Part shown: in pieces, positions 1-64,000 of the stretch
How positions within the stretch are numbered: position 1 is the first letter of the stretch
How the letters are laid out: every line of letters begins with the position of its first letter
NCBI GenBank assembly: GCA_964542475.1
Contig: CAZIUL010000003.1
Span: 19,826-83,825, forward strand
Direction: 5' to 3'
DNA from: an uncultured Phycisphaerales bacterium
GTDB taxonomy: Bacteria > Planctomycetota > B15-G4 > CAYZWU01
Length of the DNA stretch: 64,000 nucleotides
Made by a program: the position numbers and the translations under genes
The notes under the pieces: model-generated
Told to the model about the DNA's origin: nothing
The model's input: the letters and a program-made list of their open reading frames with translations, nothing else
Database searches by the model: none

Positions 1-15
1 AACCGAAAGCAAAAC

Positions 16-1191
16 ATGAAAATACTCTGCATCTATCCCTTCCTGGACCTGGACTACAACAGCATTGCCCAGTCGATCCTTTACCTGGGCGCGCAGGGCC
101 ACGAGGTCAAGGTGATCACCGTGCGCAAAGCCGTGACCACCAAGGGCGGAATCGAGTCCGAGCCCGTGTCTGAATACCACAACGTTACCATTTACCGGCC
201 GTTCGAAAGCTTCAAGGAACAGTTCTCCGCTTCCGAAGAATGTGTGGGTAAAGCGCTCGCTTGTGTAGGTGAATTCAGGCCCGATCTTGTGTACTGCTCG
301 CTTCAGCACAACATGAAACTGGCGCGCAAGCTGTCCGCGCATTTTAAGGTACCCCTTGTGTTGCTGGTGGAGTTCGCCAGGGACCCGGCCCGGCTCCTTC
401 CATGGAAGGGGATGGGGCTCATGAAAAGGTGGGGCCTATCCTGGATCCTGACACCGGCGGCCAGGCTCTACTGGCGCAGCCTGGTCAACAGCTCCGATGC
501 GGTCATGGTAACCAACCCCGCTGACAAGCGGTTCATGGAAGAGATGGCCGGGCGCGGCAAGGACGCGACCTATGTGCCCTGGTGTACCCAGGTGCCCGAG
601 CTGGACCCGGGCAAGCGAATGCCTTGCACAGCTCTCCACGCGGGCGGTCTTATACGAATGAAAAACGCAGGAGCGCTCGCCCCTGCCATGGAAATCCTGC
701 TCAACAAAACGCCCACGGAACATTTCATTGTGGTGGGCCGCGGCAGGTACGGGAAAGCGGTGAGAGGCCTGGTAAAGCGGTACCCCGGCCGTGTAACCTA
801 TCATGAAGAACTCCCCAGGGAAAAAGTTCTGGAGCTCATAGCCGAAGCCGGCTACGCCTTTTTACCTGCAAGGGAAGGCGCTCTCGCTTTTATCGGTGAC
901 TGCTGGGGATTGAAGCTTCCCCTGGTAAGCCTTTACAACCCGGCCGGCCTGCTTGTGCCCGGCAAGGATGCGATTGTTACCAATGGAATGCGGGGTCTTG
1001 CCGATTCGGTAAACCGGCTTCTCGAGGATCCCCGCCTCGGGAACAGGATCGCTGACGCGGCCCATGAGCGTTATCTCGCCCAAAACACGGCTGAGAGTGT
1101 CGGTTCCCATTTCGAGAAGGTATACAAGCGCGTGCTCGAGAGGCGACCAAGCGGCCGCTCGGACAAAACGCTCGTTTGCAGCGCATCGTAG
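16..1191 (+). CDS. Glycosyltransferase, family 1 (GT4-like)
   Basis: 391 aa. The N-terminus (MKILCIYPF...) is Rossmann-like and the C-terminal half is typical of retaining GT-B glycosyltransferases. GC is normal for the host. Confidence 0.55.
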   Translation: MKILCIYPFLDLDYNSIAQSILYLGAQGHEVKVITVRKAVTTKGGIESEPVSEYHNVTIYRPFESFKEQFSASEECVGKALACVGEFRPDLVYCSLQHNMKLARKLSAHFKVPLVLLVEFARDPARLLPWKGMGLMKRWGLSWILTPAARLYWRSLVNSSDAVMVTNPADKRFMEEMAGRGKDATYVPWCTQVPELDPGKRMPCTALHAGGLIRMKNAGALAPAMEILLNKTPTEHFIVVGRGRYGKAVRGLVKRYPGRVTYHEELPREKVLELIAEAGYAFLPAREGALAFIGDCWGLKLPLVSLYNPAGLLVPGKDAIVTNGMRGLADSVNRLLEDPRLGNRIADAAHERYLAQNTAESVGSHFEKVYKRVLERRPSGRSDKTLVCSAS

Positions 1192-1613
1192 AAGGGGCGG
1201 TTCGCGAGCCGATCCTCTCCGTCATATCCAAATCTCCGTTTTATTGACAATCTCCATAACAATGGTATCCTCCGTGTCATGTTCAACATTGGTTTTCGGG
1301 AGTTCCAGCCACGGTTAATAGTCAGTGACACCGGCATTCACACTTTAAGATGCCCCTGGACCGGAGTTCCGAAGCCGGGCTTGGGAAAAACGGTCAAGCG
1401 GCACAACGAGTTACACGGAAGATGGTCTTTGACCAGCAGGCCCGATGCGCGATGATTCCCGTTCGTCCGGCACGGCAGGACAGCCCGACTGCCCAGGACG
1501 CCGGGCGAGGAGTGAATGGAACGACGGACAAAAAGGGCTGCAAGAAGGAGAATGTCTAGAAGAACTAGTTATGTTTCAAAAGCGATATGCGGTTTTTACA
1601 TACATAGGAATAA

Positions 1614-3110
1614 ATGATGGCTACTCACATCATTAGACTGCCAGGCGGGGAATGGGAATACGATGACACAAAACCTCTAGGGAAAGCTGGTGGATTCGGC
1701 GAAGTCTTTCTCGGCAAGGGCAAAAACGAGGCAGTTGCCGTCAAGCGCCTGAAAATTAGCGCTGATCAAGCAGCACATCGCGAATTGAAAATCGGGCAAA
1801 GTCTACTGCAACAATCATTTGATCACGTTGTGCCAGTACTAGATGCGGGACAAGATTCAGAGACAGATCGGTATTTTCTAGTAATGCCCGTTTGCGATTT
1901 CAGCCTGCAAGATAAAATTAACGAAGCAGGAGGAGCAGTTGATGGAGCAATGGCGAAATCTGCAATTGTAGAAATTATTGCAGGGCTCTCTGAAGTATCG
2001 AATATCACGCATAGAGATTTGAAGCCTGCTAATGTCTTATACCATAAAGGTGCATGGAAAATCGCAGATTTCGGAATAGCAAAGTTTGTCGAAGACTCGA
2101 CGTCATTAGAAACACTTAGGAATAGCCTAACTCCCACGTACGCGGCTCCAGAGCAGTGGAAAGGAGAACGCCCCACCACACCCACCGACGTCTACGCGCT
2201 TGGCTGCATTATTCATGCACTATTTACTGGGAGCCCACCCTTCAATGGCTCTATAGACGATATCCGGGAGGGCCACTTACATAAAGCACCCGATACACTA
2301 GCTGTATTACCCCCGCGTTTTGCAGCATTTGTTTCGCACATGTTGAGAAAGCCACCGAACGCTAGGCCAACATTAGGCCGTTGTGAAAAAGTCTTTTCAG
2401 AATTCGATATTACCTCAAGCGATTCCGATTCAACACACCTATTAATTGAAGAAGCAGCAAAACAAGTGGCTGAGAGAGAGGCCCAAGAAGAAGCACGTAA
2501 TCAAGCGGCTGCTGCTTTACGTCAAGAACGAGAAGAACTCTTTGCCGACGCGAAGGCAAATTTGCTATCCATAAAAGAGCACCTGTTTTCAAAGATCAGA
2601 GAATCATCTGAAAGCGTGAAAACCGATCATAGAGGAGATTTGCAATTTGGAGAGGCAAAACTCAACTTCATGCTGGACCCGGAATTGTTAGAGGAGTTTG
2701 TTTTAGCGAGGCATTCAAAAGGTGGAAAGCCATACAGCTATACTGGCTGGGATGTCTTAGCATGGTCAATTATTAGCGTGACTTGTGCCCGAACTTCGTA
2801 TACATGGTCTGCTTCATTATTGTTTGCTGATTTGAAAGATGATAACGGATTCAGATGGTACGAATTGTCCTTCTGGACATTAGCGCAAAATAAAAGCAAG
2901 GATGAACCATATGGTTTAGAGGGCTATATAGCCGACATTGATCTTGCATGTGGAAATATTATACATAGTGTAAATGTCGCATACGGTCCGTTACCTATAG
3001 ATGGGGAAGATGAAGAAAGTTTTATTTCGAGATGGGTTGGGTTGGTTGCCAAAGCTGCAATTGGCAATCTTAATAGACCAAGCGGAATGCCGGTGCGTGA
3101 TTTCAGGTGA
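1614..3110 (+). CDS. Hanks-type (eukaryotic-like) Ser/Thr protein kinase with an uncharacterised C-terminal domain
   Basis: 498 aa. Glycine loop LGKAGGFGEV, VAVKRLK lysine, catalytic loop HRDLKPANVL, DFGIAKF and TPTYAAPE are all intact. Residues ~290-350 are coiled-coil-like (EAQEEARNQAAAALRQEREELF). There is then a ~170-aa Trp/Tyr-rich domain with no motif I recognise. A possible RBS (aggaa) sits ~7 nt upstream. The gene lies in a lower-GC segment. Confidence 0.85.
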   Translation: MMATHIIRLPGGEWEYDDTKPLGKAGGFGEVFLGKGKNEAVAVKRLKISADQAAHRELKIGQSLLQQSFDHVVPVLDAGQDSETDRYFLVMPVCDFSLQDKINEAGGAVDGAMAKSAIVEIIAGLSEVSNITHRDLKPANVLYHKGAWKIADFGIAKFVEDSTSLETLRNSLTPTYAAPEQWKGERPTTPTDVYALGCIIHALFTGSPPFNGSIDDIREGHLHKAPDTLAVLPPRFAAFVSHMLRKPPNARPTLGRCEKVFSEFDITSSDSDSTHLLIEEAAKQVAEREAQEEARNQAAAALRQEREELFADAKANLLSIKEHLFSKIRESSESVKTDHRGDLQFGEAKLNFMLDPELLEEFVLARHSKGGKPYSYTGWDVLAWSIISVTCARTSYTWSASLLFADLKDDNGFRWYELSFWTLAQNKSKDEPYGLEGYIADIDLACGNIIHSVNVAYGPLPIDGEDEESFISRWVGLVAKAAIGNLNRPSGMPVRDFR

Positions 3111-3154
3111 AAACATAACAATGCCATAAACACGGACCGCAAAAAGCTACACTG

Positions 3155-3535
3155 ATGGGTGAAGACAGTGCAACATTTCAACTGTGGCCGGTCACAGCTA
3201 AATTGGACAAATCCCTACCGGAAACAGAAAAGATTGAGACCCTTATCGTCTCGCTCAAGCAACTTGTCGGAGCCACCTTCATCCGCAATGGACAAGAGCA
3301 CACGCTGGATGATGCAATTACACACATGAGGGAAAAATGGGAACGGAAGAAGTCGGAGATCAAAACAGCAGACGACTTCATCAGGATCGCAGGTTCGAAA
3401 TCGTCAAACAGCGGCAAACCGTATGTCCTTAAGATGCCCGATGGGACTGAGGTCGAAACAGAAGAATGGTTCAGAAGGCAACTGGAAGCAATGGAGAAAC
3501 TCCCCAACAAAGCCATCGACAGCAGCAAGAAATAG
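3155..3535 (+). CDS. Hypothetical small protein (126 aa), co-oriented between the kinase and the ATPase
   Basis: The ORF is 45 bp downstream of the kinase stop and has lower GC. It has no recognisable motif and no clear Shine-Dalgarno sequence. Confidence 0.4.
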   Translation: MGEDSATFQLWPVTAKLDKSLPETEKIETLIVSLKQLVGATFIRNGQEHTLDDAITHMREKWERKKSEIKTADDFIRIAGSKSSNSGKPYVLKMPDGTEVETEEWFRRQLEAMEKLPNKAIDSSKK

Positions 3536-3915
3536 CCGCGCTTCGCACGGCCATTTCTTACATGTCATGGCGACCGTTAGCTGGACAAGAGAAATGGTTA
3601 ACAAGATCAAATCGTATACATCAAGAAACCCTTTGGTCTGCAAAACGCTGACTTGGTATGTACTTTTTTGTTTAATTTATCCACTGAGTCAAAATGTAAA
3701 TTCTATTCAAGGCCTTCAATTAGAAGCACGCCGCTGGAGTAGGGCTACCGACATATGAAACTGGCCAACATCTGCTTTCAGCAGACCAGCGCGTCTGTCA
3801 CTGCGGCAGCTGAAACCAATGTTGGGCTACAGCACCATTTACTTCTTAAGGTGCTGATATCAACAGAGTAACGGCGAATCAACCTTGCCATACACAATAA
3901 AGTAAATTTAGCCTC

Positions 3916-3944
3916 TTGTATAAATTTAGAATCTATGCTAAGTT
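3916..3944 (+). promoter_or_regulatory. Candidate sigma70-like promoter (TTGTAT-17 nt-TAAGTT) ~10 nt upstream of the ATPase ATG
   Basis: It lies in a 418-bp AT-rich spacer. The -35/-10-like hexamers have a 17-nt spacer. There is no SD before the ATG at 3954, which suggests a leaderless or non-SD start. Confidence 0.2.
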
Positions 3945-3953
3945 GCCCTTACT

Positions 3954-5174
3954 ATGGCTGAGGAATTCTCAAATCCATTTCGTCCGGGAGCGGGCCACAA
4001 ACCTCCATACCTAGCAGGTCGCGCCGAGGAGACCAAGGAATTTAGGCGTTTGCTTGAACAGAAGGTGATTCTGGAGAATCTCGTCCTCACAGGGCTACGG
4101 GGTGTTGGGAAGACGGTCCTCTTGGACACGTTGAAACCTATCGCTATCCAGGAAAAATGGCGCTGGGTTGGCACCGATTTATCCGAGTCATCCAGCATCA
4201 GCGAAGAGAGAATAGTCCTTCGTCTTCTCACAGATCTGTCCGTCCTGACGGCATCATTCGTAATCGGAGAACGCGAACGATCAAATATCGGATTTGGAGC
4301 GACCCCCTCCCGAGATGAAATCAAGCTTGATTTTCAGACTCTGCAGTCAATCTATACGTCCACACCAGGCCTGCCCTCCGACAAACTCAAGCGGGTCCTG
4401 GAGGTCGTTTGGTCTGTCCTGAAGCAGACCTCTGATAGCGGGTTGATCTTCGCCTATGACGAAGCCCAGAACTTGGCGGACCACGCCGCTAAAGACAACT
4501 ACCCACTTTCCTTGCTCCTTGACGTCTTTCAATCTATTCAGAAGAAAGACATCCCATTCATGCTTATCCTGGTTGGGCTCCCACCGCTCTTCCCCAAGCT
4601 GGTGGAGGCCCGAACCTTTGCTGAGCGTATGTTCCGTGTTGTGTTCTTAGATAGCCTCAAAAAGCCGGAAAGCCGAGACGCGATACTGAAACCAATCGAG
4701 AACGCCCACTGCCCTGTCAGGCTAGATGAGCTATCCATCAAACTCATCGTAGAAGTTTCAGGTGGCTACCCTTACCTCATTCAGTTCGTCTGTCACGAGG
4801 TCTATGACACATTCGCGCAGGGACAAACCTCGGTTCCAGTTGCCGAAATTACAAGAAAACTGGACTCTGATTTCTTTGCGGGTCGCTGGGCTCGCGCAAC
4901 TGACCGCCAGCGGGAATTGATGATAGTCATCGCGCAACTGGACACCTCCGCGGCCGAGTTTACCGTCCAGGAAATCGCCGAGAAGTCCAAGCAACTGTTG
5001 GACAGGCCGTTTAGCTCGAGTCACATCAATCAGATGCTCGTGGCGCTCTCGAACTCGGGTTTGATTTACAAGAACAGGCACGGACGTTACTCCTTCGCGG
5101 TGCCGTTGCTTAACCAGTTCATCCGCCGCCAGATATCAAACGAGTACGAGACACCGCCAAACGACGGGTTGTAG
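3954..5174 (+). CDS. AAA/STAND-like ATPase (Arch_ATPase / AAA_16-like) with a C-terminal winged-helix (DUF234-like) domain
   Basis: 406 aa. The N-terminus NPFRPGAGHKPPYLAGRAEE...LL is characteristic of this ATPase family. There is a Walker A (GLRGVGKT) and a Walker B-like motif (LIFAYDEAQN). The C-terminal tail (RYSFAVPLLNQFIRRQ) is wHTH-like. Confidence 0.7.
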   Translation: MAEEFSNPFRPGAGHKPPYLAGRAEETKEFRRLLEQKVILENLVLTGLRGVGKTVLLDTLKPIAIQEKWRWVGTDLSESSSISEERIVLRLLTDLSVLTASFVIGERERSNIGFGATPSRDEIKLDFQTLQSIYTSTPGLPSDKLKRVLEVVWSVLKQTSDSGLIFAYDEAQNLADHAAKDNYPLSLLLDVFQSIQKKDIPFMLILVGLPPLFPKLVEARTFAERMFRVVFLDSLKKPESRDAILKPIENAHCPVRLDELSIKLIVEVSGGYPYLIQFVCHEVYDTFAQGQTSVPVAEITRKLDSDFFAGRWARATDRQRELMIVIAQLDTSAAEFTVQEIAEKSKQLLDRPFSSSHINQMLVALSNSGLIYKNRHGRYSFAVPLLNQFIRRQISNEYETPPNDGL

Positions 5175-5377
5175 AAACTCTTCCAGGAGGCAAGGTTTCC
5201 ACGAGTTGGCAGCCCAACAGGGATTTCAGCAAATAATCGCCTTCGCCGGAGACGGAAAGCTTAGAGACGAAAGCGATGCTGCGGCGGATCTCCTGGACGA
5301 CATTTCTTTTCTTAGCCATTTCATTGCTCCGTAATCAGGCCCAGGTCCTAATGTACGGAGTCGAGACGCGTCGTCAA

Positions 5378-5412
5378 CCTCTTAGGGAATGGTTCTATGA
5401 ATCCCTAAGAGG
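5378..5412. repeat. Perfect 11-bp inverted repeat (CCTCTTAGGGA ... TCCCTAAGAGG) with a 13-nt loop
   Basis: Read directly from the sequence. It lies at the right edge of the lower-GC island, downstream of the ATPase gene. No U-tract follows it. Confidence 0.6.
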
Positions 5413-5557
5413 CTGTCGACTCTCACTTAGCTCGAAATTATTTCGTTTCTCAAATTGGTTGACGTTGAACAGTCTGCTATAGAGGCGATCATGAAATCCG
5501 GCCACTGAAGATCTTCCCCTTTTCAAGGCGCACTGAAATACGCGTGCTAATTAAAAA

Positions 5558-5613
5558 ATCCGTATTAATCCGTGTCCATCCGTGGTTCTCTTTTTCTTTC
5601 TTCCTCCTCTTCC
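5558..5613 (+). repeat. Repeat family A, copy 1: three 10-bp-phased ATCCGT direct repeats followed by a polypyrimidine tract
   Basis: The sequence is aATCCGTattaATCCGTgtccATCCGTggttctctttttctttcttcctcct. It lies 45-100 bp upstream of sirC. Near-identical copies occur at 8885-8929 (inverted) and 11606-11640. Confidence 0.7.
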
Positions 5614-5655
5614 TAAAGCTTCCCCTCCCTCTGGACGCCTTTCCGGGAATACACT

Positions 5656-6339
5656 ATGATGGCCGGCTGGAGCAAAAACGACATGGCGGACCTTTATCCC
5701 GTATTCATCGACCTCGAAAACAAACCCTGCCTCGTGGTGGGGGGCGGAAGGGTTGCGCTCAGAAAGATCGAGGCCCTGCTCGGGGCGGGCGCTGAAGTGA
5801 CGGTTGTTGACCCGCATCCGGACCCGGAGCTTTGTTCCATGGCCGGTGCCGGTAAGCTCGTGCTGTCGGAGCGCCCTTTTGAAAGCGGCCTTGTGTGCGG
5901 AATGTGGCTCGTCTTCTGCGCGACCGATGACAAGGAGGTGAACCGCTCCGTGTACGAGGCCTGCGAAAAGATGCGCATCCCGGCAAACGTTGCGGACGAC
6001 CCCGCGCTCTGCAGGTTCCACGTGCCTGCCAGGTACACCGAAGGCCTGCTCCAGGCGGCTGTTTCCACACGCGGAGGCAGCCCGGCGTTCAGCCGCCATC
6101 TCCGCATCGAGCTCGAAAAGCGGTTCTCCCCATGGGCCCCGCTCCTCGTGGAGTGGCTGAATGCGCTCCGGCCGCGGCTGAAAGAGATCGTGCCGGATGA
6201 TGCGAAACAGCGCGGTGAGTTCTTGAAAAAGCTCATCGAACACAACGGGAAAAAGATCGAAGCCTTTGCCCGTGAGGGTGATGTAAAATCGTTCGACAAG
6301 CTTGTCGCGGCAGAGCTTCGCAAGATAACAAAAGGCTGA
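5656..6339 (+). CDS. sirC: Precorrin-2 dehydrogenase / sirohydrochlorin ferrochelatase (siroheme synthase N-terminal-type, SirC/Met8-like)
   Basis: VVGGGRVALRKIEALLGAGAEVTVV is an NAD-binding motif that matches the CysG N-domain. The gene is 227 aa and is followed by hemC and cobA/hemD. Confidence 0.75.
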   Translation: MMAGWSKNDMADLYPVFIDLENKPCLVVGGGRVALRKIEALLGAGAEVTVVDPHPDPELCSMAGAGKLVLSERPFESGLVCGMWLVFCATDDKEVNRSVYEACEKMRIPANVADDPALCRFHVPARYTEGLLQAAVSTRGGSPAFSRHLRIELEKRFSPWAPLLVEWLNALRPRLKEIVPDDAKQRGEFLKKLIEHNGKKIEAFAREGDVKSFDKLVAAELRKITKG

Positions 6340-6395
6340 GCTTTCATGAAAGCCGGCAACAGCTCCCCGCTTTTGCGGCTTTTGAAAGGCTGTTC

Positions 6396-7334
6396 ATGCG
6401 TCCAAAGGAACAATCTGTAAGGATCGGCACGCGCGGAAGCAGGCTTGCGCTGATACAGGCGCATTCCGTGCAGTCGGCCCTGACAGCCCGCTGCCCCGGG
6501 CTTGGCACCGAAATCATGACCATCAAGAGCGAGGGGGAAAAGAAGCCGTCAACCGATCTCAGGGAGATCTCGGGGGACGGAATCTTTACAAAGGAGCTCG
6601 ACCTTGCCCTCATCGCGCGCCGCATCGACCTGGCCGTGCATTCCATGAAAGACCTCCCCACCAGCATGCACGAAGGTGTCGAGCTTGCAGCGGTTACAGG
6701 CAGGGAAGAGCCCGGGGAAGCGTTTGTATCCGATTCGTACGACAAGCTCGACGAGCTCCCAAAGGGCGCGCGTGTTGGAACAGGAAGCCCGCGCCGCAAG
6801 GCGCAGCTCCTTTTTGCGAGGCCTGATCTCGAAATCGTCTCCATGAGGGGCAACGTGGAAACCCGGCTCGACAAAATGGGGCGCGGCCAGGCTGACGCCC
6901 TGATCCTGGCGTGCGCAGGGCTGCACAGGCTCGGGCTCGAGGCAAGGATCAGGGAACGCCTTCCGATCGACGCCTTTGTGCCCCCGCCGGGCCAGGGCAC
7001 GATCGGCATAACAATGCGCTCGGGGGACGGCAAAACAGCTTCCCTTGCCTCGCTCGTGAACGACATTGAAACCGCCGCCGCAACAGCGGCTGAAAGGGCG
7101 TTCCTCGTGCGTCTCGGCGGCGGGTGCAAGACACCTATCGCGTGCCATGCCGTGTCAAAAGAAGGGCGGCTCGACGTGATCGGGTTCGTTGCTTCCCCGG
7201 ACGGCACCGCCGTGATAAAAGAAAGCGCATCCGGCCCCGCGGAAAACGGGGCTGATATCGGCGTGGCGCTCGCTCAAAAGCTCCTGTCGCTTGGCGCGGG
7301 CGCGATCCTCGCGGAGAACGAGCATGGCGGATAA
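6396..7334 (+). CDS. hemC: Porphobilinogen deaminase (hydroxymethylbilane synthase)
   Basis: VRIGTRGSRLALIQAHSV is the classic HemC N-terminal signature. The gene is 312 aa. Confidence 0.9.
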   Translation: MRPKEQSVRIGTRGSRLALIQAHSVQSALTARCPGLGTEIMTIKSEGEKKPSTDLREISGDGIFTKELDLALIARRIDLAVHSMKDLPTSMHEGVELAAVTGREEPGEAFVSDSYDKLDELPKGARVGTGSPRRKAQLLFARPDLEIVSMRGNVETRLDKMGRGQADALILACAGLHRLGLEARIRERLPIDAFVPPPGQGTIGITMRSGDGKTASLASLVNDIETAAATAAERAFLVRLGGGCKTPIACHAVSKEGRLDVIGFVASPDGTAVIKESASGPAENGADIGVALAQKLLSLGAGAILAENEHGG

Positions 7335-8868
7335 CCGTAAAAACGACCGCGAAATCGATCACAAGGTTTACCTCGTGGGCGCGGGCCCGGGCGACCCGGG
7401 GCTCATCACCGTAAAGGGGCTGGCGCTCCTGAAAAGGGCTGATGCTGTTGTGTACGATTTTCTCGCGAACAAGCAGCTCCTTGTCCACGCCCGGGAAAGC
7501 GCGGAAAAGGTGTGTGCCGGCAAAAGCGCGGGCAGGCACACCATGCCACAGGACGAGATAAACCGGCTTCTCGTCAAGCTCTGGCGCGAAGGCAAAACTG
7601 TCGTGCGCCTCAAGGGGGGCGACCCTTTCGTTTTCGGCCGGGGCGGGGAGGAGGCGCTCGCTCTTTCTGAATCGGGCGTGCCGTTCGAAGTCGTTCCCGG
7701 CATAACAGCCGGGCTCGCAGGGCTTGCTTACGCGGGGATCCCCCCGACACACCGCGGGCTCGCGGTGAGCACAACCCTTGTCACCGGCCACGAAGACCCG
7801 GCCAAGGAAGGCTCACACCTCGATCTCGAGGCCCTTGCCGCGTGCAAGGGCACGCTGGTCTTTTACATGGGTGTGCGAACCCTTCCGGCCACGGTGAAAG
7901 GGCTCGTTAAAGGAGGCCTTCCGCCCGGAACCCCTGCCGCCCTGGTGTACATGGCATCCACGCCCGAGCAGAAGGTCGTGTCATCCACCCTCGACAAAAT
8001 CGAAGCCGAATCAAAAAAAGCCGGCATCAAACCCCCGGCCCTTTTTGTTGTCGGGCGCGTTGCCGAGCTTCGGCCGCGGCTGAACTGGTTCGAGGATCTC
8101 CCGCTGTTCGGAAAACGGATAGTGATCACTCGCCCGCGCGAGCAGAGCTCGAGACAGCGGCTGTCACTGGAGAAACTCGGGGCCCATGTGGTGGATCACG
8201 CCTCGATCTCGATCCTGCCTCCCGAGGATTACTCTCCTCTCGACCGCGCGATCGATAACATAGAGGAGTATTTCTTCCTCATCTTCACCTCGCACAACGG
8301 GGTGAGGTTCTTTTTCGAGCGGCTGCGCACGCTCGGGCACGACGCGAGAAAACTCGCAAAAAACCGGATCTGCGTGATCGGGCCCGGAACCGGAAAAGCG
8401 CTCGAAAGACACGGCCTTCGCGCGGACCTGATGCCGGGCAGCTACACATCAGAAGAGCTGGTGCCCGCGATCGAACAGAAATGGAGTTGCTTGAACGGCA
8501 AAAAAGCCCTTCTTCCGCGGGCTGACATCGCGCCGGACCACATCCTGAAAAAACTCGTGAAGGCAGGGGTTTCCGCGGAATCCGTGATTGCATACCGCAC
8601 GGTCCCGGCATCGCAAGACAGCGAGGAGCTGAAAGGCATGATAAAGGCGGGCGGGATCCACGCGGCAACCTTTGCCAGCTCCTCGGCAGCCAGGAGCTTC
8701 GTGAACATGCTCGGTAAAGGCTTTCTTTCCGAATCAAAAGGAAAGATGGCTTTCGTGAGCATCGGACCTGTCACCACCAAGACCCTGAATGAGCTAGGAT
8801 TCCCGCCGGATGCCCAGGCGAGCGAACACACCATCGAGGGCCTGACCAGTGCCGTGGCAGGGTTATGA
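7324..8868 (+). CDS. cobA/hemD: Bifunctional uroporphyrinogen-III C-methyltransferase / uroporphyrinogen-III synthase (CobA-HemD fusion)
   Basis: VYLVGAGPGDPGLITVKGLALLKRADAVVYD is the CobA/SUMT signature, and the C-terminal half is HemD-like. The start at MADNRKN (7324) overlaps the hemC stop by 11 bp; the ORF-track start at 7291 is probably an over-extension. Confidence 0.85.
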   Translation: MADNRKNDREIDHKVYLVGAGPGDPGLITVKGLALLKRADAVVYDFLANKQLLVHARESAEKVCAGKSAGRHTMPQDEINRLLVKLWREGKTVVRLKGGDPFVFGRGGEEALALSESGVPFEVVPGITAGLAGLAYAGIPPTHRGLAVSTTLVTGHEDPAKEGSHLDLEALAACKGTLVFYMGVRTLPATVKGLVKGGLPPGTPAALVYMASTPEQKVVSSTLDKIEAESKKAGIKPPALFVVGRVAELRPRLNWFEDLPLFGKRIVITRPREQSSRQRLSLEKLGAHVVDHASISILPPEDYSPLDRAIDNIEEYFFLIFTSHNGVRFFFERLRTLGHDARKLAKNRICVIGPGTGKALERHGLRADLMPGSYTSEELVPAIEQKWSCLNGKKALLPRADIAPDHILKKLVKAGVSAESVIAYRTVPASQDSEELKGMIKAGGIHAATFASSSAARSFVNMLGKGFLSESKGKMAFVSIGPVTTKTLNELGFPPDAQASEHTIEGLTSAVAGL

Positions 8869-8884
8869 GGCTTTGAGCCACAGA

Positions 8885-8929
8885 AGGAGGAAGAAAGAAA
8901 GAGAACCACGGATGGACACGGATCTTTTT
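8885..8929 (-). repeat. Repeat family A, copy 2 (inverted orientation): two phased ATCCGT repeats plus a polypyrimidine tract
   Basis: The reverse complement reads aaaaagATCCGTgtccATCCGTggttctctttctttcttcctcc. It lies between the cobA/hemD stop and the phoD-like start. Its translation creates the artefactual RVHPWFSF peptides in the ORF track. Confidence 0.7.
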
Positions 8930-8986
8930 TACAGCGGCGGAGAAAGGCGAGGTAAACCAATAACAATTAACAAAGGGATTCATCCC

Positions 8987-11605
8987 ATGAAAAACAGGTC
9001 ATTAAAACGCTTCAACCCTTTGATTTACATGATCGCGGTTGCTTTCGCTCTTTCCTCCAATGCAGGAGCGGATGAGTTCAAAAGCGAATGGCCGGATGGA
9101 ATCGAGCGCGTCTGGGCCGGCCCTGAATACTGGGCGAACCGCCTCCAGGACTGGAGGGTGCGGGAGGGGAGGCTGGAAAACGTTTTCCAGGGCAAGAACC
9201 GGAATGTCCACCTTCTCACGCACCAGGTAAACGGTTCCGCGGGTGGTTTTTCCATTCGTGTGCGCCTCGGGCTCGTTCCCGGGGAGCGCGGATCAGCCCC
9301 TGCCCAGGGATGGGCCGGTTTTCTCGTGGGCGCCAAGGGCGAGTTCAACGACTACCGGGACAGCGCCGTTCACGGAAAGGGGTTGAGCGCGGGTGTCTCG
9401 TGTTCGGGAGAGCTTTTCATCGGCCAGTGGAAGGCTGTGGAAGCCAAAGCCCAAGAGCCGTGTTCCCGGCTGAGAACCGGAATCGAGCTCCTCTTCACGG
9501 CAAACCCGGAAGGGGAGAATTTCATTGTCGGGCTCACAGCATACGATCCCCGGACCGGATCCATGCTCAGCCACATCTGCAAAAGGAACCTGCCGCAGGA
9601 TGAGCTCAGCGGCAACCTGGCGCTTGTCAGCCATTTCAAAAACAAGAGCTCTTCTTCGGAAGACAAGGTCTGCGCCTGGTTCTCGGGCTGGACCGCTCAA
9701 GGGCCCGGCATTGAAGCCCGCCCGGACCGGGCTTTCGGCCCGGTGTTGTTCGCGCAGCACACGCTCAGCAGGGGGATCTTGAAGATGACGGCGCAGATGC
9801 CTCCCCTTTGCGACAAGGACGGAAGAGTGGTCAGCCTGCAGGTGAAAGGCGCGTCCAGCACCATCTGGAAAACGGTGTCCGAGGCAGCCATCGAACCGTT
9901 TTCGTGCACGGCAGCCCTGCGCGTTGAAAACTGGGATTCGTCAAGGGATGTGCCGTTCCGCGTCGAGCACGAGCTCTTCTCAGCGGGCGGTGTGCTGAAA
10001 AAGCACTACTGGCACGGAACAGTGCGCGCGGAGCCGTGGGAAAAGGATGTGATCGTTCTTGCCGCTTTCACCGGGAACAACGACCTCGGCTTTCCCAACA
10101 ACGACCTGGTCGCCCACGTGAAATCACACGATCCGGACCTTCTGTTCTTTTCGGGCGACCAGATCTACGAGGGCGTGGGGGGTTACGGAGCGCAGAGGGA
10201 ACCGGTTCACAAGGCTCGGCTGGACTACCTCAGGAAGTGGTACCTTTACGGCTGGGCGTACGGCGGCCTCCTGCGGGAGCGGCCTAGTGTGAGCATTCCC
10301 GACGATCACGATGTGTACCACGGCAACATCTGGGGAGCGGGCGGCAAGGCGACCGCAAAGGAAGGAAGCGGCAGCGTAAGGCAGGACAGCGGCGGATACA
10401 AGATGCCTCCCGAATGGGTCAACATGGTGGAGCGAACCCAGACCAGCCACCTGCCCGATCCTTTCGATCCCACGCCCGTGAAGCAGGGAATCGGCGTCTA
10501 CTACTGCGAGATGAACTACGCCGGCATCAGCTTTGCAATCATCGAGGACAGGAAGTTCAAGTCCGCGCCGAAAGCCCTCATCCCAAAGGCCGAGGTATGG
10601 AACGGGTGGCCTCAGAACAAGGAGTTCGCGGCCGCTGAGGAGGGTGATGTTCCGGAAGCGGATCTTCTCGGCGAGAGGCAGCTTCTCTTTTTGCGTGACT
10701 GGGCAGCCGATTGGAGCGGCAAGGCATGGATGAAGGCGGTGCTTTCGCAGACGGTCTTCACCAACATCGCGACCATTCCAAAGGAGGCGACAAGCGGCGC
10801 GGTGATCCCGGGGCTGCCCATTCTCGAGCCGGGTGTATATGTGGAAGGCGACAAGATGGCCGCGGACATGGATTCGAACGGGTGGCCGCAGTCCGGCAGA
10901 AGGCGCGCGCTGCACGAGATCAGGCGCGGATTCGCGCTGCACATCGCAGGGGATCAGCATCTCGGAAGCACTGTCCAGTACGGCGTGGACGAGTTCAACG
11001 ACGCGGCGTTCGCCATCTGCGTGCCGTCCATCTCGAACGTCTGGCCGCGGCGGTGGTTCCCGCCGGAGCCGGGCCGAAACCGCAGGCCGGGCTCCCCCGA
11101 ATACACCGGCGAGCTCAAGGACGGTTTCGGAAACCTGATGACCGTCCATGCCGTGTCCAACCCGCACAAGACCGGAAAAAAACCCTCACGGCTGTACGAC
11201 CGCGCAACCGGGTACGGCATCGTGCGGTTCAGGCGAAAGGACCGGGATGTCATCTTCGAGAACTGGCCGAGGTGGACCGATCCTGCGGCAAAAGGCGCGA
11301 AACCGTACCCCGGGTGGCCGGTGCGGTTCAACCAACTCGACAACTACGGCAAGACAGCCGCGGGCCTGCTTCCGCGGATCGAGGTGTCCGGATTGAAAGA
11401 CCCTGTGGTGCAGGTCATTCGCGAACACGATGAAGAAACGGTCTACACCATTCGCATAAACGGAACATCTTTCAGCCCGATGGTGTTCGAGGAGGGCAGC
11501 CACACCGTGCTGGTCGGCGACCCGGACACAAGGCAGATGAAGAGAATACCGGGGCTCGCGCCCGTGCCGCAACGCAATGAGCAGAAGGTCAAGGTCTCGT
11601 TCTGA
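8987..11605 (+). CDS. Secreted PhoD-like phosphodiesterase/alkaline phosphatase with a ~390-aa N-terminal extension
   Basis: A signal peptide (MKNRSLKRFNPLIYMIAVAFALSSNAGA) is present. The PhoD-type metallophosphatase motifs DLLFFSGDQIYE and IPDDHDVYHGN lie in the C-terminal half. The ORF-track start at 8849 runs through a repeat element, so I chose the 8987 ATG. Confidence 0.7.
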   Translation: MKNRSLKRFNPLIYMIAVAFALSSNAGADEFKSEWPDGIERVWAGPEYWANRLQDWRVREGRLENVFQGKNRNVHLLTHQVNGSAGGFSIRVRLGLVPGERGSAPAQGWAGFLVGAKGEFNDYRDSAVHGKGLSAGVSCSGELFIGQWKAVEAKAQEPCSRLRTGIELLFTANPEGENFIVGLTAYDPRTGSMLSHICKRNLPQDELSGNLALVSHFKNKSSSSEDKVCAWFSGWTAQGPGIEARPDRAFGPVLFAQHTLSRGILKMTAQMPPLCDKDGRVVSLQVKGASSTIWKTVSEAAIEPFSCTAALRVENWDSSRDVPFRVEHELFSAGGVLKKHYWHGTVRAEPWEKDVIVLAAFTGNNDLGFPNNDLVAHVKSHDPDLLFFSGDQIYEGVGGYGAQREPVHKARLDYLRKWYLYGWAYGGLLRERPSVSIPDDHDVYHGNIWGAGGKATAKEGSGSVRQDSGGYKMPPEWVNMVERTQTSHLPDPFDPTPVKQGIGVYYCEMNYAGISFAIIEDRKFKSAPKALIPKAEVWNGWPQNKEFAAAEEGDVPEADLLGERQLLFLRDWAADWSGKAWMKAVLSQTVFTNIATIPKEATSGAVIPGLPILEPGVYVEGDKMAADMDSNGWPQSGRRRALHEIRRGFALHIAGDQHLGSTVQYGVDEFNDAAFAICVPSISNVWPRRWFPPEPGRNRRPGSPEYTGELKDGFGNLMTVHAVSNPHKTGKKPSRLYDRATGYGIVRFRRKDRDVIFENWPRWTDPAAKGAKPYPGWPVRFNQLDNYGKTAAGLLPRIEVSGLKDPVVQVIREHDEETVYTIRINGTSFSPMVFEEGSHTVLVGDPDTRQMKRIPGLAPVPQRNEQKVKVSF

Positions 11606-11640
11606 TTCCATCCGTGTTCATCCGTGGTTCCTTTTCCGTC
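11606..11640 (+). repeat. Repeat family A, copy 3: two phased ATCCGT repeats
   Basis: The sequence is ccATCCGTgttcATCCGTggttcc, immediately after the phoD-like stop and between convergent genes. Confidence 0.6.
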
Positions 11641-11641
11641 T

Positions 11642-13486
11642 TCAATTCGTTCTGACTTCCAGAATGAACCGCTCGGGATTGTCCGCAACGCTGATCAGCT
11701 TGAATGCAACCGTGATCTCATCGTTTAGCTGTCTCGAGTATTCATGGAGAACGGCGCTCTCCCCGGTATTCCCGAAAAACGATTGCGCCCCCGAAGAGTA
11801 GCTCCGGCCGTTTTGCCTGATGCCCACCTCGGTGCGCTCGAACATGTACCTTCCGTCTCCTGCCGCCCCGGATATGTCAGGAGTCACCCGCAGGCACTCT
11901 ACCTTGAGGTCTCCGTTTTTACCTTTGGCGAAAAAACACACCTGTTCGTTCAGGCGGATCTCCATCTTCTCCGTCTTTGCTCCCGGCGTGAGCTCGGCAA
12001 TGCCCATCTCCTCGAAAAGGCCGGGCAGCTCCTCCACGGGCGGATCCGCAAGGCTTTCGTCACCCAGCTTCTTTGCCAGCTCCCGGATTTTTTTCTGGAG
12101 CTCCTGGTACTCCTTTAAAGTATAAAGCAGAGCCGCGGCTCTGGTCAGGGCCTTGCCTGCCTTCAGATCGTCCTTGAGCTGTTTGTGATAGTAATCGGCC
12201 AGGGCCAGCAGCAGTGCGGGATCGTCCGGAGGATTCTCTTCGATCAGCTTCATCACCCTTTCTTTTTGGCTTGTGGTCATGTTGTTGAAGAAAACGATCA
12301 GCTCCTTTGCCCGGGCTCCGGACTCGAAAAAACGTTCAATGGCCTCCACGATCTCGTCGCGCGAAAAGCTGTGGCAATAGACCATGCAGTAATCCGATGC
12401 GCCTTTTTCGGGCTGCTCTGTTGACTCCATTCCATTCACTATCTGATCTATGTCTATCTTGAAGGACCGGGGCGGATCAGGCCTCTTGTAGATGTACAGC
12501 TCCCGATTGCCCGAGGACATTTGAAAGACGCGCTTTTTGTCCACGCTCTGGTCCTGCCATCCCTTTTTTACGAGCTCTTTCTCGATTTCCGCGAACAGCT
12601 CCACAGGATCGCGGGACTCCTGAAACCTCCAGATCGCACGGTTGTGCGCGAACAGGCCCGCGCCCGATCCGACCGGTTCGATCCCTTCAATCCCGGCCCC
12701 GGCAAACGGAAGGTCCGCGTGCTCTGCGGCCTCTCCGAAAAAACAGGCCGGAAGATCCGGGAGCGTTCCAAGATTCCGGCTCCACTCTTTTGTCTTTTCT
12801 TCCAGGCTGCCCCACAACGAACCGGTAATGGATTCGGCTGCCGGTTTGTATTTAGCACCTGCTGAAAGCAGGCCTATGTACGTTCCATCGTGGTCGACAA
12901 CGGCTGTCATGTGCACATTTGCAACCGGCGGTGAGGACGGCGAAACTCTCACATACGCGGAATCCCACGGCGCGGGCCCGGCATCGAGACTGACCTGTGC
13001 CTCGAGCTTGAACCCCCCGGGCAAGCGGAACTCCTCGATGTCGAGGAGATCCAGCGTAATGACAAGCTCCGGCATGAGCTCGCAGGTCTCGGGAACCTGG
13101 CCGTACGGGACATAAACCGCCTCATCCACGAAAGGAAGCCCTGCAACCTTTTGGAGGACCATCCGCCCGATCTTCCGGACAAGGCAATGATCGGATGCGC
13201 TCATCACCCAGACACGCCGGGCCGCAAAACAGCCCCACTGCCCGCGGCTCGTTGTGTGGCTTGTTGACGAAAGAGAGTTGACAGCAGAGCTCACAACAGC
13301 ATGAAGGTTAAAACCGGAGCCTTCCTCGCCAAGCGCAACTTTCATCCGGCCCTCTTCATCACGTTTCATTTTCAACATGGAATCAACAGAAGATCCCATG
13401 GGCATGTAGGTAATGAAAACCAACAATCCAAGAAGCCCCAAGAGGATAAATAACAGTTTCCTGAACACGCTTTTCTTTTTTTTCAT
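11642..13486 (-). CDS. Hypothetical signal-anchored/secreted protein (614 aa)
   Basis: It has an N-terminal hydrophobic segment (LLFILLGLLGLLVFI) and no recognisable catalytic motif. Confidence 0.45.
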   Translation of the reverse strand: MKKKKSVFRKLLFILLGLLGLLVFITYMPMGSSVDSMLKMKRDEEGRMKVALGEEGSGFNLHAVVSSAVNSLSSTSHTTSRGQWGCFAARRVWVMSASDHCLVRKIGRMVLQKVAGLPFVDEAVYVPYGQVPETCELMPELVITLDLLDIEEFRLPGGFKLEAQVSLDAGPAPWDSAYVRVSPSSPPVANVHMTAVVDHDGTYIGLLSAGAKYKPAAESITGSLWGSLEEKTKEWSRNLGTLPDLPACFFGEAAEHADLPFAGAGIEGIEPVGSGAGLFAHNRAIWRFQESRDPVELFAEIEKELVKKGWQDQSVDKKRVFQMSSGNRELYIYKRPDPPRSFKIDIDQIVNGMESTEQPEKGASDYCMVYCHSFSRDEIVEAIERFFESGARAKELIVFFNNMTTSQKERVMKLIEENPPDDPALLLALADYYHKQLKDDLKAGKALTRAAALLYTLKEYQELQKKIRELAKKLGDESLADPPVEELPGLFEEMGIAELTPGAKTEKMEIRLNEQVCFFAKGKNGDLKVECLRVTPDISGAAGDGRYMFERTEVGIRQNGRSYSSGAQSFFGNTGESAVLHEYSRQLNDEITVAFKLISVADNPERFILEVRTN

Positions 13487-13652
13487 CTATCTCTCCGCAA
13501 TCATCTCTTGTTTGCGCGAATTAATCGGAAAACAAATACCAGTTCATTGTACAGATCTTCAAGACAAACAGGTTCAAAAAATCGGCTGGAGGCGGAGGAA
13601 GAAAAGGGGGGACGGTTTCCACGCCGTCCTCATTCGGTGTAGGTTCGTTTGC

Positions 13653-13728
13653 GGCGCCGACAAAGCGGCGCCCTCCATGCCGCCTCTTCTCTTCCGGTCG
13701 GGAAGAAATCCGACCCTCCATACCGTCC
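13653..13728 (+). repeat. Repeat family C: tandem hairpin-CTCCAT modules (GGCGCCGacaaagCGGCGCC-CTCCATG ... GGTCGGgaagaaatCCGACC-CTCCATA)
   Basis: Read directly from the sequence, in a divergent intergenic region. It is near-identical to 23558-23600 and related to 36693-36770. Confidence 0.6.
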
Positions 13729-13805
13729 TTTTCAGGTCACTCCTTTTTTGAGATAAGTTCCGCAACCGCGTGATTTACGTTCGATGAATATAAGGACCGA
13801 CCCGC

Positions 13806-15128
13806 TTGACGCCGGAAGGCTTTTACCTCCGGTCTGTGCGGTCTTTACGATACGTATTCAAAAGAAGCGAGGAAACCATGCTTGTAGAGAGGGAGCGCAT
13901 TCTTTCGTGGCTCAAGGGGCTCAAGCTCCCTGATTCTTCGGCAGGAACATACCGCCACAGCGCGTCATCCGACGCCACTGCTTTCAGCAGCTGTTTCGCT
14001 GTCTATATCATGGCCATGCTCGATGCCCTGGACGAACTTCCCGAAAAGGAACGTAAGTCCTGGTCCGACAGGTTAATAAGCCTTCAAAACCCTCAAACAG
14101 GCCTTTTTCGCGCCGATGACCTTCCGGCAGATTCAAACTCCGGAGGCCACGATGAAACATATGTCTCGTGGCAGCTCACAACCTTCTGCCTGTCAGCGCT
14201 GGCTGAGCTGGATCGAGCAATGCCGCGGCGAATCGCCCGGCTAAGCCGCTGGCATGACCGGGCTCGGGTTCGCGCCTGGCTGGAAAGCCTCAATTGGGAA
14301 GACCCGTGGTGCGCGGGAAACATGGTCATGTTCCTCTGCATCATGCTTTTGTGGGACGCGGAGCGGTTAGGCGAAGAAGCGTCCGGAAAAGCAGTGGATC
14401 ACATCCTTGACTGGCATGACGAGTTTCAGAGGCCGGACAGCGGTTTCTGGGGAAAGGGAACGCGTTCGGACTACATCGAAGGCATGGGCGGGGCGCTTCA
14501 TCAGTTTTTGATCTATTCTTTTGTGGGCAGGCCGATACCCCGGCACAAAAAAATCATCGACCGTATGCTTCAGCTCCAGCAGCGTGACGGCTTGTTCTAT
14601 CCCGGCATGGGCGGAGACGGCTGCCTGGATTACGACGCGGTAAATATCCTGGCCATGCTCCTTCACCAAAGCGACTATCGCCAAGGGGAGATCAAGGCAA
14701 CGCTGGAGAGGTCGCTCGAAGGAATGAAGAGCGTTGCCTGCCCACAGGGCGGCTTTGTATGGAACACGCCTGAAAGCTTTCGCTGGTACGACTGGGCAGG
14801 GCATGCTTTCTCCTTCCTGCGCCACCAAAGCCTGTATCACCTGTACTATAGCAGCCGCAGCCTTCTCTCGGCGCGCCTGCACAGGGGACGCCCAAGGATG
14901 CCCCGAGGATGGACCCGCACGGGCATCCCAGCCCAAGAGCCGGATCTTTTCGCGACCTTCATGCGCATGCAAGCGGCCTTTTTATCCCTGGAGGTTGTGG
15001 ACAACCATCATCCGGATCCGGTCGGCAGCTTCTTGAGAGCGCCCGGCCTTGGATGGCATTTTTCATCACCGCCGTTGAACACCACCGCACAGAAGGAGGA
15101 AGCTCTTGTTAGAGCAGGCCGTACGTGA
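13806..15128 (+). CDS. Prenyltransferase/squalene-oxidase-repeat (alpha/alpha-toroid) family protein
   Basis: Repeated Q-x-x-(D/G)-G-x-(F/W)-like motifs are present (LQNPQTGLF, QRPDSGFWG, LQQRDGLFYPGMGGDG, CPQGGFVWN). The true start may be the internal Met at ~13878. Confidence 0.4.
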   Translation: MTPEGFYLRSVRSLRYVFKRSEETMLVERERILSWLKGLKLPDSSAGTYRHSASSDATAFSSCFAVYIMAMLDALDELPEKERKSWSDRLISLQNPQTGLFRADDLPADSNSGGHDETYVSWQLTTFCLSALAELDRAMPRRIARLSRWHDRARVRAWLESLNWEDPWCAGNMVMFLCIMLLWDAERLGEEASGKAVDHILDWHDEFQRPDSGFWGKGTRSDYIEGMGGALHQFLIYSFVGRPIPRHKKIIDRMLQLQQRDGLFYPGMGGDGCLDYDAVNILAMLLHQSDYRQGEIKATLERSLEGMKSVACPQGGFVWNTPESFRWYDWAGHAFSFLRHQSLYHLYYSSRSLLSARLHRGRPRMPRGWTRTGIPAQEPDLFATFMRMQAAFLSLEVVDNHHPDPVGSFLRAPGLGWHFSSPPLNTTAQKEEALVRAGRT

Positions 15129-16194
15129 AACACAAAACGGTTGCGATCAAGCCGGTCTTTACGCATGCCCGGATTGCGGGGGAAGCCTGGACAGCCGGGA
15201 GCGAAACTTGCGCTGCCAAGGCTGCCAGGCGGAATGGCGGGTCAACATCAATAACATCCCCTCATTTACGCGGCATGCCCTTTCGTGGACCCCCATGGAA
15301 CAGGAAACCCTGCGGCGCATCGTGGAGGCGGCTGAAAAAGGGCAGGACTGGAAAGACGCGGTGTCAGAGCACGGCAGGGAGATATCCGGCTACACGAAAC
15401 GATACATCTTGGAAGAAGACAGGGCGGACTGGCTCTTTCTGCTGCCTGTGCGGCGCAGCTGGCGGGTGCTGGACGTGGGCAGCGGGTGGGGAAGCGTGTC
15501 CATTCCGGTCAGCCGCTGGGTAGGCGAAATCTTTTGCGCCGATGCCACCGAAATCAACTGCAGGTTCCTCAAGGCCCGGGCCGAACAGGAAGGCATCGAT
15601 AACCTCCATGTCTTCAACGCCAACCCATTGGATTTCCCCGCCTATCCCTTCCCGAACGGCTCTTTCGACCTGATCGTGCTGAACGGCGTCCTGGAGTGGA
15701 CAGGCAACGCGGACCGGGACACGCCTGTTTACGACCTTCAGGTCAATGCGCTGGCCGCGCTTAAGAAGCTGCTTGCGCCGGGCGGCTGCCTGTATATCGG
15801 CATCGAGAACCGGTTCGCCTACGGAGCGCTGCTGGGCCGGGCCATGCACCACGAGCTCCCCTTCACCGGGCTCATGCCCCGGCCCCTGGCAAACGCGTGG
15901 ATGAAGCTTTTCAAAAGGAGGCCCCACCGCACCTATATCCACGGCATGAAAGGGTACAGAAAGCTTCTCGCAAAAGCCGGGCTTGGAAACGTCGAGTTTT
16001 ACCTGCCGCGCACGAGCTACAGGGACCCATACTGGCTCATCCCCGGGGACACGGACCAGGGCGTGAAGATCTGGGCATCGAGGCTTGCCAAGCCCCGGAC
16101 CGTTACCCGCCGCCTGATACGCTGGTGGGCCGAGAGGCTCCCCATCCGGGGAATCTGGCCGTGTTATTCCATGGTCTGCAGGAAGGAGGGCTGA
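15106..16194 (+). CDS. Class I SAM-dependent methyltransferase with an N-terminal zinc-ribbon
   Basis: VLDVGSGWG is the SAM motif I, with an acidic motif II (DLIVLNGVLEW). The N-terminus has CPDCGG...CQGC. Confidence 0.6.
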   Translation: MLEQAVRETQNGCDQAGLYACPDCGGSLDSRERNLRCQGCQAEWRVNINNIPSFTRHALSWTPMEQETLRRIVEAAEKGQDWKDAVSEHGREISGYTKRYILEEDRADWLFLLPVRRSWRVLDVGSGWGSVSIPVSRWVGEIFCADATEINCRFLKARAEQEGIDNLHVFNANPLDFPAYPFPNGSFDLIVLNGVLEWTGNADRDTPVYDLQVNALAALKKLLAPGGCLYIGIENRFAYGALLGRAMHHELPFTGLMPRPLANAWMKLFKRRPHRTYIHGMKGYRKLLAKAGLGNVEFYLPRTSYRDPYWLIPGDTDQGVKIWASRLAKPRTVTRRLIRWWAERLPIRGIWPCYSMVCRKEG

Positions 16195-16195
16195 C

Positions 16196-17209
16196 ATGAT
16201 ACCTTTCCTTCTCGACCACATTCACACGAACTTCGACAGCCTCTTCCCGGGTAAGAAAGAGCCCCCTTCCCTCGTGCCCATAAAAGTGCCTGGAAAAACC
16301 GGGGCGGGCTCAAAGGTGAACGTCCTCGTGTTCGACGGAAAGGACGAACAGATGCTGGCTGCATGCGCATTTCCCCGTTCACCCGGGTCTGACGAAAGCA
16401 TCGCACAAGAGGCTGATAACCTTCTTAAGTTCCGGGAGGCGCTGAAACACGGCCCGGCCGCGGGCACGGTTCCCAGGGTCCTGTTCGACGGCGAAATCGA
16501 GGATGTGCGTGTCCTGATCCAGGAAGGAAAACCAGGGATCTCGCTCCAGCAGATCCTGGCTGCGGGCGCACCATACCGGAAACTGTTCATGATCTGCGGA
16601 GCCTGGCTTGCCGAGCTTCACGCCGCCACCACAACAGCCCGCGTGAAGGTTGCAAAGGAGCATCTCGATGCATGGCTTGTTCAACCCCTCGAGACCCTGA
16701 TCGAGAAGAACGCTTTTTTCGACGAAGCCCGGGCTGATAAAATGCGGCATTGGACAGCCGAAGCGGCCCGCGTCGTGAGCGGCCGGGAAATACCGATCTG
16801 CGGCCAGCACGGCGACTTCAACTCTCACAACATCCTGATCCACAGCCGCGGAATCGCTGTTATAGACTGGGAGGACGCGCTGTTTGAGTGCCCGCCGTTT
16901 CTGGACCTGAACCAGTTCATCATCTCAGGCGCTCATCAGCTCGACGCAAGCCTGAGCCCGTCCGAGAGCATGCGGCGTTTCGCGCTTTCCCGGGGCGCTT
17001 ACAGGAACACGGCACATGAAACGGCGTCCGCTTACTGCAAAAGGCTCGGGATCCACCCCGCCTTCCCCATGATGATGGCCCCGGCATGCATGATACATAT
17101 GGCGAACCTCTACACGGAAACACACAGGGCGCAAAAAACAGCGGCCGCTCACTGGATCGAACGGCTCGAAGTTTTCATCGAGAGGTGCGGCACAGGAGAA
17201 GCGTGGTGA
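16196..17209 (+). CDS. Aminoglycoside-phosphotransferase-like (APH/choline-kinase fold) phosphotransferase
   Basis: HGDFNSHNILI is the Brenner catalytic motif, and IDWEDA is the DxE/DFG-equivalent. Confidence 0.6.
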   Translation: MIPFLLDHIHTNFDSLFPGKKEPPSLVPIKVPGKTGAGSKVNVLVFDGKDEQMLAACAFPRSPGSDESIAQEADNLLKFREALKHGPAAGTVPRVLFDGEIEDVRVLIQEGKPGISLQQILAAGAPYRKLFMICGAWLAELHAATTTARVKVAKEHLDAWLVQPLETLIEKNAFFDEARADKMRHWTAEAARVVSGREIPICGQHGDFNSHNILIHSRGIAVIDWEDALFECPPFLDLNQFIISGAHQLDASLSPSESMRRFALSRGAYRNTAHETASAYCKRLGIHPAFPMMMAPACMIHMANLYTETHRAQKTAAAHWIERLEVFIERCGTGEAW

Positions 17210-17214
17210 AAAAA

Positions 17215-18729
17215 ATGAAGGCACCGTCCATGGAGCCCGATACCCTTCAAGGAAAGGGAAGAAAGAGCATCCCGTACGCTGCAATGGGTGTGCTCCTGGC
17301 CCGCGGTTTGAACTTCTTCTGCATCCTTTACATCGTGCACAACCTCTCCACGACCGACTGGGCGATCTACAGCCTGTTCCTGGGCATACTGGTTTACCTG
17401 AGCTTCTTCAGCAACCTTGGCATGTCCGGCACGCTCCAGAGGTTCATCCCGGAGTTCATGGCGGGAGGACACGCCGCTTCAGCAAGACGGGCCGCGGTGC
17501 GCGCTTTCGCGATTAGAAACATATTGATCCTGGCGCTTCTGACCGCAAGCCTGCTTCTTTTCAAGCCCCTGGGTGCTTTTCTCAATGTGTCCGAGGAGTA
17601 CTTCACTCCCTACGTAATATTCGCCCTGGCCATATTCAGCTTTGCCGTCACCGAAGTGCTGACCGTATCGATGAACGCGGTGTTTTATCACAAGTGGGTG
17701 GCCTTGTCCCAGGTCGCGCTCTTCTTGTGCAAAGCTTTGGGGCTGGTATGGATCTTCCGGTCCGGGTACGGCCTGATCGGCGTGGTTTCCGTGGAAGCAG
17801 GCTCCACAGCCCTGTCGATGATCATCCTCTTTGCGGTCTTCCTGGTCCGGATGCCGGGCAGGAGCCTGAAGGATGACGGTGCCCTGAAAAAACGGCTTCC
17901 TCGCATGGCGAGGTTCACCGGCTTCAACCTCGTGTTCGGCACAGGAAACCTGTTTCTCGAGCCTGCCACGGCCCTGATCATAATCTCTCACTTTCTCGAC
18001 AAGGTCGAGCTGGGGCTTTATGCGTTTGCCGTGCGCATGAACGTGCTTGCATTCAACGTTCTACCGACAATGGTGCTGCAGAGTGTGGTGCGGCCCCTGT
18101 TCTATACGAAATATTCCGAAAAGAGAGACTACGCGGTCCTGGACCGGATGTTCAGGACGCTTGTGCACCTCAACGTTCTCGTTCTCGCCCCCATGTTCGC
18201 GGCGTTTTTCCTGTTTGGAGAAAGCCTGGTCAGGATGTTGAAGCCGGAAATGTGCCCCGCCTTCACCCTGCTGCTGATTTTAGCCTTTTTCAACCTGCTG
18301 CGCCTGACAGAGCTTCCCGCCGACCTTGTGCTTCAATCACTTGAGCGCGTGGACATTCACTGCTACTCAAGGATCTTCTCCCTGGCGGGAGTGATCGGAA
18401 GCGTGCTGACCATAGAGCTCTGGGGAACAGCCGGGGTTGCCGTGATCTTCGGGCTCGGCATGCTCGCAAAAAACCTGTTCATGTACTTGTTCGCAAAAAG
18501 GTACGCGAAGCTCGGAATCGGGTGGGGCTCCATCGCGCGGGTGCTGATAAACACGGGCCTTGCCGCTGCCTGCTCCCTGCCCTTCAGAGGCGACGGGGCG
18601 GGCGCTTTCCTCGGGATCGGTGTCTTCTGCGCAGCCTATCTCGCGGTGTCCGTAATCCACCGGACCTTCAGCGCCGAACAGAGAACCGCCCTGAAATCTA
18701 TTGCACCGCGTTTGAGTTTCATGTTGTGA
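17215..18729 (+). CDS. wzx: Polysaccharide flippase (Wzx / MOP-superfamily polysaccharide biosynthesis protein)
   Basis: It has ~12 predicted hydrophobic helices and a Polysacc_synt-like N-terminus. I chose the start at MKAPS (17215); the ORF-track start is upstream inside the preceding gene. Confidence 0.6.
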   Translation: MKAPSMEPDTLQGKGRKSIPYAAMGVLLARGLNFFCILYIVHNLSTTDWAIYSLFLGILVYLSFFSNLGMSGTLQRFIPEFMAGGHAASARRAAVRAFAIRNILILALLTASLLLFKPLGAFLNVSEEYFTPYVIFALAIFSFAVTEVLTVSMNAVFYHKWVALSQVALFLCKALGLVWIFRSGYGLIGVVSVEAGSTALSMIILFAVFLVRMPGRSLKDDGALKKRLPRMARFTGFNLVFGTGNLFLEPATALIIISHFLDKVELGLYAFAVRMNVLAFNVLPTMVLQSVVRPLFYTKYSEKRDYAVLDRMFRTLVHLNVLVLAPMFAAFFLFGESLVRMLKPEMCPAFTLLLILAFFNLLRLTELPADLVLQSLERVDIHCYSRIFSLAGVIGSVLTIELWGTAGVAVIFGLGMLAKNLFMYLFAKRYAKLGIGWGSIARVLINTGLAAACSLPFRGDGAGAFLGIGVFCAAYLAVSVIHRTFSAEQRTALKSIAPRLSFML

Positions 18730-18739
18730 AGGGAAACAG

Positions 18740-19885
18740 ATGCGCATCCTCTACCTGAACGATGTTGTGGCTGACAGGGACGTCCACGTGACCAGCCGCT
18801 ATCAGATCAGCAGAAGCCTGGAAAAGCTGGGGCACAAGGTCAGGTGCACGCTTTTCTTCGAGGAAAAAATACCTGATGTCGCGGGTCTTCCCCTGGCGCG
18901 TTTCGTTCGGATGAAAGGCGGAAAGCGGTACTCGCCGCTCTTCAAGATGTGGAGCGCGGCAGGGGCGATCCTTTTCAGCAGGGCGGACGTGGTGCTGTAC
19001 GAGCCGAGCTTCTGGCCGGCGGCGGCAGTGAAAACAGCGCTGAGCTTCGGCCGCAAGCGCATGATCATGGACATCAGGAGCGTGCCCGTGGATGTGGAAT
19101 CAGGGCTGAAGGGGAAGCTTAGAGCGCTGCACTACCGCCTTGCGCTGAAAGCGGCGGCCCGGCTTTCACACGGCCTCACCGTGATCACTCCCGGCCTTCG
19201 GACCGAGGTCTGCTCCGCGCTCGGCCTGAACGAGTCAAGAGTGGGCACATGGAGCTCCGGGGTTGACATGAAACATTTCCTTTCCAAAAGGCCCGCGGGA
19301 ACACCTTCAGGGAACGGCTTCGATCTCTGCGCGGCCTACCACGGTGTTATCAGCCGCACGCGCGGTCTGCAGGAGGTGGTTCCCGCGATCAGGATGCTGA
19401 AGGATGAGGGTATAAAGGTCCGTCTCCTCCTGATAGGCGATGGACCGGCCGGAAAAGAGCTTGCGGCGCTTGCCTCCTCCGAGGGAGTGGAAGAACAGGT
19501 GGTTTTCGCTGGAAAGGTCCCTTACGACGATGTTCCCGGAATGATCGATCAATGCGATATCGGAGTCGTGCCGCTTCCGGATTGCCAGGGCTGGCGGGTC
19601 TCGAGCCCGCTGAAGCTCATGGAGTACAGCGCCATGGCAAGACCCGTTATCGTAAGCCCTATTGAAGCTCACAAGCAGGTGCTCGGCACCTCGAACGGCG
19701 CCTTTTACCTGGACGATGTGTCCGGCTGGAGCATTGCCGCCGCCCTGAAAACCGCGCTCTCGAAAAAAGACTCGCTTGCCGGTCTTGGCCTGGAAAACCG
19801 GCGGATCGTGGAGCAAGGCTACTCGTGGGATGCGCAGGCGGAGAAGCTGCAGGATTACATGTTGAGAATGAAAGCTACCCGATGA
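18740..19885 (+). CDS. Glycosyltransferase family 1
   Basis: 381 aa with GT-B architecture. The C-terminal region (VPYDDVPGMIDQCDIGVVP...) is typical of GT4. Confidence 0.65.
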   Translation: MRILYLNDVVADRDVHVTSRYQISRSLEKLGHKVRCTLFFEEKIPDVAGLPLARFVRMKGGKRYSPLFKMWSAAGAILFSRADVVLYEPSFWPAAAVKTALSFGRKRMIMDIRSVPVDVESGLKGKLRALHYRLALKAAARLSHGLTVITPGLRTEVCSALGLNESRVGTWSSGVDMKHFLSKRPAGTPSGNGFDLCAAYHGVISRTRGLQEVVPAIRMLKDEGIKVRLLLIGDGPAGKELAALASSEGVEEQVVFAGKVPYDDVPGMIDQCDIGVVPLPDCQGWRVSSPLKLMEYSAMARPVIVSPIEAHKQVLGTSNGAFYLDDVSGWSIAAALKTALSKKDSLAGLGLENRRIVEQGYSWDAQAEKLQDYMLRMKATR

Positions 19886-21321
19886 TCACAGAACAGAAAA
19901 GGTTCCTTGCGGTTGCAGGGCTTTCGCTCGCGGCGGTTGTGCTTGCCGTCGGGCTTTTCGTGACGCCGCTTGCGAGCCTGGGGGTTTTCGCGCTCGTGTT
20001 CATGACAGCCGCGGGCCTCATCACAGCCCTTGCCTTGGTCAGGCCGATCTGGGTGCTTTACGCCGCCGTGGCGCTCCTTCCGGTCTGGAGCTCCTTCGAA
20101 ATCGGCAAGATCAACTTCTCGCCGTTCGAGCTCATGGTCATGTTTCTCTTTTTTGTGTGCCTTTTGCGGTGGTTGACCAGCGGGCACATCCAGGCCGCTC
20201 TTTTTTCCATGCCCAATCCGTGGATATGGCTCGTTGTTGCGTCGGCGTTCGCCGGCGCCCTGGCAGGGGCTCCCGATACGATAGAAGCGATTAACATCAT
20301 GAGAAAATCGCTGCTGCTCCCACTCGCCTTTTACATCGTGCTGGTCGCGCTGGTAAAAAAACACGAAACCGTTATCCGCCTGCTATGGGTGTTCGTGCTC
20401 GCGAACTCGGTCATCGCCGCTTATTCCGTGTACGTCTACTACCAGCTTTCCAGGCAGTTCAGGGCCGGATATTCTCTTACCAGCTCGGTCTTCCTTGGGA
20501 TTTCATGCACATGCGGGATAATTATCTGCTATAAGCTGCGCGGTGATACGGGGAGGTGGAAACGCCGGATGCTGGAGCTGCTTCTGCTCACCCAGTTCAT
20601 GTGCCTGATACTCACGTTCACCAGGGTCGCCATAATCTGCCTGCTGGCAATGCCTGTTATCTACTGGCTGCTCTTCAAAACGAAACACAGGCGTGTGCTT
20701 GCCGTTTCCGCCTGCGTGGTTGTCTCTCTCCTTCTCTTCGGAATGTGCTTTTCCATGGACATGGATTTCGTATCAATCGTATACGGTTCCGGCTCCAGGG
20801 AGGCGGAAAGGGTTGTGAATCCGGCCCAGTACCAGGACGACCTTTTTCTCAGGTTCGAGAACTGGTCTCTTGCTTTCGATGTTTTTCTGGACAGCCCGCT
20901 TTTCGGCCATGGTTTTTATCCGTTTTACAAGCTGGCTGACACGTGGCGGACCACCCGCCTCAGCCATCCTCACTCCATCATCTTCAACCTGCTTGTATCG
21001 AGCGGGCTTGTCGGGGCCATCGCGTTTCTTCTCTTTTTTGGAGCAGCGCTGCGCATGATCTGGCCCGCGTGCTTCGAGCGCGCCAGGGAATCCTCCCTTC
21101 AGAGGATCCTTTTTCTTTGCCTCTGGTGCATGGTGCTGGATGGTTTGATGAACGGGATCTTCATCTGGGTTCCAATTGCGTCGCTCTTCTTTTTCTTTCT
21201 GGGGCTCTGCCTGTCAATGAGCGTCATCGTTGCGGGAAAGCCCTTTACAAAGCTCGTTGAGAATCGAGAAACTCATGAAACCGATACGGATAGTGACGGT
21301 TGCCCCTACCCCGCACCTTGA
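19883..21321 (+). CDS. wzy: Wzy-like O-antigen polymerase/ligase family membrane protein
   Basis: It has ~11-12 hydrophobic segments with a large loop near the C-terminus. The ATG overlaps the preceding stop (ATGA), which suggests translational coupling. Confidence 0.5.
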
Positions 21322-22507
21322 CGGTCCGGGAAAGGTGATCCTCGGCATATTCAAGCACTTGGACAGGAGCCGGTTCGAGCCGGGCTTCGTTTCGATCATC
21401 AAGCGTCCCGAATCCGAGTGTTACCCTTCCATTGCAGGCGCGCTCGAGGATATGAAGATACCTTTCGAAAGCCTGGACATCAAAAAACCCGCGGACCTTC
21501 TGTCTCCTGTACCCATAGCCTCGTTTCTGAAACGGTTTCGCGCCGACGCGGTACACACCCACCTTGTCCGGGGAAACATCAACGGAAGGGTGGCCGCGCG
21601 CATGGCCGGTATTCGGTCCGTTATCAGCACGGTCCATTCCTCGAAGCAATGGATGGAGTCCCATCCGCTGCTCGAGTTCAGCGCCGGTGTGCTGGACAGG
21701 CTGACCGTCAGGCTTGCATCCGTTGTAGTGGCTGTTTCAGAGGAGGTGAAACAAAGCGTTGCAAGGCTCGGAGGATACAAAAAAAACAGCATCCTGGTGA
21801 TACCAAACGGCACCGACACCGAACGTTTCACTCCGTCGCGGTCGGGCCGCACAAAGGCAAGGCGGGAGATTGGAGTTTCGGAAAGCGATTTCGTGGTGGG
21901 ATTCGCGGGGAGGATCGATGTGGAAAAGAACCCTTTTCTCATGCTCGACGTGATGAAGCGCGTCTTCGAAAAGAGGGGCGCGGCAAAGCTCGTTATCGCG
22001 GGAGAGGGACGGTTGAGCGGCGAGCTGGCGGCCCTGGTTCGCAAATCCGGTCTTTCAGAAAAGGTGATCATGTTGGGGCAGCGCGCCGACATCCCGTCAC
22101 TGCTTTCCGGTTTCGATTCCTTCTTCATGCCGTCGAGATGGGAAGGCCATCCTCTTGCGCTCTGCGAGGCGATGTCAACCGGGCTTCCCTGCGTCGCAAC
22201 CCCGGTGGGGGGAACCTCGCTGATGGTCAGGCACGGCGCCAACGGCTTTCTCGTACCCGAAGATGATCGTGACGGAATGGTCGATGCTTTCCTGACGCTG
22301 ATCGACAACCCTGAAACGGCCGCAGCCGTGGGAAAAGAGGCGCGGGAAACCATACAAACCGGCTTTTCCGAGGAAGGCATGTCAAACAGGTACCAGGAGC
22401 TCTACAGCGTGTTTTGCAACCCGGCCGGTGAGGGGGGTACTAAAAAACGCGAACCGGTCGGCATCGGCACGGCAAAAGGGCGGAAAGTTGGGGCGGGAAA
22501 GGAGTAA
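21275..22507 (+). CDS. Glycosyltransferase family 1
   Basis: MKPIRIVTV at the N-terminus; RWEGHPLALCEAMSTGLPCVATPVGG is the typical GT4 E-x7-E region. Confidence 0.7.
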   Translation: MKPIRIVTVAPTPHLDGPGKVILGIFKHLDRSRFEPGFVSIIKRPESECYPSIAGALEDMKIPFESLDIKKPADLLSPVPIASFLKRFRADAVHTHLVRGNINGRVAARMAGIRSVISTVHSSKQWMESHPLLEFSAGVLDRLTVRLASVVVAVSEEVKQSVARLGGYKKNSILVIPNGTDTERFTPSRSGRTKARREIGVSESDFVVGFAGRIDVEKNPFLMLDVMKRVFEKRGAAKLVIAGEGRLSGELAALVRKSGLSEKVIMLGQRADIPSLLSGFDSFFMPSRWEGHPLALCEAMSTGLPCVATPVGGTSLMVRHGANGFLVPEDDRDGMVDAFLTLIDNPETAAAVGKEARETIQTGFSEEGMSNRYQELYSVFCNPAGEGGTKKREPVGIGTAKGRKVGAGKE

Positions 22508-22512
22508 CGCCC

Positions 22513-23457
22513 ATGAAGACAGCGGAAAAACAGAAATCCTCCCAGTTGGTTAACAGGGACAAGCTCCCCGGAACAGGGCCCGATATCTCGGTTGTGGTCG
22601 TGAGCTACAACGTGAAAGCGCTCCTGGCGGATTGCCTGAACTCGATCAGGGGATCGGGGGGAAACCTCGCTGTGGAGGTTTTCGTGGTGGACAATGCCTC
22701 GGATGACGGCTCTCCTTCCATGATAAAGAAACGGTTTCCCGAGTGCACCCTGATCGAGAGCCGAAAAAACCTCGGGTTCAGCGGGGCCAACAACCTCGGG
22801 CTCGCCCGCGCCCGGGGCAGGTATGTTCTTCTGCTGAATCCGGACACGGTTATCGAGCCGGACGTGTTCGAGAAGATGGCCGCTTACATGGATGCGAACC
22901 CCGAGACGGGCATGGTCACGTGCAGGCTGCTTACCGAAGACGGATCGCTCGATCTCGCGTGCAGGCGAAGCTTCCCGAGCCTGTGGGACGGTTTCTGCCG
23001 GGCAAGCGGTTTGAGCCGGCTCCTGCCCGTGAGCAGGCTGTTTTCGAAATACAACCTCACCTATCTCGACGCGGAAGAGATGTGCGAGGTCGAGGCGGTG
23101 AACGGGGCTTTCATGTTCGTTCGAAAGGAAGCGCTTCTGGAGGTCGGCCAGCTCGACGAGGATTACTTCATGTACATCGAAGATCTCGACTGGTGTTTCC
23201 GTTTCAGGAAAGCTGGGTGGAAGATCGCGTACAACCCTGAAGCCACGACCGTGCATCTGAAGGGACAGAGCGGGAAAAAACGGTCCGCCGACATGATCAA
23301 CAGGCTTTTCGAATCCACGGGGATCTTCTACAGGAAGCACTATTTCGCAGACATGAGCGCGCCCCACCGCATCCTGGTTCTTTTCTGTCTGGGCCTTTGG
23401 AAACGTGCGACCCTCATCAAGAACAGCCTCCGGAAAAACAAGCGAACCCGGCCCTGA
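22513..23457 (+). CDS. Glycosyltransferase family 2 (rhamnosyltransferase-like)
   Basis: Motifs present: ISVVVVSYN, VVDNASDDGS, LLNPDTVIEPD. Confidence 0.75.
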   Translation: MKTAEKQKSSQLVNRDKLPGTGPDISVVVVSYNVKALLADCLNSIRGSGGNLAVEVFVVDNASDDGSPSMIKKRFPECTLIESRKNLGFSGANNLGLARARGRYVLLLNPDTVIEPDVFEKMAAYMDANPETGMVTCRLLTEDGSLDLACRRSFPSLWDGFCRASGLSRLLPVSRLFSKYNLTYLDAEEMCEVEAVNGAFMFVRKEALLEVGQLDEDYFMYIEDLDWCFRFRKAGWKIAYNPEATTVHLKGQSGKKRSADMINRLFESTGIFYRKHYFADMSAPHRILVLFCLGLWKRATLIKNSLRKNKRTRP

Positions 23458-23466
23458 ATTACGGGG

Positions 23467-23610
23467 GAGCAGAGGGCGAATAATTTTTTCGCCCCTACGG
23501 CGCCGACGGAGCGGCGCCCTCCATTGTTCAACCGGCGCATACCGTTTCTTCTCTTACGGCGTCGACAAAGCGACGCCCTCCATGCCGCCTCTTCCCTGCG
23601 GCGCCCTCTA
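23467..23610. repeat. Composite REP-like element: family B hairpin (GGGCGAAtaattttTTCGCCC, 23474-23494) plus two family C hairpin-CTCCAT modules (23499-23524, 23558-23584)
   Basis: It lies between convergent operon ends. The second C module carries compensatory changes (GGCGTCG/CGACGCC versus GGCGCCG/CGGCGCC), so the stem is conserved. Confidence 0.65.
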
Positions 23611-23617
23611 TTCGCTG

Positions 23618-26600
23618 TCACATCTCCCCGACGGCGGTGAGAAAGAACGGATTTCCGCTTTCACAGGTGAAGTTTTTCATACCGTGTTTACGGGGTGTTG
23701 GGGTTACGAAACCGATCCTCATGTAGCTGGTCCGCGTGGGATCATTCGAAAGCTCTCTCGTTTCCACAACCACTTCTCCGAAGCACGGAAAATCCACGGG
23801 GTACGGCCTGTCCATGCTCTGTATCCGGTGGTCGTCCTGGAAAACAACGCGCCAGTTCTCGTCGCAGAAATGCACGATGGGGTGATAGTTTTCGAACATG
23901 CGGTCATTAAAAAGCCAGAAGTACTTTATCGACCAGGACGCGTCCTTGCCGGGCTTTGCGTTTTCCTCCCTCGAAAACGTCAGCCCCAGGAGCTTCACCT
24001 TTCCGCTGAAGCTGACGCTGCAGGGAATCTCCGGGGTGAGCATGTCCAGGCGCTTTTCAAACGGCATGCCTTCATCCCCGGGCCCACCGGCCTGCTCCGT
24101 ACCCATCCCCTGCTTTTCGAGACGAACAAGCCTTTTCAGCGATTCCAGGTGCATGGGCACGATGCTTACGGCCTTGCCGTAGGCATCCCATGCCTTTGCC
24201 ATCTCACCCTTCTTTTCGTATCCCCTCCCAAGATAATGCCAAAGCAGATGGCGCTGGCGCCAGGACGCTCCCATTTCCGCGTCACCCGACATGATCCCCT
24301 TCAATTTGCTCAGCCCCTCATCCACCCGGCCAGTAAGAACTAGGCCGGCACCGCGAACCAGCCCTGCGGCGAGAAGGTCCCTGCCATCCTTCAGGCGGAG
24401 CGAATCGAGCGTGTCCAGGATCCTTTCAAGGGTTTCGTTATCCAGGGAAGTGCTGTTGATGACCAGCCTGAACAACAGGTCGATTGTGCGGTTGCATGGA
24501 GGAGCGATATCCGCCAAGCCCGGAAGAGACGCGAGGTCGGCCGCTTCGATCAACAGCTCCTGGTTTTTGGGAAAATCGTTCAAGAGGTCGAGGCATATTT
24601 CCAACGATTCCTCGTGCCTGCCGGATTCCCTCAGCATCCTGGCCCTCGCGAGCGTTTTTGCCGCGCTTCCTTGCGCGTACTCGCTGTAGCTGGACACCTC
24701 GCGCGTGCGCTCGGCCCACTTCCCAAGGATAGCCAGGACACAGCTCCGTTTGCTTGACAGGTCGAGCAACACATCATCGCGGGCCTTTTCTTTCACACGT
24801 AAGCTTTGCCCTGCGAAAGCCGTCCCCTCGACATCACCGGCAACAATGCCCGGCATCCGAGCGACCAATGCGTCGGTGTTTCCGGCCCCGCCCCCTGATC
24901 CCTCAGGCGCCAGCAGCAGCTTTTTCGAAACATCCAGGCATGCAAGCACATCCTCCCAGTCCCCTGCTTCCCAGAGCTCCCGGATCAGCTTGTCGTAGGT
25001 AGGTATCGTCTTGGGCGTCACCTTGATCAGCGCTTCTCTGCCTCCCATCGCGGCAGGCACCAGAGCGTACACCTTCTCGGCATATTTCGAGTCGGAAAGC
25101 ATGGCGCGCCTGAAGCAGGAAACCGCAAAGCTCATCGCCTTGCCGCTGGGATCGCTCTGCCCCGAGGCAAAGCTCTCAGCGGTAAAAATCTTGCCTGCGT
25201 CGAAGAGCACGGCAGGCTTGCCGGGCGCAAGCACAATCGCGCTTTCAGCCTCTTTCATCGCCTCTTCGGTCGAACTCGACCCGTCGCCCGCTGCGCTGTT
25301 TGCCGCAACGAGCTGGGCCAGCACACTGGAGAGGTTGAGGTGATAACGCGCAATGTGGGGAGAAAGGGATATCGCTTCCCTCAAACACTCTTCAGCCTTT
25401 GTAAGCGCCGGCTTGCATTCGGCTCCCATGCGGGATTTAAGGCTTTCTGTCAGCGAGGCCACGACTTTTTCGAAACCGGCCGGGTCGCTCGTTTCGATGT
25501 CGTCACCAAGCAGGCCCCGGGTTGTTTTCACGGCCTTGTCCCGAAGGACGCTTTCAGCCGCCTTGACGCATGCGATCGAGCTGTAGAAACAGTATTCCGC
25601 GTTATGCGGGTCCAGCTCGATGGCCTTTTGCAGGCTCTCGCGCGGGCACGCATCCCCGCCATCGCCGGGCTCCAGAAAATGGTAGTCGCTGACCCTGCCC
25701 CTGAACTCCTCGCCGGCAAGAAAGCGGTTGAAATGGATATCCGCGAGGCCGGTGCCGGCGGCCCGGGCAGCGGGAAACCAGAACGCGGCCGCAGCGAGAA
25801 TAACCATTGCGCAGCCAAGAACCGGCGACCGGACCGGGATGTCGAAATACCTCGGCCTCTTCATTGTCCTGCCGTTCAAGGGAATGGTTGCCGACACACT
25901 CAAAAGCCCCAGGATCACCGTGAAGATGATCCCGTTGGATGTGATCTTGTATAGGTTGTAGTCGAAAAAGCTGTGAAGCAGCATCGAGCAGACGCCCATC
26001 ATGGAACCGATTGCCACCCAGCGGCAAAACCGATCCTGCCTGCGCGTGGTCCTTCTGAAAAGCAGGATCATTACCCAGGCAATTCCCGCGACCACGGCTG
26101 TTCCGCCGACTACGCCGAGCTCGCAAAAAACCTGAAGCCAGTCGTTGTGCAGGTAATCCGCGTACCTGTCGCCGAACCGTATGGACTGGAACCCCTCGAA
26201 CGCGCCCTCAAAAGTTCCAAGCCCCGTGCCTAGCAGGGGAAAGCTGCTTATCATGGTCAACGCCGATTGCCAGAGGTCGATCCTGTCCGCCATGGAGGAT
26301 GCCTGGCCCGAGGCTGCGTCTTCGATGCTGCTGATGACCATGCCTGCGCCAATGCCCGTGGCGATGCAGATTATCAGGGCAACGAACATCAAAAGCGCCA
26401 ACGTGTACTTTCTGAACCCGGAGGCCATGGAGAGCACAATCGCGAAGCCGGCCCAGGAGAGCACCGCGCAAACGATGCCCGCGCGGGAAAGCGAGAAAAA
26501 GACGGCAACCGTTACAAGCACCAGGCTGATGCCCAGAATGACCTGCCGGTGCGTTCCCGCGGCTGAAAACGCGTTCACGATCCTGGCCCTCATGGATGGG

Positions 26601-27355
26601 CTCCGGTTGGCTTTCGGGCTCGCCGCAATGAACAGGCCGAGCAGAAGAGGAACGACCATTCCGAGAAGGCCCGCAAAGTGGTTCTTGTTGTGAAAGGTGC
26701 CTGTAACCGCTGATAGATGGTATTGCCTCTCGTTCCAGAACACATTACGGCCGCCGGAAAACTGCTCCGCAAAACCGTAGAGCGCCTCGAACGTTCCAAC
26801 CGCGACGAGCGCAAGAATCAAGGCCACCACCTGGCCTTTGCTCCGGACCGTGTTCACCACAACAAAGAAGATCATGGCAAGCATGGCCCAGTGAGTCAGC
26901 GTGCCCAGGGACGCGTGCATGTCCACTGAAACCGTTCTTGCCTCGCCGCTTGCCGGATAGCCGGGGACCGTCATCTCGTAGAGCGCTCCGGTTGAAGGGG
27001 AGACCGCCTTCAAGAGGTCGGGCGCCATCGGCAAAAGCTGGATCCCGATCAACAGCAGCACGGCCGCCATGAGAAACCACATTGGAGTCCTGAACACCCT
27101 TATCCTTTTGGCGCGTACGCTTTTTATGAGCCAGAGCCCAACCATGGCCAGGGAAAGCAGAAAAGCGAGGCTCTTCGCCCAGGGGGCTGCCGATCCGAAA
27201 GGCATGGGGGACAGTACGATCAATGCGATGAGCAGGAACCCTATGACGAAATCGAAAAGGCCGAGTCGTTCGTGCTGTTGCATGCTGTGTCTTCCTGTTG
27301 ACTGTTTTGTTTTGTTTGTGATCCGGTTTTCTTTGCCTACCGGTCCCGCTGTCAA
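23618..27355 (-). CDS. O-antigen ligase-domain membrane protein fused to a large C-terminal TPR-repeat domain (1245 aa)
   Basis: The N-terminal ~500 aa are polytopic and Wzy_C-like. The C-terminal ~700 aa contain TPR-like helical repeats. The start ATG overlaps the cpsB stop (ATGA). Confidence 0.55.
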   Translation of the reverse strand: MTAGPVGKENRITNKTKQSTGRHSMQQHERLGLFDFVIGFLLIALIVLSPMPFGSAAPWAKSLAFLLSLAMVGLWLIKSVRAKRIRVFRTPMWFLMAAVLLLIGIQLLPMAPDLLKAVSPSTGALYEMTVPGYPASGEARTVSVDMHASLGTLTHWAMLAMIFFVVVNTVRSKGQVVALILALVAVGTFEALYGFAEQFSGGRNVFWNERQYHLSAVTGTFHNKNHFAGLLGMVVPLLLGLFIAASPKANRSPSMRARIVNAFSAAGTHRQVILGISLVLVTVAVFFSLSRAGIVCAVLSWAGFAIVLSMASGFRKYTLALLMFVALIICIATGIGAGMVISSIEDAASGQASSMADRIDLWQSALTMISSFPLLGTGLGTFEGAFEGFQSIRFGDRYADYLHNDWLQVFCELGVVGGTAVVAGIAWVMILLFRRTTRRQDRFCRWVAIGSMMGVCSMLLHSFFDYNLYKITSNGIIFTVILGLLSVSATIPLNGRTMKRPRYFDIPVRSPVLGCAMVILAAAAFWFPAARAAGTGLADIHFNRFLAGEEFRGRVSDYHFLEPGDGGDACPRESLQKAIELDPHNAEYCFYSSIACVKAAESVLRDKAVKTTRGLLGDDIETSDPAGFEKVVASLTESLKSRMGAECKPALTKAEECLREAISLSPHIARYHLNLSSVLAQLVAANSAAGDGSSSTEEAMKEAESAIVLAPGKPAVLFDAGKIFTAESFASGQSDPSGKAMSFAVSCFRRAMLSDSKYAEKVYALVPAAMGGREALIKVTPKTIPTYDKLIRELWEAGDWEDVLACLDVSKKLLLAPEGSGGGAGNTDALVARMPGIVAGDVEGTAFAGQSLRVKEKARDDVLLDLSSKRSCVLAILGKWAERTREVSSYSEYAQGSAAKTLARARMLRESGRHEESLEICLDLLNDFPKNQELLIEAADLASLPGLADIAPPCNRTIDLLFRLVINSTSLDNETLERILDTLDSLRLKDGRDLLAAGLVRGAGLVLTGRVDEGLSKLKGIMSGDAEMGASWRQRHLLWHYLGRGYEKKGEMAKAWDAYGKAVSIVPMHLESLKRLVRLEKQGMGTEQAGGPGDEGMPFEKRLDMLTPEIPCSVSFSGKVKLLGLTFSREENAKPGKDASWSIKYFWLFNDRMFENYHPIVHFCDENWRVVFQDDHRIQSMDRPYPVDFPCFGEVVVETRELSNDPTRTSYMRIGFVTPTPRKHGMKNFTCESGNPFFLTAVGEM

Positions 27356-28137
27356 AAGCCCGGGATCCCCAGCCTGCCCAAAAGGCCGCCTCTGCTTTTT
27401 TCCCGCGCCTCCGGCACTTCCATTGCTTCCCCCGCGAGGATTTTTGCGGGCCTGTTGATGAACACCTCTTCCGCCTCAGCCCGCCCCATAACCTTTTCGA
27501 CCGCATCGAACGCCGCGCTCAGGCCGGGGGGACGGCGATCAGCGGCATGCGCGTCACTTGCTACCAGATGCGCCATTCCCATTTCCATGAGCCGGTGTGC
27601 CGTCTTGTGTCGCCCGCGGCCGGACTCGCCGGCCAGGGAAGCTGCCGTGATCTGGATAAGCGTGCCCGAAGATACGATCTCCATCAGCCTTTCCGGGGCC
27701 GACTGGATCTCGCGGTTACGTTCCGGGTGCGTGACTATCGGAACCACGCCTTCAACCTGAAGGGAAAAGAGATGGTGGTCCAGGCCTTGCGGAAGTATGT
27801 CGTCGGGCAGCTCCAGAAGAAGGTACCGACCCGCATCACCAAGGGTCATCACGCTGCCCTCTTTCAAAAACCGCACCAGGTCGGCGTGAATGTGGATATC
27901 AGCCCCGGGTTTCACGTCGACACGAATCCCCTCCTCCTTGAGGGCGCCTTGCAGCCTCTTGACTCCATCGAGCACCTGGTCGCGGGTGACATGGAAGACG
28001 CCGTTTAACATGTGAGGAGTGGCCGTGATTGTTTTTGTTCCGTCCTCGGCAGCCATCGCGCACATCTCGACGGATTCATCCATGCTTTTCGGCCCGTCAT
28101 CGAGCCCCGGCAGAACGTGCATGTGCAGGTCAATCAC
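27352..28137 (-). CDS. cpsB: PHP-family protein-tyrosine phosphatase (CpsB/Wzb/YwqE-type)
   Basis: MIDLHMHVLPGLDDGP at the N-terminus is diagnostic for CpsB. The start overlaps the upstream wzc stop (ATGA). Confidence 0.75.
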   Translation of the reverse strand: MIDLHMHVLPGLDDGPKSMDESVEMCAMAAEDGTKTITATPHMLNGVFHVTRDQVLDGVKRLQGALKEEGIRVDVKPGADIHIHADLVRFLKEGSVMTLGDAGRYLLLELPDDILPQGLDHHLFSLQVEGVVPIVTHPERNREIQSAPERLMEIVSSGTLIQITAASLAGESGRGRHKTAHRLMEMGMAHLVASDAHAADRRPPGLSAAFDAVEKVMGRAEAEEVFINRPAKILAGEAMEVPEAREKSRGGLLGRLGIPGF

Positions 28138-30366
28138 GACACCTTCTCCATTTCACGTCCTGTTTCTTTTGAAACGCTCCCGCTCTTCGAGCGACCGTGT
28201 CTTGTCTTATTCTTTTTCCCGCCTGCTCCCGATTCCTCGTGGTAATTCTTGCCGTAATAGTAGTAACCGCCGTAGCCGTACTGGCCGCCTTTGGGCATGT
28301 CCACGCTGTTGAGGACCGCGCCAACCAGCCTGCAACGGGCGCTTGAAAGAACCTCTCCGGCGCGCCGCACCGTATCCTTCTGTGTCGAGTGCGCCCTGAC
28401 CACCAGCAACGAGCCCTCCATGTACCCGCAAAGCACGGCAGCGTCGGTGGTGGTGACAACAGGAGGCGTGTCAAAGACAACGTATTCGTATCGGGAGCTC
28501 ATCTCGGCCAGCAGGCCGGGCACATTCTCGTTTCCGAGAAGTTCGGCCGGATTGGGCGGGACGGGACCGCTCGGGAGTATGTGAAGGTTCTCCACACCCG
28601 ACGAAACAGCAGCCGTTTCCAGCGTCACGCCTTCCTTGTTTACGAGCAAAGAGCTCAATCCCTGCATCGAGGACGATTCGAACACCCTGGAAAGGCGGGG
28701 TCTTCGCATGTCCGCATCCACAAGCAGCACCTTTTTCCCCGCCTTGGCCAGCGCTATGGCCGTGTTAAGACTAACGATCGTCTTTCCCTCGGACGGCACC
28801 GCGCTGGTTACGAGGAATGTCTTGAGGCCTTTGCCCCCGTTGCTGAAACTCAGCGCTGTTCGGATCGAACGAAACGCCTCTGCGAGCGCAGAATGTGGAT
28901 TCTCGACGGCCTCAAACTCCGCCTGTTTTTTACCGTTGCCGCCGTTCCTGCGGCCGTCCCCTCCGACAGGCGGAACGAATCCCATGACAGGCACGCCCAA
29001 AAACTGCTCCACGTCGCTTTTCGTCTTGATGGTCGTGTCCAGGTACTCCACGAAAAAGCAGAGCCCAATCCCAAGGAGCAGGCCCACCATCAGGCTCAGG
29101 GCAATGCTCAAAAGCTTGCGAGGCTTCGCCGGCCTGATCGGGATGCGGGGTTTGGCAATGATGAAAATGTTGTCTTCCTTGTCACCGGCGGCCATCGCTG
29201 TCTCGATCTCCTGGATCCTTTGGGTCACGACGCGGTAGGCCCTGTTCAGGTCCTCGTAGCTCTGGCTTATCAAGGTGTACTCGACCGACTTCTCGTTGAG
29301 CGCCATCACCTTCTTCTGCTGCTCGTCAAGCACCTTTTTCAGCTCGCCCTCCTGTTTCGCGGCGCGCGTGTATTCCGCTTCGGCCGATGCCAGGATCTGG
29401 CTGATTTCGCTCTTCATCTTCTCGGCCACGCTTGCGAGCTTGGCCTCTGCGGAAAGCGCTTCCGGGTGGTTGGGACCAAAGCGGTTTTCGAGATCGCTTA
29501 CTTCCTGTTCCGCATGGGTGAACTCCAGCTTGAGATCGCGAATGGCCTCGCTAGAAATGATCTCCGGCATCCGCTCCAGCGGCAGGTTCTCTTTCAAGGC
29601 GTTTGCGATGTCGTTGTACCGCGCCTGGGCCAGTATCCGCTTGTTCTCGGCGTCTGTAAGGTTCTGGTTGATCGCCTTCAGCCGTTCGACAACGATGTCC
29701 TGCGCCTTTTCGAACGAAACCATCTCGTTATGCGCCATGAAATGCTGCATGGCCTTGGCCTTCTCTTCCACCTGGGGTTTCAGGTCGGCCGCTTTCGCCC
29801 TGAGAGCTATCAGCCCCTCCTCGGACACGCCCAGCCTGCGCTTTCTGCAGTTGGACAGAAACTCATCGACATGATATTCGATTACGCGGGCGGCAAGCTC
29901 GGGATCCTTCCACTCGAAGGAGACTCCCACGAGACGCGTCCTCTTGATCGGGCTGACCAGAAAACAGCTCATGAACTTTACGATCGGGTCTCGAAGCTCG
30001 CGAAACTCCTTCATCTCGCCGAAACCGAAGTGCCTGAAGCTCTTTTCGATCAGGGGCCGCGACAGGAGAAGCTTGTACTGCGTTTCAAGAAAGGTCTGCC
30101 TGTTGAAATCGCCGTCACTCATGGCGGGATCGTAGACATCCTTGAACTCGGTTACGTTCGGACTCGATGGCTCGATCAGAAGAGTCGAACCCGCCCGATA
30201 GGTTGGAGTCTGGATAAAGACATATGCGGTGACGGACATCACCACTACAAAAAAGACGCTGACAAGTATCCACTTTCGCACATAGAGTATGCGAAGGTAG
30301 TCCTTGAGGTGCGGCTCGTTCGAGCTGTGCTTATCCGGATTCGGATCCACGCTCCTGGTCATGTTG
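28134..30366 (-). CDS. wzc: Polysaccharide co-polymerase / BY-tyrosine autokinase (Wzc/EpsB family)
   Basis: Features: an N-terminal Wzz-like domain with a TM segment and a long coiled coil, Walker A (SAVPSEGKT), Walker B (VVFDTPP), and a C-terminal Tyr cluster (QYGYGGYYYYGKNY). I chose the start at MTRSV (30366). Confidence 0.8.
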
Positions 30367-30438
30367 TCTCTCTTCACTGCTGCAGTTCCTTCTTGCAAGT
30401 ATAACCGTCGGGCGGTTGGCTTTGCCCGTTGCATGCCG

Positions 30439-31559
30439 CTAGTTGGCAAGATCCACGTTGTACCCGACGTGGAAGAGCCGCTTGAAAAAATCCAACGTCT
30501 CGATAAAAATCTTCTTCGAGGTTGTCTGGCGCACATCTATGATGTCGTTTGACTTGAGAAAAATGTTCGGTTCTTGGCCGCTCGAGATGGCCACCAAATC
30601 CAGGGGGATCACAACCTCTTCATCCGCAAGCCGCCTTTTCAGCACGCAGCTCCTGGGAGACGCTTCGTATTCCATCAACCCCTCTGCCAAAGCAACCCCG
30701 TCAAGAACGGTGGTCGGTCTTTTCAGCGCAAAACCGCCCGGCTTGCGCACAAAGCCCATAACGTAGAAAAGCGGGGCTTCGGGCACAAAGACCACGTCGT
30801 CATCTCTCAGCACCACGTTGAGCTCCATGTCGCCGCGCTCCAGCAGCTCCACGAGGTCGACGACAATAACTTCCTTTTTTGTATCACTGACAAGCGGGCC
30901 GGCAAGCCCGGCTCCCGCTCCTGTATCGAGAGCAGGGTCTGCCGCGCCTTCATCCGCGGCCTTTTTGTCCGCGTGCCTGGGGCGGAGAACATAAAGCACA
31001 TACCCGGCGCGTTCGTCGAGACCGCCCGCAAGAGCGATCGCGTCCAGCAGGGTTGTGACGTTCTGCCTGAGGTTGAACCGGCCGGGCGCCTCGAGGGCTC
31101 CTATGACCGCGATCGTTTTGCTGCGAAACTCCTTCACAACAACGCTAACACGCGGTGTCTTGATGAGCCCGCCGGCTATCAAGCGCGACACGATGTCCTG
31201 CTCGATTTCCTCAACGGTTTTGTTCTTTGCTTCGATCGTGCCCAGCAGGGGCAAGGTAATGATGCCGCTTTCCGAGATCCTCGGATCAATGGTCATGGGC
31301 TCGTCGCGCACCATCCACTCGAAGATGCTCACGGAGAGCACATCATCGGTGCCAACCCTGTAGTCTTCTTCCTGTTCCCGGATCCCGTCGAGAGTCTCCT
31401 TCGCCAGCCTCCTGCTCAACGCGTCTGTCGGCGAGATGCGCCTTGTTTTAACAGCCGTGTTAACAATGTTGACTTCATCCGAAGCGCAGCCGGCATGTAC
31501 AAGGACAACCAGTGCGATAAAGATGTGTGATGCCCGGAGTGTTCTTCGCTGAAGCATTT
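30439..31559 (-). CDS. wza: Outer-membrane polysaccharide export protein (Wza-like, Poly_export + SLBB)
   Basis: There is a signal peptide ending VHAGCAS (possible lipoprotein), and the size and position match Wza upstream of wzc. I chose the start at MLQRR (~31559). Confidence 0.65.
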
Positions 31560-31746
31560 CTCTCCTCTCTCTATACTTTCTACTCTCTAATCTCCACCCT
31601 CTCTGCACCGGGCCTGGTAAACGATTGAAATTCCTATCGGCAGGCAAAAGTATGCTTGCTTTAAAAAACAAATCTTTGTGTGGAAAAACAACACCGGCAG
31701 CAAGGCTGGCGGCGGGATGGTGGATCGGAATTGTTTGGGTGTGGGG

Positions 31747-32244
31747 CTATGGACTAACGTGGCTGCTGCCGCCGGATGATCCGTGGGAAGCGAGGGCGAC
31801 GACAGGCACGCCGACCACAATCACCGCTCCTCCTATTACGATGAGCGTCCAATGCAAAGGAGAAAGTCCTGCGCTTTCGGTGGGAAGCACGAACATCAGC
31901 ATGGACAAAGTGGCTTCTTTCGAAACCATGAGTGTTACAGCGGTTTCTCCGTCGATCTCCAGGATGTAGTTTCCCTCTGGAACACCACTTATCCGGTATA
32001 TTCCATACTTGTCGGAAACAGCGGACCCAACGACCTTTCCGTTGGGATCGATGATCCTGACCTGCTTTCCGGCCAGCTTCCTGCCGGTGGAATCGGAAAC
32101 TATCCCGCTAAGATCGCCGGGTTTGACCGTTTGCTGGCCAAGCTCCCCTCCCTTCGAAAACGCGTCGCCCGTCAAAAACAACATCAGCGGGAGCGCGCAG
32201 AGACACGCTGTGTATGAAACTCGCATTCTGAATGTGCTTTTCAT
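31747..32244 (-). CDS. Small secreted protein with a carboxypeptidase-regulatory-like (Ig-like) domain and a C-terminal TM plus Gly/Ser tail
   Basis: It has a signal peptide and the IIDPNGKVVGSAVSDKYGIYRISGVPEGNYILE motif. The C-terminus reads SPLHWTLIVIGGAVIVVGVPVVALASHGSSGGS. It is a paralogue of 32297-32794. Confidence 0.45.
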   Translation of the reverse strand: MKSTFRMRVSYTACLCALPLMLFLTGDAFSKGGELGQQTVKPGDLSGIVSDSTGRKLAGKQVRIIDPNGKVVGSAVSDKYGIYRISGVPEGNYILEIDGETAVTLMVSKEATLSMLMFVLPTESAGLSPLHWTLIVIGGAVIVVGVPVVALASHGSSGGSSHVSP

Positions 32245-32296
32245 TATAATCGTCAAGCCAGTCCGCATGTTTTCATGAATGAATCCGTGCGCTGCA

Positions 32297-32794
32297 TCAT
32301 GGACTCAGTGGAGGAACACCGCCGTGACCGCCGGAAGAAGAGCCTCCTCCAGCCGCCAAAGGGACACCAACCGCAACAGCGGTACCCCCTACGCCAATCA
32401 GCGTCCACTGAAGAGGGGAAAACGAGTACCACGATTCTTTTGCGGGTATCACTATTTTCAGCGATGAAACGGTTGCTTCCCTGGTAACCTGCAGCTTTGT
32501 AACCTCCTTATCCCCGAGCTTGAGAACATAATCTCCCTCCGGGAGGTTATTGATCTGGTACATGCCGTATTTGTTGGAAACCGAGGAAGCAACAACCTTT
32601 CCCTCGCTGTTTACAACAAGGATTTTTTTTCCGGCAATCTTTTCACCCGCGGAATCTGAAACGAAACCGCAAAAACGGCCGGGTTTGACCTTCTGGACAT
32701 CCAGCACGCCCTCTGCTGCAAAGGCGTTTTCAGCTGAACCGCAAAGGAACAAAAAACCAACCGCCGCTAGTAAAAAAACAATCCTCTTCTTCAT
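32297..32794 (-). CDS. Paralogous small secreted CarbopepD-reg-like protein with the same C-terminal motif
   Basis: MKKRIVFLLAAVGFLFLCGSAENAFA is a signal peptide. LVVNSEGKVVASSVSNKYGMYQINNLPEGDYVL is present. The C-terminus reads SPLQWTLIGVGGTAVAVGVPLAAGGGSSSGG. Confidence 0.45.
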   Translation of the reverse strand: MKKRIVFLLAAVGFLFLCGSAENAFAAEGVLDVQKVKPGRFCGFVSDSAGEKIAGKKILVVNSEGKVVASSVSNKYGMYQINNLPEGDYVLKLGDKEVTKLQVTREATVSSLKIVIPAKESWYSFSPLQWTLIGVGGTAVAVGVPLAAGGGSSSGGHGGVPPLSP

Positions 32795-32974
32795 GATCCG
32801 ATTACCTCCAGAACACCCGGACGAAGAACCGCATTGCATCAACAGATTCTTGGTCTTTAAATTTTATAACGGGTGGCGGTCGCGAGAAAGCATCTTGATT
32901 ACAGGAGTATTTTTCGGCAGAGGAAGGAGAAGACTTTTTACTAAATAAAACTAATTTTTTAATTATCCGTTTCG

Positions 32975-34945
32975 GTGGATACGTTAAAAAAAACAGAGTC
33001 GCGGACAGCGGCCGCCTTTATTCCCGTTTCAGAGGATGATATGACAGAGGAGATGAACGAAAAAGACACGTTGTTCCGTCTCGACGCAAAACCGCTCGAG
33101 CCTTCCGGCCTGTTGAGGGAGATCGAGAAGGAGTCGTTTATCTCCTTCCTCGGCAACAGGATCTACGGGAATACGGACCGCGGGTTTCTGGAGGCCCAGA
33201 GGAAGCGGTACATCCAAACGGTCGAGCTCCATGTAAAACGCTACGGCGAGCGACCCACGTTCCTTATCCGGGCGCCCGGCCGCCTCAACCTGTTCATGGA
33301 GTACCTGGATATGTGCGGGGGTGATCACATGTCCACAACCATAGACGGCGACATTCCGGCCGCGGTGAGTCCGGCGATGAACAGCTCCGGCAAAAGCCGG
33401 GGCCGTGTCAGGATCTGCAACACCAACCATCTTTTCGGGGAAGCTGAGTTTTCCATCGCCGAGGAGCTGGCAAGGTTCAAGAGCAGGTCCTGGTCAAAGG
33501 AAGCTGCGAACGGAATACCGGACAACTGGGAAGGGCGAAGCCTCATCAGCCCTCACCACGGAAGGCCGCGCGGGGATTGGCTGAACTATGTCCTGGCCCC
33601 CTACCTGCGTGCATCGTTCGAATGGCCGGAAATCGGCTTTTCAGGCTGCGACATGACGTTCGGCCCGTCCAGCATCCCCATCCGCGCGGGAACGAGCTCG
33701 TCCTCGGCGGTTGTCGTGCTTTCCCTGCTGTCGCTTATCCTCGCGGAGCAGGACAGGCTCCCGCGGCTCGGTGTCAGGAAGCTCTGCCGTTTTCTCGGCG
33801 AGGCGGAGTGGTACGTGGGAACGCGCGGCGGTGCAAACGACCAGACCACCATACTGCGCAACCGCACCAACTCCATACTTTACAACCTTCACCACCTCGA
33901 TCTGATCGATTCGCGCCCCGTTCCATGGCTCGACGGCATGGCTGTTCTGCTGTGCAACACCCTGTGGGAGGCGGACAAGGCGCTTGGGGCCAGGGATGTG
34001 TTCAACCTGCGCAAAGGCTGGATGGATCTTGCGCGCGATCTCCTGCTCGGGCTGACCGAGGCGGCAGCGGGCCATCTGGCGGCAGGCAGAAGCCGCGGAC
34101 CCGGTTGGCTCAGGGAATGTGTGGCCGCGGCCCTGCCGGGAATCGAGCCGCCCGCGTCCAGCTGTCTCGAATCACGCACCGGCCTGTGGAGCGTTTTGTC
34201 TGAGCGTTTCTCACACCTGGGCTCGCTCGACAACGAGCTGCTGGGCCTGGACACCGAAGCCATCGACGAGTTCATCGATCTGCTGCCGGAACGCATAACC
34301 GCTGAGCAGGCGGGACGCGCTCTTTCCAAGGACCTCGCAGCTATGGAGCGCGATTACACACTGCCGCTGCCGGAGGACGGCGGATACAAGCCCAGGCAGG
34401 CGGCGCGGTTCTTCCATATCGAAAACCGGATCGGCCGCAATCTCGAATCGGTGCTGTGTGAAGCGCACGCACGGGCGGGCAAGGGGGAGCTCGCTCCCGA
34501 ATCCGAAGAGTACGACGCGTACAGGGTAAAGGTGGCGGATCACTTGAACAGCCTTCAGGTCGTGCTTCGGGACCTTTTCGAGGTGAGCAACAGCCAGATC
34601 GAGCTGCTCCTGAGCATTGCCGGGAACGGTCCCGGTTTCATGGCGGGCAAGCTCACCGGAGCGGGAAGCGGCGGGTGCGTCTGCATACTTGTCCACGAGG
34701 AAGACGCGGCACCAATGCTCGACTGGCTGGATGCCGAGTACTTCGGAAAAGAGGAGAATTTTTCGGTTTACCGCAAAACCCTGTCCGAGCTTGCCGCTTC
34801 GCCGGACGAGGCGTACAGGCGTAAAGCCGCTGAACTGGTTGACAACCTCGAATCCGCGCTCTCGTCGCCCGAGGAGCACCGAAGGAAGGTGAGCTTCTCG
34901 AACGGAGCCGGGGTTATTTCTCCGGAGGAGTTCGGCGGGATGTAA
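32975..34945 (+). CDS. GHMP-family sugar kinase (galactokinase-like), unusually long (656 aa)
   Basis: RAPGRLNLFMEYLD matches the galactokinase signature; PIRAGTSSSSAVVVLSL is the GHMP ATP motif; GAGSGGCVCILV is the GHMP C-terminal motif. An alternative start at 33041 has an aggaggatgatATG-type RBS. Confidence 0.6.
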   Translation: MDTLKKTESRTAAAFIPVSEDDMTEEMNEKDTLFRLDAKPLEPSGLLREIEKESFISFLGNRIYGNTDRGFLEAQRKRYIQTVELHVKRYGERPTFLIRAPGRLNLFMEYLDMCGGDHMSTTIDGDIPAAVSPAMNSSGKSRGRVRICNTNHLFGEAEFSIAEELARFKSRSWSKEAANGIPDNWEGRSLISPHHGRPRGDWLNYVLAPYLRASFEWPEIGFSGCDMTFGPSSIPIRAGTSSSSAVVVLSLLSLILAEQDRLPRLGVRKLCRFLGEAEWYVGTRGGANDQTTILRNRTNSILYNLHHLDLIDSRPVPWLDGMAVLLCNTLWEADKALGARDVFNLRKGWMDLARDLLLGLTEAAAGHLAAGRSRGPGWLRECVAAALPGIEPPASSCLESRTGLWSVLSERFSHLGSLDNELLGLDTEAIDEFIDLLPERITAEQAGRALSKDLAAMERDYTLPLPEDGGYKPRQAARFFHIENRIGRNLESVLCEAHARAGKGELAPESEEYDAYRVKVADHLNSLQVVLRDLFEVSNSQIELLLSIAGNGPGFMAGKLTGAGSGGCVCILVHEEDAAPMLDWLDAEYFGKEENFSVYRKTLSELAASPDEAYRRKAAELVDNLESALSSPEEHRRKVSFSNGAGVISPEEFGGM

Positions 34946-35168
34946 AGGGAGCGCTGTCTCATTTCCGGAAGGCGCCGGCTAACCCGCATATTTCATCCTC
35001 TTCTGCTGCGGCACCGTAAACTGCACTGTGGCTGCGTTTCATGTCAGGAGACGATCCTCAACCTGTAAGAACAGGCCTGCGGTCGTCTCCTGACATGCGC
35101 CTTGCCACATCACAGATTACGGCACCTCGCGACGAAGAGTATGAAATAAGCGGGCTAACGAGGCGGAC

Positions 35169-35627
35169 TCAATCCTCTTCAGCCGGCCTCCTTCGCTCCT
35201 TCTTGATGCGGGAATCCCGTTTTTTCTGCTTGAGCCTGCGCTCCACCGAGGCGCGGGTAGGTTTGGTGGAAACTCGCTTTTTGGGCTTTCTTAGCCACCC
35301 GGCTATCCGCTTGCCGAGCTTCTTCATGCAGTCTTGCCGGTTCGTTTCCCTCGATCTTGAACTATCCGAAACCACCTGGAAGGAACCGTCTTCAGCCAAA
35401 AGCGGTTTCACTCTCTTCAGGAACCGTTCCAGCTCATTCGATGACAAAAACCCCTTCATCGCCGGGCTTGCCAAGGGGTTCCACTTCAGACGCGCCTTTG
35501 TGGCGGTCTTGTTCACCTTCTGCCCCCCGGGGCCTGATGAAGCGCAAAAGGTGAAGCTGATCTCGTCCATGGGAATGACGAGCCCTTTTTTCACCCTTAT
35601 TCCGTTTTCTTCGCGATCCAGGTCCAT
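35169..35627 (-). CDS. arfB: Alternative ribosome-rescue factor ArfB (peptidyl-tRNA hydrolase, GGQ family)
   Basis: SGPGGQKVNKT is the GGQ motif and the C-terminal tail is basic. The product is ~150 aa from MDLDRE. Confidence 0.7.
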   Translation of the reverse strand: MDLDREENGIRVKKGLVIPMDEISFTFCASSGPGGQKVNKTATKARLKWNPLASPAMKGFLSSNELERFLKRVKPLLAEDGSFQVVSDSSRSRETNRQDCMKKLGKRIAGWLRKPKKRVSTKPTRASVERRLKQKKRDSRIKKERRRPAEED

Positions 35628-35670
35628 GTTCTTCCGGTCTTTGATCCGGTTTCCGGACACAGGCTCCGGC

Positions 35671-36495
35671 TCACTCGAAAATGGCGCGGTACTCGGGCAC
35701 CACATCGTTGCAGAACGCGGCCATGCCCTCCTCTGTCTTGTGGTGGGACACCATGCTCTTGATCACCGAAAACGGAATGGTCGAGATATCCACGCCCGCC
35801 TCCGCGACCTCCCTGGCCTGCCTTGAGTTTCTCAGGCTCGCGGCAATGATCCGGCTGTCCATGTCGTGAATGGTGAGGATCTCGATTATGGACATGACCA
35901 GGTGCACGCCGCTCACGATACCGCCATCATCGAGCGGCTCATCGCTCTCTTCCGCTAGCGCGCCGTCCGCCGGGAAGTAGTCCGTCTTCTGGAAATCAAC
36001 GCCCGCCTGTTTCCTGATATCGTCGTCGATGCGGCCCGCGAACGGCGAGATGTAATCGGCCCCGGCCTTGGCGGCAAGCAGCGCCTGCTCGGGGCTCATC
36101 ACGAGCGTGCAGTTGGTGGGAATGTCATCCTGGTCAAGCTTTTTCAAAACCTTTAGCCCGGCATATATGTCACCCTCCTCGCCGGGAAGGCAGGGGTTTA
36201 CAGGCACCTTGATGACCACGTTCCCCGCTACGCCGTTGAACTTTTCATAAAGCAGGTGAGCCTCTCTCAGGATGGCTTCCTCCGAGGTGCTGATCACCTC
36301 CAGGCTGACGGGGCACTCCTCTCCGGCGGCCTCGAGGATCTGCTTTATATACCCGTCCATGCCCCCGCTCCCGCCCTTGTGCTTCTGCGAAGCCTTCTTG
36401 ATGAGCGAAGGGTTTGTTGTCACCCCATCCACGATTCCCCACGAAAAAGCCTCCCGGATCTCATCGATGTCAGCCGTGTCCACGTAAATCTGCAT
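35671..36495 (-). CDS. tal: Transaldolase / fructose-6-phosphate aldolase family protein (with insertions)
   Basis: MQIYVDTADIDEI, GVTTNPSL and VVIKVP (Schiff-base Lys) are present. At 274 aa it is longer than the ~215-aa short Tal/FSA forms. Confidence 0.7.
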   Translation of the reverse strand: MQIYVDTADIDEIREAFSWGIVDGVTTNPSLIKKASQKHKGGSGGMDGYIKQILEAAGEECPVSLEVISTSEEAILREAHLLYEKFNGVAGNVVIKVPVNPCLPGEEGDIYAGLKVLKKLDQDDIPTNCTLVMSPEQALLAAKAGADYISPFAGRIDDDIRKQAGVDFQKTDYFPADGALAEESDEPLDDGGIVSGVHLVMSIIEILTIHDMDSRIIAASLRNSRQAREVAEAGVDISTIPFSVIKSMVSHHKTEEGMAAFCNDVVPEYRAIFE

Positions 36496-36692
36496 TGCGT
36501 TCTCCTTAACCGGGCATAGCCGGAATTGTTAAAGCTTGCCCTTGCCGGGCCTGAAACAGTTGTCGTTTTCTTACAAACTAACCGGAGCGACCGGGAATGC
36601 CAAGTGATCATGTGATGATTATTTGGTAAGGGAGGGGTGTGTCCGGTTCTGGGCAGAAGATGGGAGTATATGTGGATGGTCACATCCTCGTA

Positions 36693-36770
36693 AGGCGCGC
36701 CGGTTGGACAATGGAGGGCGCCGCTCCGTCGGCGCCGGAAAGAAAGGCGGCAAGAGACTGCCGCCCTCCC
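36693..36770 (-). repeat. Repeat family C, inverted copy (ATGGAG-GGCGCCGctccgtCGGCGCC plus a second GGCGGCAagagacTGCCGCC hairpin)
   Basis: The reverse complement of 36717-36761 is near-identical to 23499-23543. It lies in the tal upstream / lptD downstream region. Confidence 0.6.
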
Positions 36771-37090
36771 AAAATAGACATGCGCCGGGAAAGGAGGAAA
36801 AAAGAAAGGGGCAATGGGCGGATCAAGCTTTCAGAATTTCAGAATCGACTTACCGGTCAACCAACTGAATCCGGAATTGTAGAGGAGTTAACTGCTACCA
36901 TCAGCTCAACGCGCCCATTGCCTACGTCAGGAAAATGGGTACATAAGTTTTATCGGTGGTCCCGGAGCTGAAGAGCAGATTTTTTTGTTTTTTTGGGGCG
37001 GTCTTTTTTGGAGGGGTTTTTGATAAATAAACTTTTATGTGTGTCCGCAATACACTCTTACCGGCCAAGCGCCCTCTCTCGTCCGGGGCA

Positions 37091-39571
37091 TCACTCGCCC
37101 TTCAATGGGTCAAAGATCGATCCCTTGTGTTTGTCGCTGAACAGCGCCAGGGGCGTGATGTTTAAAGAGACGCTCTTGTTGTTGTCCCCCCTGTCGATTT
37201 CACACTCGATCTCGAACAGCCACTGGTGAGCCCTTCTCCTGAAGATAAGCGACCTGTCCACCCAGGTTCTTTTAACGATATCGTACTGAACGCCGAGCTC
37301 CACTTCCCACTTGGGGGTGAGAAGGTACCGGAAAGCGGTTCCAAAATAGGAATGCCTGCTCCTGATCCATCTGTGGCGGAGAATCAAGGTGTAGTCGTCA
37401 TCAGGATTGATGTGAAGCCTTGAGTTCAGGGCGTCGAGCCCCTTGCGTGTCAGGTCGAACTCGCCTTCCTCGTTCAGGGTGAGCTTTTTTAGAAGCCGCC
37501 CGCTGAAAAGCGGCCTGAACCAGAGATCGAATCCGAGGTTTCCCATCCTGTGATCGTCCTCGCCGAGTCGCCTGTCCGGAAAGAACGGCAGCCTGAAGAG
37601 GCCGTCGTACATCGTATGCACCATGCCCGCCTCTTCAGGATCCCTTGTCTGGATTCTCTGCCTCACCTCGAGCGCAAGCGCGTCGCCGCGAACCGGAGTC
37701 TCCATCTCGTCGAACGGAATCAGCTTCCCCGCTTCCTTGTTTATCGCAAAGGTATCCCTGTAGACGAGCGCGGGCTCCACAATGTTGCGGATCCCGTCGA
37801 TGTTGAGAAGCCCGCTTTTGAAATCCGAAAGGGCATGGAAAAGAAGGCCGGACCTCACGCCGAACGATTCTGCAAGCCTGGCAGCCGGCTGCGAATCGTC
37901 AAGGGTTCTCTCGAAATAGGACATCCTGTTCTCATAAAAAGGGGTGATCTTCATGATCCCGGCCTTGAAAGGCGCCTCGACGAGCCCGTTGTAGTCTCCC
38001 CGGGTGAGCCTGTCGCCATCTTGCGCAAGCTCATCGTCCGGCCGGTATCGCACCTGGGAAAACTCGGTGCCGTGGCTGTAGAAAACACCGGGCATGCTGT
38101 GAACGATTGGATTGATCCCCCCGACCGGCACCGGAAGCGCGGAAAGATCCCATCGAGCCTGAGGGATGTACTCGTTCTGCGAGTCGAAATCGTTCAGCCT
38201 GAACCGTCCCAGCAACGAATAAGACTGATGGTCCTGCGCCTTGTGAAAATAGGCGTAGGTCTCCTGCTCCTTATCGGTCTTGAACTCGCTCTCGTAGTAT
38301 TCGTCCAGAAAATGGCGGTCCGTGATGTAGCTCAGCTCCAGGTCAAGGAGGTGGCCGTCCCCGAGCTCGACCCTGTTCTGGGTTCTGATCCTTCCGCGCT
38401 TGTTCTCCTCGATCGGAGCGCCGCCCCGGTCGCTGTCCGCGGAATCGTTTATGAAATACCCCTTCAGGTACCCCTTGTAGAGACCCTCGGATTCGTACTC
38501 GAGCGCAGGACCCAGGCCGATGCCCCTTTTGTCCAGCAGGCCCAGCTCCAGCTCGATGTCGCCGCGGAAACCGTTGTCGATTCCCAAGGCGGAATGCGCT
38601 TTCTTGCCGAGCTTGTCGAAGTTTTCTCCAAGGGTGATGATCGCATGGGGCCCGTACCTGGAAGATGTGCCCACTTTCAGGCGCTTGACGGGAAAGTACC
38701 AGTGCCGCCCGACCTGAAAAGATGTATCGAACAGTGGAATCTCCGCGCCTCTGATGGCAATCGATGTCCCGTTCAGCGACATTATTCCTTCCTTCGGATC
38801 GCCCTTGAGCTCGGAATGCTCTATCCTCAGCTCGTAGTGCGGGATCGAATGAACGCATGTGCTGAACGTTGCGTTTTCCATGGTATGCAGCCGGCCGCAG
38901 ACCTGTTTCAGCGCTTCAGCCTTGAAATGAAGAGGGTGCTTGCGGTCCAGGATATCCCTCTCGCCGAAGATTTGACCCGACAGAAGCACGCCCCGCTTCT
39001 CCGCCAGGTTCGTGTAAACCTGGTCACAGAGAAAAGTCGATCCCTCGTAAAGGATTTTCACATTCCCTTCCGCGTACAGCTCCATCGGTTCCCGCGCCCA
39101 GGGAGAATCGCTTTTCTCCTCGGAAGGCTTCTCCCCCTTTGCAGGCGCCTTCTCCTGATCTTCGGAAGGCGCGCCCGGACCGGCGCTTTCCGGCCACCCC
39201 CCGGGATCGCGGGTAAGGTAGCCGTACTCGTACTTGTCGCTCTTTAAGATGTTGAACAGCCTGTTCGACCCCGTGTAGTCGTACCACAGGACCGCGCTGT
39301 CAGCCCAGACCTGGGTATCGCTCATGGAGATGTGAACCGAGCCGTGCAGGATCACGATCCTGTAATCCCCGTCAACGAAAGACTGTACGTTCTTCCCATC
39401 CAAAGAAAGGATTTCGCCTTCGGGCGTGGGTGTCCGGATTACAACATCGGTGTCTTTTTCCTCTTCGTCGGCACAAAAAATGAACGGGGATTGCATGCAG
39501 AAAAACATGGCTGCCCACGCGGCAACAAGGATACGGGCCCTTCGCAGCCCTGCTTTTTCAGTAGCTGACAA
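37091..39571 (-). CDS. lptD: LPS-assembly outer-membrane protein LptD (OstA family)
   Basis: 826 aa. It has a signal peptide and an OstA-like N-domain motif (LYAEGNVKILYEGSTFLCDQVYTNLAEKRGVLL). The C-terminal half is beta-rich, and kdsD lies in the same neighbourhood. Confidence 0.55.
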   Translation of the reverse strand: MSATEKAGLRRARILVAAWAAMFFCMQSPFIFCADEEEKDTDVVIRTPTPEGEILSLDGKNVQSFVDGDYRIVILHGSVHISMSDTQVWADSAVLWYDYTGSNRLFNILKSDKYEYGYLTRDPGGWPESAGPGAPSEDQEKAPAKGEKPSEEKSDSPWAREPMELYAEGNVKILYEGSTFLCDQVYTNLAEKRGVLLSGQIFGERDILDRKHPLHFKAEALKQVCGRLHTMENATFSTCVHSIPHYELRIEHSELKGDPKEGIMSLNGTSIAIRGAEIPLFDTSFQVGRHWYFPVKRLKVGTSSRYGPHAIITLGENFDKLGKKAHSALGIDNGFRGDIELELGLLDKRGIGLGPALEYESEGLYKGYLKGYFINDSADSDRGGAPIEENKRGRIRTQNRVELGDGHLLDLELSYITDRHFLDEYYESEFKTDKEQETYAYFHKAQDHQSYSLLGRFRLNDFDSQNEYIPQARWDLSALPVPVGGINPIVHSMPGVFYSHGTEFSQVRYRPDDELAQDGDRLTRGDYNGLVEAPFKAGIMKITPFYENRMSYFERTLDDSQPAARLAESFGVRSGLLFHALSDFKSGLLNIDGIRNIVEPALVYRDTFAINKEAGKLIPFDEMETPVRGDALALEVRQRIQTRDPEEAGMVHTMYDGLFRLPFFPDRRLGEDDHRMGNLGFDLWFRPLFSGRLLKKLTLNEEGEFDLTRKGLDALNSRLHINPDDDYTLILRHRWIRSRHSYFGTAFRYLLTPKWEVELGVQYDIVKRTWVDRSLIFRRRAHQWLFEIECEIDRGDNNKSVSLNITPLALFSDKHKGSIFDPLKGE

Positions 39572-42500
39572 TCGCGATCTCCTCCATCACCGGGCGCACA
39601 ATAACCGTTTTTCCCCTGATGAACGTGCTCCCATCGATCACGATATTCACCGGCTCTCCCAGGCCGTCGGTTTGAATCTCGTCCTTCAGGAAATCCCAGC
39701 TCAACCGGTTGCAATCGATCGAGTAGCTCTTGCTCTTCATCGCGATGTTCAGCAGAACGTTGTCCATGGCCTCGATCCGCTTGATCATGTTTCCGTCCTC
39801 TTCCGGAACAGGCTCGCCGCCGTTTTTTATCATGGCCCTGTAAGATTCATAATCCATGGCGGAAGGCTTTGAAAGAAGAGGGCTCTGCAGAAAATAGACC
39901 AGGAGCAGATCGCAATCCAGTGTACGCTTTCCTTCCTGCGCCCCGCTGGTGTGGACCAGGGAAACCGGGCCCTTGAACTCGAGCACATCGTTGCGCAGCC
40001 GGATCTCATCGACGCAATCGATGCTGATACGGCTCCATGTGCTGCTGCCCTGGTCGTACTGGTTCAGGACAACCGTCCCGCCCCGATCGATAAAAGCAGT
40101 GGAATCCCCAAGGTTCATGTCCACTCTTGTGGATGTGACGGAATCCAGGATGGTGGGATCCAGGGCTGTTGGAATCGACACTTGTGCGGGGCTTTCCGCT
40201 GTTCCGACCAGGGACAGCACCTCGCTTTCGCTGCCGTAGTTAAAGTCCGTGCATGTGGAGCGCGGACCTTTTTCGCCGCTCCGGACAGACGAGCTCCCCT
40301 TGCCGCTGACATAGATGTGCTCCGCGCCTTCCGGGCGCTCGATCTCTATCGTGTCGGCGGATGCATACACCGTTTCCAGGCCGCCCTCACCCATCAAGGA
40401 CTGCCCGCTTTCGCTGTTGTCGCCGCCGTCTTTCTTCCGCTCGAACATTGCGGCTGGAATGACCGCGTCAGCTTTCCGGCGCGCGATCAGCCGAACATCA
40501 TCGCCTGTATAAACATCGATATCTCCGGCATGAATAGTACACGGGTCCGGCAAGCCGGGATCAATGAACGAAATCGAGGCGGAACAGTCGTCTGCCTCGG
40601 TGTGAAACTCCATGGATCCGGAGTCGCGGTTGCCAAGAGAAAGAAAGTCGCCTTCCGATGAAAAGCCCAGCTCCGGACAATCGAGATTTCCGTCCCCCCT
40701 GACCTCGAGGGAGGAAAGCGCCCCGTCAATGACCTGGAGGCTGAAAGCCTTGTTGCCTGTGATGTCGAGCACTCTTATCCCGCCCCTGAGCATCCGGATA
40801 TGGAAATCGCCGTTTTTGATGGATAACGTCTGCTTGGGTCCGGCCGGATCTTCTATGCCAAGAAGCCTGAACTCCCCGCAGCCGTTGATCTCGACCCTGC
40901 CGCCCGAGGCCTGCCCGGCGCCGGACATGGGTTCGGCTTCCCCGGTTTTTTCGGCTTCCTCCGTTTCCTCCGCTGCCGTGTCGAACAGGCTGAATGAGCG
41001 GATACGAGGAAGTTCTTCGACTTCTGATGTGCACACAAATGTGTCGTTTGCGGAGATCTCCGTAACATCCGGGTACAGCTCGATGTTGATGACAGCGGAA
41101 CGAATAGTCATTTGCTCGCCTTCGAGCCGGCTTTCTTCGGGATCCGACAGCACAAGGCTGCTGATGTAGCCGTCCGCCGCCTCGGTGTAGTTATAGGAAA
41201 AGCTGCTGCATGCCAGATCGAACTCCTGAATGTGGCCGGTAACATTTCCGTTGGCCTTGAACTCTTTCACCAGCAAGGCGGTGCCGTCCCCGTTGCTTTT
41301 ACCCGTGAAGGATCCTCCTTCTTTTTTTTCGTCCTTTGTCACCAGGAAGGAAACGGTATCGGCTTTCAAGAGGTGCGGGCCGGGATTCTCTTTTTCGTCC
41401 ATCAAAACGCCGCCGTCCATATTCACGATGAAGCGGTCTTTCGACGCATCCTCGGACTCGAACGATTCGATCTCGATACGTTCTCCGCAATCCAGCTTCA
41501 TCAGAGAAAGCGATTCATCCCTGGACAGCGAAGAGAAAAGCGGCATGGAAACGTTGTCGATCTCAGGGGTTCCGGTCAGGATGAAAACATCCTTATCTTT
41601 TTCCCTGCGAAAAGTCAGCTCATCGCAGTAAACCGTGTAACCCTCCCCATTCAGGGTGGTTCTGTTGGCCTCCGATGCTCCGTGCATCTCCTTTATCTCA
41701 ATCTCCCCCTGAGAAGATTCGATGAACTCGGCCACAAGAACGTCACAGGAAAAGCTCTGCTTCTCGCGGGTTACCACGACATCGTTTTTTATCTCCAAAC
41801 GGCTCGGGGATTTTTCAACACCATCATCATCCCGGCCTGATGAACCGTTGTTCGATGAAGCGGATCCGAGCTTGCCTGGCATCTTGAGAAGAAGCGGTCC
41901 TGCCGCGGAGATGTAAATTGGTGAAGAGGATTCCCGCCCCTTCGCCTCCTTCTCCTTCTTCTTCTCGGGAGCAGCATCTTCCCGAAAACCGGAAAGGTCG
42001 GAAAGTTCGAGGTTCTCGGCTTCGATTCGTATGTTTTTCTGCAGCACGAACTCCGACGATTCCAGGTCCAGCTCCATGCCGTCCCCGGCAACAACGATGC
42101 CTTCCCTGGAGATTGTAATCCGCTCCGTTGAATCGAAACGGCTTTTGCGGCAGATGAGGTCGTTGGTCCTCACCGAAAAGGACTGCTTTCCTGTTCGGGG
42201 ATCAAATGCGTTTATTTTTATGTTGTCCTTGAGCACGAAAAAGTCCGGCTTGAACTCCGTGCGCATATCCAACCCTTCAACCGGAGCAGGAGAATAGAAC
42301 TCCGCCCGGTCGGAGGTGCCCTTGGCGATGATGCGCTCCTCCAGCGGCTTCTCGTGCCTGGATTTGTCATAAAAAACGAAGCTGATCTCCTCGCCTTCGA
42401 ACTTCTTGGCCCCGGCCGGCGTGAGCTTGCCTATGGACAGGTGTCCGGTTTGAACCCTGATCTCGTTCCCCTGCTTGTCCTCTATGAGCTCGTAGCGTGG

Positions 42501-42689
42501 AAACTCACCCCCCAGGATGTACGGTTTTTTTTCCAGTGACGGGGGCAGATCAACAGGCGAGTCCGGGATGACCGGTAATATGAACTCCTTGCTCGGGGGA
42601 AGCTCCTTTTCCCGCGTTATCATCTGTATCACGGTGATAATGACTACCGCCAGCGCGGAAAGAACGATTATATAGATGAAGCGTTTCAT
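39558..42689 (-). CDS. Large membrane-anchored periplasmic protein (1043 aa), possibly with LptC/LptA (OstA_N)-like repeats
   Basis: It has a single N-terminal TM (IYIIVLSALAVVIITVI). Segments such as NDLICRKSRFDSTERITISREGIVVAGDGMELDLESSEFVLQKNIRI resemble the Lpt beta-jellyroll motif. It overlaps the lptD start by 14 bp. Confidence 0.4.
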   Translation of the reverse strand: MKRFIYIIVLSALAVVIITVIQMITREKELPPSKEFILPVIPDSPVDLPPSLEKKPYILGGEFPRYELIEDKQGNEIRVQTGHLSIGKLTPAGAKKFEGEEISFVFYDKSRHEKPLEERIIAKGTSDRAEFYSPAPVEGLDMRTEFKPDFFVLKDNIKINAFDPRTGKQSFSVRTNDLICRKSRFDSTERITISREGIVVAGDGMELDLESSEFVLQKNIRIEAENLELSDLSGFREDAAPEKKKEKEAKGRESSSPIYISAAGPLLLKMPGKLGSASSNNGSSGRDDDGVEKSPSRLEIKNDVVVTREKQSFSCDVLVAEFIESSQGEIEIKEMHGASEANRTTLNGEGYTVYCDELTFRREKDKDVFILTGTPEIDNVSMPLFSSLSRDESLSLMKLDCGERIEIESFESEDASKDRFIVNMDGGVLMDEKENPGPHLLKADTVSFLVTKDEKKEGGSFTGKSNGDGTALLVKEFKANGNVTGHIQEFDLACSSFSYNYTEAADGYISSLVLSDPEESRLEGEQMTIRSAVINIELYPDVTEISANDTFVCTSEVEELPRIRSFSLFDTAAEETEEAEKTGEAEPMSGAGQASGGRVEINGCGEFRLLGIEDPAGPKQTLSIKNGDFHIRMLRGGIRVLDITGNKAFSLQVIDGALSSLEVRGDGNLDCPELGFSSEGDFLSLGNRDSGSMEFHTEADDCSASISFIDPGLPDPCTIHAGDIDVYTGDDVRLIARRKADAVIPAAMFERKKDGGDNSESGQSLMGEGGLETVYASADTIEIERPEGAEHIYVSGKGSSSVRSGEKGPRSTCTDFNYGSESEVLSLVGTAESPAQVSIPTALDPTILDSVTSTRVDMNLGDSTAFIDRGGTVVLNQYDQGSSTWSRISIDCVDEIRLRNDVLEFKGPVSLVHTSGAQEGKRTLDCDLLLVYFLQSPLLSKPSAMDYESYRAMIKNGGEPVPEEDGNMIKRIEAMDNVLLNIAMKSKSYSIDCNRLSWDFLKDEIQTDGLGEPVNIVIDGSTFIRGKTVIVRPVMEEIAIVSY

Positions 42690-42738
42690 ATCTTCTGGAC
42701 TCTATCCGAACAACTGCCTTCCGGCCTGCACACAACCG

Positions 42739-43737
42739 TCAGACGATTCGTACTGTCAACAGATCCTGGACATCTACTATCCCGACCGGTTTCCCGTTTT
42801 CGTCGATCACCGGAATCTGGTCGATCTTGTTCTCTCTCAGGATGCGCAGGGCTTCCCCGGCAAGTTTGTCGTAAAAAATGGATTTGGGCTGCTGTGTCAT
42901 TATCCCGGCAATGGGTTTCTCGAAAACGGAGAAGTCGCCGCTTTCCATGGCTGCCTCCAGGCGCCGCCTGAGATCGCCGTCCGTGTAAAACCCGACAAGC
43001 TTGCCGTCCTTGTCAACGATGCTCACCGCTCCGGGCTTTCCTGGCGTATGCGTCATGACCGAGAGCGCTTCCATCACCTTTTTGTCCTCGCGGATCAACG
43101 GGTTCTGCTCTCCGGCCCGCATCACATCCGTGACCTTCAAAAGCTTCTGCCCCAGAGCGCCCGCCGGATGGAAGAGGGCGAACTCCTCCTTGGAGAAGTG
43201 CCGCCTTCGCAGCGTTGCCATTGCAACCGCGTCGCCGATGGCGAGCATGATGGTCGTGCTCGTGGTGGGTGTCAGCCCCAGCGGGCATGCCTCCGCCACC
43301 TCTCCGTAGCAGATGGGAACATCGCTGTACTTGGCAAGGGGAGATTTCGCGTCGCTGGTGATGGAGATCAGGCAGGCGCCGATCTTCTTGACAGCGTTGA
43401 GAAGGTTTACTATCTCCCGCGTTGTCCCGCTGTTGGACAGGGCCAGGACCACGTCCTCCTTTTTTATCCTCCCCAGGTCTCCGTGGAGCGCCTCCGCGGC
43501 GTGCAGGAAAAGCGACGGAGTCCCCGTGCTCGCCAGTGTCGCCGAAATCTTCTGCCCGATTATGCCGGCCTTTCCGATCCCGGTGACAACGACCCGCCCG
43601 TCGCAGGCGAGAACCTTGTCCACCGCCTCCACGATCGGGTTGTCAACGATTTCGCCGAGGTTCGCAATCGCCCGCGCCTCTGTCTCGAAAACGTGCCTGA
43701 CACCAGCGACAACATCTTTCCTTTTTTCCGGGTCCAT
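42739..43737 (-). CDS. kdsD: Arabinose-5-phosphate isomerase (KdsD/KpsF/GutQ; SIS + tandem CBS)
   Basis: It has an SIS domain (VVVTGIGKAGIIGQKISATLASTG) and two C-terminal CBS domains. The gene is 332 aa. Confidence 0.85.
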   Translation of the reverse strand: MDPEKRKDVVAGVRHVFETEARAIANLGEIVDNPIVEAVDKVLACDGRVVVTGIGKAGIIGQKISATLASTGTPSLFLHAAEALHGDLGRIKKEDVVLALSNSGTTREIVNLLNAVKKIGACLISITSDAKSPLAKYSDVPICYGEVAEACPLGLTPTTSTTIMLAIGDAVAMATLRRRHFSKEEFALFHPAGALGQKLLKVTDVMRAGEQNPLIREDKKVMEALSVMTHTPGKPGAVSIVDKDGKLVGFYTDGDLRRRLEAAMESGDFSVFEKPIAGIMTQQPKSIFYDKLAGEALRILRENKIDQIPVIDENGKPVGIVDVQDLLTVRIV

Positions 43738-43944
43738 TATGAAATCCTAGTCAAGGGCCTGCTCTGCCTCCCACTCGGGCAGATACGCAGATTTTAATCC
43801 GTTCGAAAAAGAAATCGAACCATAATCGGGCATTTTATTATAACCGAAACATAGGTATATTCCGCTGGATAAGAAAGGTGCTGATAAACGAATCATTGAG
43901 GGAAACGGTAAATACCGGCTGTGGCGGGTGCCGGCCGGAAACAA

Positions 43945-45661
43945 AGGAACAGTCATGAACCCTCTCGAAAAGAACGAAACGTTTCGCCCCAGGCCGGGGT
44001 CCCTTGTGCTTGTCATCATGGACGGAGTTGGCGAAGGCCCTGAAAACGAGGGAAACGCCGTCCGGCTGGCACACACGCCCACGCTCGACAGGATCCGGGA
44101 GAAACACCCCCGCATGCTGCTTTCGGCTCACGGACCGGCCGTGGGGATGCCGTCCGGGGACGACATGGGCAACTCGGAGGTGGGACACAACGCGCTGGGT
44201 GCCGGCCGCATCTTCGACCAGGGGGCCAAGCTTGTGAGCTCAGCCATCGAAGACCGCAGCCTGTTCGACGAAGAGACATGGAAAGCGCTCATGGACAGGT
44301 GCCTGTCCGGCAAGGGCGCGCTCCACCTGATCGGGCTGCTCTCCGACGGAAACGTGCACAGCCACATCGACCACCTGTTCGCCCTGATCAGGCAGGCGGA
44401 CAAGGCGGGCGTGAAAACCGTTTTCGTCCACACTCTGCTGGACGGCAGGGATGTTCCCGAGGACTCGGCCCTGGAGTACATCCGGCCGCTCGAGGCGCTT
44501 CTCGAAAAGGTTCGCGCAAAGTCCGGGCGGAACTACTGCATCGCTTCGGGCGGGGGCAGGATGAACGTTACAATGGACCGCTACTTTGCGGACTGGTCCG
44601 TTGTGAAGCGCGGCTGGGATGCTCATGTGCACGGAAAGGGAAGGGCTTTTGAGAGCGCGGAAGAGGCGATCCAGGCCTCTCGTGATGAGCAGGCAGGCAT
44701 TGGGGACCAGTTCCATTCCGAGTTTGTTGTTGTGCGAGACGGCAAGCCGAAGGGCACGATCCGGGACGGGGACGCGGTTGTTTTCTTCAACTTCAGGGGT
44801 GACAGGGCGATCGAGATCTCAATGGCTTTCGAGAACGAGGAGTTCAACGGATTCGACCGCGGGCAAAGGCCGGATGTCATGTACGCCGGCATGATGCAGT
44901 ACGACGGTGACCTGAAGCTGCCCAAGCGGTTCCTCGTTCCTCCGCCGGCAATAGACCGCACGGTCGGCGAGTACCTGGCAAAAAGCGGGGTGCGCCAGCT
45001 TGCGCTCTCCGAAACCCAAAAATACGGCCATGTCACCTACTTCTGGAACGGCAACCGGAGCGGCAAGTTCGACGACGAGCTGGAGACCTACATCGAAATC
45101 CCTTCCGATATCATTCCGTTCGAGCAGCGGCCGTGGATGAAGGCCGCGGAAATAACCGATGCCCTGCTGAAAGAGCTCGACACCGGCAGATACCCGTTCG
45201 CCAGGGTAAACCTCGCAAACGGCGACATGGTGGGGCACACCGGAGTCCTCCGGGCCACCAGGATCGGAGTCGAAGCGGTCGACCTTGCGCTCGAGCGGAT
45301 CATCAACAAGGTCGAGGCCCTGAAAGGGGTCGTACTGGTCACCGCGGACCACGGCAATGCGGACGAGATGTTCGAGCTGGACAAAAAAACCGGCAAGGTA
45401 AAAACGGAAAAAAGCGGACACCCCAAGGTCAGAACCAGCCACACCCTGAACCCGGTCCCCTTCATCATCGTGGACCCGGCGTTCCAGAACGAATACCGCT
45501 TCAACCGATCGATAGAAGAACCGGGCCTCGGCAACGTGGCTTCCACCATCCTCTTTTTCCTGGGGTACAAACCGCCGGAGGGGTATGAACCGGCATTGGT
45601 GGGAAATTCGGAATTCACCGTGCCCGTTCGAGACGGATTACCTGCTCAACCTCCTCGATGA
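43945..45661 (+). CDS. gpmI: 2,3-bisphosphoglycerate-independent phosphoglycerate mutase
   Basis: LVIMDGVGEGPENEGNAVRLAHTPTLD is the iPGM N-terminal signature. The product is ~570 aa. Confidence 0.9.
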
Positions 45662-48203
45662 TCTCCCAGCGGAAAATGATCCATTGGTCCTGGCGCTGGT
45701 CGATAATCTGCAGCTTGGCCCACAGATCGGTGTTCCTGTCGATGCTGTGGATCACGTAAACATGGCCTTTTACAGCGGGAGCCTCATCGGCTTTCTTGTA
45801 GGAATGTCCGTCTGCAACAGCCACGCTGTCGAAGTCGGCCGCACCGAGATCCCAGATCGAGCTCATGCCGAACAGATCGATCTCCGGACCGCCGTTACCG
45901 AACGCGATGTCCCAGTCGTTCTTGACCAGTTCGCGATCATCGCGCGTGGCGTACTCGAAGCTGAACGTTGAGACCCTGTAATCATCCGGCAGGTTGAGCA
46001 TGGACGCGTGGGAACGGCCGAGAAGTGCATCGACATGAACCTCTTTGCCGATGTTTTCGGCAAGGGAGGCTGCAAGGTTCCCGGCTTCACGATCGAGGTC
46101 AGCCAGTATCCGGCCCTCTAGAAGAGCAACCTTTTCCGCCGACTTCTCCAGGATAGACCAGTCGAATGTTACGCCATGCTCGGTTGATGTTTCGGCAGCG
46201 ACACTCTCGATGAAATTCGGCTCGTGTGCGTTGTAGGCGTACCTGATCGTGACGGGTTTCTCCTGCCAGGAACCCTGGTTGGACCGGGCCACAATGGCGA
46301 GCTTGGCCCACCCGCCGTAGCGCGTCCTGAGAATGAAAACATCGTCATAAGGATCCCGGGAATCGCCGTCAGCTGTCCATCCTAATGCGACCGTTTCCGG
46401 ATCGACAGACACGATGGCATCGAAAAGTTCATCCACACCGCAGCGACTGATCGCGCTGTCCCTGTCTCTGCCCCACTCCAGGTTGTTAATGCCCCCCTGT
46501 GCCTGCAAAGTCACGGAGCTGATGCCGCCGGCGCAGCCGGCGAAATATAGATCCCCTTTGTCATCCGGCACGATCTTGCCGAGGTCTATCGAGTAGGCCT
46601 GCTGGTAATGGATTCGGAACTCTCCTTTGCGGATCCCTTTCGGAGAAAGGTTGACAACAGCGCTTCCCGGAGCGGTTCGCCTTCCATGCTTGTCCACACA
46701 AACGGTACTGTACAAGAGGAAACGCTTCCCGCTTATTCGCCCATCGCGCGCCAATCCGTTCTTCACGGTTAAAAACCTCGCTTCGCTACCCACAGCATCT
46801 GTCACTTTTACCCTATCCGCCTTGTACCCTTCCGGTGCATCCACCGTGACAACAACGCAGCCCGCCTTTTTCTCCGCCACAACCTTCGGCCTGAGATCAA
46901 AATAGGCGGCGTCCGGGTTGGCCTCGTACTCGACAAGCACCTCCACTTGCGGAACAGGCTTCCAGGTGCATCTCGCCACACCGCCACCGCGAAGGTAAAC
47001 ATGAAACGGGATATGGGGTGGAATTTGTTTCCCCCAGCCGGAATATTGAGCGCCCAGTTGATTGGGAAGAGGAGTCGCGTGAACCCCGAAACAGTCGGCA
47101 AAAGATGCGGCTGACGAGCCGCCGTAGGTCCCGGTCAAGGTGATGTCGCCACCGCTGTCCACATGCTTTCCGGTCAAAAAATCGAAAGACCTCTTTCCCT
47201 TCGCAGACCGATCGAGCTCAAAAGATCCCGTGACCACGCCGCCGCAATCCGTTGTTCCATCCACTGTCGCCGGGAGGCTCTCGCACATGTTCGCTGCGAT
47301 GCCGGTGATCCTGTAAACATAGCGGCTCCCGGGCGCGACATCGTCATCCCTGAAAGGCCCTTTCCCAGGGGTGTCCAAGATATGGAAGGGTCCAGCCGCG
47401 CCGTCACTGCGCTCGACGCGATAGGACGAAAAAATGTCTGACGCCTCGAAATGGACCTCTATCCGTTTGCCGGTCCCGACACAGAAAAGGTTTCGAGGCG
47501 CGGGCAAAACGCTCTGCGTACTCGTCAGGGCCGTGTAGAACCGCACGCCCACCGGCGCAGACGTGCTTATGACCTGCACCCAGGCGCACCGCCCGAGATC
47601 GGTGTGAACCATGTGCCAGGGAGCGCTGTAAATCCGCTGCGCCAGGCCGGCCATTTCATGGTCGAGCCTGGAACCGTCAAGGAACACGACCTCATCGTTC
47701 CTGACCACCAGATCGGGCGCTGAGCCCGAACCGGACCGGATCGCATTGGTCACTCCGCCCGTGTCGAGGTCTAGAAACAACCCCTCGGGGATCACCTCCA
47801 CAGCGGATATGTATGACGATCCCGGTACACCTGTCGAGAGGCGAAGGATCTCCCGGGAGATGGCTGGGAGATCCCCGAAATCGGCGACAAGCTCCCGCAG
47901 AAGAGACGCGGCCTTCTTTTCGTTTCCCTGAAGGCGTTCGCACCGGATGAGCCCGGCCAATGCCTTGGCCTTCAGGATCCGCGGGGCGTTTCGATCCTTC
48001 CATATCTTTAGAAAGAGCCTTGCTGCTTCTTTTGGTTTGCGTTGACTGTCAAGCAGAAGCTCCGCGTCGAGAAAAAGAGTATCGAGCTCATCCTGATCGG
48101 ATGTGGGCGCCTTAGGAGTGTCTACCGCCTGGCAGGGTGCGCACTGAGCGGTCGGGCCGAAGAAAACGAACATGCCGAGCAAGAGTAAGATCAAGATCTT
48201 CAT
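45615..48203 (-). CDS. Hypothetical large secreted protein (862 aa)
   Basis: It has a signal peptide (MKILILLLLGMFVFFGPTAQC) and no recognisable catalytic motif. It lies downstream of, and co-oriented with, the two-component system. Confidence 0.5.
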   Translation of the reverse strand: MKILILLLLGMFVFFGPTAQCAPCQAVDTPKAPTSDQDELDTLFLDAELLLDSQRKPKEAARLFLKIWKDRNAPRILKAKALAGLIRCERLQGNEKKAASLLRELVADFGDLPAISREILRLSTGVPGSSYISAVEVIPEGLFLDLDTGGVTNAIRSGSGSAPDLVVRNDEVVFLDGSRLDHEMAGLAQRIYSAPWHMVHTDLGRCAWVQVISTSAPVGVRFYTALTSTQSVLPAPRNLFCVGTGKRIEVHFEASDIFSSYRVERSDGAAGPFHILDTPGKGPFRDDDVAPGSRYVYRITGIAANMCESLPATVDGTTDCGGVVTGSFELDRSAKGKRSFDFLTGKHVDSGGDITLTGTYGGSSAASFADCFGVHATPLPNQLGAQYSGWGKQIPPHIPFHVYLRGGGVARCTWKPVPQVEVLVEYEANPDAAYFDLRPKVVAEKKAGCVVVTVDAPEGYKADRVKVTDAVGSEARFLTVKNGLARDGRISGKRFLLYSTVCVDKHGRRTAPGSAVVNLSPKGIRKGEFRIHYQQAYSIDLGKIVPDDKGDLYFAGCAGGISSVTLQAQGGINNLEWGRDRDSAISRCGVDELFDAIVSVDPETVALGWTADGDSRDPYDDVFILRTRYGGWAKLAIVARSNQGSWQEKPVTIRYAYNAHEPNFIESVAAETSTEHGVTFDWSILEKSAEKVALLEGRILADLDREAGNLAASLAENIGKEVHVDALLGRSHASMLNLPDDYRVSTFSFEYATRDDRELVKNDWDIAFGNGGPEIDLFGMSSIWDLGAADFDSVAVADGHSYKKADEAPAVKGHVYVIHSIDRNTDLWAKLQIIDQRQDQWIIFRWEIIEEVEQVIRLERAR

Positions 48204-48333
48204 GGTTCACGCCTCCCTTCAAATGAGTTGATCGCGCTGAAACGAACTAGTCAAGCAACCGTTTCACGGTTATCATGGCATGCATTATCGGAAAAGGGAT
48301 CGCGCGCGTGGTCACGAAGATGCAACAATGTTG

Positions 48334-49011
48334 TTACAGCACCAGGCGGTAGCCCACGCCGTGGACAGTGACGAGATGTTCGGGGTGTGCGGGGTCTGAC
48401 TCGATCTTCTTCCTGAGCCGCGCCATGTGCGTGTCGAGCGTTCGCGTCGAGAATGTACCCGATCCCCAGATGGCGCGGACCAGGTCCTGCCTGGAGACCG
48501 GCCTGGGGGAGTGTCTCTTAAGCTCCCGGAGTATGTCGATCTCCGAGGGGGTCAGGCCAACGCTGCCTGACCGGCTCTCGAAGCTGAACCGGCTCAGAAC
48601 AACGGCGCCCTGGGAGAGTACGATCCTATCCTCGTCCGCTTCAGCCCCGGCCTTCTTCAGCCGCACGCGGATCCGGGCGAGCAGCTCGGCAACGCCGAAC
48701 GGTTTGGTCACGTAGTCGACCGCGCCGAGGTCGAATCCGCGGACCTTTTCGACCTCGTCGTCTATGGCCGATAGAATGAAGACCGGTACATCCGATCCGG
48801 CATCCCTAAGCTGCGACAGAACCTCCATCCCGGTCATTCCGGGCAGCATGAGGTCAAGCAGCACGAGATCGGGTGCCGCACTGAGGGCGCTCTCGAGCCC
48901 CTGCGGCCCGTCGCCTGCCATGACCACCTCGTACCCGGCCTGTTTCAGGTTGTACTCGAGACCGGCAGCCATGTTGGTGTCGTCTTCGACAATGAGAATC
49001 TTTTCGGTCAT
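48334..49011 (-). CDS. OmpR/PhoB-family response regulator
   Basis: The receiver domain has the DD...D...K pattern (ILIVEDD, LVLLDLMLPGM, KPF), and the C-terminal wHTH reads VHGVGYRLV. Confidence 0.85.
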   Translation of the reverse strand: MTEKILIVEDDTNMAAGLEYNLKQAGYEVVMAGDGPQGLESALSAAPDLVLLDLMLPGMTGMEVLSQLRDAGSDVPVFILSAIDDEVEKVRGFDLGAVDYVTKPFGVAELLARIRVRLKKAGAEADEDRIVLSQGAVVLSRFSFESRSGSVGLTPSEIDILRELKRHSPRPVSRQDLVRAIWGSGTFSTRTLDTHMARLRKKIESDPAHPEHLVTVHGVGYRLVL

Positions 49012-50714
49012 GATCTTGGGTACTCGATTCGAAAACTAGCGCCGCCCGCGGAGGAGCGGCCTGCGGTTACTCTACCCCCTCCGTTCTCCACGCACTGGCG
49101 CACAAAGGTCAGGCCGAGGCCCGTGCCGGAAGCGGTCCTGGTCGTGCTGTCCCCGAGCTGGACAAACGGTTCAAAGATCCTCTCCTTCTCGGACAGCCCG
49201 ACCCCCGGACCGTCATCCTCGATGTCGATCGTTATCTTGTGCTCATCCCCATAGACAGCCACCTTTACCGAGTGCTCGGCGAACTTGATCGCATTGTCCA
49301 GCACTCCGCTCACAGCCCTTTCCGCGAAATCCCTCGTTCCGGTCAGATGCATGGGCGCGTCAGGGCACGCTACGGACAGGTCGATCGATTTACGCTCTGC
49401 CGCCGGACTGTACTCCTTGGCTACCTTCTCGACAAGGGCGCACAGGTCGAACCTCTCCTCATCGAGGAAGGCCGACTCTTTTCCGGCAGCCACACCGAGA
49501 GCCTGCTGCACCATCCTGAGCAGCCGCTGCGCTTCGGAGCCGATCGTCTGGGCGAATCCGCTTACGCGCTCCGGGTCTTTTCCACCATGGCCGTGAATCG
49601 TTTCGGCATAAAGAAGAATGTTTGCGATGGGCGTTTTGAACTCGTGTGTGATCGACCACAGAAAATCTCGCTTGCGCTTCTCGAGCCGGGCGGTGCGCAG
49701 GTCGGAGAACAGCAGGAAGACCGAGCCGGTTAGAAGGAGCAGCGCCGGTATCGCGGCATAAGAGAACCTGCGCCAGAAAACCGATCGCTTGTGAGCGTCC
49801 AGCTCTGTGAGCGACGCCCCGCCGAGGCCCAGCCCGATCGTTGGAAAGGGCTCACCGAGCAGCACATCAGCCTCGCCGCTGATCGTCCATCGATCGGTGC
49901 TCCATCCGGGGAGCAGGGATCGGAGAAGCTCATCGAGCGGCACGGCCAGCATCTCGATCTCGTCTCCTGTTGCCGGGATGCGCCACGCTACCTCTTGTCC
50001 GGGAAGCGAGACCAGGTCGTCGGGCCGGTCCGCGGTGAAAACCGCTTCTGCCGCGTCGAGCGCTGTAATCCGGTCCCGGTCTCCGCCGAGCTTTTCGTGA
50101 ACATGCGCACGGCGGCCCGGGCTTGCGCCGGCGAAACCGCCCTCCTCGATCGCGGACACAAGCTTCCGCCCTTCGTCCTCGTCCTGCTCAGCCAGTTCGT
50201 AGAAAGCGAGGAGGCGTTCCTCGTCGGAGGCATTACCGATCAGAACAGCGTCCCTCAATGCGGCGACCCCCCGGGCAACGCTTCCCGCATCAAAGCTGAG
50301 ACGGGCGATGTTGCGCAGGGCCATGACACGTTCCGTTGGATCGAGCGTGCCCGCGATAAGGCTCTTGTACTTGTCAAGAGCAGCGGATGGTTTCTGATCC
50401 ACGAACTCGAGGCGTTCGGCAGGGAAAAAGACCTGGCCGAGCTCGGCCGGCCGCGGTTTTGGCTGGTAGCGCACGCGCAGCTTCCGGACCTCGAAAGGCA
50501 TCGAGTCGAACCGGTTATCCCTTGACCGGGTGATGATCGCGGTCATGGCTTTACGCGCCTCAGCCGCTTCGCCGGCAAGAATTGCCAGCATCTCACTTTT
50601 TCGCTGCTCGGCCGCTCTTGGCGCCTCGCCGAGCGCCCACCCGGCACCGAAAACGATAAGAAGAACCGTGGCCACAACCAGGAGGAGCTGAATGACAACG
50701 GCTTTTTTTGTCAT
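49008..50714 (-). CDS. Sensor histidine kinase (two TM segments, periplasmic sensor, HisKA + HATPase_c)
   Basis: The H-box is ITHEFKTPIANI and the G2 box is GTGLGLTFV. It overlaps the response regulator by 4 bp. Confidence 0.8.
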   Translation of the reverse strand: MTKKAVVIQLLLVVATVLLIVFGAGWALGEAPRAAEQRKSEMLAILAGEAAEARKAMTAIITRSRDNRFDSMPFEVRKLRVRYQPKPRPAELGQVFFPAERLEFVDQKPSAALDKYKSLIAGTLDPTERVMALRNIARLSFDAGSVARGVAALRDAVLIGNASDEERLLAFYELAEQDEDEGRKLVSAIEEGGFAGASPGRRAHVHEKLGGDRDRITALDAAEAVFTADRPDDLVSLPGQEVAWRIPATGDEIEMLAVPLDELLRSLLPGWSTDRWTISGEADVLLGEPFPTIGLGLGGASLTELDAHKRSVFWRRFSYAAIPALLLLTGSVFLLFSDLRTARLEKRKRDFLWSITHEFKTPIANILLYAETIHGHGGKDPERVSGFAQTIGSEAQRLLRMVQQALGVAAGKESAFLDEERFDLCALVEKVAKEYSPAAERKSIDLSVACPDAPMHLTGTRDFAERAVSGVLDNAIKFAEHSVKVAVYGDEHKITIDIEDDGPGVGLSEKERIFEPFVQLGDSTTRTASGTGLGLTFVRQCVENGGGRVTAGRSSAGGASFRIEYPRS

Positions 50715-50889
50715 CGGTTACCCCGATCACGTTTCCGGTCCCTTGAAAGCTGTCACGAGAAAGAAACTATCCCTAATTTTCCTTCATGTAAACAATAAAC
50801 CTGTCTCCGATGAATCCGGGGATTATAATGTGTTTGTGTCTCTTTCCAAGGGGAGGATAGGAAGGCCGGAGGAAGAGAAAGAAAGAAGA

Positions 50890-50909
50890 GGGCGAATAAT
50901 TTTTCGCCC
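50890..50909. repeat. Repeat family B hairpin (GGGCGAAtaattTTCGCCC)
   Basis: It lies in the divergent region between the histidine kinase and the BNR protein. Nearly the same element occurs at 23474-23494 and 57526-57545. Confidence 0.6.
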
Positions 50910-50941
50910 CTACGACATGAACAACTTAGGGAGGATGAACA

Positions 50942-53900
50942 TTGAAACGTCAACTGATGATCGCAGCGCTTTTTTTTATCTTTGCTTGGGGAGCTGTCTT
51001 TGCCCGGGAACAGAACCGGGAAGAGACAAAAACCGCGCAAGCACAAGAAACACAAGAAAAACCCGGGGATAAGGCGGCGGTGAAGGTGGATGAGGAAGCG
51101 ACCGGGAAAAAAACAGGTGAAGATGAAGGAGAAAAGGAAGAAGAAGAGGATAAAAGCCTCCTCAAGGCATCCACCTTTTCCGGGCTCAAATTCCGCTCCA
51201 TCGGGCCTGCCCTCATGTCCGGGAGGATCAGCGACATCGCGGTTCATCCGAAAAAGCACCATCACTGGTGGATCGCGGTGGCTTCGGGCGGCGTGTGGAA
51301 GACAACGAACGCGGGCACAACGTGGAAACCGGTGTTTGACAACGAAGGCTCCTACTCGATCGGCTGCGTGACGGTTGACCGCAACAACCCGCACATCGTG
51401 TGGGTGGGCACGGGGGAGAACAACAGCCAGCGTAGCGTCTCTTTCGGGGATGGTGTGTACAAGTCGACGAACGGGGGGAACTCCTGGAAAAACATGGGCC
51501 TGAAGGAGTCCGAGCACATCGCGAAGATCGTGGTGGATCCTCGGGATTCCGATGTGGTGTACGTCGCAGCCCAGGGCCCGCTCTGGGCGCCCGGCGGCGA
51601 CCGGGGGCTTTACAAGACCACGGACGGCGGAACGACCTGGAACCTGGCGCTCGAGATCAGCGAGAACACCGGCGTGACAGACGTGGTCATGGATCCGCGC
51701 GACCCGGATGTGCTCTATGCCGCATCGTACCAGCGGCGGCGCCACGTATGGACTCTTATAAACGGCGGCCCCGAGTCCGCGATCCACAAGACTACCGACG
51801 GAGGAAAGAGCTGGACAAAACTCGGCAGCGGCCTTCCAGGCGGTGATGTGGGCCGCATAGGGCTTGCCATCTCGCCGGTTGATGCGGATGTGCTTTTCGC
51901 CATCATCGAGGCGGCAGGTGATGCGAGCGGTTTCTTTCGCTCGACCAACAGGGGAGCGACCTGGGTGAAGCGCTCAGGTCACGTGAGTGTCAGTGCCCAG
52001 TACTACCAGGAGATCGTGCCCGATCCTGTGGATGTGAACCGAGTCTACTCGCTGAATACCCGCACCAAGGTCACGGACGACGGGGGGAAGACATGGACCA
52101 ATGTGGGAGGGTCGCGCAAGCACGTTGACGACCACGCGCTCTGGATCGACCCGGACGACACTGACCACCTCGTCATGGGGTGCGACGGCGGCTTGTACGA
52201 AAGCTTCGACCGCAGCGTAAGCTGGCGCTTCGTTCCCAACCTTCCCCTGACGCAGTTCTACAGGGTCAGCGTGGACAACAGCTTTCCGTTTTACTACGTG
52301 TACGGCGGAACCCAGGACAACTCCACACAGGGCGGCCCCTCCAGGACCCGCCGCTCCGGGGGGATCGTCAACTCCGACTGGTTCATCACCGTCGGAGGCG
52401 ACGGGTTCGAGACACAGATCGACCCGGAGGACCCCAACATCGTCTACTCCCAGTCGCAGTACGGCGTACTTGCCCGGTATGACAGGCTTACAGGCGAAAG
52501 GATCAACATCAAGCCCATGGCGGGGCCGGACGAAGAGCCGCTCCACTGGAACTGGGATTCCCCGCTCATCATCAGCCCGCATTTGCACACGAGGCTCTAC
52601 TTCGGCGCAAACAGGCTGTTTCGAAGCGATGACAGGGGCGACTCCTGGAGGGCTGTGAGCGGCAACCTCACGCGGCAAATCGACAGGAACAAGCTCGAGA
52701 TCATGGGAAAGATCCAGCCCCTGGACGCGGTTGCCAAGCACGACTCCACGTCGATCTTCGGAAACCTCGTGTACATCTGCGAATCGCCCCTGGTCGAGGG
52801 GCTGATCTACGCGGGCACGGACGACGGCCTGATCCAGGTCACCGAGGACAACGGAAAGAGCTGGCGGCGCGAGGACTCCTTTGCGAGCGTGCCGGATATG
52901 ACCTACGTGAGCAGGATCGAGGCATCGCTCCACGACGCGGACACAGTGTTCGCAGCGTTCGACAACCACAAGAACGGGGATTTCAAGCCGTACGTGGTGA
53001 AGAGCACGGACAGGGGAAGAAGCTGGACCTCCATTGCGGGAGACCTTCCCGAGCGGGGGCCGGTCCTGTCTCTGGCAGAGGACCACGCGGACAACGGACG
53101 GCTCCTGTTCGCAGGCACCGAGTTCGGCGTGTTCTTCACGATCAACAGCGGTGAAAACTGGATCCGGCTCAAGGGCGGGCTTCCAACCATCGCGATCAGG
53201 GACATGGAGATCCAGCGCAGGGAGAACGACCTTGTGCTCGGCACATTCGGCCGAAGTTTTTACATACTGGACGACTACACCCCGCTCAGACAGGTCACGG
53301 AGGAAAGCCTCGAACACGAGGCAATGCTGTTTCCTGTCGTGAAAAACACCTGGATGTACATACCTTCCAGGTCAAAGGCCGGGTCGCAGGGCGGCTCGTT
53401 CTACACGGCTTCCAACCCGCCTTTCGGAGCGGTTTTCACCTGCTACATCAAGGAAAGCTACGAGAGCCTGAAGCAGAAGCGTAAAAAGAAGGAAAAAGAG
53501 TCGCTTAAGGACTCCGGCGATGTTTACTACCCCACACTGGAGGAGCTCCGCGCTGAGAAGCGGGAGGAAAAAACCAGCCTCGTCCTGTGCGTGCGCGATT
53601 CAGCGGGAGAGCTGGTCCGGCGCATTAACGGGCCCGCGTCAGCAGGGTTCCATCGCGTGGCATGGGACCTCAGGTACCCGTCATCAAGGCCCGGGGGTCG
53701 CGGCAGCGGGCCGCTGGTATTGCCCGGAGAATACACCGTGACCATCGAAAAGAAGGCTGATGGAGAGCTCACGCTGCTATGCGGGCCTGAACGGTTCGAG
53801 ATCAAAATGCTGCAAACAGCTTCGCTCCCCGCCGAGGACCGTGAGGAGGCGCTTGCCTTTCAGATGAAGGCGGAAGATCTCCAGAGGGCTGTGCTGGGTG

Positions 53901-54313
53901 CGGACAGGGTTCTGCAGGAAACAAAGAGCCGCGTTGAAGAGATCAAAAAAGCGATCTTTGCAACGACCGGAGCCGACCAGTCGCTGGGCAAACGCGCGCG
54001 CGATATCGAGGTACGCCTCATGGATCTCGAGATGGAGCTTTCGGGTGATTCGCTCAAGCGGTCCCTTGACGAGGCCACGCTGCCATCCATCCAGAGCCGT
54101 GTGCGCCAGATCGTGGGCACGCACAGCAACTCAACATCCGCCATCACGCAGACCAGCCGCGACAACTATCAGATCGCTGGTAAAGCTTTCGAAAGAGCGC
54201 TTGAAAGGCTGCGAGTCCTGGTCGAGCAAGACCTGAAAAAGCTCGAGAATGAGCTCGATGCAAAGGGCGCGCCCTGGACCCCGGGGCGCATCCCGCACTG
54301 GACAATCGAATAG
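50942..54313 (+). CDS. Secreted BNR/Asp-box repeat (sortilin/VPS10-like) protein with an acidic low-complexity N-terminal region
   Basis: It has a signal peptide and at least nine S/T-x-D/N-x-G-x-S/T-W Asp-boxes (STNGGNSW, TTDGGTTW, TTDGGKSW, TDDGGKTW, TEDNGKSW, STDRGRSW ...). The gene is 1123 aa. Confidence 0.7.
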   Translation: MKRQLMIAALFFIFAWGAVFAREQNREETKTAQAQETQEKPGDKAAVKVDEEATGKKTGEDEGEKEEEEDKSLLKASTFSGLKFRSIGPALMSGRISDIAVHPKKHHHWWIAVASGGVWKTTNAGTTWKPVFDNEGSYSIGCVTVDRNNPHIVWVGTGENNSQRSVSFGDGVYKSTNGGNSWKNMGLKESEHIAKIVVDPRDSDVVYVAAQGPLWAPGGDRGLYKTTDGGTTWNLALEISENTGVTDVVMDPRDPDVLYAASYQRRRHVWTLINGGPESAIHKTTDGGKSWTKLGSGLPGGDVGRIGLAISPVDADVLFAIIEAAGDASGFFRSTNRGATWVKRSGHVSVSAQYYQEIVPDPVDVNRVYSLNTRTKVTDDGGKTWTNVGGSRKHVDDHALWIDPDDTDHLVMGCDGGLYESFDRSVSWRFVPNLPLTQFYRVSVDNSFPFYYVYGGTQDNSTQGGPSRTRRSGGIVNSDWFITVGGDGFETQIDPEDPNIVYSQSQYGVLARYDRLTGERINIKPMAGPDEEPLHWNWDSPLIISPHLHTRLYFGANRLFRSDDRGDSWRAVSGNLTRQIDRNKLEIMGKIQPLDAVAKHDSTSIFGNLVYICESPLVEGLIYAGTDDGLIQVTEDNGKSWRREDSFASVPDMTYVSRIEASLHDADTVFAAFDNHKNGDFKPYVVKSTDRGRSWTSIAGDLPERGPVLSLAEDHADNGRLLFAGTEFGVFFTINSGENWIRLKGGLPTIAIRDMEIQRRENDLVLGTFGRSFYILDDYTPLRQVTEESLEHEAMLFPVVKNTWMYIPSRSKAGSQGGSFYTASNPPFGAVFTCYIKESYESLKQKRKKKEKESLKDSGDVYYPTLEELRAEKREEKTSLVLCVRDSAGELVRRINGPASAGFHRVAWDLRYPSSRPGGRGSGPLVLPGEYTVTIEKKADGELTLLCGPERFEIKMLQTASLPAEDREEALAFQMKAEDLQRAVLGADRVLQETKSRVEEIKKAIFATTGADQSLGKRARDIEVRLMDLEMELSGDSLKRSLDEATLPSIQSRVRQIVGTHSNSTSAITQTSRDNYQIAGKAFERALERLRVLVEQDLKKLENELDAKGAPWTPGRIPHWTIE

Positions 54314-54457
54314 AAACCGGCCTGTAAAGAGAGCGCGTTCCAGCTGAGCCGCGGACAGGCAGCCGCCCCTCCACGGCAGCAAGTGCCCTACAAACAAATC
54401 GCCGTCATATATTGACTGCTTGTGTCATTGTTTGATATCACAGGACCGGGTCTCCGG

Positions 54458-55446
54458 TCACTGCCCCTCTGCCCGCATGAACTCCAGGAAAAGCTCCACC
54501 TCGAACCTGGACCCTATCACAAGGGGTGTGTACTGGTGCAGCTTTTCCGGTTTCTTGTCCAGGATATTTCCGTGTCCGTCGATTGCCATGCCCCCTGCCC
54601 GCTCGATGATGAATGCCATCGGGTTTGCCTCGTAAACAAGCCTCAGCCTGCCTCGCGGGAACTGTGGATATGCGGGATACAGGAACACGCCGCCCTTCAG
54701 AAGGTTCCTGTGAAAGTCCGCCACAAACGAGCCGATGTACCGGCCTGTATAGCGCCTCTCCTTGAAGTTTTTCAGGTACGAGACATACCGCTTGATCGCC
54801 GGCTCCCAGCCATCGAAGTTCGCCTCGTTCACCGCGTAGATCGATCCGTGATCCGGAGCTCTCATGTCAGGATGTGAAAGGATGAACTCGCCCACGCTTG
54901 GATCGAGCGTAAAGCCGCTCACGCCGTTTCCGGTAGTGTACACAAGCATTGTGCTCGACCCGTAAACAATGTAACCGGCGCACACGAGGCTGTTGCCCCG
55001 CTGGAGAAAATCTTCTTCCGAACCGCTCTCGTTGTGGGAAACCGCCCGGTACACGCCGAAAATCGTGCCTATGGCCACGTTCACGTCGATGTTGCTCGAT
55101 CCGTCTAGAGGATCGAAAACAACAGCATACCTGCCCTTGGGGTACTCGTCCGGAACATGGATGATGCCTTCCGCCTCTTCCGATGCCATTGCGCAGATCG
55201 TGCCTGTGTGCGCGAGAGCCTGGATCATCTTCTTGTTGGCGAAAACATCGAGCTTCTGCTGCTCCTCGCCGTGGACGTTCACGGAATGGGCTTTGCCGAC
55301 GATGTTTGCTATGCCGGCCTTGTTGACCTCCCGGCTGATGACTTTTGCGGCGAACGCGATCTGGTTGAAGATCATGGTCAAATCGCCGGTGGCTTTCGGG
55401 TTCTTGCGCTGTTCTTCCAGCACGAAGCTGTTGAGGTTGGTAACGC
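54458..55446 (-). CDS. fbp: Fructose-1,6-bisphosphatase class 1
   Basis: YAVVFDPLDGSSNIDVNVAIGTIFGVY is the class 1 FBPase signature. I chose the start at MQKGV (55446). Confidence 0.85.
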
Positions 55447-55764
55447 CTTTCTGCATGCTGCTCTCCGTCTTTTTTTTACTCCTTGTCGGATCCTCTCCTC
55501 CTGTTTCGGCATCTTTCCGGAAGATCGGGGGCAATCTGTAAAAAAAACCGTTGCCGGGCTGCCGCTTTTCGTGATCGGTTGCGGCCAGGCAGGGGCGCAC
55601 TGCACGGTACGGGCTCGATCATTTTGGTTCTGCCATGATCCGGTCTCGGTTAGTACACTGTTTTTGAATGAATCCCGTTGCGTTGAAAGGTAAATGAAGG
55701 TACGGTTTGGCGAAAACCTCTTGTCCACTGACGCTCTTCACAACCCGAAAAAGGGACAGAACAA

Positions 55765-56235
55765 ATGGCTGATGACTATTTCATGCGCCTCGCAATCGAC
55801 AAGGCCAAGGAAGGCGTTTTGAAAGGCAACGCGCCTTTCGGTGCCTGCATTGTAAAAGACGACGAGATCATAGTGTGTGAGCACAACAGGGTCTGGGGCG
55901 ACACGGATATCACAGCCCATGCCGAGATCGTGGCGATCCGGGAGGCCTGCAAAAAACTCGGCTCGATCGATCTGGGGGGGATGGTCCTTTACGCAACGTG
56001 CGAGCCGTGCCCCATGTGCTTCAGCGCGGCTCACTGGGCCGGGATAACGAAGATCGTTTTTGGCGCGAGAATCAAGGACGCGAAAAAGATGAAGTTCCGC
56101 GAACTGAACATCTCCAACGAAAAGATGATCGAAACGGCACGCAGCAAGGTCGAATCTGTGGGGCCGTTCATGCGCCAGGAGAACCTCGACCTGATGGACT
56201 ACTGGAACGACATACCAGGGACCAAGAGCTACTAA
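55765..56235 (+). CDS. Nucleoside/nucleotide deaminase (CDA/TadA/guanine-deaminase family)
   Basis: HAEIVAI...CEPCPMC is the zinc-binding deaminase motif. The gene is 156 aa. Confidence 0.75.
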   Translation: MADDYFMRLAIDKAKEGVLKGNAPFGACIVKDDEIIVCEHNRVWGDTDITAHAEIVAIREACKKLGSIDLGGMVLYATCEPCPMCFSAAHWAGITKIVFGARIKDAKKMKFRELNISNEKMIETARSKVESVGPFMRQENLDLMDYWNDIPGTKSY

Positions 56236-57485
56236 ACCTCGCTTTTCATTGCCTGGTCGATGTCGCGTATCAGGTCGTCGACACTTTCCACTCCAACCGA
56301 GATCCTTATGAGGCCGGGTGTGATTCCCACCTGTTTCAGAATGTGGCTGTCCACATCCGAGTGAGTCATTGTCATCGGATGTTCGATCAGCGTTTCGGTG
56401 CCGCCCAAACTCACGGCAAGTTTTGCAAGCTTCACGGAGTTCAGTATTTTGAACGCGGCCTTTTTGCCTCCCTTGACCTCGAACGCGATGAGCGATCCCG
56501 TACCGGTGCACTGTTTTTTGTAGATATCGTGCTGGATATCACCCTGTCGGAGAAGCCCGGGGAAATAAACCTTTTTCACCATCGGCTGATCCGACAGCCA
56601 ACCAGCCAGAAGCAGTGACGACCGCGCCTGCTGCTCCATCCTGATCTTTAATGTCTCGAGTGAACGAAGCATGAGCCACGACGCAAACGGAGGGGCCATG
56701 GTCCCAAGGATCGTCCGGTATGCCTTGACCTGGCTCACCAGCTCTTTTCGCCCCAGGATCGCCCCCGCGATAAGGTCCGAGTGACCCCCGATAAACTTGG
56801 TGGCCGAGTAAATCGAAAGGTCGGCTCCAAGCTTCAGGGGTGTCTGGAAGACCGGCCCGAGAAAGGTGTTGTCCACGACGAAATGGCAGGGCCTGTCCTT
56901 TTTTGACAGCCTGTCCGCCATCTTCCTCGCTGCGGACAGGTCGGTGAGTTTCATGTTGGGGTTGGCCGGCGTCTCCACGAAAAGCATTTGCGCCTTCCTT
57001 ATGCCCTCCTTCCTGATCCGCTCGCAAAACCGGCTTCCCGCGTCGATCGGTATTGCTTTTATCTTGAACCTGGGAAGGATGTTGTTGAAGAGGAAATCGG
57101 TCCCCCCGTAAACAGGAACCGAGTAAACCAGGGTGTCCCCGGGCATGAGCAGTGAAAGGCACACCGTGGAGATGGCAGCCATGCCGCTGGCAAAGGCAGC
57201 GCTTTCCTCGGCGCCCTCCCAGATGCTGAGCCTCTCCTCGAGAATCTCGAGAACCGGATTGTTCAGGCGCGAGTAAATCAGGCCCTGAGGATGCTTTTTG
57301 GTGCTCTTCTTCATGCCGTAGGCAATCTTGAAGAACTCTTCCCCATCCTCGGCGCTTGGAAACGCAAATGTGGATGTCTGAAAAATCGGTGGCTTTACCG
57401 CGCCTTCCGACCAGAATGCGTTGTACCCATGGCTCATCATGAGCGACCAGGGCTTGAACTTCTTCCAATCCTTCGAATCGGGCAT
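56232..57485 (-). CDS. PLP-dependent transsulfuration-family enzyme (cystathionine gamma-synthase/beta-lyase / methionine gamma-lyase type)
   Basis: YSATKFIGGHSD is the PLP-lysine motif. The start at MPDSK is preceded by the RBS gggagg; the ORF-track start (MGGGTM) translates that RBS. Confidence 0.8.
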   Translation of the reverse strand: MPDSKDWKKFKPWSLMMSHGYNAFWSEGAVKPPIFQTSTFAFPSAEDGEEFFKIAYGMKKSTKKHPQGLIYSRLNNPVLEILEERLSIWEGAEESAAFASGMAAISTVCLSLLMPGDTLVYSVPVYGGTDFLFNNILPRFKIKAIPIDAGSRFCERIRKEGIRKAQMLFVETPANPNMKLTDLSAARKMADRLSKKDRPCHFVVDNTFLGPVFQTPLKLGADLSIYSATKFIGGHSDLIAGAILGRKELVSQVKAYRTILGTMAPPFASWLMLRSLETLKIRMEQQARSSLLLAGWLSDQPMVKKVYFPGLLRQGDIQHDIYKKQCTGTGSLIAFEVKGGKKAAFKILNSVKLAKLAVSLGGTETLIEHPMTMTHSDVDSHILKQVGITPGLIRISVGVESVDDLIRDIDQAMKSEV

Positions 57486-57525
57486 GGTTCCGCCTCCCAA
57501 CGTTATTGAATTGCAAGGGCGGGAA

Positions 57526-57545
57526 GGGCGAAAGATTTTTCGCCC
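57526..57545. repeat. Repeat family B hairpin (GGGCGAAagatttTTCGCCC)
   Basis: It lies between the thioredoxin stop and the start of the PLP enzyme gene. Confidence 0.6.
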
Positions 57546-57558
57546 CCACAGGCCTTCT

Positions 57559-57873
57559 TCACGCCCTGCTCACCAGGTCGTCGAGATCCGTGTCCCTTTG
57601 CACACCCACCGACCTTGCGACCTCTTTTCCCTTGGAGAACAGTATAAGGGTCGGGATGCTGGTAATGCCGAACTTGGTGGCCAGGGCGGTTTCCTTTTCC
57701 ACGTCTATCTTGGCGACCAGCGCCTTGTCCTCGTTCTCGGCGCTCCAGCCCTCCAGAACCAGGCCCTGGTGCTTGCATGGTCCGCACCAATCCGCCCAAA
57801 AATCAACGAGCACGGGCTTGTCGTGGTTATCGATGGTGCTCTGAAAATCAGCTTCCGTGAGTTCCTTGGCCAT
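57559..57873 (-). CDS. trxA: Thioredoxin
   Basis: WADWCGPCK is the active site. The product is 104 aa from MAKEL. Confidence 0.9.
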   Translation of the reverse strand: MAKELTEADFQSTIDNHDKPVLVDFWADWCGPCKHQGLVLEGWSAENEDKALVAKIDVEKETALATKFGITSIPTLILFSKGKEVARSVGVQRDTDLDDLVSRA

Positions 57874-58326
57874 GTTGTCCTCTCCTTTACATTTCATTCA
57901 TTCGAATACGATCATTCTCGGTTTCCGGCCGCGGGGAATGGATGCGCTCCGGCGACTGTTGAATCCCGCACGCCGAAACATCGTCCATGATCATTTTCTC
58001 CTCTTCTCTCATTTTTCAACGAACTCTTCAAGAGATTTCCGCCGAACCTTGCGATCCTTGTCATTACCCTGTCAGCTCCGAAGACTATTAAGTAGATGGA
58101 GAAAGAATCAGCAGGGGATGCTGAATGAAAAATATGTTTCCTCTTCGCGGGGAACTTTTCGTATCTATATGAATCAAAAAAAGACCAATTATTCCGGACA
58201 GCCGGGCATCCGCTTTGCCCGGGCTTGTATCCTGCCTTGCGAGGAGCGCCCTCTTGTACGCATGGCATCGAAAAACATCCACACGTCAAATAAGCAATAA
58301 GGTTTCCAATCAGGGAGGACTGAAAA

Positions 58327-61300
58327 TGATCCCAGCGTCAACCCATTTTCGTATTCTTGCGGTCCTGCTGTTTTTCGCCGCGGCAACAACCGGCTCGGCT
58401 TCGATCCCGGCCGCACCCGCCTCAGGAGCGGAGCTGCCGGACACGGCGCCTTCGACCGAGCTGTCCTCCGCGGAAGATGCGCTCCTGGAAGGAAACCTGG
58501 AAGAAGCGGTCGGGCTGCTTCAAAAGGCCGCCCGCGGCCCGGACCGGGAAAAAGCGCTGTATCGCCTCGGCTCGTGCCTGCTGCACACCGGGCGCGCTCA
58601 AGAAGCGCTGACAGCTCTCGATTCATGCCTCGCGGAATACAGGGGCGGAACCTTTTTCAACAAGGTGCGCTTTTTAAAGGCCCGGGCCCTGGATGTGCTC
58701 AGGCGCTACGAGGATGCGTCCCTGATCTACGGGGAAGAGATCTCGCGCCTGCTCTCCAAGGAAAGGAAAGAAGAGGTCGCCCGTTTCTACATAAAGTACG
58801 CCGGATCCCTGGCTGATCCCGAGCGCGAGGGCGGGCCCGAATACAAAAAAGCGGTGGAGCTCTATCGGCTCGCTCTCGATCTCGAAGTGCCGGAGCCGCT
58901 CGATCAGGACCTCCGCCTGAAGATCGCGGATCTGTTCCACGAGATGAAGCAGTACCAGGAGGAGGACGATGCCCTGAGCAGGTTCAAGATACTCTACCCG
59001 GACAGCAACATGAAAGACGAGGTGGATTATCGCATTGGGGACGCCAGGCTGGAGCGGGGACGGCTCCCCGAAGCCCGCAACGCTTTCCGTGGATTTTTGC
59101 GCGACCATCCTGAATCCACGAGGGTGCCGGACGCACACCGCGGAATAGCCCGGACATACCACATGCCGGAACCGCTCAACGAACAGGAGCTCACCCTTGG
59201 AATCAAGGCGCTGGAAGACTTTCTCGCGATCGCCCCGAAAAGCGAGAAGGCGCCCTGGGTCCATTACGATGTGGGAAAAGCGTACTGCCATCTTGGCCGG
59301 TACGACGAGGCGGTGGCCGCCTACGAGAAGCTGCTGACCAAATACGAGGGCAAGCCCGGAATCGATGTGCTGCCCGATGTCCGCTTTCATATGGGAGACG
59401 CGCTATTGAAACAACGCCGCTTCTCGAAAGCGCTTTCCGCGTTCAACACCTTTCTCGTGGAACACCCCTCCCATCACCTCTGGGACGATGCTCAGCGCCT
59501 CATTGTTGATACCGAGTTCGCCAGGTGCATCGATCTCATGAAGGAAAAAAAGTACGGTGAAGCCCGGGATGCGTTCGGGACCTTCTGCATGAAACACCCC
59601 TTGGACAGCAGGGCCCCTGATGCCTACTTCGCGCTCGGCGTTCTCGAAAAGGACAGGAAAAACTTCAAGGCCGCTGTCAGCGACTGGAAGAGGCTCGTGT
59701 CCAAGTATCCGAAGACTCACCGGGGCTCGGAGGCCCAGTTCATGATCGGCCGCCTTTACGAGACCGAGCTTATGGATCTCGAAGCCGCGCTCGAAGCCTA
59801 CAAAAATGTGAGCGGGGATTACCGGGCCGAGGCCAACATGCGCATCGCCGCCATGAAAGCCAAATCGCTGAAAGTGGTCATCGAGCGGGCTTTCACCACA
59901 TCCGAGCCGGCCAAGGTGAAGATCACCACAAGGAACATCGAATCGCTCAGCTTCAGGGCGTACAAGGTGAACCTCGAGGATTACTTCCTGAAGCACCTGA
60001 ACACGAGCAGGGTTGAAAGCCTTGACATCGACCTGATCCAGCCGGACGAGAAATGGGAATCCGCAATAGAGAAGTACAAGGAGTACGCAGAGATCACGAG
60101 GGAGGAAGAGCTTCCCTTCGAGGAGCCAGGCGCGTACATCCTGAACGTGAGCGACAAGGAGAGATCGGCAACCGTGCTCGCGCTGATCACCGACCTTCAG
60201 ATGATCGTGAAGTCGGGGCGCGAGGACGTGCTCGTGTTCGTTGAGAACGTCCGAACTCAGGAGCCTCTCGATGGCGCCCGAATACTCGTAAGCGACGGGT
60301 GTAAAATGCTATTCCAGGGAAAGACCGGTGAAGACGGCGTGTTCCTGAAAGCGGACGAGAGCCTTAAGACGCTGAGCGCATTGAAGGTGCTTGTCGCTGC
60401 CGACAACGGTTTCGCATCGAACGAGCTCGGCCTTGCGGACATCTCGGTTGCAAAGGGATTAACCCCCAAGGCGTACCTCTTCACGGACAGGACCGTCTAC
60501 CGCCCGGGCAGCGAGGTAAGGCTGAAAGGGTTCGTGCGCGAGGCGGAAAAGGGCTGCTACTTCTTCGAAAACGATGCGTCCTACTCGCTTATCCTGCTGA
60601 GTCCGGCCGGTGCGGAAATTCTCATTCGCAAGGTGACGCTCGATCATTTCGGTGCGTTCGACACAAAGGTCGCCATCGATTCATCCGCGCCCACCGGCAG
60701 CTACAGGTTCATGCTCAAAGCGCCGACCGGCTGGTCGCAGCAGGTCACGTTTCCGGTGATGAAGTACACGAAGCCCAAAGCGGAGATCACGCTGGACATT
60801 CCAAGGGATGTCTTCTACCCGGGCGAAACGATCGAGGGAACCTTCAAGGTTCTCTACAGCTACGGAGAACCGGTGGTTGACAAGATGCTCCGTTACGGCT
60901 ACGGAACAGGCGTTACGATGGAAGAGGAGACCGATGAGAACGGGGAGGTGGATTTCAGCATAGATTCGCGCGATTTCGCTGAAAGCGGGGTTTACCCGCT
61001 CGTGGCGGAACTGCCCGCTGAGAACGCCACGCTCCTGAAGACCTTTCATTTTTCCACAACCGGGTTCAGCCTGAAAGCGGTGCCTTCGAGAGAGGTGCTG
61101 CTCGCGGGCGAGACCCTTACCGTGGAGGTTAAGGCGTCTGATCCGGGAGCAAAGCCGTGCGAGGCGGAAGCGGAGCTCCGGGTGATCCGGCTCGTGGAAG
61201 AGGAAGGCATGACATTCGAGCGCGAGATCGAGCGGATCCCCGTTGCCATAACAAAAGACAGCGGAAGCGGAACGGCAAAGGTTACACTCGACAAAGGCGG

Positions 61301-64000
61301 CTCCTACAGGTTCCGCGCCGCGGCCGCGGACCGCTTCGGCAACATGATCACTGCGGATTGCGAGGCCTTTGTCTCGGGCGAAAGCGACGAGAAGAAGCTC
61401 CGTATCTTCATGGACGACGTGGCGCTCGACGCCGGCACATCCGTTGAGGCGGGGGTTCACCTGCGGTGCCCTGAAAACCTCGTGCTCCTGACCCGGGAAG
61501 GGGAGCGGATCTTCGGATACGAAATAAGGCGCCTCCATGAGGGCATGAACAAGATCGACATCGATATAAAAGATCAGCTCGCGCCGAACTTCACCTATGC
61601 GGCCGCAGTCATGGACAGTCACCATTTTCACAAGGCCCGGATCGATTTGAAAGTCAGGTCCTCCCTGAAGGTCGAGCTCGAGCCCGAAAAGAAAGTGGCC
61701 CTTCCGGGCGAAAAGGTCGGCCTGAACGTGAAGATCACCGACAGGACAGGAAAGCCGGTTAAGGGCCAGGTGGCTGTTGCCTTGGTGGATTCGGCGCTGC
61801 TTTCCAGCTTTCCCGACGAGTCAACCCCGATCCACGAGTTCTTCTTCGGTAGGGAGCGCAAGGGCAGGATGAAGACGGATAGCTCCTGCACATTCGCGTT
61901 CGAGGCGAAAACCGTGACCATTGACAGGGCGGTTATCGAGGAGATGGGCCGGCGGGAGAGAGGCCTGATGGCGGGAATGGCGCTCGATTTTGAAGCGGAT
62001 GAAGACAGCCTGGTCATGGAGGAGTTCGAATCGATTCTCGACGCGCCGAATGTCGCCGGATTCGCAAAGCTGCTGGAAACACAAAGCCATGAGTTGCGCC
62101 CCGGTCCGGGAGGGCCGACATCTCCGGGGCCGGCTAGACCAAGAGGAGCAACAACCGGCGGGATGGCGCGGAAGAGAAGCTCCTTTGCCGTCGGGAAAGA
62201 GGATTTGGATCAGGAAGTTCTGCAACAACTGAAATCGCTCGGGTACAACGGTGGAGGAGGCGCCAGGCACAAGGATGCCAAACTAAACAAGTCGATCGGT
62301 TTAGGCGGCGGCGCAGGCGGTACGTTTCGCGGGCGGTTTAATGGCAAGGCGGTAAGCGGATCCGCCGGTTTTCTTGCGGGTAGAGGCCGGAAGGAAAGCC
62401 AAGGGTCAGCCGTGCCGGATGAAACGCGCAAGCGCTTCCTGGAGACCGCTTTCTGGAATCCTTCCGTCTTCACGGGGGCTGACGGCAGTGCAACGATCGA
62501 GATCGAGCTTCCCGACAACATCACGAAATGGACGGTGCTCGCAAAAGGGCTCGACAGGGATGCTGCCGGCGGCCAGGGTATGGCAGAGCTGAGTGTTCGC
62601 AAGAAGCTGTTCGCTTTTCTCGAATGCCCGCAGCTTCTCGTTGAAGGGGATACCGCCATCTTCAGGGCGAATGTCGTGAACAGCTCGGAAGAAAAAGCTG
62701 AGGCCGGGGTGACCCTAGAGCTCAAGGGCGCATGCGGATCCAAGGAGCTGACCGATGAACTTCAAATCGAGCCCGGCGCAAAAGGGATCATCGAGTTCGA
62801 GATAAAAGCGGAGAAACCGGGCACGATCAATGCCGCGCTCGCTGTTGAAGCCAGCGGCTTGAAAGATTCTCTCAAAAGCTCGATCGAGGTGATTCCTTAT
62901 AGCATTCCCGTGTCAGCGGGAATGAGCGGAAGCGAGGATGCGCCCGCCGTGATAAAGGTGTCCCTCCCCGAGGGAAAAAAGTACACGCACAAAACCATGG
63001 AAATCGTGCTGGGGCCCACCTTTTCCGATTTTCTGCTGCACCTGGCGACCAGGCCCGGTTACTCCTGCTGCCTGCCTACCGTTGCCGACACGGCTGACAG
63101 GCTACTCGTCAACCTGTACGCGCTCGACTATTCGAGACGATGCGGGAACACGGAGCAGCTACGCTCTTCGAACATCGAGCACAGGATCGAGGCTAGCCTG
63201 GCAGCTCTTATTCTCGCCCAGAAAAAATCAGGAGCGTTCCCATGGATCAGCGATAAGTATGATTCCCTGCTCGCAACCGGGCAGGCCCTGAAAGCAATGT
63301 CTTTGGCATCGCGACTCGGGTTCAACGTGCCGGAGAAGCACCGCGTGAAAGCCGCGGACTGGATAAAAAACCTTCAGCGCACCCTGGAGGGCGCTGAGAA
63401 GATCTTTTGCATCCACGCCCTTTCCTTCGAGGACAAGCCGGATTTCACCGAGCTCAACAGGTTCTATCGCACGAGAAACAGCCTGAGCAACAGCGAGCTC
63501 GCCATGCTGTCCCTGGCGTTTCTCGGAGGGGATCATGCGGACAAGGCGTCTTCTCTCGTGCGGATCCTGCTCGAAAGGGGCGCTTTCAGCGGGCAGTCGA
63601 GCGGTTCGCGATCGAAGGAGAAGATCGTCCAGACAAGCGCCCCCTGGATCGAAGACGACCTGTTCAGCCTCTCTGTTTGTGTTCAGGCTCTCTCGCTCAC
63701 AGAGCCCGGCCACCCGTCTCTCGAGAAGGGGATCAAGGAGCTCATGAAGAGCCTGACGTGTAAATGGCACTCAAGCCATGCCACATCCGCTGCGGCCGGG
63801 GCGCTTTCCGAGTACCTTTCGGGCGCTTCCCAGGAGCAGGCCAACTACGAGCTGGATGTGCTGGTAAACGGAACGCTCGTCAAATCGCTGAAGGTGAACG
63901 CGCCCTCGCCGGTGGAAAGGATCTACGTGCCCGAGGAGCTTATCAGCGACCGGGATAACAACGTGAAGTTCGCGTTCAACGGCGCCGGAACCTATGCCTG
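58327..64000 (+). CDS. Alpha-2-macroglobulin family protein with an N-terminal TPR array (partial; the ORF continues past the window end)
   Basis: The RBS gggagga lies 7 nt upstream and there is a signal peptide. TPR-like repeats are present (GRYDEAVAAYEKLL ...). The A2M_N_2 motif is RKRFLETAFWNPSVFTGADGSATIEIELPDNITKWTV. The TED region is YALDY...ILAQKKSGAFPW. The thioester position reads YSCCLPT rather than CGEQ. The frame is open for ~1890 codons to the window end, which is why it is missing from the supplied ORF track. Confidence 0.75.

Follow-up and report, generated by a model that had tools for sequence, protein, structure and literature searches.

The window (the whole 64-kb stretch of DNA analysed here) carries on its forward strand a gene for a 498-residue protein kinase, which runs past its catalytic domain into a long helix and an orphan C-terminal domain (C-domain). 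Existing annotation calls such proteins merely "serine/threonine-protein kinase". Nucleotide 2400, from which the first-pass annotation described the C-terminal region, corresponds to residue 263. The features of the gene are listed below; conservation figures here and throughout refer to 99 relatives, and the fold was predicted from an alignment of 46 sequences.

1614..3110, + strand: whole gene, 498 aa (ORF list), a stand-alone cytoplasmic Hanks-type Ser/Thr kinase with helix and orphan C-domain
1665..2378, + strand: protein kinase domain, residues 18-255 (Pfam PF00069, E 7e-37)
2010..2033, + strand: catalytic loop HRDLKPAN, residues 133-140, seen in the sequence
2067..2153, + strand: activation segment from DFG to APE, residues 152-180 (conservation in 99 relatives)
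2379..2444, + strand: acidic, Ser-rich linker that includes SSDSDSTHL, residues 256-277, poorly conserved (identity 20%)
2445..2597, + strand: connector helix of fixed length, residues 278-328 (AF2 and segment lengths)
2598..2798, + strand: N-terminal half of the C-domain, residues 329-395, predicted β1-β2 hairpin, α1, long loop and β3; fast-evolving
2799..3107, + strand: C-terminal half of the C-domain, residues 396-498, predicted β4, β5, α2, β6, long α3 and Pro-rich tail; conserved
2853..2864, + strand: signature R-W-x-E in strand β5 (R414, W415, E417; conservation in 99 relatives)
2988..3035, + strand: signature P-x-P-I-D-[GA]-E-D-E-x-x-F-x-x-R-W, residues 459-474 (conservation in 99 relatives)
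3063..3092, + strand: C-terminal tail G-x-L-x-x-P-x-x-x-P, residues 484-493 (conservation in 99 relatives)

The kinase domain scores 127.7 bits against the Pfam Pkinase profile (PF00069), for which the cut-off is 31.7, and thus belongs to the Hanks type. Its nearest solved relatives, with E values of about 1e-20, are PknB, StkP, and a kinase from a staphylococcus. HRDLKPAN starts at residue 133, DFG at 152, and APE at 178, and the catalytic set is present (G27/F28/G29, K44, E57, H133-R134-D135, K137, N140, D152-F153-G154, and P179-E180). Across the 99 relatives, whose kinase domains share a mean pairwise identity of 49%, the G-loop, the VAxK Lys, the αC Glu, HRDLKPxN, DFG, and APE are 96-100% conserved, and H133, R134, D135, K137, P138, and N140 are found in every member. 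Judging from these conserved residues, the 498-residue kinase is catalytically intact. Within the activation segment, D152, G154, T163, P179, and E180 are conserved at 100%, T167 at 95%, and S164 at 92%; by analogy with the biology of RD kinases, T163, S164, and T167 are candidate phospho-acceptors. A transmembrane segment is absent: averaged over 19 residues, Kyte-Doolittle hydropathy peaks at 1.25. Thus, anything sensed by the C-domain would be intracellular.

A linker and a helix join the kinase domain to the C-domain. In the linker, SSDSDSTHL begins at residue 268, pairwise identity across the family is 20%, and residues 1 to 8 of the AF2 model have a pLDDT below 50. EEAAKQ follows at residue 279. 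AF2 predicts a single unbroken helix from about residue 271 to 331, with pLDDT values of about 88-94. The connector portion of this helix comprises 51 residues, and its length is constant: among the 99 relatives, its segments keep to 32 and 20 residues (sd 0.0 and 0.1), despite an identity of only 23.5%.

The first-pass annotation had called this region a coiled coil, a label that the continuous helix does not bear out. Residues 278-308 present an Ala stripe at i+4 followed by an almost purely charged stretch, hydrophobic positions are nearly absent across the family from residue 295 to 308, and neither a 3.5- nor a 7-residue hydrophobic periodicity is present in residues 278-308 of the 99 relatives. 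Likewise, the periodicity power over residues 278-310 is low, 0.085 at 3.5 and 0.002 at 7.0. With the heptad signal absent, the sequence pattern is not that of a canonical coiled coil. Further along, residues 305-334 give a periodicity peak at 3.6-3.8, as expected of an amphipathic helix that packs on a sheet, and the AF2 model docks residues 309-331 on the β-sheet as just such a helix. Because these residues pack on the sheet, they are best assigned to the globular domain, whose boundary would then lie nearer residue 309-329 than 350. Residue 350 is where LNFMLDPELL begins and where the domain had been proposed to start.

The sequence features originally quoted from the C-domain were each found in place: LNFMLDPELL at 350, YTGWDVLAWS at 376, YTWSASLLFADL at 396, and FRWYELSFWTL at 413. 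The description of the region as Trp/Tyr-rich also holds, since Trp and Tyr make up 3.6% and 4.2% of residues 330-497 versus 1.1% and 1.9% of the kinase part. AF2 models the C-domain with a pLDDT of 91.5 and a pTM of 0.87 from the 46-sequence alignment, predicting a well-folded, six-stranded α+β domain of ~170 residues. An opposing view, in which there is no real domain here but a low-complexity or disordered tail or an artefact of gene calling, draws its sole support from the lack of database matches. We regard it as refuted by the AF2 scores, by its conservation, with invariant motifs, in >1,000 cluster representatives, and by the recovery of the same, identical protein from 10 metagenome contigs.

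The two halves of the C-domain evolve at different rates. The N-terminal half has the lowest model confidence (block 41-50, pLDDT 66), and its loops vary in length, with an sd of 4.2-4.4 residues in segments 328-346, 346-379, and 379-396. Compared with near homologues, it drops to identities of 0.69, 0.54, and 0.28, against 0.76, 0.74, and 0.70 for the kinase. The C-terminal half is predicted with a pLDDT of 94-98 and has essentially constant segment lengths; its identity to near homologues, 0.85 and 0.78, equals or exceeds that of the kinase. Three conserved motifs lie within it. In RWxE, R414 is conserved at 100%, W415 at 99%, and E417 at 98% among the 99 relatives, and the R and E never vary among the 46 aligned sequences. 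The signature at 459-474 runs from the end of β6 through an acidic turn into the first part of α3 (P459 95%, D463 100%, E465 90%, F470 98%, R473 88%, and W474 95%). The C-terminal tail, residues 484-493, is non-helical in the AF2 model (G484 87%, L486 93%, P489 93%, and P493 99%).

No profile library or solved structure that was searched identifies the C-domain. The window C-domain and 45 diverse relatives match no family in Pfam, PADLOC, or NCBIfam at E<=0.01; PHROGs returned one marginal match (E 0.0061) in 1 of the 46 C-domains, and a sequence search of the PDB gave none. The weak structural neighbours are generic two-layer α+β sandwiches: RWD/Csm1, Mediator Med14, frataxin/CyaY, ferredoxin-dependent bilin reductases, and T3SS-chaperone-like folds. 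These results agree with the initial view of the domain as unrecognised and as none of PASTA, FHA, TPR, WD40, or PQQ, and a match to a well-known housekeeping domain, which would have spoken against that view, was sought with no confident result. A tblastn search of 50,697 phage genomes found no match either. With zero matches there and zero in PADLOC, the tail has no link to a validated defence system. A literature search yielded no paper describing the combination of kinase, helix, and C-domain. The C-domain is thus a widespread, well-folded domain that lacks an entry in Pfam, NCBIfam, or PADLOC as well as a relative in the PDB, and it merits a family definition of its own, whatever its function.

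The charged residues R414, E417, D463, and E465 might build a structural network of salt bridges or, just as plausibly, an unknown active site. If the latter, the C-domain might itself be the effector, an enzyme or a binder of small molecules or nucleotides that acts through these four residues and is regulated by the kinase. Their (near) invariance in a domain that is otherwise 30% identical is consistent with this idea, as is the presence of ligand-binding sandwiches (bilin reductases, frataxin/CyaY, and PR10-like) among the weak structural neighbours; even so, we consider it quite improbable.

The family is large. Word-indexed homologue searches gave just 13, then 21 matches and so suggested that it is rare, an impression set aside when an exhaustive HMMER profile search recovered 1,205 cluster representatives at E<=1e-3, 273 of them at E<=1e-30. 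Nearly all of the best 150 of the 1,205 are kinases of ~480-510 aa with the same tail, beginning near residue 193 of the match. The >1,000 clusters, defined at 50% identity, come from Alphaproteobacteria, Actinomycetota, Betaproteobacteria, and uncultured phyla. Homologous loci were gathered with a degenerate DNA motif back-translated from the 459-474 signature, which gave matches at 22 genome loci and on 2 viral contigs; each encodes a family member or a remnant of one. The 64-kb window itself holds no second family member.

A search for the C-domain fused to other effectors, which the first-pass annotation had suggested, came back empty: every well-supported copy sits on one type of kinase. 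Proteins of 134-308 aa without a kinase had the look of free-standing C-domains. When the DNA is read, most of the "MLRKPP..." proteins among them prove to be the 3' portion of a kinase gene interrupted by a stop or frameshift; at one locus (L009) the frame continues unbroken as far as the contig edge, and the protein was merely called from an internal Met. The other kinase-less matches are fragments at contig edges. Nonsense, frameshift, or remnant copies are found at L003, L004, L007, L010, L011, L014, L017, L025, and L034, and about 17 of the 21 evaluable genome copies are intact. Intact homologues include those of Parvibaculum (L030), Rhizobium leguminosarum (L029), and Sphingobium (L023). 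Programmed recoding at the in-frame TAA of L004 is ruled out, since the lineages are disrupted at different positions and in different ways. Inactivation has recurred independently, a turnover such as one expects of conflict genes that are costly or toxic.

Judged by composition and relationships, the kinase gene is a foreign one that came into its host by horizontal transfer, and its distribution is patchy. Its GC content is 0.45 and its GC3 0.38, against a GC3 of 0.71-0.75 in the flanking genes; copies in Alphaproteobacteria and other MAGs share 58-68% identity with the kinase, whereas HemC of the host reaches no more than 60% with any named relative, the one in question being a Planctomycetota MAG. 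Neither a tRNA nor convincing flanking direct repeats were found to mark an island boundary. In the window, the kinase neighbours GT4, DUF5329, and AAA_16; the DUF5329 protein and the AAA_16 ATPase were rejected as partners, both being missing at all other loci, and no neighbour gene is conserved across about 35 loci. Elsewhere, plasmid copies in Streptomyces, Rhodococcus, and Variovorax adjoin NACHT, PIN, helicase, and Fic genes. One copy lies at a prophage end next to an integrase, another adjoins an integrase and DUF4365, and a third sits in an island with an Eco57I-type R-M system, a TIR/short-pAgo pair (SPARTA-like), DUF4062, and CoiA. Many copies have housekeeping surroundings (nusA-infB, EPSP synthase/hisD, and hemC-hemD-hemY) and no defence gene within about 4.5 kb.

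These surroundings bear on the possibility that the protein is an ordinary, non-defence signalling kinase, whose C-domain would serve as a docking, dimerisation, or localisation module and whose gene would spread horizontally as accessory regulators do. The intactness of most evaluable copies (about 17 of 21), the several copies amid housekeeping genes, the closeness of the solved structures of PknB and StkP, and the heme-biosynthesis operons that adjoin 2 independent loci are all in keeping with it. However, the roughly 35 loci have no partner, substrate gene, or operon in common, the composition of the gene is strongly foreign, copies occur on plasmids, in prophages, and beside integrases, pseudogenes are frequent, and a fast-evolving recognition half is unusual in a housekeeping docking domain. 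Just 2 loci adjoin hem genes, and a link to heme biosynthesis was rejected on that count. An ordinary signalling role is thus a possibility to be taken seriously, if a doubtful one. The plasmid locations and the prophage and integrase junctions would also fit a toxin carried by a plasmid or prophage as a selfish weapon for addiction, superinfection exclusion, or competition, with a C-domain that recognises a protein of the rival element; kinases act as toxins in the prophage module KKP (PMC11341870). We find such a weapon unlikely, given that no adjoining phosphatase or antitoxin-like gene is conserved and that no recognisable element surrounds many of the copies, which are insertions of a single gene in the chromosome.

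The reading that we favour, tentatively and at somewhat less than an even chance, is that the tail is the regulatory or sensor part of a self-contained, mobile, cytoplasmic Ser/Thr kinase that is probably antiphage. The first-pass annotation had proposed a candidate ligand- or phage-sensing domain. The sensing role is supported in part and indirectly, by the lack of a transmembrane segment, the fast-evolving N-terminal half with its variable loops, and the location of the gene on mobile, sometimes defence-adjacent DNA.

From the architecture, fold confidence, conservation, foreign composition, and mobile context, we infer a scheme for sensing, activation, and defence outcome. A rigid helix, its length strictly fixed, would connect a catalytically competent kinase to the six-stranded α+β domain. 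The conserved C-terminal half (RWxE, PIDGEDExxFxxRW, and the Pro-rich tail) and the helix may form a coupling unit that sets the geometry of the kinase, as suggested by a helix length that is invariant at 23.5% identity and by a C-terminal half conserved like the kinase. The fast-evolving N-terminal half with its length-variable loops would be the recognition surface for an intracellular cue, an idea that rests on the sd of about 4.3 in segments 328-396 and on identities of 0.28-0.54 where the kinases keep 0.70-0.74. Taking Stk2 and PD-T4-6 as models, we propose that this variable face could be engaged by a protein of the phage or by a state that infection induces; autoinhibition might then be relieved or self-association driven, both of which are conjecture. 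Autophosphorylation of the activation loop (T163, S164, T167) would follow, and phosphorylation of host and/or phage proteins would abort the infection. A bolder version, in which the tail is an undescribed fold family that gives a large and so far unnamed class of single-gene antiphage kinases their means of phage sensing and autoinhibition, and the helix is a molecular ruler that passes trigger binding on to the kinase, we hold to be possible but rather unlikely. The family places a divided labour in a single polypeptide: an invariant kinase, a connector of constant length, and a domain that is half conserved and half diversifying. Should the diversifying half bind the trigger, the family would provide a tractable model of kinase-based immune sensing, complete with natural specificity variants.

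To our knowledge, Hanks kinases in phage defence include Stk2, PD-T4-6, MAD6, and KKP, and how infection is recognised is largely unknown for any of them. The top PADLOC model for the window kinase domain is mad6 (152.6 bits), and PD-T4-6 models score up to 122 bits; these matches to defence-kinase HMMs span the generic kinase domain only. Stk2 of Staphylococcus epidermidis, reportedly an abortive-infection Ser/Thr kinase (Depardieu and colleagues are said to have described it in 2016), is similarly a single-gene, cytoplasmic Hanks-type kinase, and its non-kinase regions are thought to sense a phage protein. The Stk2 PADLOC model aligns with the window kinase domain (E 6.5e-20), only over residues 18-208 against 128-318 of 500. 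The window protein lacks an N-terminal extension of the Stk2 type, and its tail has no similarity to the Stk2 model. PD-T4-6 is reportedly a single-gene kinase defence of E. coli, said to come from work by Vassallo and colleagues in 2022. Like the window protein, it is a stand-alone kinase, some 450-500 aa long, whose C-terminal part is uncharacterised, and many of its PADLOC models are matched by the kinase domain (best E 8e-36). However, all of these matches stop near residue 250-260 (one pairs 15-252 with 17-270 of a 510-position model), and 0 of the 46 C-domains match any PADLOC PD-T4-6 model at E<=0.01.

MAD6 is a longer kinase that belongs to a multigene methylation-associated defence system (MADS). 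Its PADLOC model (PDLC04138) aligns in the kinase part only, residues 22-301 against 59-347 of 659; the NCBIfam model antiphage_MADS6 (NF047741) gives 88.9 bits against a cut-off of 460, which places the window kinase outside that family, and there are no MADS genes near it. The receptor kinases PknB, Stk1, and StkP span the membrane with a helix and carry PASTA repeats outside the cell. They offer the nearest solved kinase domains and, like the window kinase, are RD kinases with an activation-loop Thr; in contrast, the window kinase has no transmembrane segment and no PASTA match, and its 107.9 bits against PknB_PASTA_kin (NF033483) fall far below the cut-off of 450. CapK/CapS (PMC13373217) was set aside, as CapK resembles anti-sigma-factor kinases rather than Hanks kinases. 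In KKP of Pf prophages, the kinases PfkA and PfkB, toxic antiphage effectors with CSD and FHA tails, are accompanied by a PP2C phosphatase (PMC11341870). The window protein is not a KKP member, being encoded by one kinase gene with no CSD or FHA match and no conserved phosphatase neighbour, but it resembles PfkA and PfkB in being a Hanks kinase with a variable C-terminal domain that is carried on mobile elements (PMC11341870).

The C-domain, which forms the globular end of the window kinase, is a real, well-folded and widespread domain that is carried on a mobile kinase and is uncatalogued in Pfam, NCBIfam, PADLOC, PDB sequences and BFVD. It is encoded in the 3′ part of an open reading frame for a protein of 498 residues (window 1614-3110, +), in which nucleotide 2400 falls in codon 263. 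Every motif quoted by the first-pass annotation was found in its place in this frame. The motifs read in the window protein are:

residue 133, + strand, HRDLKPAN
residue 152, + strand, DFG
residue 178, + strand, APE
residue 268, + strand, SSDSDSTHL
residue 279, + strand, EEAAKQ
residue 350, + strand, LNFMLDPELL
residue 376, + strand, YTGWDVLAWS
residue 396, + strand, YTWSASLLFADL
residue 413, + strand, FRWYELSFWTL

The Pfam protein kinase domain spans residues 18-255 (E 7e-37), and past residue 255 Pfam gives no credible match. The tail is indeed rich in aromatic residues: Trp makes up 3.6% of residues 330-497 (1.1% of the kinase part) and Tyr 4.2% (1.9%). Since the protein lacks a transmembrane segment (peak 19-residue Kyte-Doolittle mean of 1.25), this tail is cytoplasmic.

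The globular region had been described as unrecognised, and that description holds. Neither the window domain nor any of 45 diverse relatives matches Pfam, PADLOC or NCBIfam, and PHROGs gives a single marginal match (E 0.0061, 1 member). The C-domain, searched against all PDB sequences both as a single sequence and as a profile, gave nothing meaningful, and public annotation of family members goes no further than "serine/threonine-protein kinase". The AlphaFold2 model of residues 322-498, made with 46 diverse family members, is confidently folded (pLDDT 91.5, pTM 0.87), and its best Foldseek E-value against BFVD is only 0.58. The predicted order of elements is the end of the long helix, a β1-β2 hairpin, α1, a long loop, a β3-β4-β5 meander, a short α2, β6, a long α3, and an extended Pro-rich tail.

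An exhaustive HMMER profile search over 1.84 billion representatives returned 1,205 family proteins at E≤1e-3, of which 749 pass E≤1e-10 and 273 pass E≤1e-30. Nearly all of the best 150 of the 1,205 are 480-510 residues long and align from the last kinase subdomains through the C-terminus. Word-indexed searches had suggested a rare family, giving 13-21 matches (only 13 clusters in the first run), mostly broken or fragmentary genes; conclusions of rarity drawn from them are wrong, because the exhaustive search shows more than 1,200 representatives. Among the matches listed, a few members have unannotated N-terminal extensions of 100-260 residues ahead of the kinase, which may be additional input modules. 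The extended members are P0059, P0110, P0139, P0140 and P0096; one of them matches HAAS weakly (E 3.6e-4), and P0110, a protein of 754 residues, is found repeatedly across many metagenomes.

Fusion of the domain to other effectors was not borne out. The sole kinase-less copy among the matches listed is P0124 (locus L042, 281-1297), in which a lipoprotein-like N-terminus precedes the helix and C-domain; it comes from a 1.7-kb contig covered 2.3x, which may have been assembled as a chimera. A tail that acts as a ligand-binding or enzymatic effector in its own right is the least probable of the readings considered here.

Mean pairwise identity across the family is 49% for the kinase, 20% for the linker, 23.5% for the helix, and 30.5% for the C-domain. 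Each kinase catalytic residue is 96-100% conserved, and the activation-loop residues T163, S164 and T167 are 92-100% conserved. Invariant or nearly invariant tail residues are R414, W415, E417, P459, D463, E465, F470, R473, W474, A481, L486, P489 and P493. Length is constant across residues 396-493, and segments inside 328-396 vary (sd ~4.3). Among near homologues, conservation of the C-half (396-498) is on a par with that of the kinase (0.85 vs 0.76; 0.78 vs 0.74), and identity of the N-half (329-395) to homologues falls to 0.69, 0.54 and 0.28. By sequence comparison, then, the C-domain consists of two halves, one conserved and one diversifying.

The segment after the kinase had been called a coiled coil, which the 99 full-length relatives do not support: residues 278-308 have neither a 3.5- nor a 7-residue periodicity, but an i+4 Ala stripe and then a nearly all-charged stretch. 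Residues 309-331 form an amphipathic helix (periodicity peak 3.6-3.8) that, in the predicted structure, belongs to the globular domain. AlphaFold2 with 14 homologues yields a single unbroken helix at ~271-331, followed by an α+β domain (pLDDT 77). In essentially all of the same 99 sequences, segment 278-309 measures 32 residues (sd 0.0) and segment 309-328 measures 20 (sd 0.1). Because length is constant despite only 23.5% pairwise identity, the helix has the signature of a geometric connector rather than a flexible linker.

The window kinase gene is compositionally foreign. Its GC3 is 0.38 vs 0.71-0.75 in the flanking glycosyltransferase, sirC, hemC and cobA-hemD genes. The kinase shares 68% identity with a copy from an unrelated MAG and 58% with a Parvibaculum copy; the best named relative of host HemC (window 6396-7334), from a Planctomycetota MAG, is 60% identical, and deltaproteobacterial proteins are ~47% identical. 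This contrast indicates horizontal transfer of the kinase gene, and the low HemC identity to any named protein places the window in a poorly sampled uncultured lineage. Two genes of intermediate GC3 (0.575 and 0.63, respectively) separate the kinase from the hem genes:

window 3155-3535, + strand, DUF5329 gene (E 4.7e-25), starting 44 nt past the kinase stop
window 3954-5174, + strand, AAA_16 ATPase gene, 406 residues, with weak nSTAND matches

Both are unique to the window, being found with the kinase at no other locus. The C-terminal ~70 residues of the ATPase weakly match retron-St85-effector, NDT and CARF-type models, and it may be an independent conflict-type gene. Past it, an intergenic inverted repeat (window 5370-5420; 19-nt arms, 89% complementary, 13-nt loop) sits at the right-hand end of the segment of lower GC. 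The kinase interrupts a heme/siroheme cluster (hemB, hemL ... sirC, hemC, cobA-hemD fusion; window 5656-8868; locus L001, 5974-8233), and P0025, an unrelated family member, lies directly downstream of a hemC-hemD-hemY operon (locus L043, 2915-7000). As only 2 of ~35 loci show it, this adjacency is probably a coincidence.

Elsewhere, a back-translated signature motif retrieved 22 loci in species-representative genomes, mostly of Alphaproteobacteria (Rhizobium, Mesorhizobium, Sphingomonas, Sphingobium, Hyphomicrobium, Parvibaculum and Lentibacter). No neighbour gene is conserved across the ~35 loci compared. The Hyphomicrobium member (locus L011) occupies an island with an Eco57I-type R-M system, DUF4062, a CoiA nuclease and a TIR/short-pAgo pair. 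This pair (329-3363) is SPARTA-like, lies ~1.6 kb upstream of the kinase, and consists of a TIR-domain protein and a partner that matches the PADLOC short-pAgo and Aga_TIR-PNTD models. At one further locus an integrase and DUF4365 stand beside the family member. Plasmid copies, detected by tblastn in Streptomyces, Rhodococcus and Variovorax, neighbour NACHT, PIN and helicase genes, or Fic and a recombinase. IMG/VR holds the motif on 2 contigs, with an integrase adjoining one copy, and tblastn of phage genomes found zero copies. Several copies are lone-gene insertions amid core genes, so that the contexts are mixed, both mobile or conflict-type and housekeeping. An accessory signalling kinase outside defence, the main alternative, is on balance unlikely. 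That the kinase is a weapon of mobile elements is improbable, if marginally less so than an effector tail.

Homologues are repeatedly broken. An in-frame TAA replaces a Glu codon in loci L004 (1948-1950), L005 and L006; stops occur within APE*W in L010, upstream in L003 (28-30), and internally in L014 (4660-6174). Frameshifts affect L007 (~420-450) and, within the C-domain, the Hyphomicrobium copy (L011 ~6000-6050, and L012). Only remnants persist in L017 and L025, and the L034 copy is truncated and interrupted. Broken homologues often keep the C-terminal frame intact. The variety of lesions favours repeated loss over recoding. In the less biased sample of species-representative genomes ~4 of 21 copies are defective, and recurrent inactivation suggests that the gene is costly or has a high turnover.

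Established, then, is a tripartite module of intact kinase, fixed-length helix and orphan domain with a conserved and a diversifying half, whose gene is mobile and partner-independent. Sensing, activation and defence we infer. Our preferred but tentative reading is that the variable half serves to recognise a cue inside the cell, most likely phage-derived if Stk2 and PD-T4-6 are a guide, and that, most economically, the conserved half and helix couple it to the kinase. Binding of the trigger would release inhibition or promote self-association, the activation loop would be autophosphorylated, and broad phosphorylation of substrates would follow, most likely ending, on the same analogy, in abortive infection.

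The kinase domain belongs to PF00069, and its nearest kinase domains in the PDB are those of PknB and StkP. The window kinase may work like the PknB/PASTA, MAD6, PD-T4-6, Stk2 or KKP systems, but it falls outside each by membership. It is not a PknB/PASTA kinase; it scores 88.9 bits against the MAD6 cut-off of 460; its similarity to PD-T4-6 and to Stk2 is confined to the kinase domain; and it is distinct from KKP, which requires a PP2C phosphatase together with CSD and FHA tails (PMC11341870).

Follow-up and report, generated by a model that had tools for sequence, protein, structure and literature searches.

The window, i.e., the whole 64-kb stretch of DNA analyzed here, carries three copies of a short phased repeat around sirC, hemC and cobA-hemD and a PhoD-like phosphatase gene. 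Direct reading of the sequence places the ATCCGT hexamers of copy 1 at 5558, 5568, and 5578, in exact 10 bp steps and followed by CTCTTTTTCTTTCTTCCTCCTCTTCC, those of copy 2 at 8918 and 8908 on the minus strand, and those of copy 3 at 11610 and 11620. The features are listed below, with the repeat copies named as arms, i.e., terminal repeat modules of an inverted-repeat element.

5175..5557, no strand: 383-nt non-coding stretch upstream of copy 1
5558..5587, + strand: copy 1, complete 3-unit arm ATCCGTATTA-ATCCGTGTCC-ATCCGTGGTT, 3'-type (position-weight score 41.2 of 47.3 possible)
5588..5614, + strand: pyrimidine tail of copy 1, CTCTTTTTCTTTCTTCCTCCTCTTCCT, which complements the purine-rich, Shine-Dalgarno-like tract that precedes 5' arms
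5656..8868, + strand: sirC, hemC, and cobA-hemD genes, between copies 1 and 2 (context only, outside the element)
8882..8903, + strand: purine tract AGAAGGAGGAAGAAAGAAAGAG, a Shine-Dalgarno-like leader just outside the 5'-type arm (copy 2)
8904..8923, + strand: copy 2 read as the plus strand, 2-unit 5'-type arm AACCACGGAT-GGACACGGAT
8987..11605, + strand: PhoD-like phosphatase gene, 872 aa from its signal-peptide start (PF09423)
11610..11629, + strand: copy 3, 2-unit 3'-type arm ATCCGTGTTC-ATCCGTGGTT
11630..11643, + strand: tail of copy 3, CCTTTTCCGTCTTC, which lengthens the complementarity with the purine tract before copy 2 (34 nt, 85% complementary)

The first-pass annotation had described phased ATCCGT repeats with an inverted copy 2 and a more diverged copy 3 of only two hexamers, and our results bear this out. 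The 21-mer ATCCGTGTCCATCCGTGGTTC, with an expectation of 0 in the window, occurs without mismatch at 5568-5588 (+) and 8903-8923 (-), and with one mismatch at 11610-11630 (+). Complementarity between copies 1 and 2 is complete (100%) over 26 nt, and the likeness runs on through the pyrimidine tract past a 2-nt indel; between copies 2 and 3 it is 85% over 34 nt. RNA duplexes were predicted at -78.5 kcal/mol for copy 1 with copy 2 (shuffled control -26, sd 4.4) and at -58.6 kcal/mol for copy 2 with copy 3 (shuffled control -31, sd 4.4). A position-weight scan of the whole 64-kb window found only these three copies above background. Four exact matches to ATCCGTNNNNATCCGT and one match with a single mismatch elsewhere (21286) were present against 0.40 expected, and no shuffle reached five. 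Since the single hexamer ATCCGT was not enriched in the window (33 observed vs. 29.5 expected), the signal resides in the phased array rather than in the hexamer. The RVHPWFSF peptide reported earlier is indeed copy 1 translated, within ORF 5544-5795, and no Rfam family matched the window at its gathering score.

Copy 2 faces away from the PhoD-like gene that follows it. Copy 3 lies within the 36-nt gap between that gene and a convergent one, 11642-13486 (-), starting 4 nt past the stop codon of the former and ending 12 nt short of the stop of the latter. Copies 2 and 3 form an outward-facing pair, one 5'-type and one 3'-type arm, and the PhoD-like gene occupies the place that a small ORF holds in the canonical element described below. 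The bracket could also consist of two unrelated solo arms that face outward by chance (~1 in 4), and homologues of the PhoD-like gene elsewhere have no arms. An ATG within copy 2 (8912-8914) is in frame with the PhoD-like ORF and was used to call P0001, but the true start of the gene is 8987. Copy 1, upstream of sirC, stands alone as a solo arm, with no partner within 330 nt. Together with the non-coding stretch that precedes it, it makes up 413 nt, near the canonical element length of 422-490 nt; neither a partner arm nor a GxxExxY remnant was detectable in that stretch, and its origin as a decayed element is a conjecture. The 64-kb window as a whole holds no GxxExxY gene or remnant, so that the presumed trans-acting partner is not visible in it. 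A promoter-like site is located at 5632-5660, downstream of copy 1.

In other genomes, the arm was sharply bounded at 30 nt and consisted of three 10-nt units, ATCCGTGTYY-ATCCGTGTYC-ATCCGTGGTT. The conserved unit is thus ATCCGTGTYY, with ATCCGTGGTT as the last unit, and not a hexamer plus spacer as initially proposed. The number of repeat units varies from two to five, and the arm contains no internal palindrome. Canonical flanks are GAAGAGG before the outer AACC and CCTCTTC after the outer GGTT; the nucleotide that follows GGTT is C or A. A 20-mer of the arm matched 36 viral contigs and no fewer than 119 genome loci, and PVC phyla accounted for 48 of the 80 genome loci among the matches listed. 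Most taxon labels are those of metagenome bins, with a single isolate, Asticcacaulis, among these 80 of at least 119 loci. Across the 155 loci, neighboring arms were divergent, i.e., outward-facing, in 104 cases vs. 25 convergent. Roughly half of the arms belonged to inverted pairs (AACC...spacer...GGTT) that span 48-180 nt (48-178 nt for the 71 compact pairs listed), and the same interior recurred in whole units within one genome. Phages provided filled and empty sites: a relative with 88% capsid identity lacked both hairpins, and arms were scored in only four loci among 80 capsid relatives, including one false positive. The genes near arms are unrelated (phage capsid, methylase, PglZ, and HsdM-like genes), and arms also lie inside phage structural modules. 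An Rfam scan of 18 pair-carrying loci returned only tRNA and a glycine riboswitch, both away from the arms, and no conserved rRNA motif was present in 323 loci.

The first-pass annotation had suggested that copies placed without regard to genes and flanked by target-site duplications would favor a miniature element. The GGTT end adjoined starts of genes about as often as their ends (34 vs. 38). An immediate duplication of ≥3 nt flanked none of the 71 pairs, and flank similarity was barely above that of shuffled partners. Moreover, no arm pair lay 0.7-2.5 kb apart in the 155 loci; hence, there is no transposase-sized version among them. The proposed REP/MITE-like element was right in kind, in that the copies are ends of a dispersed inverted-repeat element, but it is not a classical MITE.

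The only gene recurrent between arms encodes a GxxExxY protein of ~125 aa with a PD-(D/E)XK nuclease fold. This family, Pfam PDDEXK_3, is large and spans many phyla, and we found neither a known function nor a solved structure for it. In loci selected by their arms, all three GxxExxY genes lay between arms, with the ATG within the arm. We then took 80 metagenomic GxxExxY loci, the closest relatives of the genes first found between arms. A 5' terminal unit was located near the start in 64 of them, the ATG lay inside the 5' arm exactly 8 nt after AACC in 51, and a 3' arm followed the stop in 69, canonically beginning ~5 nt past it. A purine-rich ribosome-binding (Shine-Dalgarno) tract occurs just outside the 5' arm of these genes, and elements that carry the gene have a canonical length of 422-490 nt. 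Treponema and Fusobacteria GxxExxY genes, 36-39% identical, retain the ATCCGTGT core on both sides. The association holds for this subfamily; beyond it, the sequences give only a hint that it may extend further. Besides the outward-facing pair, this gene link and the complementarity of the pyrimidine tract to the ribosome-binding tract had been missed in the first-pass annotation.

The two arms of an element co-vary, and they do so at unit positions 5 and 8. Terminal-unit cores were identical between both arms in 36 of 56 cases vs. 12.3 expected (maximum of 25 in 2000 shuffles). All units of one element carry the same variant, the three units of an arm are homogeneous, and seven of the ten positions per unit are conserved as sequence, beyond mere pairing. 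Among arm-arm mismatches on the sense strand, G.U was not favored relative to A.C (55 vs. 59, p = 0.78), and pairing between arms is often absent at unit positions 1, 2, and 7. Selection for RNA pairing alone is therefore insufficient to account for the sequence.

Taken together, these data argue, with a probability that we put at about 65%, that the three window copies are arms of a widespread selfish inverted-repeat element built like the intervening sequence of 23S rRNA; the element is apparently undescribed. Its arm pair (outer ends AACC...GGTT) brackets either a short non-coding spacer, in hairpin elements that measure 48-180 nt, or the ~125 aa GxxExxY gene, with the Shine-Dalgarno tract outside the 5' arm, the ATG inside it, and the stop ~5 nt before the 3' arm. 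Transcription of both arms would produce a long double-stranded RNA stem, which RNase III might cut, by analogy with the excision demonstrated for the Coxiella intervening sequence; in the canonical element the stem would probably also bury the ribosome-binding site and the ATG. A factor specific for their sequence may bind the repeat units; the most economical candidate is the PD-(D/E)XK protein encoded by the element itself. Such recognition could drive spread through cut-and-repair or recombination, without generating a duplication. We infer that the window arms have no regulatory role in heme or phosphate metabolism.

The Coxiella burnetii intervening sequence, a selfish element of 428 nt, ends in inverted repeats and is excised by RNase III; in it an AG-rich Shine-Dalgarno tract and then three tandem repeats precede the ATG of a small ORF (PMC4990558). 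The ORF-bearing 23S rRNA intervening sequences of C. burnetii and Leptospira thus resemble the arm element in size (428 nt there vs. 422-490 nt here), in their stem-forming ends, AG-rich tract, and tandem repeats leading into the ATG of a small ORF of unknown function, in a variable number of repeat units (2-3 vs. 2-5), in a patchy distribution that suggests horizontal transfer, and in being regarded as selfish (PMC4990558). They differ in their period (7 nt, GACAGAT, vs. 10 nt; PMC4990558), in their site, which is helix 45 of 23S rRNA (helix 25 or 45 for the class) rather than intergenic (rRNA in 0/323 loci), and in their ORF, which encodes the S23p four-helix bundle instead of a GxxExxY PD-(D/E)XK protein. 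In addition, many ORF-less hairpins and solo arms occur only in the arm element, and its RNase III processing is presumed where that of the intervening sequence has been demonstrated.

The phased repeats had also been read as operators at which a shared winged-helix or iteron-type regulator, e.g., of the OmpR/PhoB type, would co-regulate the heme operon and the PhoD-like gene. PhoB/OmpR-type operators and plasmid iterons are indeed direct repeats about one helical turn apart; the exact 10 bp spacing falls within the 10-11 bp of OmpR/PhoB-type repeats and would suit protein recognition, as would the conservation of seven unit positions, the single variant throughout an element, and the lack of a G.U bias. 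However, in position, orientation, neighboring genes, inverted-pair architecture, and mobility the arms are unlike such sites. They hold no fixed place upstream of a coherent regulon: copy 3 lies past a stop between convergent genes, copy 2 is reversed, and elsewhere arms adjoin starts and ends equally beside unrelated genes and within phage structural modules, form inverted pairs with variable spacers, and vary in presence between related phages. Because sister elements repeat every 7 nt (PMC4990558), the 10-bp spacing does not necessarily mirror the helical turn of DNA. The arms also bear no likeness to the Pho box. That box reads CTGTCAT-N4-CTGTCAT. We consider operators highly improbable, and plasmid iterons were rejected, as no rep gene or origin lies near sirC, hemC, cobA-hemD, and phoD. 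A device acting primarily as RNA, in which complementary 5' and 3' ends close a stem-loop that is processed by RNase III or stabilizes the RNA and dispersal is a side effect, is a more serious contender but still rather unlikely. The very stable predicted duplexes, the co-variation at positions 5 and 8, the Shine-Dalgarno tract and ATG within or beside the stem, the location between co-transcribed genes, and the excision demonstrated in the like-built Coxiella element (PMC4990558) all agree with it. Set against these are the G.U and A.C counts and the three often unpaired positions, the within-arm homogeneity, which pairing leaves unexplained, a sequence near-identical across phyla even though RNase III needs no specific sequence, the lack of Rfam matches in the window and at the arms of the 18 loci, and the promoter-like site downstream of copy 1.

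Among mobile elements, a classical MITE moved in trans by the DDE transposase of a parent insertion sequence would likewise be small, end in terminal inverted repeats, occur several times per genome with a common interior, and show insertion polymorphism, yet it is very unlikely given the absence of duplications and of transposase-sized pairs reported above and a sole recurrent gene that encodes a 125-aa PD-(D/E)XK protein. Correia/NEMIS-type MITEs of Neisseria are 100-160 bp long, with terminal inverted repeats of ~26 bp, intergenic, and co-transcribed with their neighbors into hairpins cut by RNase III; their insertion duplicates a TA target, their interior is conserved, and they occur in one genus only. 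The arm element resembles them in size, inverted-repeat ends, intergenic place, and, presumably, co-transcription and RNase III cutting but differs in the latter three traits. REPINs, doublets maintained by a single-copy REP-associated (RAYT) tyrosine transposase, are likewise inverted, numerous, intergenic, free of target-site duplications, and prone to decay to singlets. Nonetheless, REP units are short palindromes with a GTAG/GTGG head and are reportedly lineage-specific, whereas the arm is a triple direct repeat without internal palindrome or GTAG head that is common to many phyla; the associated gene encodes a PD-(D/E)XK protein rather than a Y1 transposase, and no IS200-like gene was noticed between or beside arms in a non-systematic look at flanking genes. 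A REPIN is thus scarcely credible here. Integron attC sites (core sites RYYYAAC ... GTTRRRY, only 3' of the cassette ORF) were likewise rejected: purines, not pyrimidines, precede AACC, no RRRY pattern follows GGTT, and the ORF lies inside the repeat pair. Free-standing homing endonuclease genes, such as phage T4 seg/mob and those for PD-(D/E)XK homing enzymes, are similar in that a small nuclease-fold gene sits between conserved genes, varies in presence among relatives, and has a hairpin-occluded ribosome-binding site; they lack 30-nt phased inverted repeats and ORF-less hairpin derivatives, and the nuclease activity of GxxExxY is putative.

Beyond the selfish inverted-repeat element itself, arms and GxxExxY gene might together constitute an undescribed class of mobile element, an extension that we consider less likely than not. 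A minimal PD-(D/E)XK nuclease would recognize phased ATCCGTG units and, without duplicating the target, carry both its gene and the ORF-less hairpins into different phyla and phages; the arms would serve as portable recombination or homology sites that also bracket and exchange host genes (here the PhoD-like gene), and ORF-bearing 23S rRNA intervening sequences would be one branch. The origin of the latter has been open since the 1990s (PMC4990558). Phased ATCCGTG arms provide a candidate substrate for the GxxExxY family and the 23S intervening sequences, along with a common architecture in which a Shine-Dalgarno tract is followed by ATG-containing tandem repeats, a small ORF, and repeats complementary to the first. 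By placing 20-45 bp of perfect complementarity into operons and phage late regions, arms likely affect RNA processing. They also risk being mistaken for regulatory sites and mislead gene callers: the PhoD-like protein is recorded with a false 25-residue MDTD... extension, and spurious "IRVHPWF" ORFs derived from arms are called as well.

Three copies of the ATCCGT repeat array were located by direct reading of the window:

Copies of the ATCCGT array in the window
5558, 5568 and 5578: copy 1, near sirC; three ATCCGT units, followed by a 27-nt pyrimidine run
8904-8923: copy 2, before the PhoD-like gene; array inverted, with a purine run upstream on the plus strand
11610-11629: copy 3, after the PhoD-like gene; two units

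The phased pattern ATCCGTNNNNATCCGT gave four exact matches and one 1-mismatch match elsewhere (21286), as compared to 0.4 expected in the window, and the 21-mer ATCCGTGTCCATCCGTGGTTC gave three matches (mismatches 0, 0, 1) where none was expected. These counts and the direct reading bear out the first-pass annotation's description of phased ATCCGT repeats with a pyrimidine tract, in three copies of which one is inverted. The bare hexamer ATCCGT was not enriched in the window, and a position-weight scan of the 64 kb revealed no further copies.

The repeat is not restricted to this genome. An exact scan for ATCCGTGTYCATCCGTGGTT, using one genome per species, found at least 119 loci; among the 80 listed, 48 belong to Verrucomicrobiota, Planctomycetota, Kiritimatiellota or Lentisphaerota, and the remainder are labelled Proteobacteria, Bacteroidota, Acidobacteriota, Nitrospirota, Elusimicrobia and others. 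Nearly all of these listed carriers are metagenome bins, with a single isolate, Asticcacaulis biprosthecium C19. The 20-mer also occurred in 36 stretches of viral contigs in IMG/VR. A profile of 130 oriented copies showed a sharply bounded, 30-nt arm of three 10-nt units (ATCCGTGTyy ATCCGTGTYC ATCCGTGGTT), with no conservation to its left and a short, G-poor tail alone to its right. Variant families share this architecture but are built from another unit (ATTCGTG, ATCTGTG, ATTCGCG or ATTTGCG).

For neighbouring arms, a 20-nt weight matrix was applied to 155 loci (1.16 Mb). Outward-facing pairs (AACC...ACGGAT - spacer - ATCCGT...GGTT) numbered 104 and inward-facing pairs 25, and the spacing of nearly all outward-facing pairs was <300 nt. 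Seventy-one compact inverted elements of 48-178 nt were listed, and roughly half of the arms, depending on the test, had a compact outward partner. Since longest-ORF gene calling around arms was too noisy, symmetric head/tail tests were used instead; the GGTT end lay near the start of the next gene in 34 cases and near a gene end in 38, with the opposite side mostly non-coding, an asymmetry that is explained by the inverted-pair structure. Hairpin interiors differ among genomes and recur within one (L006, L047, L012/L057 and L124/L154, loci fetched from genomes, metagenomes or viral contigs), indicating that whole units were dispersed. None of the 71 pairs carried an immediate repeat of >=3 nt that could represent a target-site duplication, and no pair 0.7-2.5 kb apart, as expected of a transposase-sized version, was present in the 155 loci. 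In the phage-like contig L154, hairpin elements occupy intergenic gaps of the structural-gene module. Among 80 loci with relatives of its capsid gene, arms were scored in four, of which one (L291) was a false positive. Both hairpins found on either side of this gene in L244 and L245 are missing from L246 (88% capsid identity), and L307 (59% identity) carries an independent ATCCGCG-type hairpin at the analogous place. Thus, the elements come and go, with divergence of the surrounding intergenic sequence among relatives too large to fix their exact ends. A 76-nt hairpin had no BLAST match among plasmids.

Three arm pairs of the first locus set enclosed a gene of ~135 aa matching NCBIfam TIGR04256 "GxxExxY protein" (E=4e-36) and Pfam PF13366 (PDDEXK_3), and in all three its ATG lay within the arm (AACCACGG ATG AAC ACG GAT GAA CAC GGA T, i.e., MNTDEHG). 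In the reverse approach, we retrieved 80 metagenomic loci that code for relatives of these proteins. The 5' terminal unit was found in 64 of them, starting exactly 8 nt before the ATG in 51, and a 3' arm followed the stop codon in 69. The full arm-ORF-arm form, in which the 3' arm begins ~5 nt past the stop, was present in 42/80, and a compact hairpin lay 3' of the ORF in 20/80; element length was mostly 422-490 nt. A purine-rich Shine-Dalgarno tract (GAAGAGG, GGAGGAG) sits directly outside the 5' arm and its complement, CCTCTTC, outside the 3' arm. The pyrimidine tract annotated earlier is the complement of the Shine-Dalgarno tract outside 5' arms. In defence-type operons of different organisms, GxxExxY elements are found repeatedly at the same intergenic positions, with arm variants that differ at a given site, and the core ATCCGTGT is retained on both sides of two plasmid genes (Treponema, Fusobacteria) that are just 36-39% identical:

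Sites of GxxExxY elements
After a DNA methylase gene: L165, L170, L203, L207, L208, L217, L220
After a PglZ gene: L172-L176, L187, L189, L190
Before HsdM-like genes: L209-L212, L222
L237, Treponema saccharophilum plasmid (cultured organism): a single ATCCGTGT core on each side, inverted
L238, Fusobacteria bacterium ZRK30 plasmid (cultured organism): a single ATCCGTGT core on each side, 22-nt direct repeat

The family has no solved structure, and a survey of the PD-(D/E)XK superfamily gives its function as unknown (PMC3424549). At L041 (5304-5873), two arms enclose a 189-aa ORF for which neither Pfam nor NCBIfam gave a match. Its start, too, is the ATG of the arm (MDTDKHG...), and the ORF may represent a second cargo type. 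In L096 (1-5100), four or more arm-bounded elements stand in tandem with a conserved spacer of 35 nt between them; the array includes a GxxExxY gene and HepT/MNT toxin-antitoxin-like genes.

Among described elements, the arm-bounded family comes closest to the Coxiella burnetii 23S rRNA intervening sequence. This selfish element of 428 nt has inverted-repeat ends that form a stem, and in it an AG-rich Shine-Dalgarno tract and two or three tandem heptamers (GACAGAT) precede the ATG of a small ORF, S23p; it is excised by RNase III and its origin is unexplained (PMC4990558). Layout and size are alike. However, the ORF belongs to the GxxExxY family here and to S23p there, the repeats are decamers rather than heptamers, the sites are intergenic rather than in rRNA (no rRNA was present in any of our 323 loci), and only the present family includes solo arms and hairpins without an ORF in large numbers. 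We rate the family as belonging among hairpin-bounded selfish elements. No description of it was found in Rfam, which at gathering thresholds gave no match in the window and none at the arms of 18 pair-carrying loci, or in the searchable literature, where queries with the repeat sequence and the peptide IRVHPW returned unrelated PCR primers only and those on GxxExxY, PDDEXK_3 and S23p gave no account of these repeats.

Terminal-unit cores were identical in both arms of 36/56 elements (expected 12.3; maximum 25 in 2000 shuffles). In 50 non-redundant elements, pairing was near-perfect at seven positions per unit, including two that differ between variants, and loose at unit positions 1, 2 and 7. 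Sense-strand mismatches between arms showed no excess of G.U (55) over A.C (59; p=0.78), and the units within one arm resemble each other, a likeness for which pairing gives no account. Together, the loose positions, the lack of G.U excess and the similarity of units argue that arms are constrained as sequence and not solely as a stem. This pattern points to a sequence-specific partner, which would be the element's own protein, the only candidate in view. Inverted (GGGGATT)n arrays stand on both sides of a four-helix-bundle (S23p-like) gene in L096; given these and the Coxiella heptamers, the spacing of 10 bp is not necessarily tied to the turn of the DNA helix. By analogy with Coxiella, RNase III may process the paired arms, and the conservation pattern suggests that the PD-(D/E)XK protein would recognise the repeat units and so drive spread without duplication.

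The first-pass annotation had proposed that the repeats could be operators of a shared regulator, or else a REP/MITE-like element. The former is disfavoured by the GGTT end abutting gene ends (38) as well as starts (34) and by failed tests for response-regulator operators. The MITE-like reading holds insofar as the unit is dispersed and has inverted repeats, but a classical MITE is rejected for want of both target-site duplication and a transposase parent. The unit is not palindromic, as a REP would be, and the family likewise fails the tests that define attC sites, iterons and response-regulator operators. As for intrinsic terminators, a scan flagged a 5-bp stem with two G.T pairs per arm; that stem is too weak for one, and most genomes have an A/C-rich tail behind GGTT. 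A promoter with its -10 in GGTTAAAAT would require an A that is present in just 29% of copies. ECF sigma and sigma-54 sites, a DnaA box (TTATCCACA vs TTATCCGTG) and the alphaproteobacterial LexA box GTTC-N7-GTTC, which copy 3 alone fits, were dismissed by inspection. On the reverse strand, ACACGGAUG is similar to the SELEX consensus for CsrA-type GGA sites; these were set aside since arms have no strand preference relative to genes. We conclude with high confidence that the arms of the window are relics or parts of the element family rather than sites that regulate haem or phosphate genes.

Copy 1 has all three units of an arm and lacks a partner. Together with the 383 nt of non-coding sequence before it, it would match the size of a canonical element; neither arm nor gene remnant was detected in those 383 nt, and no GxxExxY remnant was found in the window, 5150-5600 included. 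The same stretch, flanked by the AAA-ATPase gene and copy 1, contains an 11-bp perfect hairpin (CCTCTTAGGGA...TCCCTAAGAGG, ~5380-5412). Downstream of copy 1 is a sigma-70-like promoter match (TGGACG-17-TATGAT, 5632-5660) with a -10 box that overlaps the sirC ATG, so copy 1 may be outside the sirC transcript. If co-transcribed, copies 1 and 2 would form a predicted duplex of -78.5 kcal/mol and copies 2 and 3 one of -58.6 kcal/mol (shuffled controls, -26 and -31 kcal/mol, respectively; sd 4.4).

Read on the plus strand, copy 2 is an arm of the 5' type: a purine tract (8882-8903), then AACCACGG ATG GAC ACG GAT. The reading frame set by this ATG (8912) is that of the PhoD-like ORF, and the protein's public entry (P0001; 897 aa, 100% identical) has its start called at 8912. 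None of 23 aligned homologues has an equivalent of the resulting 25-residue extension (MDTDLFYSGGERRGKPITINKGIHP, 8912-8986). As most of them have their start at the signal peptide, which matches ATG 8987 here, the extension is probably a misannotation due to the arm. No database record matches the exact protein starting at 8987, because the recorded gene begins at the arm's ATG. Copy 3 is a 3'-type arm beginning 4 nt past the PhoD-like stop codon, as in a canonical element, and the PhoD-like gene thus fills the slot of the small ORF. The gene was rejected as travelling cargo, since three of its closest homologues (55-58% identical; four loci) all lack arms. With these armless homologues, and with solo arms of independent origin expected to face outward in about a quarter of cases, capture of the gene by arms is no more than possible.

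Two further repeat families were observed in the window. The second is intergenic, with copies 90-98% alike, and consists of a hairpin followed by CTCCAT; the third is a hairpin ending in CTAC (stem GGGCGAA/TTCGCCC) with a REP-like look.

Other repeats in the window
13652-13678, 23498-23524 and 23557-23583, plus strand: second family, hairpin GGCGCCG-ACAAAG-CGGCGCC
36711-36737, inverted: second family, same hairpin
23473-23497, 50889-50913 and 57525-57549: third family, hairpin AGGGCGAATAATTTTTCGCCCCTAC

At 23473-23583, in a gap between convergent genes, one copy of the third family directly adjoins the second.

Follow-up and report, generated by a model that had tools for sequence, protein, structure and literature searches.

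A prenyltransferase-like toroid protein, a methyltransferase and a kinase encoded in the exopolysaccharide gene cluster of an uncultured Phycisphaerales bacterium

Introduction

In E. coli O9a the O antigen receives its methyl phosphate cap from WbdD, a bifunctional methyltransferase-kinase (PMC3482155). The genes described here resemble it in that a SAM methyltransferase and an ATP-dependent kinase would act jointly in a glycan pathway, at the cytoplasmic face, and in that the methyltransferase precedes the kinase, as domains of one polypeptide in WbdD and as a pair of translationally coupled genes here. The differences are that the activities reside in two separate proteins, that the kinase has an APH/choline-kinase fold whereas that of WbdD is Src-like, and that the coiled-coil ruler, C-terminal in WbdD, is absent. 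WbdD also depends on an ABC transporter, whereas the pathway here is of the Wzx/Wzy type and the cluster has no ABC transporter. Single-sequence and profile searches of the PDB sequences with the kinase and the methyltransferase found no WbdD, and the link to it is therefore by analogy only.

Other described systems are partial matches. The LPS core heptose kinases WaaP and WaaY likewise belong to the protein-kinase-like superfamily and phosphorylate a sugar of a lipid-linked glycan at the cytoplasmic face. LicA and other small-molecule kinases of the APH fold (maltokinase Pep2, NahK and aminopropanol kinase) share 10-16% identity with our kinase, but the LicB, LicC and LicD partners of the lic phosphocholine pathway are absent here; the LicC cytidylyltransferase and the LicD transferase were not found among the window ORFs scanned, nor in the related loci L003 and L006. 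The mycobacterial methylmannose polysaccharide cluster (ManT, MeT1, MeT3 and MmpH) differs in having neither a kinase nor Wzx/Wzy, and its MmpH is a glycosidase-related hydrolase, whereas our toroid protein groups with the prenyltransferases. The beta subunits of FTase, GGTase-I and RabGGTase and the class II terpene cyclases are just 10-17% identical to the toroid. The Zn site of FTase consists of D297 and C299 (Asp-x-Cys) on one inner helix and H362 on the next. Unlike these enzymes, the toroid has no alpha subunit, its conserved positions are not those of the FTase Zn ligands or the cyclase DxDD motif, and its gene context and fusions are exclusively those of glycan transferases.

The explanation that we favour, and that as a whole we hold to be somewhat better than an even bet, has three parts. 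The toroid, methyltransferase and kinase genes are genuine and belong, as accessory genes, to a Wzx/Wzy-dependent exopolysaccharide operon with whose other genes they would be co-transcribed. The methyltransferase, the kinase and a glycosyltransferase, GT4x, form a conserved decoration module, WbdD-like in function, in which the kinase would phosphorylate the lipid-linked repeat unit and the methyltransferase would methylate it, both at the cytoplasmic face. The toroid, soluble and cytoplasmic, represents an uncharacterised branch of the prenyltransferase/terpene-cyclase toroid superfamily that is specific to glycan pathways, and its conserved polar residues (H208, C249, D251, D253, N148 and R363) would ring the central cavity at the N termini of its inner helices.

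Results

Gene organization

The analysed stretch of 64,000 nucleotides (the window) contains a tightly coupled operon of eight genes in the order toroid-methyltransferase-kinase-Wzx-GT4-Wzy-GT4-GT2 (Table 1). The first three occupy positions 13878-17209 of the + strand, at the place given by an earlier sequence-only reading, which had also predicted their identities correctly as a toroid with QW-like repeats, a zinc-ribbon SAM methyltransferase and an APH-like kinase. Its coordinates began at 13806, which is merely the TTG of the longest ORF; the true start of the toroid is the ATG at 13878 behind GAGGAA, and the resulting 416-aa product is the same protein that is found in public databases.

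Table 1. Features of the exopolysaccharide gene cluster, in window coordinates
Feature	Position	Strand	Basis or remark
GT4x, divergent GT4-like glycosyltransferase	16..1191	+	weak Pfam GT4 models; orthology to L003, L006, L023 genes
Toroid protein, 416 aa	13878..15128	+	cytoplasmic alpha/alpha toroid, prenyltransferase-beta / terpene-cyclase repeat superfamily
Class I SAM-dependent methyltransferase, 362 aa	15106..16194	+	Pfam, orthologue alignment, PDB profile matches, SD plus TTG start
Small-molecule kinase, APH/choline-kinase fold, 337 aa	16196..17209	+	catalytic motifs intact
Wzx-type flippase (Polysacc_synt), 10 TM-like segments	17206..18729	+	start probably GTG 17206
GT4a glycosyltransferase	18740..19885	+	Pfam, synteny
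Wzy-type polymerase (Wzy_C)	19882..21321	+	start probably ATG 19882; longest ORF from 19825
GT4b glycosyltransferase	21275..22507	+	start uncertain; longest ORF from 21230
GT2 glycosyltransferase, final gene of + strand operon	22513..23457	+	Pfam
Giant Wzy_C plus TPR membrane protein, up to 1245 aa	23618..27355	-	convergent with operon
Export/regulation gene block	27352..31671	-	three genes
CpsB-type PHP phosphatase	27352-28137	-	
Wzc-type tyrosine kinase co-polymerase	28134-30536	-	
Wza-type exporter	30439-31671	-	start uncertain

TTG 15106 is the start codon of the methyltransferase; it lies 6 nt downstream of AAGGAGG, and the gene overlaps the toroid stop by 23 nt. The kinase starts at ATG 16196 behind AGGAGG, one base past the methyltransferase stop. 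The start of Wzx most likely overlaps the kinase stop, as that of Wzy probably does the stop of GT4a. Terminator-like sites numbered 19 against an expected 12.9 +/- 3.7, and none stood above chance between the operon genes. The trio is read as one operon with Wzx because of the overlapping or 1-nt junctions and the Shine-Dalgarno sites at toroid/methyltransferase, methyltransferase/kinase and kinase/Wzx, together with this lack of terminator excess. Wzx, Wzy, the Wza/Wzc export pair and glycosyltransferases are all present, as expected of a Wzx/Wzy-dependent polysaccharide cluster; a priming phosphoglycosyltransferase was not found among the window ORFs scanned. No transmembrane or signal segments were detected in the toroid, the methyltransferase or the kinase.

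The methyltransferase and the kinase

The methyltransferase matches several Pfam models of class I SAM methyltransferases (PF13649, E 9e-11; PF08241, E 8e-10) and retains the SAM-binding motif D-[VI]-G-S-G-W-G. Its N-terminal CPDC...CQGC ribbon is kept in the orthologue alignment (Y19, C21, P22, C24, C37 and W44) and was linked by a profile search to Trm112/UPF0434-like chains (2kpi, E 0.008), and a C-terminal extension of ~90 aa is also conserved. In the PDB its profile reached generic class I methyltransferases, including a D-glucose O-methyltransferase (E 8.5e-6).

The kinase matches PF01636 APH (51.6 bits, E 1.4e-13) and has the bilobal fold, the HGDxxxxN loop and the Mg-binding Asp of APH/choline kinases, with the catalytic motifs H205-G-D207-x4-N212 and D224-W-E retained and no C-terminal extension to its 337 aa. 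Its subfamily is a separate and very rare clade of 7 clusters, and every homologue with usable genomic context sits in an exopolysaccharide cluster of this kind.

An alternative is a supply of precursors, in which the kinase phosphorylates free choline, ethanolamine, an amino-alcohol or an anomeric sugar hydroxyl, the methyltransferase methylates a soluble intermediate (e.g. phosphoethanolamine to phosphocholine), and the product, once activated, ends up on the polymer as a phospho-alcohol or sugar-1-phosphate substituent. We consider this fairly unlikely. The LicC/LicD-type or nucleotidyltransferase genes that a phospho-alcohol route requires were not found among the window ORFs scanned. The sequence-only reading had proposed a repeat unit that is methylated and/or phosphorylated, or that carries a phospho-alcohol or lipid-like substituent; a methylated and phosphorylated unit is what we likewise infer.

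The toroid protein

The toroid matches PF00432 Prenyltrans with 35.1 bits (cutoff 26.5) and contains QW-like repeats (Q70..G75.F77, Q184..G189.W191, Q234..G238.F240 and G291-G292-F293), which identifies it as an alpha/alpha toroid of PFTB/QW-type repeats. A single-sequence search of the PDB sequences gave no match. Only with a profile of 101 family members was RabGGTase beta reached, in repeat-level alignments that are unsuited to mapping Zn ligands.

Across the family H208 and C249 are invariant and N148, D251, D253 and R363 are at least 90% conserved; in a distant, acyltransferase-fused branch H208 is Arg. Alignment and secondary structure place Cys249, followed by Asp251/Asp253, on one inner helix and His208 on the preceding one, shifted by one repeat relative to the FTase Zn site, and the invariant His and Cys and the conserved Asp residues would thus lie at the N-terminal ends of adjacent inner helices. 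The D247-G-C249 of the window toroid itself is not conserved in its relatives. The corresponding metal site is putative, the FTase ligand positions being different from the conserved ones.

A toroid in such a cluster could be a carbohydrate-active enzyme, trimming, proofreading or epimerising the glycan as a glycoside hydrolase, transglycosidase, lyase or sugar epimerase would. BcsZ and AlgL of other exopolysaccharide systems, the mycobacterial MmpH and the family of AGE/cellobiose 2-epimerases would be parallels. We regard this as unlikely. Profile homology favours prenyltransferase and terpene-cyclase repeats (E 7e-9 and 1e-4) over the best glycosidase, YteR, at just E 0.1, and PF00432 is matched by 75 of the 101 family members whereas none of them matches a glycoside hydrolase or lyase Pfam family. 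BcsZ and AlgL are periplasmic enzymes, whereas the toroid has no signal peptide, and its invariant Cys and His are atypical of such glycosidases. The plain glycoside hydrolase, which the sequence-only reading had named as one of the outcomes that would count against its proposal, was rejected on the lack of any such match and on the prenyltransferase-type homology.

Prenyltransferase beta subunits are the best fold and profile matches of the toroid, and its invariant His and Cys and conserved Asp are the residue types of the FTase Zn site. It could accordingly be a true prenyl- or alkyl-transferring or cyclising enzyme with an FTase-like Zn site, attaching or modifying a lipid-like isoprenoid substituent of the polymer, but this is doubtful in the extreme. 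Neither an alpha-subunit partner nor an isoprenoid diphosphate synthase gene was found in the window operon or any syntenic locus, the residues that are repeat-aligned to the FTase ligands differ from the conserved ones, and the DxDD(TA) general-acid motif of class II terpene cyclases is absent, the conserved motif at the equivalent site being G-G-x-G-C-x-D-x-D-A. The fusion partners described below are methyl-, glycosyl- and acyltransferases rather than isoprenoid enzymes, and we know of no prenylated bacterial exopolysaccharides.

Conserved synteny

The combination of the three genes is non-standard and rare, in agreement with the sequence-only reading, which had called it no standard Wzx/Wzy cassette; a scan of species-representative genomes returned only two Anaerolineae MAGs. 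The comparative genomics that it had proposed revealed a contiguous block of methyltransferase-kinase-GT4x-Wzx in three other metagenomic lineages (L003, L006 and L023). The methyltransferase-kinase pair is found in L017 as well and is kept in four lineages, and all loci of sufficient length also contain a toroid, GT4a and Wzy. The fourth partner of the module, GT4x, had been missed; in the window it is displaced 12.6 kb upstream of the trio, whereas in the related loci it directly follows the kinase. It shares 48.5% identity with L003:4143-5300 and 32% with L006:7351-8487, and an orthologue was also identified in L023.

The position of the toroid as lead gene is not conserved: in relatives it comes after Wzx, and the conserved block is the one from methyltransferase to Wzx. 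In L006, L007 and L021 the gene immediately after the toroid is a GT4a orthologue, and in L003/L004, L001 and L020 the gene immediately before it is an orthologue of the giant Wzy_C-TPR gene. Given the translational coupling of the kinase and methyltransferase to adjacent genes, and their synteny with exopolysaccharide genes in independent lineages, their assignment to a neighbouring, unrelated pathway, the other outcome that had been named as adverse, was rejected.

A RiPP (class V lanthipeptide-like) cassette merely adjoining the exopolysaccharide genes, in which the kinase would play the part of LxmK, the toroid that of a LanC-like cyclase and the methyltransferase that of a tailoring enzyme, is effectively refuted by the synteny, as all loci are exopolysaccharide clusters in which the trio is interleaved with wzx and glycosyltransferase genes in varying orders, a conserved precursor-peptide ORF is absent (in L003/L004 the toroid begins 5 nt after the giant Wzy_C-TPR gene), choline kinases and prenyltransferases clearly outscore lanthipeptide enzymes, and the LanC-like Cys-Cys-His pattern is missing.

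The toroid family

The toroid is not specific to the trio but belongs to a larger family of 1,413 representative clusters, whose members accompany, or are fused to, many glycan transferases, usually without the kinase. Kinase and methyltransferase are missing from most toroid-containing loci, and the toroid therefore does not need them. Where the genes next to a stand-alone toroid could be identified, they encode glycosyltransferases (GT2/GT4) and, in L009, a sulfotransferase. Of the multi-domain members, 20 were scanned, and each has a methyltransferase domain, GT2/GT4 domains or both; three of them have the common layout methyltransferase-toroid-GT2-GT2-GT4, and hexapeptide acyltransferase domains occur in two distant relatives. 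The fused methyltransferase domains are not orthologous to the window methyltransferase (a single weak match, 22.6% identity).

The toroid fusion of L036 also has methyltransferase and glycosyltransferase domains. It has the five-domain layout of the three proteins and may be a close relative of them; no transporter was found within 6 kb of this giant gene, which gives no support to placing such fusions in ABC-transporter O-antigen loci.

Discussion

The reading that we prefer is a WbdD-like decoration of the lipid-linked repeat unit, for which we infer the following substrates and order of reactions. GT4x would probably add a sugar to the undecaprenyl-diphosphate-linked repeat unit at the cytoplasmic face, and the kinase would probably phosphorylate a hydroxyl of this lipid-linked glycan. 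The methyltransferase would then probably methylate a neighbouring hydroxyl or the phosphate just added, the latter yielding a methyl phosphate like that made by WbdD of E. coli O9a, before Wzx flips the decorated unit. As the pathway is of the Wzx/Wzy rather than the ABC-transporter type, the modification would be on every repeat unit and not at the chain end. The toroid would probably bind the lipid-linked glycan or polyprenyl diphosphate as a partner of the glycan-modifying transferases, and would either present the substrate to them or perform a further, possibly metal-dependent step.

A bolder version, which we put forward tentatively as a possibility, is that the toroid family is a previously unrecognised glycan-assembly module of bacteria and archaea. 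In it a prenyltransferase fold may have taken on the task of holding the polyprenyl-diphosphate carrier or its glycan, and would either catalyse a metal-dependent reaction of a new kind or hand the substrate to methyl-, glycosyl-, acyl-, sulfo- and phosphotransferases. At this locus it would work with a split, non-homologous analogue of WbdD that places methyl phosphate on every repeat unit of a Wzy polymer. Literature searches yielded nothing relevant on a prenyltransferase-like protein in polysaccharide clusters or on methyl phosphate in Wzy-dependent exopolysaccharides.

The charge and antigenicity of bacterial surface polymers, as well as their physical behaviour, depend on phosphate, methyl and similar decorations, and the decoration enzymes of Wzx/Wzy pathways are poorly catalogued. 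With GT4x, the kinase and the methyltransferase, the locus contains a compact and conserved module that is a candidate for both kinds of decoration. Annotation pipelines will misname the toroids as isoprenoid enzymes, given the Pfam label "prenyltransferase". Once worked out, the function of the toroid would cover more than 1,000 protein clusters, and it could show how soluble modifying enzymes locate lipid-linked glycans.

Operon structure and gene starts

The alpha/alpha-toroid protein (416 aa), the zinc-ribbon SAM methyltransferase (MT) and the kinase (337 aa) stand at the head of a single run of eight co-directional genes, listed in the table. The sequence-only reading had placed the first start at 13806, the TTG of the longest open reading frame; this was replaced by the ATG at 13878 behind GAGGAA, which gives the 416-aa protein of the public data. 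The TTG start codon of MT is found 6 nt past AAGGAGG, and the gene shares 23 nt with the end of the toroid gene. With AGGAGG ahead of it, the ATG of the kinase comes one base past the MT stop, and Wzx likely starts at a GTG overlapping the kinase stop. The JGI gene call (L010-L012) yields a 299-aa MT that has lost the zinc ribbon. This N-terminal CxxC...C ribbon is Trm112/UPF0434-like and kept in orthologues, a conservation that supports the predicted 362-aa form with its TTG start and strong Shine-Dalgarno sequence. Terminator-like sites showed no clear excess over chance (19 vs 12.9 +/- 3.7 expected).

A second operon, on the minus strand, converges on the Wzx/Wzy operon; its products are Wza, Wzc, a CpsB-type phosphatase and a Wzy_C + TPR protein, and we therefore class the locus as an exopolysaccharide (EPS) cluster of the Wzx/Wzy type. 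No priming phosphoglycosyltransferase was found within the window. Besides the Wzy of the operon, the Wzy_C + TPR giant is also Wzy-like; a ligase, a second polymerase and a scaffold are its candidate roles. In L003/L004, L001 and L020 an orthologue is found immediately upstream of the toroid gene, and a shorter 820-aa form occurs in L006/L017. The GHMP protein, of unusual length for a GHMP sugar kinase, may supply sugar-1-phosphate for the polymer. A 391-bp spacer separates the toroid operon from the divergently transcribed gene of a 614-aa protein. The low-GC stretch may be foreign DNA.

Features of the window and, where an L number is given, of comparison loci
Feature	Position	Strand	Remarks
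GT4x	16-1191	+	divergent GT4; 48.5% identity to L003
Low-GC stretch	2001-4000		GC 0.44-0.46 vs about 0.58 elsewhere; Ser/Thr kinase gene, start of AAA ATPase gene
PhoD-like protein	8849-11605	+	918 aa; sole match a central PhoD-like phosphatase domain, residues 421-718
614-aa protein	11642-13486	-	one N-terminal hydrophobic segment; no Pfam/NCBIfam match, no homologue in related loci
Toroid protein	13878-15128	+	PF00432
MT	15106-16194	+	class I SAM models
Kinase	16196-17209	+
Wzx flippase	about 17206-18729	+
GT4a	18740-19885	+
Wzy polymerase	about 19882-21321	+
GT4b	about 21275-22507	+
GT2	22513-23457	+
Convergent second operon		-	Wza, Wzc, CpsB-type phosphatase, Wzy_C + TPR
Wzy_C + TPR giant	23618-27355	-	up to 1245 aa; about 9 TM-like segments, Wzy_C (O-antigen ligase-like), long TPR region
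GHMP protein	32975-34945	+	656 aa; galactokinase signature, GHMP kinase N and C domains; just beyond wza
Large ORF	37091-39571	-	826 aa; no Pfam match at E<=0.001
Large ORF	39558-42689	-	1043 aa; no Pfam match at E<=0.001
Large ORF	45615-48203	-	862 aa; no Pfam match at E<=0.001
Giant fusion protein	L036 6152-11302		1716 aa; MT, toroid, GT2, GT2, GT4
Toroid-acyltransferase fusion, Rhizobium lusitanum p_1	L045 7618-9942		near FemAB-like, MFS and carbamoyltransferase genes
Toroid-acyltransferase fusion, Haloarcula sp. GH36 plasmid	L046 260-1897		annotated merely 'acyltransferase'
Sulfotransferase	L009 2797-3612		Anaerolineales MAG; with toroid and GTs
Radical SAM/SPASM protein	L023 11843-12853		in toroid-containing cluster

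Conserved synteny in exopolysaccharide loci

The close toroid subfamily has just 9 clusters in 5.8 billion proteins, which makes it extremely rare, and all recovered contexts were Wzx/Wzy clusters. These contexts and 25 further metagenomic loci were compared using BLAST and HMM. A block of MT, kinase, GT4x (a GT4-like glycosyltransferase) and Wzx recurs, being contiguous in L003, L006 and L023, and MT adjoins the kinase in L017. The toroid, GT4a and Wzy genes accompany this block wherever the locus is long enough. Gene orders vary among lineages (toroid-MT-kinase-GT4x-Wzx in L003, MT-kinase-GT4x-Wzx-toroid-GT4a-Wzy in L006), which argues for selected co-occurrence and not recent shared ancestry. 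In the window, GT4x lies 12.6 kb upstream of the operon, and its separation by unrelated genes indicates rearrangement of the cluster. The intervening DNA encodes an unrelated Ser/Thr protein kinase, an AAA ATPase, haem/sirohaem proteins and the PhoD-like protein.

The kinase subfamily comprises only about seven clusters, and all members with usable context are in such EPS loci. The association is asymmetric: in the loci compared, the MT-kinase pair always came with a toroid, whereas the pair is missing from many loci that have a toroid (L001/L020, L009, L025-L042). With the rare toroid subfamily in a Wzx/Wzy cluster in every context recovered, and the block recurring, the placement of the trio in the EPS pathway by the sequence-only reading was borne out, and we consider it highly probable that all three are functional parts of it.

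Proposed decoration of the repeat unit

Catalytic motifs are intact and the location is cytoplasmic. In the pathway that we propose, GT4x would extend the lipid-linked repeat unit by a sugar, the kinase would phosphorylate the same glycan, MT would methylate the phosphate or a hydroxyl, and Wzx would flip the decorated unit. WbdD, the bifunctional methyltransferase-kinase that caps the E. coli O9a antigen, yields a methyl phosphate (PMC3482155). The MT-kinase pair appears similar in function but has no homology to WbdD, with a kinase of another lineage and no coiled coil, and belongs to a Wzx/Wzy rather than an ABC-dependent pathway. A route through a soluble precursor, phosphocholine-like or a sugar-1-phosphate, would fit the nearest folds of the kinase, but LicC/LicD or nucleotidyltransferase partners are missing at every locus examined. 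Direct phosphorylation and methylation of the repeat unit is the outcome we moderately favor; that the product is specifically a methyl phosphate, as with WbdD, seems somewhat less likely than not.

Fold and conserved residues of the toroid protein

The fold assignments of the sequence-only reading proved correct for the toroid, for MT, a class I SAM enzyme by Pfam, and for the APH/choline-kinase-fold kinase. The toroid protein scores above the Pfam cutoff for PF00432, which 75 of 101 relatives also match, and its AF2 model is a helical toroid (pLDDT 77.8, pTM 0.83), for which Foldseek ranked FTase beta first, at low TM scores. The profile of the 101 sequences matched RabGGTase beta (E 7.3e-9) and class II cyclases (about 1e-4). 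A glycosidase, lyase or epimerase would be compatible with the fold alone, but is made less likely by this profile homology (best glycosidase E 0.1 only), by Pfam (a glycoside hydrolase or lyase family match in 0/101 relatives) and by the missing signal peptide, the protein having no TM or signal segment; the plain glycoside hydrolase considered earlier was thus not borne out. By structure the protein belongs to the prenyltransferase/terpene-cyclase superfamily. That it functions as a prenyltransferase or terpene cyclase seems unlikely: there is no alpha subunit, isoprenoid gene or DxDD motif, the positions aligned by repeat with the FTase Zn ligands do not appear to be conserved, and no precedent for a prenyl-transfer role is known to us. 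A RiPP reading of the trio was ruled out by synteny and the missing precursor gene.

H208 and C249 are invariant in the 101 stand-alone members, and conservation reaches at least 90% at N148, W191, D251, D253 and R363. In the secondary structure of the AF2 model, these residues lie at the N-terminal ends of successive inner helices. Because such ends form the mouth of the central cavity in toroid enzymes, the conserved residues look like a putative active or ligand-binding site. With His, Cys and Asp among them, they are reminiscent of the FTase Zn site, but the positions are one repeat off; the D-G-C of the window protein is not a conserved feature in relatives.

Domain fusions and the proposed role of the toroid

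Among 1.84 billion representatives, the toroid profile gave 1,413 matches at E<=1e-3 and 341 at E<=1e-30. Proteins of at least 480 aa make up 29 of the top 158, and all 20 that were scanned carry methyltransferase and/or GT2/GT4 domains, including giants of about 1,650 aa arranged methyltransferase-toroid-GT2-GT2-GT4. The single L036 protein shares its layout with the toroid-family proteins P0072, P0135 and P0153 and resembles a glycan polymerase built as one protein and headed by a modifying domain; within 6 kb of it, no ABC transporter was found. A kinase domain was absent from the scanned long proteins and L036. Two distant relatives are fused to hexapeptide acyltransferases, with His208 replaced by Arg and Cys249 and Asp253 kept. 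Judged from sequence, the common factor of the toroid's partners is predicted glycan group-transfer enzymes.

We propose that the toroid binds the lipid-linked glycan or its carrier and acts as a partner that presents the substrate, or else as an extra, possibly metal-dependent enzyme; catalysis and a function in binding or as an adaptor seem about equally likely. Our literature search found no paper on the toroid family or this gene combination. In this locus a Wzx/Wzy cluster is joined by a conserved candidate decoration module of an unusual kind and by an uncharacterised accessory fold, and the weight of the locus would grow if the toroid were a new lipid-carrier-binding or catalytic module.

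Follow-up and report, generated by a model that had tools for sequence, protein, structure and literature searches.

We identify a family of small secreted proteins, usually encoded as a tandem pair heading wza-wzc polysaccharide-export operons, in which a single CarboxypepD_reg beta-sandwich is fused to a conserved C-terminal module ending in Ser-Pro. With a probability that we put at roughly 40%, the two proteins (hereafter A and B) are bitopic inner-membrane accessory subunits of the Wzx/Wzy-Wza/Wzc pathway, held by a Gly-rich helix anchor and carrying a cytoplasmic tail whose Ser-Pro end docks a partner. The pair lies in a 64,000-nucleotide stretch of DNA (the window) from an uncultured Phycisphaerales bacterium.

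Gene A, the first of the pair (32297..32794, (-) strand), encodes 165 aa plus a stop codon, starts with MKKRIVF, and is identical to a public gene call (P0152, 165 aa). The longest open reading frame of gene B, the second (31747..32268, (-) strand), spans 173 aa, against 169 aa in public calls; its start is likely the ATG at 32244, which yields 165 aa from MKSTF. The proteins share 47% identity over 135 aligned residues (E=5e-42). Judged by eye, both begin with typical Sec signal peptides consisting of a K/R n-region, a hydrophobic core and the endings AFA|A and AFS|K. The predicted signal peptide of A, read from the sequence, covers residues 1-26 (MKKRIVFLLAAVGFLFLCGSAENAFA|A; 32717..32794, (-) strand), and equivalent N-termini can be read in all relatives.

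Both proteins exceed the Pfam gathering threshold of 32.3 bits for CarboxypepD_reg (PF13620), B with 38.8 and A with 33.5 bits. AlphaFold2 predicts a confident beta-sandwich for the two paralogues (pLDDT 85-96 across ~85 residues), with eight strands at pLDDT 88-96 in A (residues ~35-117; 32444..32692, (-) strand) and pLDDT 85-95 in B (31888..32130, (-) strand). According to these models and to Foldseek, A and B have the seven- or eight-stranded transthyretin/CnaB-like sandwich that characterizes the PF13620 class, and the best Foldseek matches of the B domain are CnaB2 and pilin CnaB domains (probability 1.0). The core thus belongs with the CarboxypepD_reg/CnaB/transthyretin-like domains (PDB 8bdw CnaB2, BcpA, SdrD B repeats, PA1324). 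Whereas in known CarboxypepD_reg proteins this domain is mostly repeated within large adhesins or enzymes, A and B have one copy fused to a specific tail. The first-pass annotation, made from the letters of the window, had described paralogous small secreted proteins with a CarboxypepD-reg/Ig-like core, and the reading frames, Pfam scores, predicted folds, mutual identity and visually identified signal peptides all bear this out. A type A C-terminal domain of the T9SS (Por_Secre_tail) was considered and rejected, as its scores of 13.7-18.2 bits stayed below the cutoffs (23 and 27) and the match covered the beta-sandwich (residues ~65-115) instead of the tail.

The C-terminal module begins in A with a PLQW motif leading into a Gly-rich hydrophobic stretch (PLQWTLIGVGGTAVAVGVPLAAGGG; 32342..32416, (-) strand; Kyte-Doolittle 19-residue mean 1.65, crude Hessa sum +4.0), followed by a polar Gly/Ser/His tail (SSSGGHGGVPPLSP; 32300..32341, (-) strand) that ends, by family alignment and codon comparison, in an invariant Ser-Pro-COOH. 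In B the motif is PLHW, the hydrophobic stretch PLHWTLIVIGGAVIVVGVPVVALAS (31786..31860, (-) strand; Kyte-Doolittle mean 2.79, crude Hessa sum -0.3) and the polar tail HGSSGGSSHVSP (31750..31785, (-) strand), whose translation and family alignment give the same Ser-Pro-COOH end. The tails quoted at first pass were too short, as the proteins run on to ...SSHVSP and ...HGGVPPLSP before their stop codons. That A and B share this tail is nonetheless confirmed well beyond chance, as a profile of the tails alone scores 56-75 bits on every family member and finds nothing else in the 222 kb of DNA scanned.

Across at least 16 divergent members (35-56% identical), the W, I and G residues and the terminal S-P are invariant. 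The 16-member alignment shows W and I of the tail motif to be without exception, while T, L and the P-L before them occur often. Every member terminates in [VIL]SP with an invariant penultimate Ser, making the terminal Ser-Pro the family's most conserved feature. Its Ser codon is always AGY and the Pro and stop codons vary freely, which rules out a nucleotide-level cause of the conserved end. By this codon comparison the family is constrained at the protein level, and its terminal Ser is locked by purifying selection.

Relatives number about 20 distinct sequences, all metagenomic, all ~160 aa long and all of the same architecture. This count is a lower bound, because giant multi-repeat CarboxypepD_reg proteins (mostly 1,000-7,800 aa) fill the best 150 HMMER matches to the two mature paralogues, among which only 10 small full-length representatives occur. 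A word-index homology search with B was too insensitive and returned its own cluster alone. Scans of genome contigs with patterns from the poorly conserved N-terminus gave no match; with patterns of the first-gene subfamily they recovered three domain-level relatives (L012, L013, L015) and one true member (L014), and the same subfamily patterns detected no family member among GTDB species representatives. The family is rare, uncharacterised and drawn from a few uncultured marine bacteria; the sole sample whose origin was traced, that of locus L018, came from a cold seep. Since the roughly 20 sequences all come from uncultured organisms, the immediate reach of the finding is limited. The motif is nevertheless no peculiarity of the two paralogues, one of the outcomes that the first-pass annotation had named as its refutation, since it recurs in orthologous genes of several metagenomic lineages.

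Most relatives are paired. Tandem copies occur in the window, at L011/L014 and L007-L010, in JGI 3300042731, on the P0095 contig and at L018, where the tail of the upstream copy is present. In a neighbour-joining tree, first-gene and second-gene sequences largely separate, which suggests an old duplication that has been maintained as a pair.

On the coding strand the window operon reads A, B, wza, wzc, cpsB, wzy_C/TPR. The pair had been placed at the tail of the Wza/Wzc operon, but the (-) strand gene order puts it at the 5' head. Immediately downstream of it, wza (30439..31560, (-) strand) encodes an OPX lipoprotein with Poly_export plus SLBB domains by Pfam, its NCBIfam EpsE/Wza-type matches all falling below cutoff. 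It is followed by wzc, a PCP-2a tyrosine autokinase (28134..30377, (-) strand; TIGR01007 191.5 bits, cutoff 108), and a cpsB-type PHP tyrosine phosphatase (27352..28137, (-) strand; PF19567, E=8.9e-55). The last gene (23618..27355, (-) strand) joins an O-antigen-ligase-like polytopic Wzy_C domain to ~700 aa of TPR repeats spanning residues ~531-1245, as matched by Pfam. Its product has 1245 aa and ~12 hydrophobic segments; by the positive-inside rule its C-terminal loops conflict, leaving the membrane side of the TPR region ambiguous. The cluster encodes a second Wzy_C protein, a 498-aa Wzy-like protein. The window Wza aligns to domains D1-D3 of E. coli Wza and has a 28-residue amphipathic C-terminus. 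We considered whether the pair might provide this Wza with an outer-membrane-spanning segment that it would otherwise lack. Searches for tRNA, rRNA and Rfam families found none in the window.

This linkage recurs across lineages, with the family directly upstream of wza or wzc orthologues in five: of wza in the window, of a Poly_export gene at L011 (L011/L014), of wza orthologues (60-64% identical) at L016 (L016/L017) and L018, and of a wzc orthologue (55% identical) at L020. The L007-L010 copies lie between glycosyltransferases, the L007 member abutting a GT2 that shares 59% identity with the GT2 of the window cluster, and a member at L021 has another, different context. Between the pair and wza lies a spacer of 165-264 nt, which carries a promoter-like element (CTGCCGATAGGA; 31632..31643, (-) strand; ~80 nt upstream of wza and the sole exact match in the window). 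The element is conserved upstream of wza at L011 and L016, as a variant at L018, and upstream of the family genes at L007, L020 and L021. Small secreted tandem paralogues set before an export operon, with such a spacer, are a layout typical of highly expressed structural genes, and the proteins could accordingly be abundant matrix components, released or associated with the outer membrane and co-regulated with the exopolysaccharide (EPS). In that case the Gly/Val-rich stretch would self-assemble as a beta-hairpin, as amyloid-like oligomers or as a segment inserted into the outer membrane.

The stretch is beta-branched and Gly-rich, and AlphaFold2 draws the B tail as a beta-hairpin, but pLDDT is below 50 in both paralogues and the A tail is modelled as coil, so we dropped the hairpin. 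Conservation along the stretch follows a helical and not a beta period (alpha index 2.06, beta 0.07, peak at 100-125 degrees; not significant by permutation, p=0.14), and its alignment columns lack the polar/apolar alternation expected of a barrel strand. Moreover, the tail has an apolar run of 20 residues, and runs of that length are normally retained by SecYEG. We regard a matrix role as highly improbable.

The Kyte-Doolittle 19-residue mean of the stretch ranges from 1.65 to 2.79 and passes 1.6 in all 16 members examined, and an invariant Trp marks its N-terminal boundary. On the crude Hessa scale the sums of these members lie between -1.15 and +4.0, ten of them exceeding +2, while bona fide membrane helices of the locus lie between -3 and +1. 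On this crude scale the stretch would therefore be marginal as a transmembrane segment, although that of B is as hydrophobic as the true helices. The segment that follows is rich in Ser, Gly, Asp and His and has a net charge (K+R minus D+E) of zero or below in 14 of 16 members; without positive charges there, stop-transfer is not assured.

A failure to stop transfer is the starting point of a different account, in which the tail is periplasmic, the penultimate Ser is a glycan acceptor for a co-encoded Wzy_C-family ligase or O-oligosaccharyltransferase, and the pair anchors or carries the polysaccharide. All known O-linking oligosaccharyltransferases carry Wzy_C, and TfpO and TfpM modify a C-terminal or penultimate Ser/Thr of their acceptors, which are pilins (PMC9829042). 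In our family Ser is penultimate in every member and under purifying selection, the tail is Ser-rich, two Wzy_C proteins are encoded in the cluster, one of them in the pair's own operon, and most members exceed a Hessa sum of +2, which speaks against efficient insertion into the membrane. However, the fold of A and B is CnaB-like, not pilin-like, and their hydrophobic segment is C-terminal whereas that of pilins is N-terminal, so that the Ser may be cytoplasmic. For B in particular, a stretch as hydrophobic as true helices would place the tail in the cytoplasm. Co-occurrence with Wzy_C was seen in the window's own lineage, and the 19 kb of L007 contain no Wzy_C-TPR homologue. We consider glycan attachment at this Ser very unlikely.

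The position of the module also invites comparison with tripartite sorting signals (LPXTG/sortase, PEP-CTERM/exosortase, GlyGly-CTERM/rhombosortase, MYXO-CTERM/myxosortase). These sit at the extreme C-terminus of proteins with an N-terminal signal peptide and comprise a short motif, a hydrophobic segment of transmembrane length and an Arg/Lys cluster at the end; a genome has several carriers, among them pairs with no similarity outside the signal, and a sorting enzyme is co-distributed with them (Haft, 10.1101/2023.06.07.544157). A and B likewise place a short motif before a hydrophobic segment at the extreme C-terminus, opposite a signal peptide recognized by eye. The tail could be a cleavable signal at which a dedicated membrane protease or transpeptidase cuts, near PLxW or GG/VP, and moves the beta-sandwich to lipid, polysaccharide or the surface. 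The hydrophobic stretch contains Gly-Gly and Pro, helix-destabilising residues typical of intramembrane-protease substrates. The place beside an EPS cluster parallels that of PEP-CTERM genes, and Wza, Wzc and Wzy of the window weakly match XrtA-system families, below cutoff.

Other hallmarks are missing from what we searched. No group of two to five basic residues, chiefly Arg, follows the hydrophobic segment; the sequence there is acidic or neutral and consists, in place of Arg/Lys, of a Ser/Gly/Asp/His-rich tail with the invariant Ser-Pro-COOH; invariance of the last two residues would be odd for a discarded remnant. Every carrier, including all database members, is homologous over its whole length. 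In the 64 kb of the window A and B alone carry the tail, and across 222 kb of related DNA the tail HMM matched nothing outside the family. Among curated NCBIfam CTERM models, searched with eight tails alone at E<=10, no PEP-CTERM, GlyGly-CTERM or LPXTG model matched, in agreement with the first-pass view that the tail is none of these; the sole CTERM-type matches were GG_III-CTERM at 7.9 bits (cutoff 22) and the MXAN_6652 family (MXYO-CTERM-anchored) at 13.6 bits (cutoff 200). The profile comparisons support a conserved, lineage-restricted module with no counterpart among curated C-terminal sorting families. Nor did a neighbourhood search for the co-distributed protease proposed at first pass (sortase, exosortase or rhombosortase-like) yield a candidate: no sortase, exosortase, rhomboid or CPBP matched by Pfam among window reading frames of >=200 aa, and none was present among the called genes of related loci (7-20 kb each; annotations of L001 and L007-L010).

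Sorting is thereby weakened, not refuted, because a tail-only profile search of a 5.8-billion-protein collection failed its positive control, returning one 51-aa fragment and no known member, and so is uninformative on carriers. We judge a cleavable signal unlikely. Of the earlier suggestion of a lineage-specific sorting tag or matrix-anchoring module, lineage restriction stands, and an anchoring role for EPS-associated proteins is reasonable, given that the tail recurs in the polysaccharide loci of several lineages (the context at L021 differs); a general sorting tag is disfavoured by the lack of a basic cluster and of unrelated proteins among the carriers found.

A single carrier architecture and the lack of a processing enzyme nearby suit a permanent anchor more than a tag that is cut off. 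The domain architecture, the pattern of conservation, the pairing and the gene neighbourhood are shown by the data, and from there on we infer topology, anchor permanence, partners and role. As inner-membrane accessory subunits, A and B would be exported through a cleavable Sec signal peptide, and the one transthyretin/CnaB-like beta-sandwich of each would fold in the periplasm. The C-terminal module would hold each protein in the inner membrane by means of an interfacial (T/S)PLxW motif, a Gly/Val/Ala-rich helix of 20-22 residues and a Ser/Gly/Asp/His-rich cytoplasmic tail of 12-20 residues. The conserved helix face W-I-G(G)-V-G may be a packing surface for the paralogue or for the membrane helices of either Wzc or Wzy. 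From the periplasm the pair might then act on the Wzx/Wzy-Wza/Wzc machine by binding nascent polymer or the periplasmic part of Wzc or Wza. On the other side of the membrane, the free Ser-Pro carboxy-terminus would act in docking or regulation by contacting a cytoplasmic partner, for which the Wzc kinase domain and the TPR region of the Wzy_C-TPR protein from the same operon are our guesses.

A precedent for this mode of action is RmpD, a small Klebsiella protein known to bind Wzc and to tune the polymer (PMC10294653). Like A and B as we picture them, it is a small non-canonical accessory of a Wzx/Wzy-Wza/Wzc capsule pathway. Unlike them, RmpD is plasmid- or ICE-borne, has no periplasmic beta-sandwich and is not encoded before wza (PMC10294653). 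We see no sequence relationship between the two, and Wzc binding, demonstrated for RmpD, is for A and B a prediction.

Wza-Wzc export machines are textbook systems whose components are considered almost fully listed. A pair conserved at the operon head throughout a lineage would add an accessory component to that list, much as happened with RmpD in Klebsiella. In addition, the tail probes the limits of the rules for C-terminal sorting signals, since it keeps their motif and position along with a hydrophobic segment, while a Ser-rich stretch and Ser-Pro replace the Arg cluster. It is quite unlikely that the combination of PLxW, Gly-rich stretch, Ser-rich stretch and [VIL]-Ser-Pro is a new recognition module of the polysaccharide machine, either a sorting or processing signal free of an Arg cluster or a Ser ligation point for a Wzy_C-family enzyme. 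The latter would mean a protein-anchored exopolysaccharide in a diderm bacterium. If the Ser-Pro end is a site of glycan attachment or of docking, protein anchoring and polysaccharide assembly would be connected through it.

Genes A (32794 to 32297, minus strand) and B (32268 to 31747, minus strand), which encode tandem paralogous envelope proteins, stand at the 5' head of a polysaccharide-export operon, not at its tail as the first-pass annotation had it. On the coding strand they are followed by wza (31560-30439), wzc (30377-28134), a cpsB phosphatase gene (28137-27352) and, as the final gene, a 1245-residue fusion (27355-23618) of a polytopic Wzy_C (O-antigen-ligase-like) domain to about 700 residues of TPR repeats, which no NCBIfam model matches. 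The N-terminus of the wza product is of the lipoprotein type (...VHAGC/ASDE), indicating that the host organism is diderm. The rest of the cluster is a standard Wzx/Wzy-dependent locus encoding Wzx, Wzy, GT4s, a GT2, a methyltransferase and an APH-type kinase, and a second Wzy_C protein, of ordinary size, lies on the plus strand at 19825-21321. Divergent from the pair is an unusually long galactokinase/GHMP-kinase-like gene (656 aa; 32975-34945, plus strand); its orthologue at the related metagenomic locus L020 (1-564, minus strand) is 49% identical and retains this position, so the gene belongs to a conserved neighbourhood.

Elsewhere in the window, four large minus-strand genes encode proteins of 826 (37091-39571), 1043 (39558-42689), 862 (45615-48203) and 614 residues (11642-13486), each with one hydrophobic segment, at the N-terminus, and without a Pfam family; their only match is a weak one to an LptC-like NCBIfam model, in the 1043-residue protein. 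The 826- and 1043-residue genes overlap by 14 bases and look operon-like. A plus-strand tetrapyrrole cluster (5656-8868) comprises a precorrin-2 dehydrogenase-like NAD_binding_7 protein, porphobilinogen deaminase and a fused uroporphyrinogen-III methyltransferase/synthase (TP_methylase plus HEM4).

The open reading frame of A spans 165 residues. For B the longest frame gives 173 residues and public gene callers report 169, but the most plausible start is the ATG at 32244, which also yields 165. The two proteins are 47% identical across 135 residues (E=5e-42), and their N-termini resemble Sec signal peptides when judged by eye (MKKRIVFLLAAVGFLFLCGSAENAFA followed by A, and MKSTFRMRVSYTACLCALPLMLFLTGDAFS followed by K). 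With 33.5 bits for A and 38.8 for B, both clear the Pfam gathering threshold of CarboxypepD_reg (32.3), and AlphaFold2 models of both contain a confident eight-stranded beta-sandwich (pLDDT 85-96). Among solved structures it is nearest to CnaB2 and pilin CnaB domains, and in sequence to SdrD B repeats and macroglobulin MG domains. The earlier description of tandem paralogues with signal peptides and a shared C-terminal tail thus stands, with the operon position corrected and the tails, which had been quoted too short, extended to their actual ends (...SSHVSP and ...HGGVPPLSP). Tandem small proteins with a signal peptide and CarboxypepD_reg domain (151 and 169 aa) also occur in a Chitinophagaceae MAG (L013, 9503-10471), with hydrophilic, Lys/Asp-rich C-termini that lack a hydrophobic tail; such pairs therefore occur elsewhere without it.

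A word-index protein search recovered only B's own cluster. Exhaustive HMMER searching returned 6060 matches, mostly huge multi-repeat proteins, and among the best 150 of these at least 10 small representatives (124-166 aa) aligned over their whole length, including the tail. Four further members (P0153-P0156) came from a profile search, and partners encoded beside known members were added from their contigs, giving about 20 distinct sequences with one common plan: a signal peptide; a beta-sandwich marked by QK(V/I)KPG...KYGxY...PEG(D/E)Y; a short linker; the motif (T/S)PLxW-TLI-x-V-GG-x-AV-x-VG-(V/I)(P/V)-xIx; an H-N in most cases; a Ser-, Gly-, Asp- and His-rich segment of 8-17 residues, in which a second His frequently lies 3-5 residues before the end; and a final [V/I/L]-Ser-Pro-stop. 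Despite overall identities of 35-56%, the tail keeps W, I, one G, one S and the final S-P invariant. The terminal Ser codon is AGY in 12 of the 12 genes with DNA, whereas Pro is encoded variously by CCA, CCG or CCC and the stop is TGA, TAG or TAA; the constraint thus acts at the protein level, and the Ser has been kept ever since the common ancestor. A tail-only profile scored 56-75 bits on every member and matched nothing else in 222 kb of related sequence. Beside a GT4 gene about 29 kb from the pair, the window also encodes a Hanks-type Ser/Thr protein kinase (498 aa; 1614-3110, plus strand) and an AAA_16 ATPase (3954-5174, plus strand), which we record in view of the Ser-rich tails with their Ser-Pro ends; any link is purely conjectural.

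The family is rare. Pattern scans, with patterns drawn from one subfamily only, found no member in 185,579 GTDB species representatives and a single one in JGI metagenome contigs. Every known member is metagenomic, and the one traceable sample is a South China Sea cold seep (PMC9357000); the window itself belongs to a 176-kb scaffold in ENA assembly ERZ23498668. Tandem pairs occur in the window, at L011/L014 and L007-L010, and on a JGI 3300042731 contig and the P0095 contig; at L018 the sequence includes the 3' end of a further copy upstream (...VIIHNAQDDSSRTLISP, then the stop). First-gene and second-gene sequences fall mostly apart, with exceptions, in a neighbour-joining tree, so the duplication is probably old. 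A wza orthologue comes directly after the family genes in the window and at L011/L014, L016/L017 and L018 (60-64% identity where comparable). At L020 a lone family gene has an AIM24 gene on one side and a wzc orthologue (55%) on the other, with the GHMP-kinase-like gene divergent upstream as in the window; at L007-L010 the pair is flanked by glycosyltransferases, one of them 59% identical to the cluster's GT2; and L021 carries one member in a different context. An AIM24-family gene lies directly upstream of the family gene or pair at L020 (628-1416) and L007 (8913-9720, its translation broken by a run of unknown residues), and is absent from that position in the window.

In several lineages a conserved intergenic element, T-rich and then [G/A/T]CCGATA[G/A], precedes wza by 55-135 nt (in the window at 31632-31643 and about 31676-31690, minus strand), and in others it stands upstream of family genes; further copies are at L011 1387, L016 889, L007 10572, L020 1540 and L021 1938. 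The wza copies have an AAAGATT block about 30 nt ahead. The element, which resembles a sigma-28-type -10 box, suggests a separate promoter for wza and a regulator common to wza and the pair.

The hydrophobic stretch of the tail begins with the invariant Trp, spans 20-22 residues and lies above the Kyte-Doolittle threshold in all members (1.65-2.79). Conserved positions 1, 4, 7/8, 11 and 13/14 share one helical face, and the power spectrum of conservation has its maximum at 100-125 degrees, with almost no power at 160-180 degrees. Against this, the periodicity is not significant by permutation (p=0.14), crude Hessa sums run from -1.15 to +4.0 (A +4.0, B -0.3) compared with -3 to +1 for Wzc, Wzy and Wzx membrane helices in the same window, the stretch has no positive flank, and AlphaFold2 is unconfident of the tail in both models. 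On this balance the most likely topology, though not an established one, is that of a type I anchor in the inner membrane whose tail is cytoplasmic. That the pair are instead released or self-assembling matrix proteins seems very unlikely. Another reading puts the tail in the periplasm and has a co-encoded Wzy_C enzyme glycosylate its penultimate Ser, by analogy with TfpO/TfpM, which glycosylate the C-terminal or penultimate Ser/Thr of pilins (PMC9829042); we hold this improbable.

The first-pass annotation had proposed the tail as a novel sorting tag. Compared with Haft's attributes of tripartite sorting signals (10.1101/2023.06.07.544157), the tail shares the C-terminal position, the leading motif and the accompanying signal peptide, and its hydrophobicity depends on the scale, high by Kyte-Doolittle and mixed by crude Hessa sums. 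However, the basic cluster is missing (14 of 16 members carry a net charge of at most 0 beyond the stretch), and whereas tripartite signals have multiple unrelated carriers, all known carriers of this tail are homologous throughout. No curated CTERM model in NCBIfam or Pfam matches the full-length proteins or isolated tails, even at E<=10; weak, below-threshold Por_Secre_tail matches fall on the beta-sandwich. Nor did window ORFs of 200 aa or longer, or related loci spanning 7-20 kb, include a gene for a sortase, exosortase, rhomboid or CPBP protein. The sorting-signal reading is thus weakened and has partial support at most, and a cleaved signal that dispenses with the Arg cluster is unlikely. 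A recognition or attachment module dedicated to the polysaccharide machine is a doubtful alternative, rather unlikely in our judgement.

The family and its tail module are real, conserved and previously uncurated, and are closely tied to wza-wzc operons within one narrow lineage of uncultured organisms. We favour, at a probability of roughly 0.4, a reading in which the two proteins are bitopic accessory subunits of the machinery that assembles and exports the polysaccharide. RmpD, which is small, binds Wzc and determines the chain length of the capsule (PMC10294653), provides a functional precedent. The periplasmic beta-sandwich could bind polymer, Wzc or Wza, and the Gly-rich helix would pack on the paralogue or on Wzc/Wzy. 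TPR domains are classic binders of C-terminal peptides, and the short cytoplasmic tail, through its strictly conserved free Ser-Pro end, may dock a partner such as the TPR domain of the Wzy_C-TPR protein or the Wzc kinase domain.
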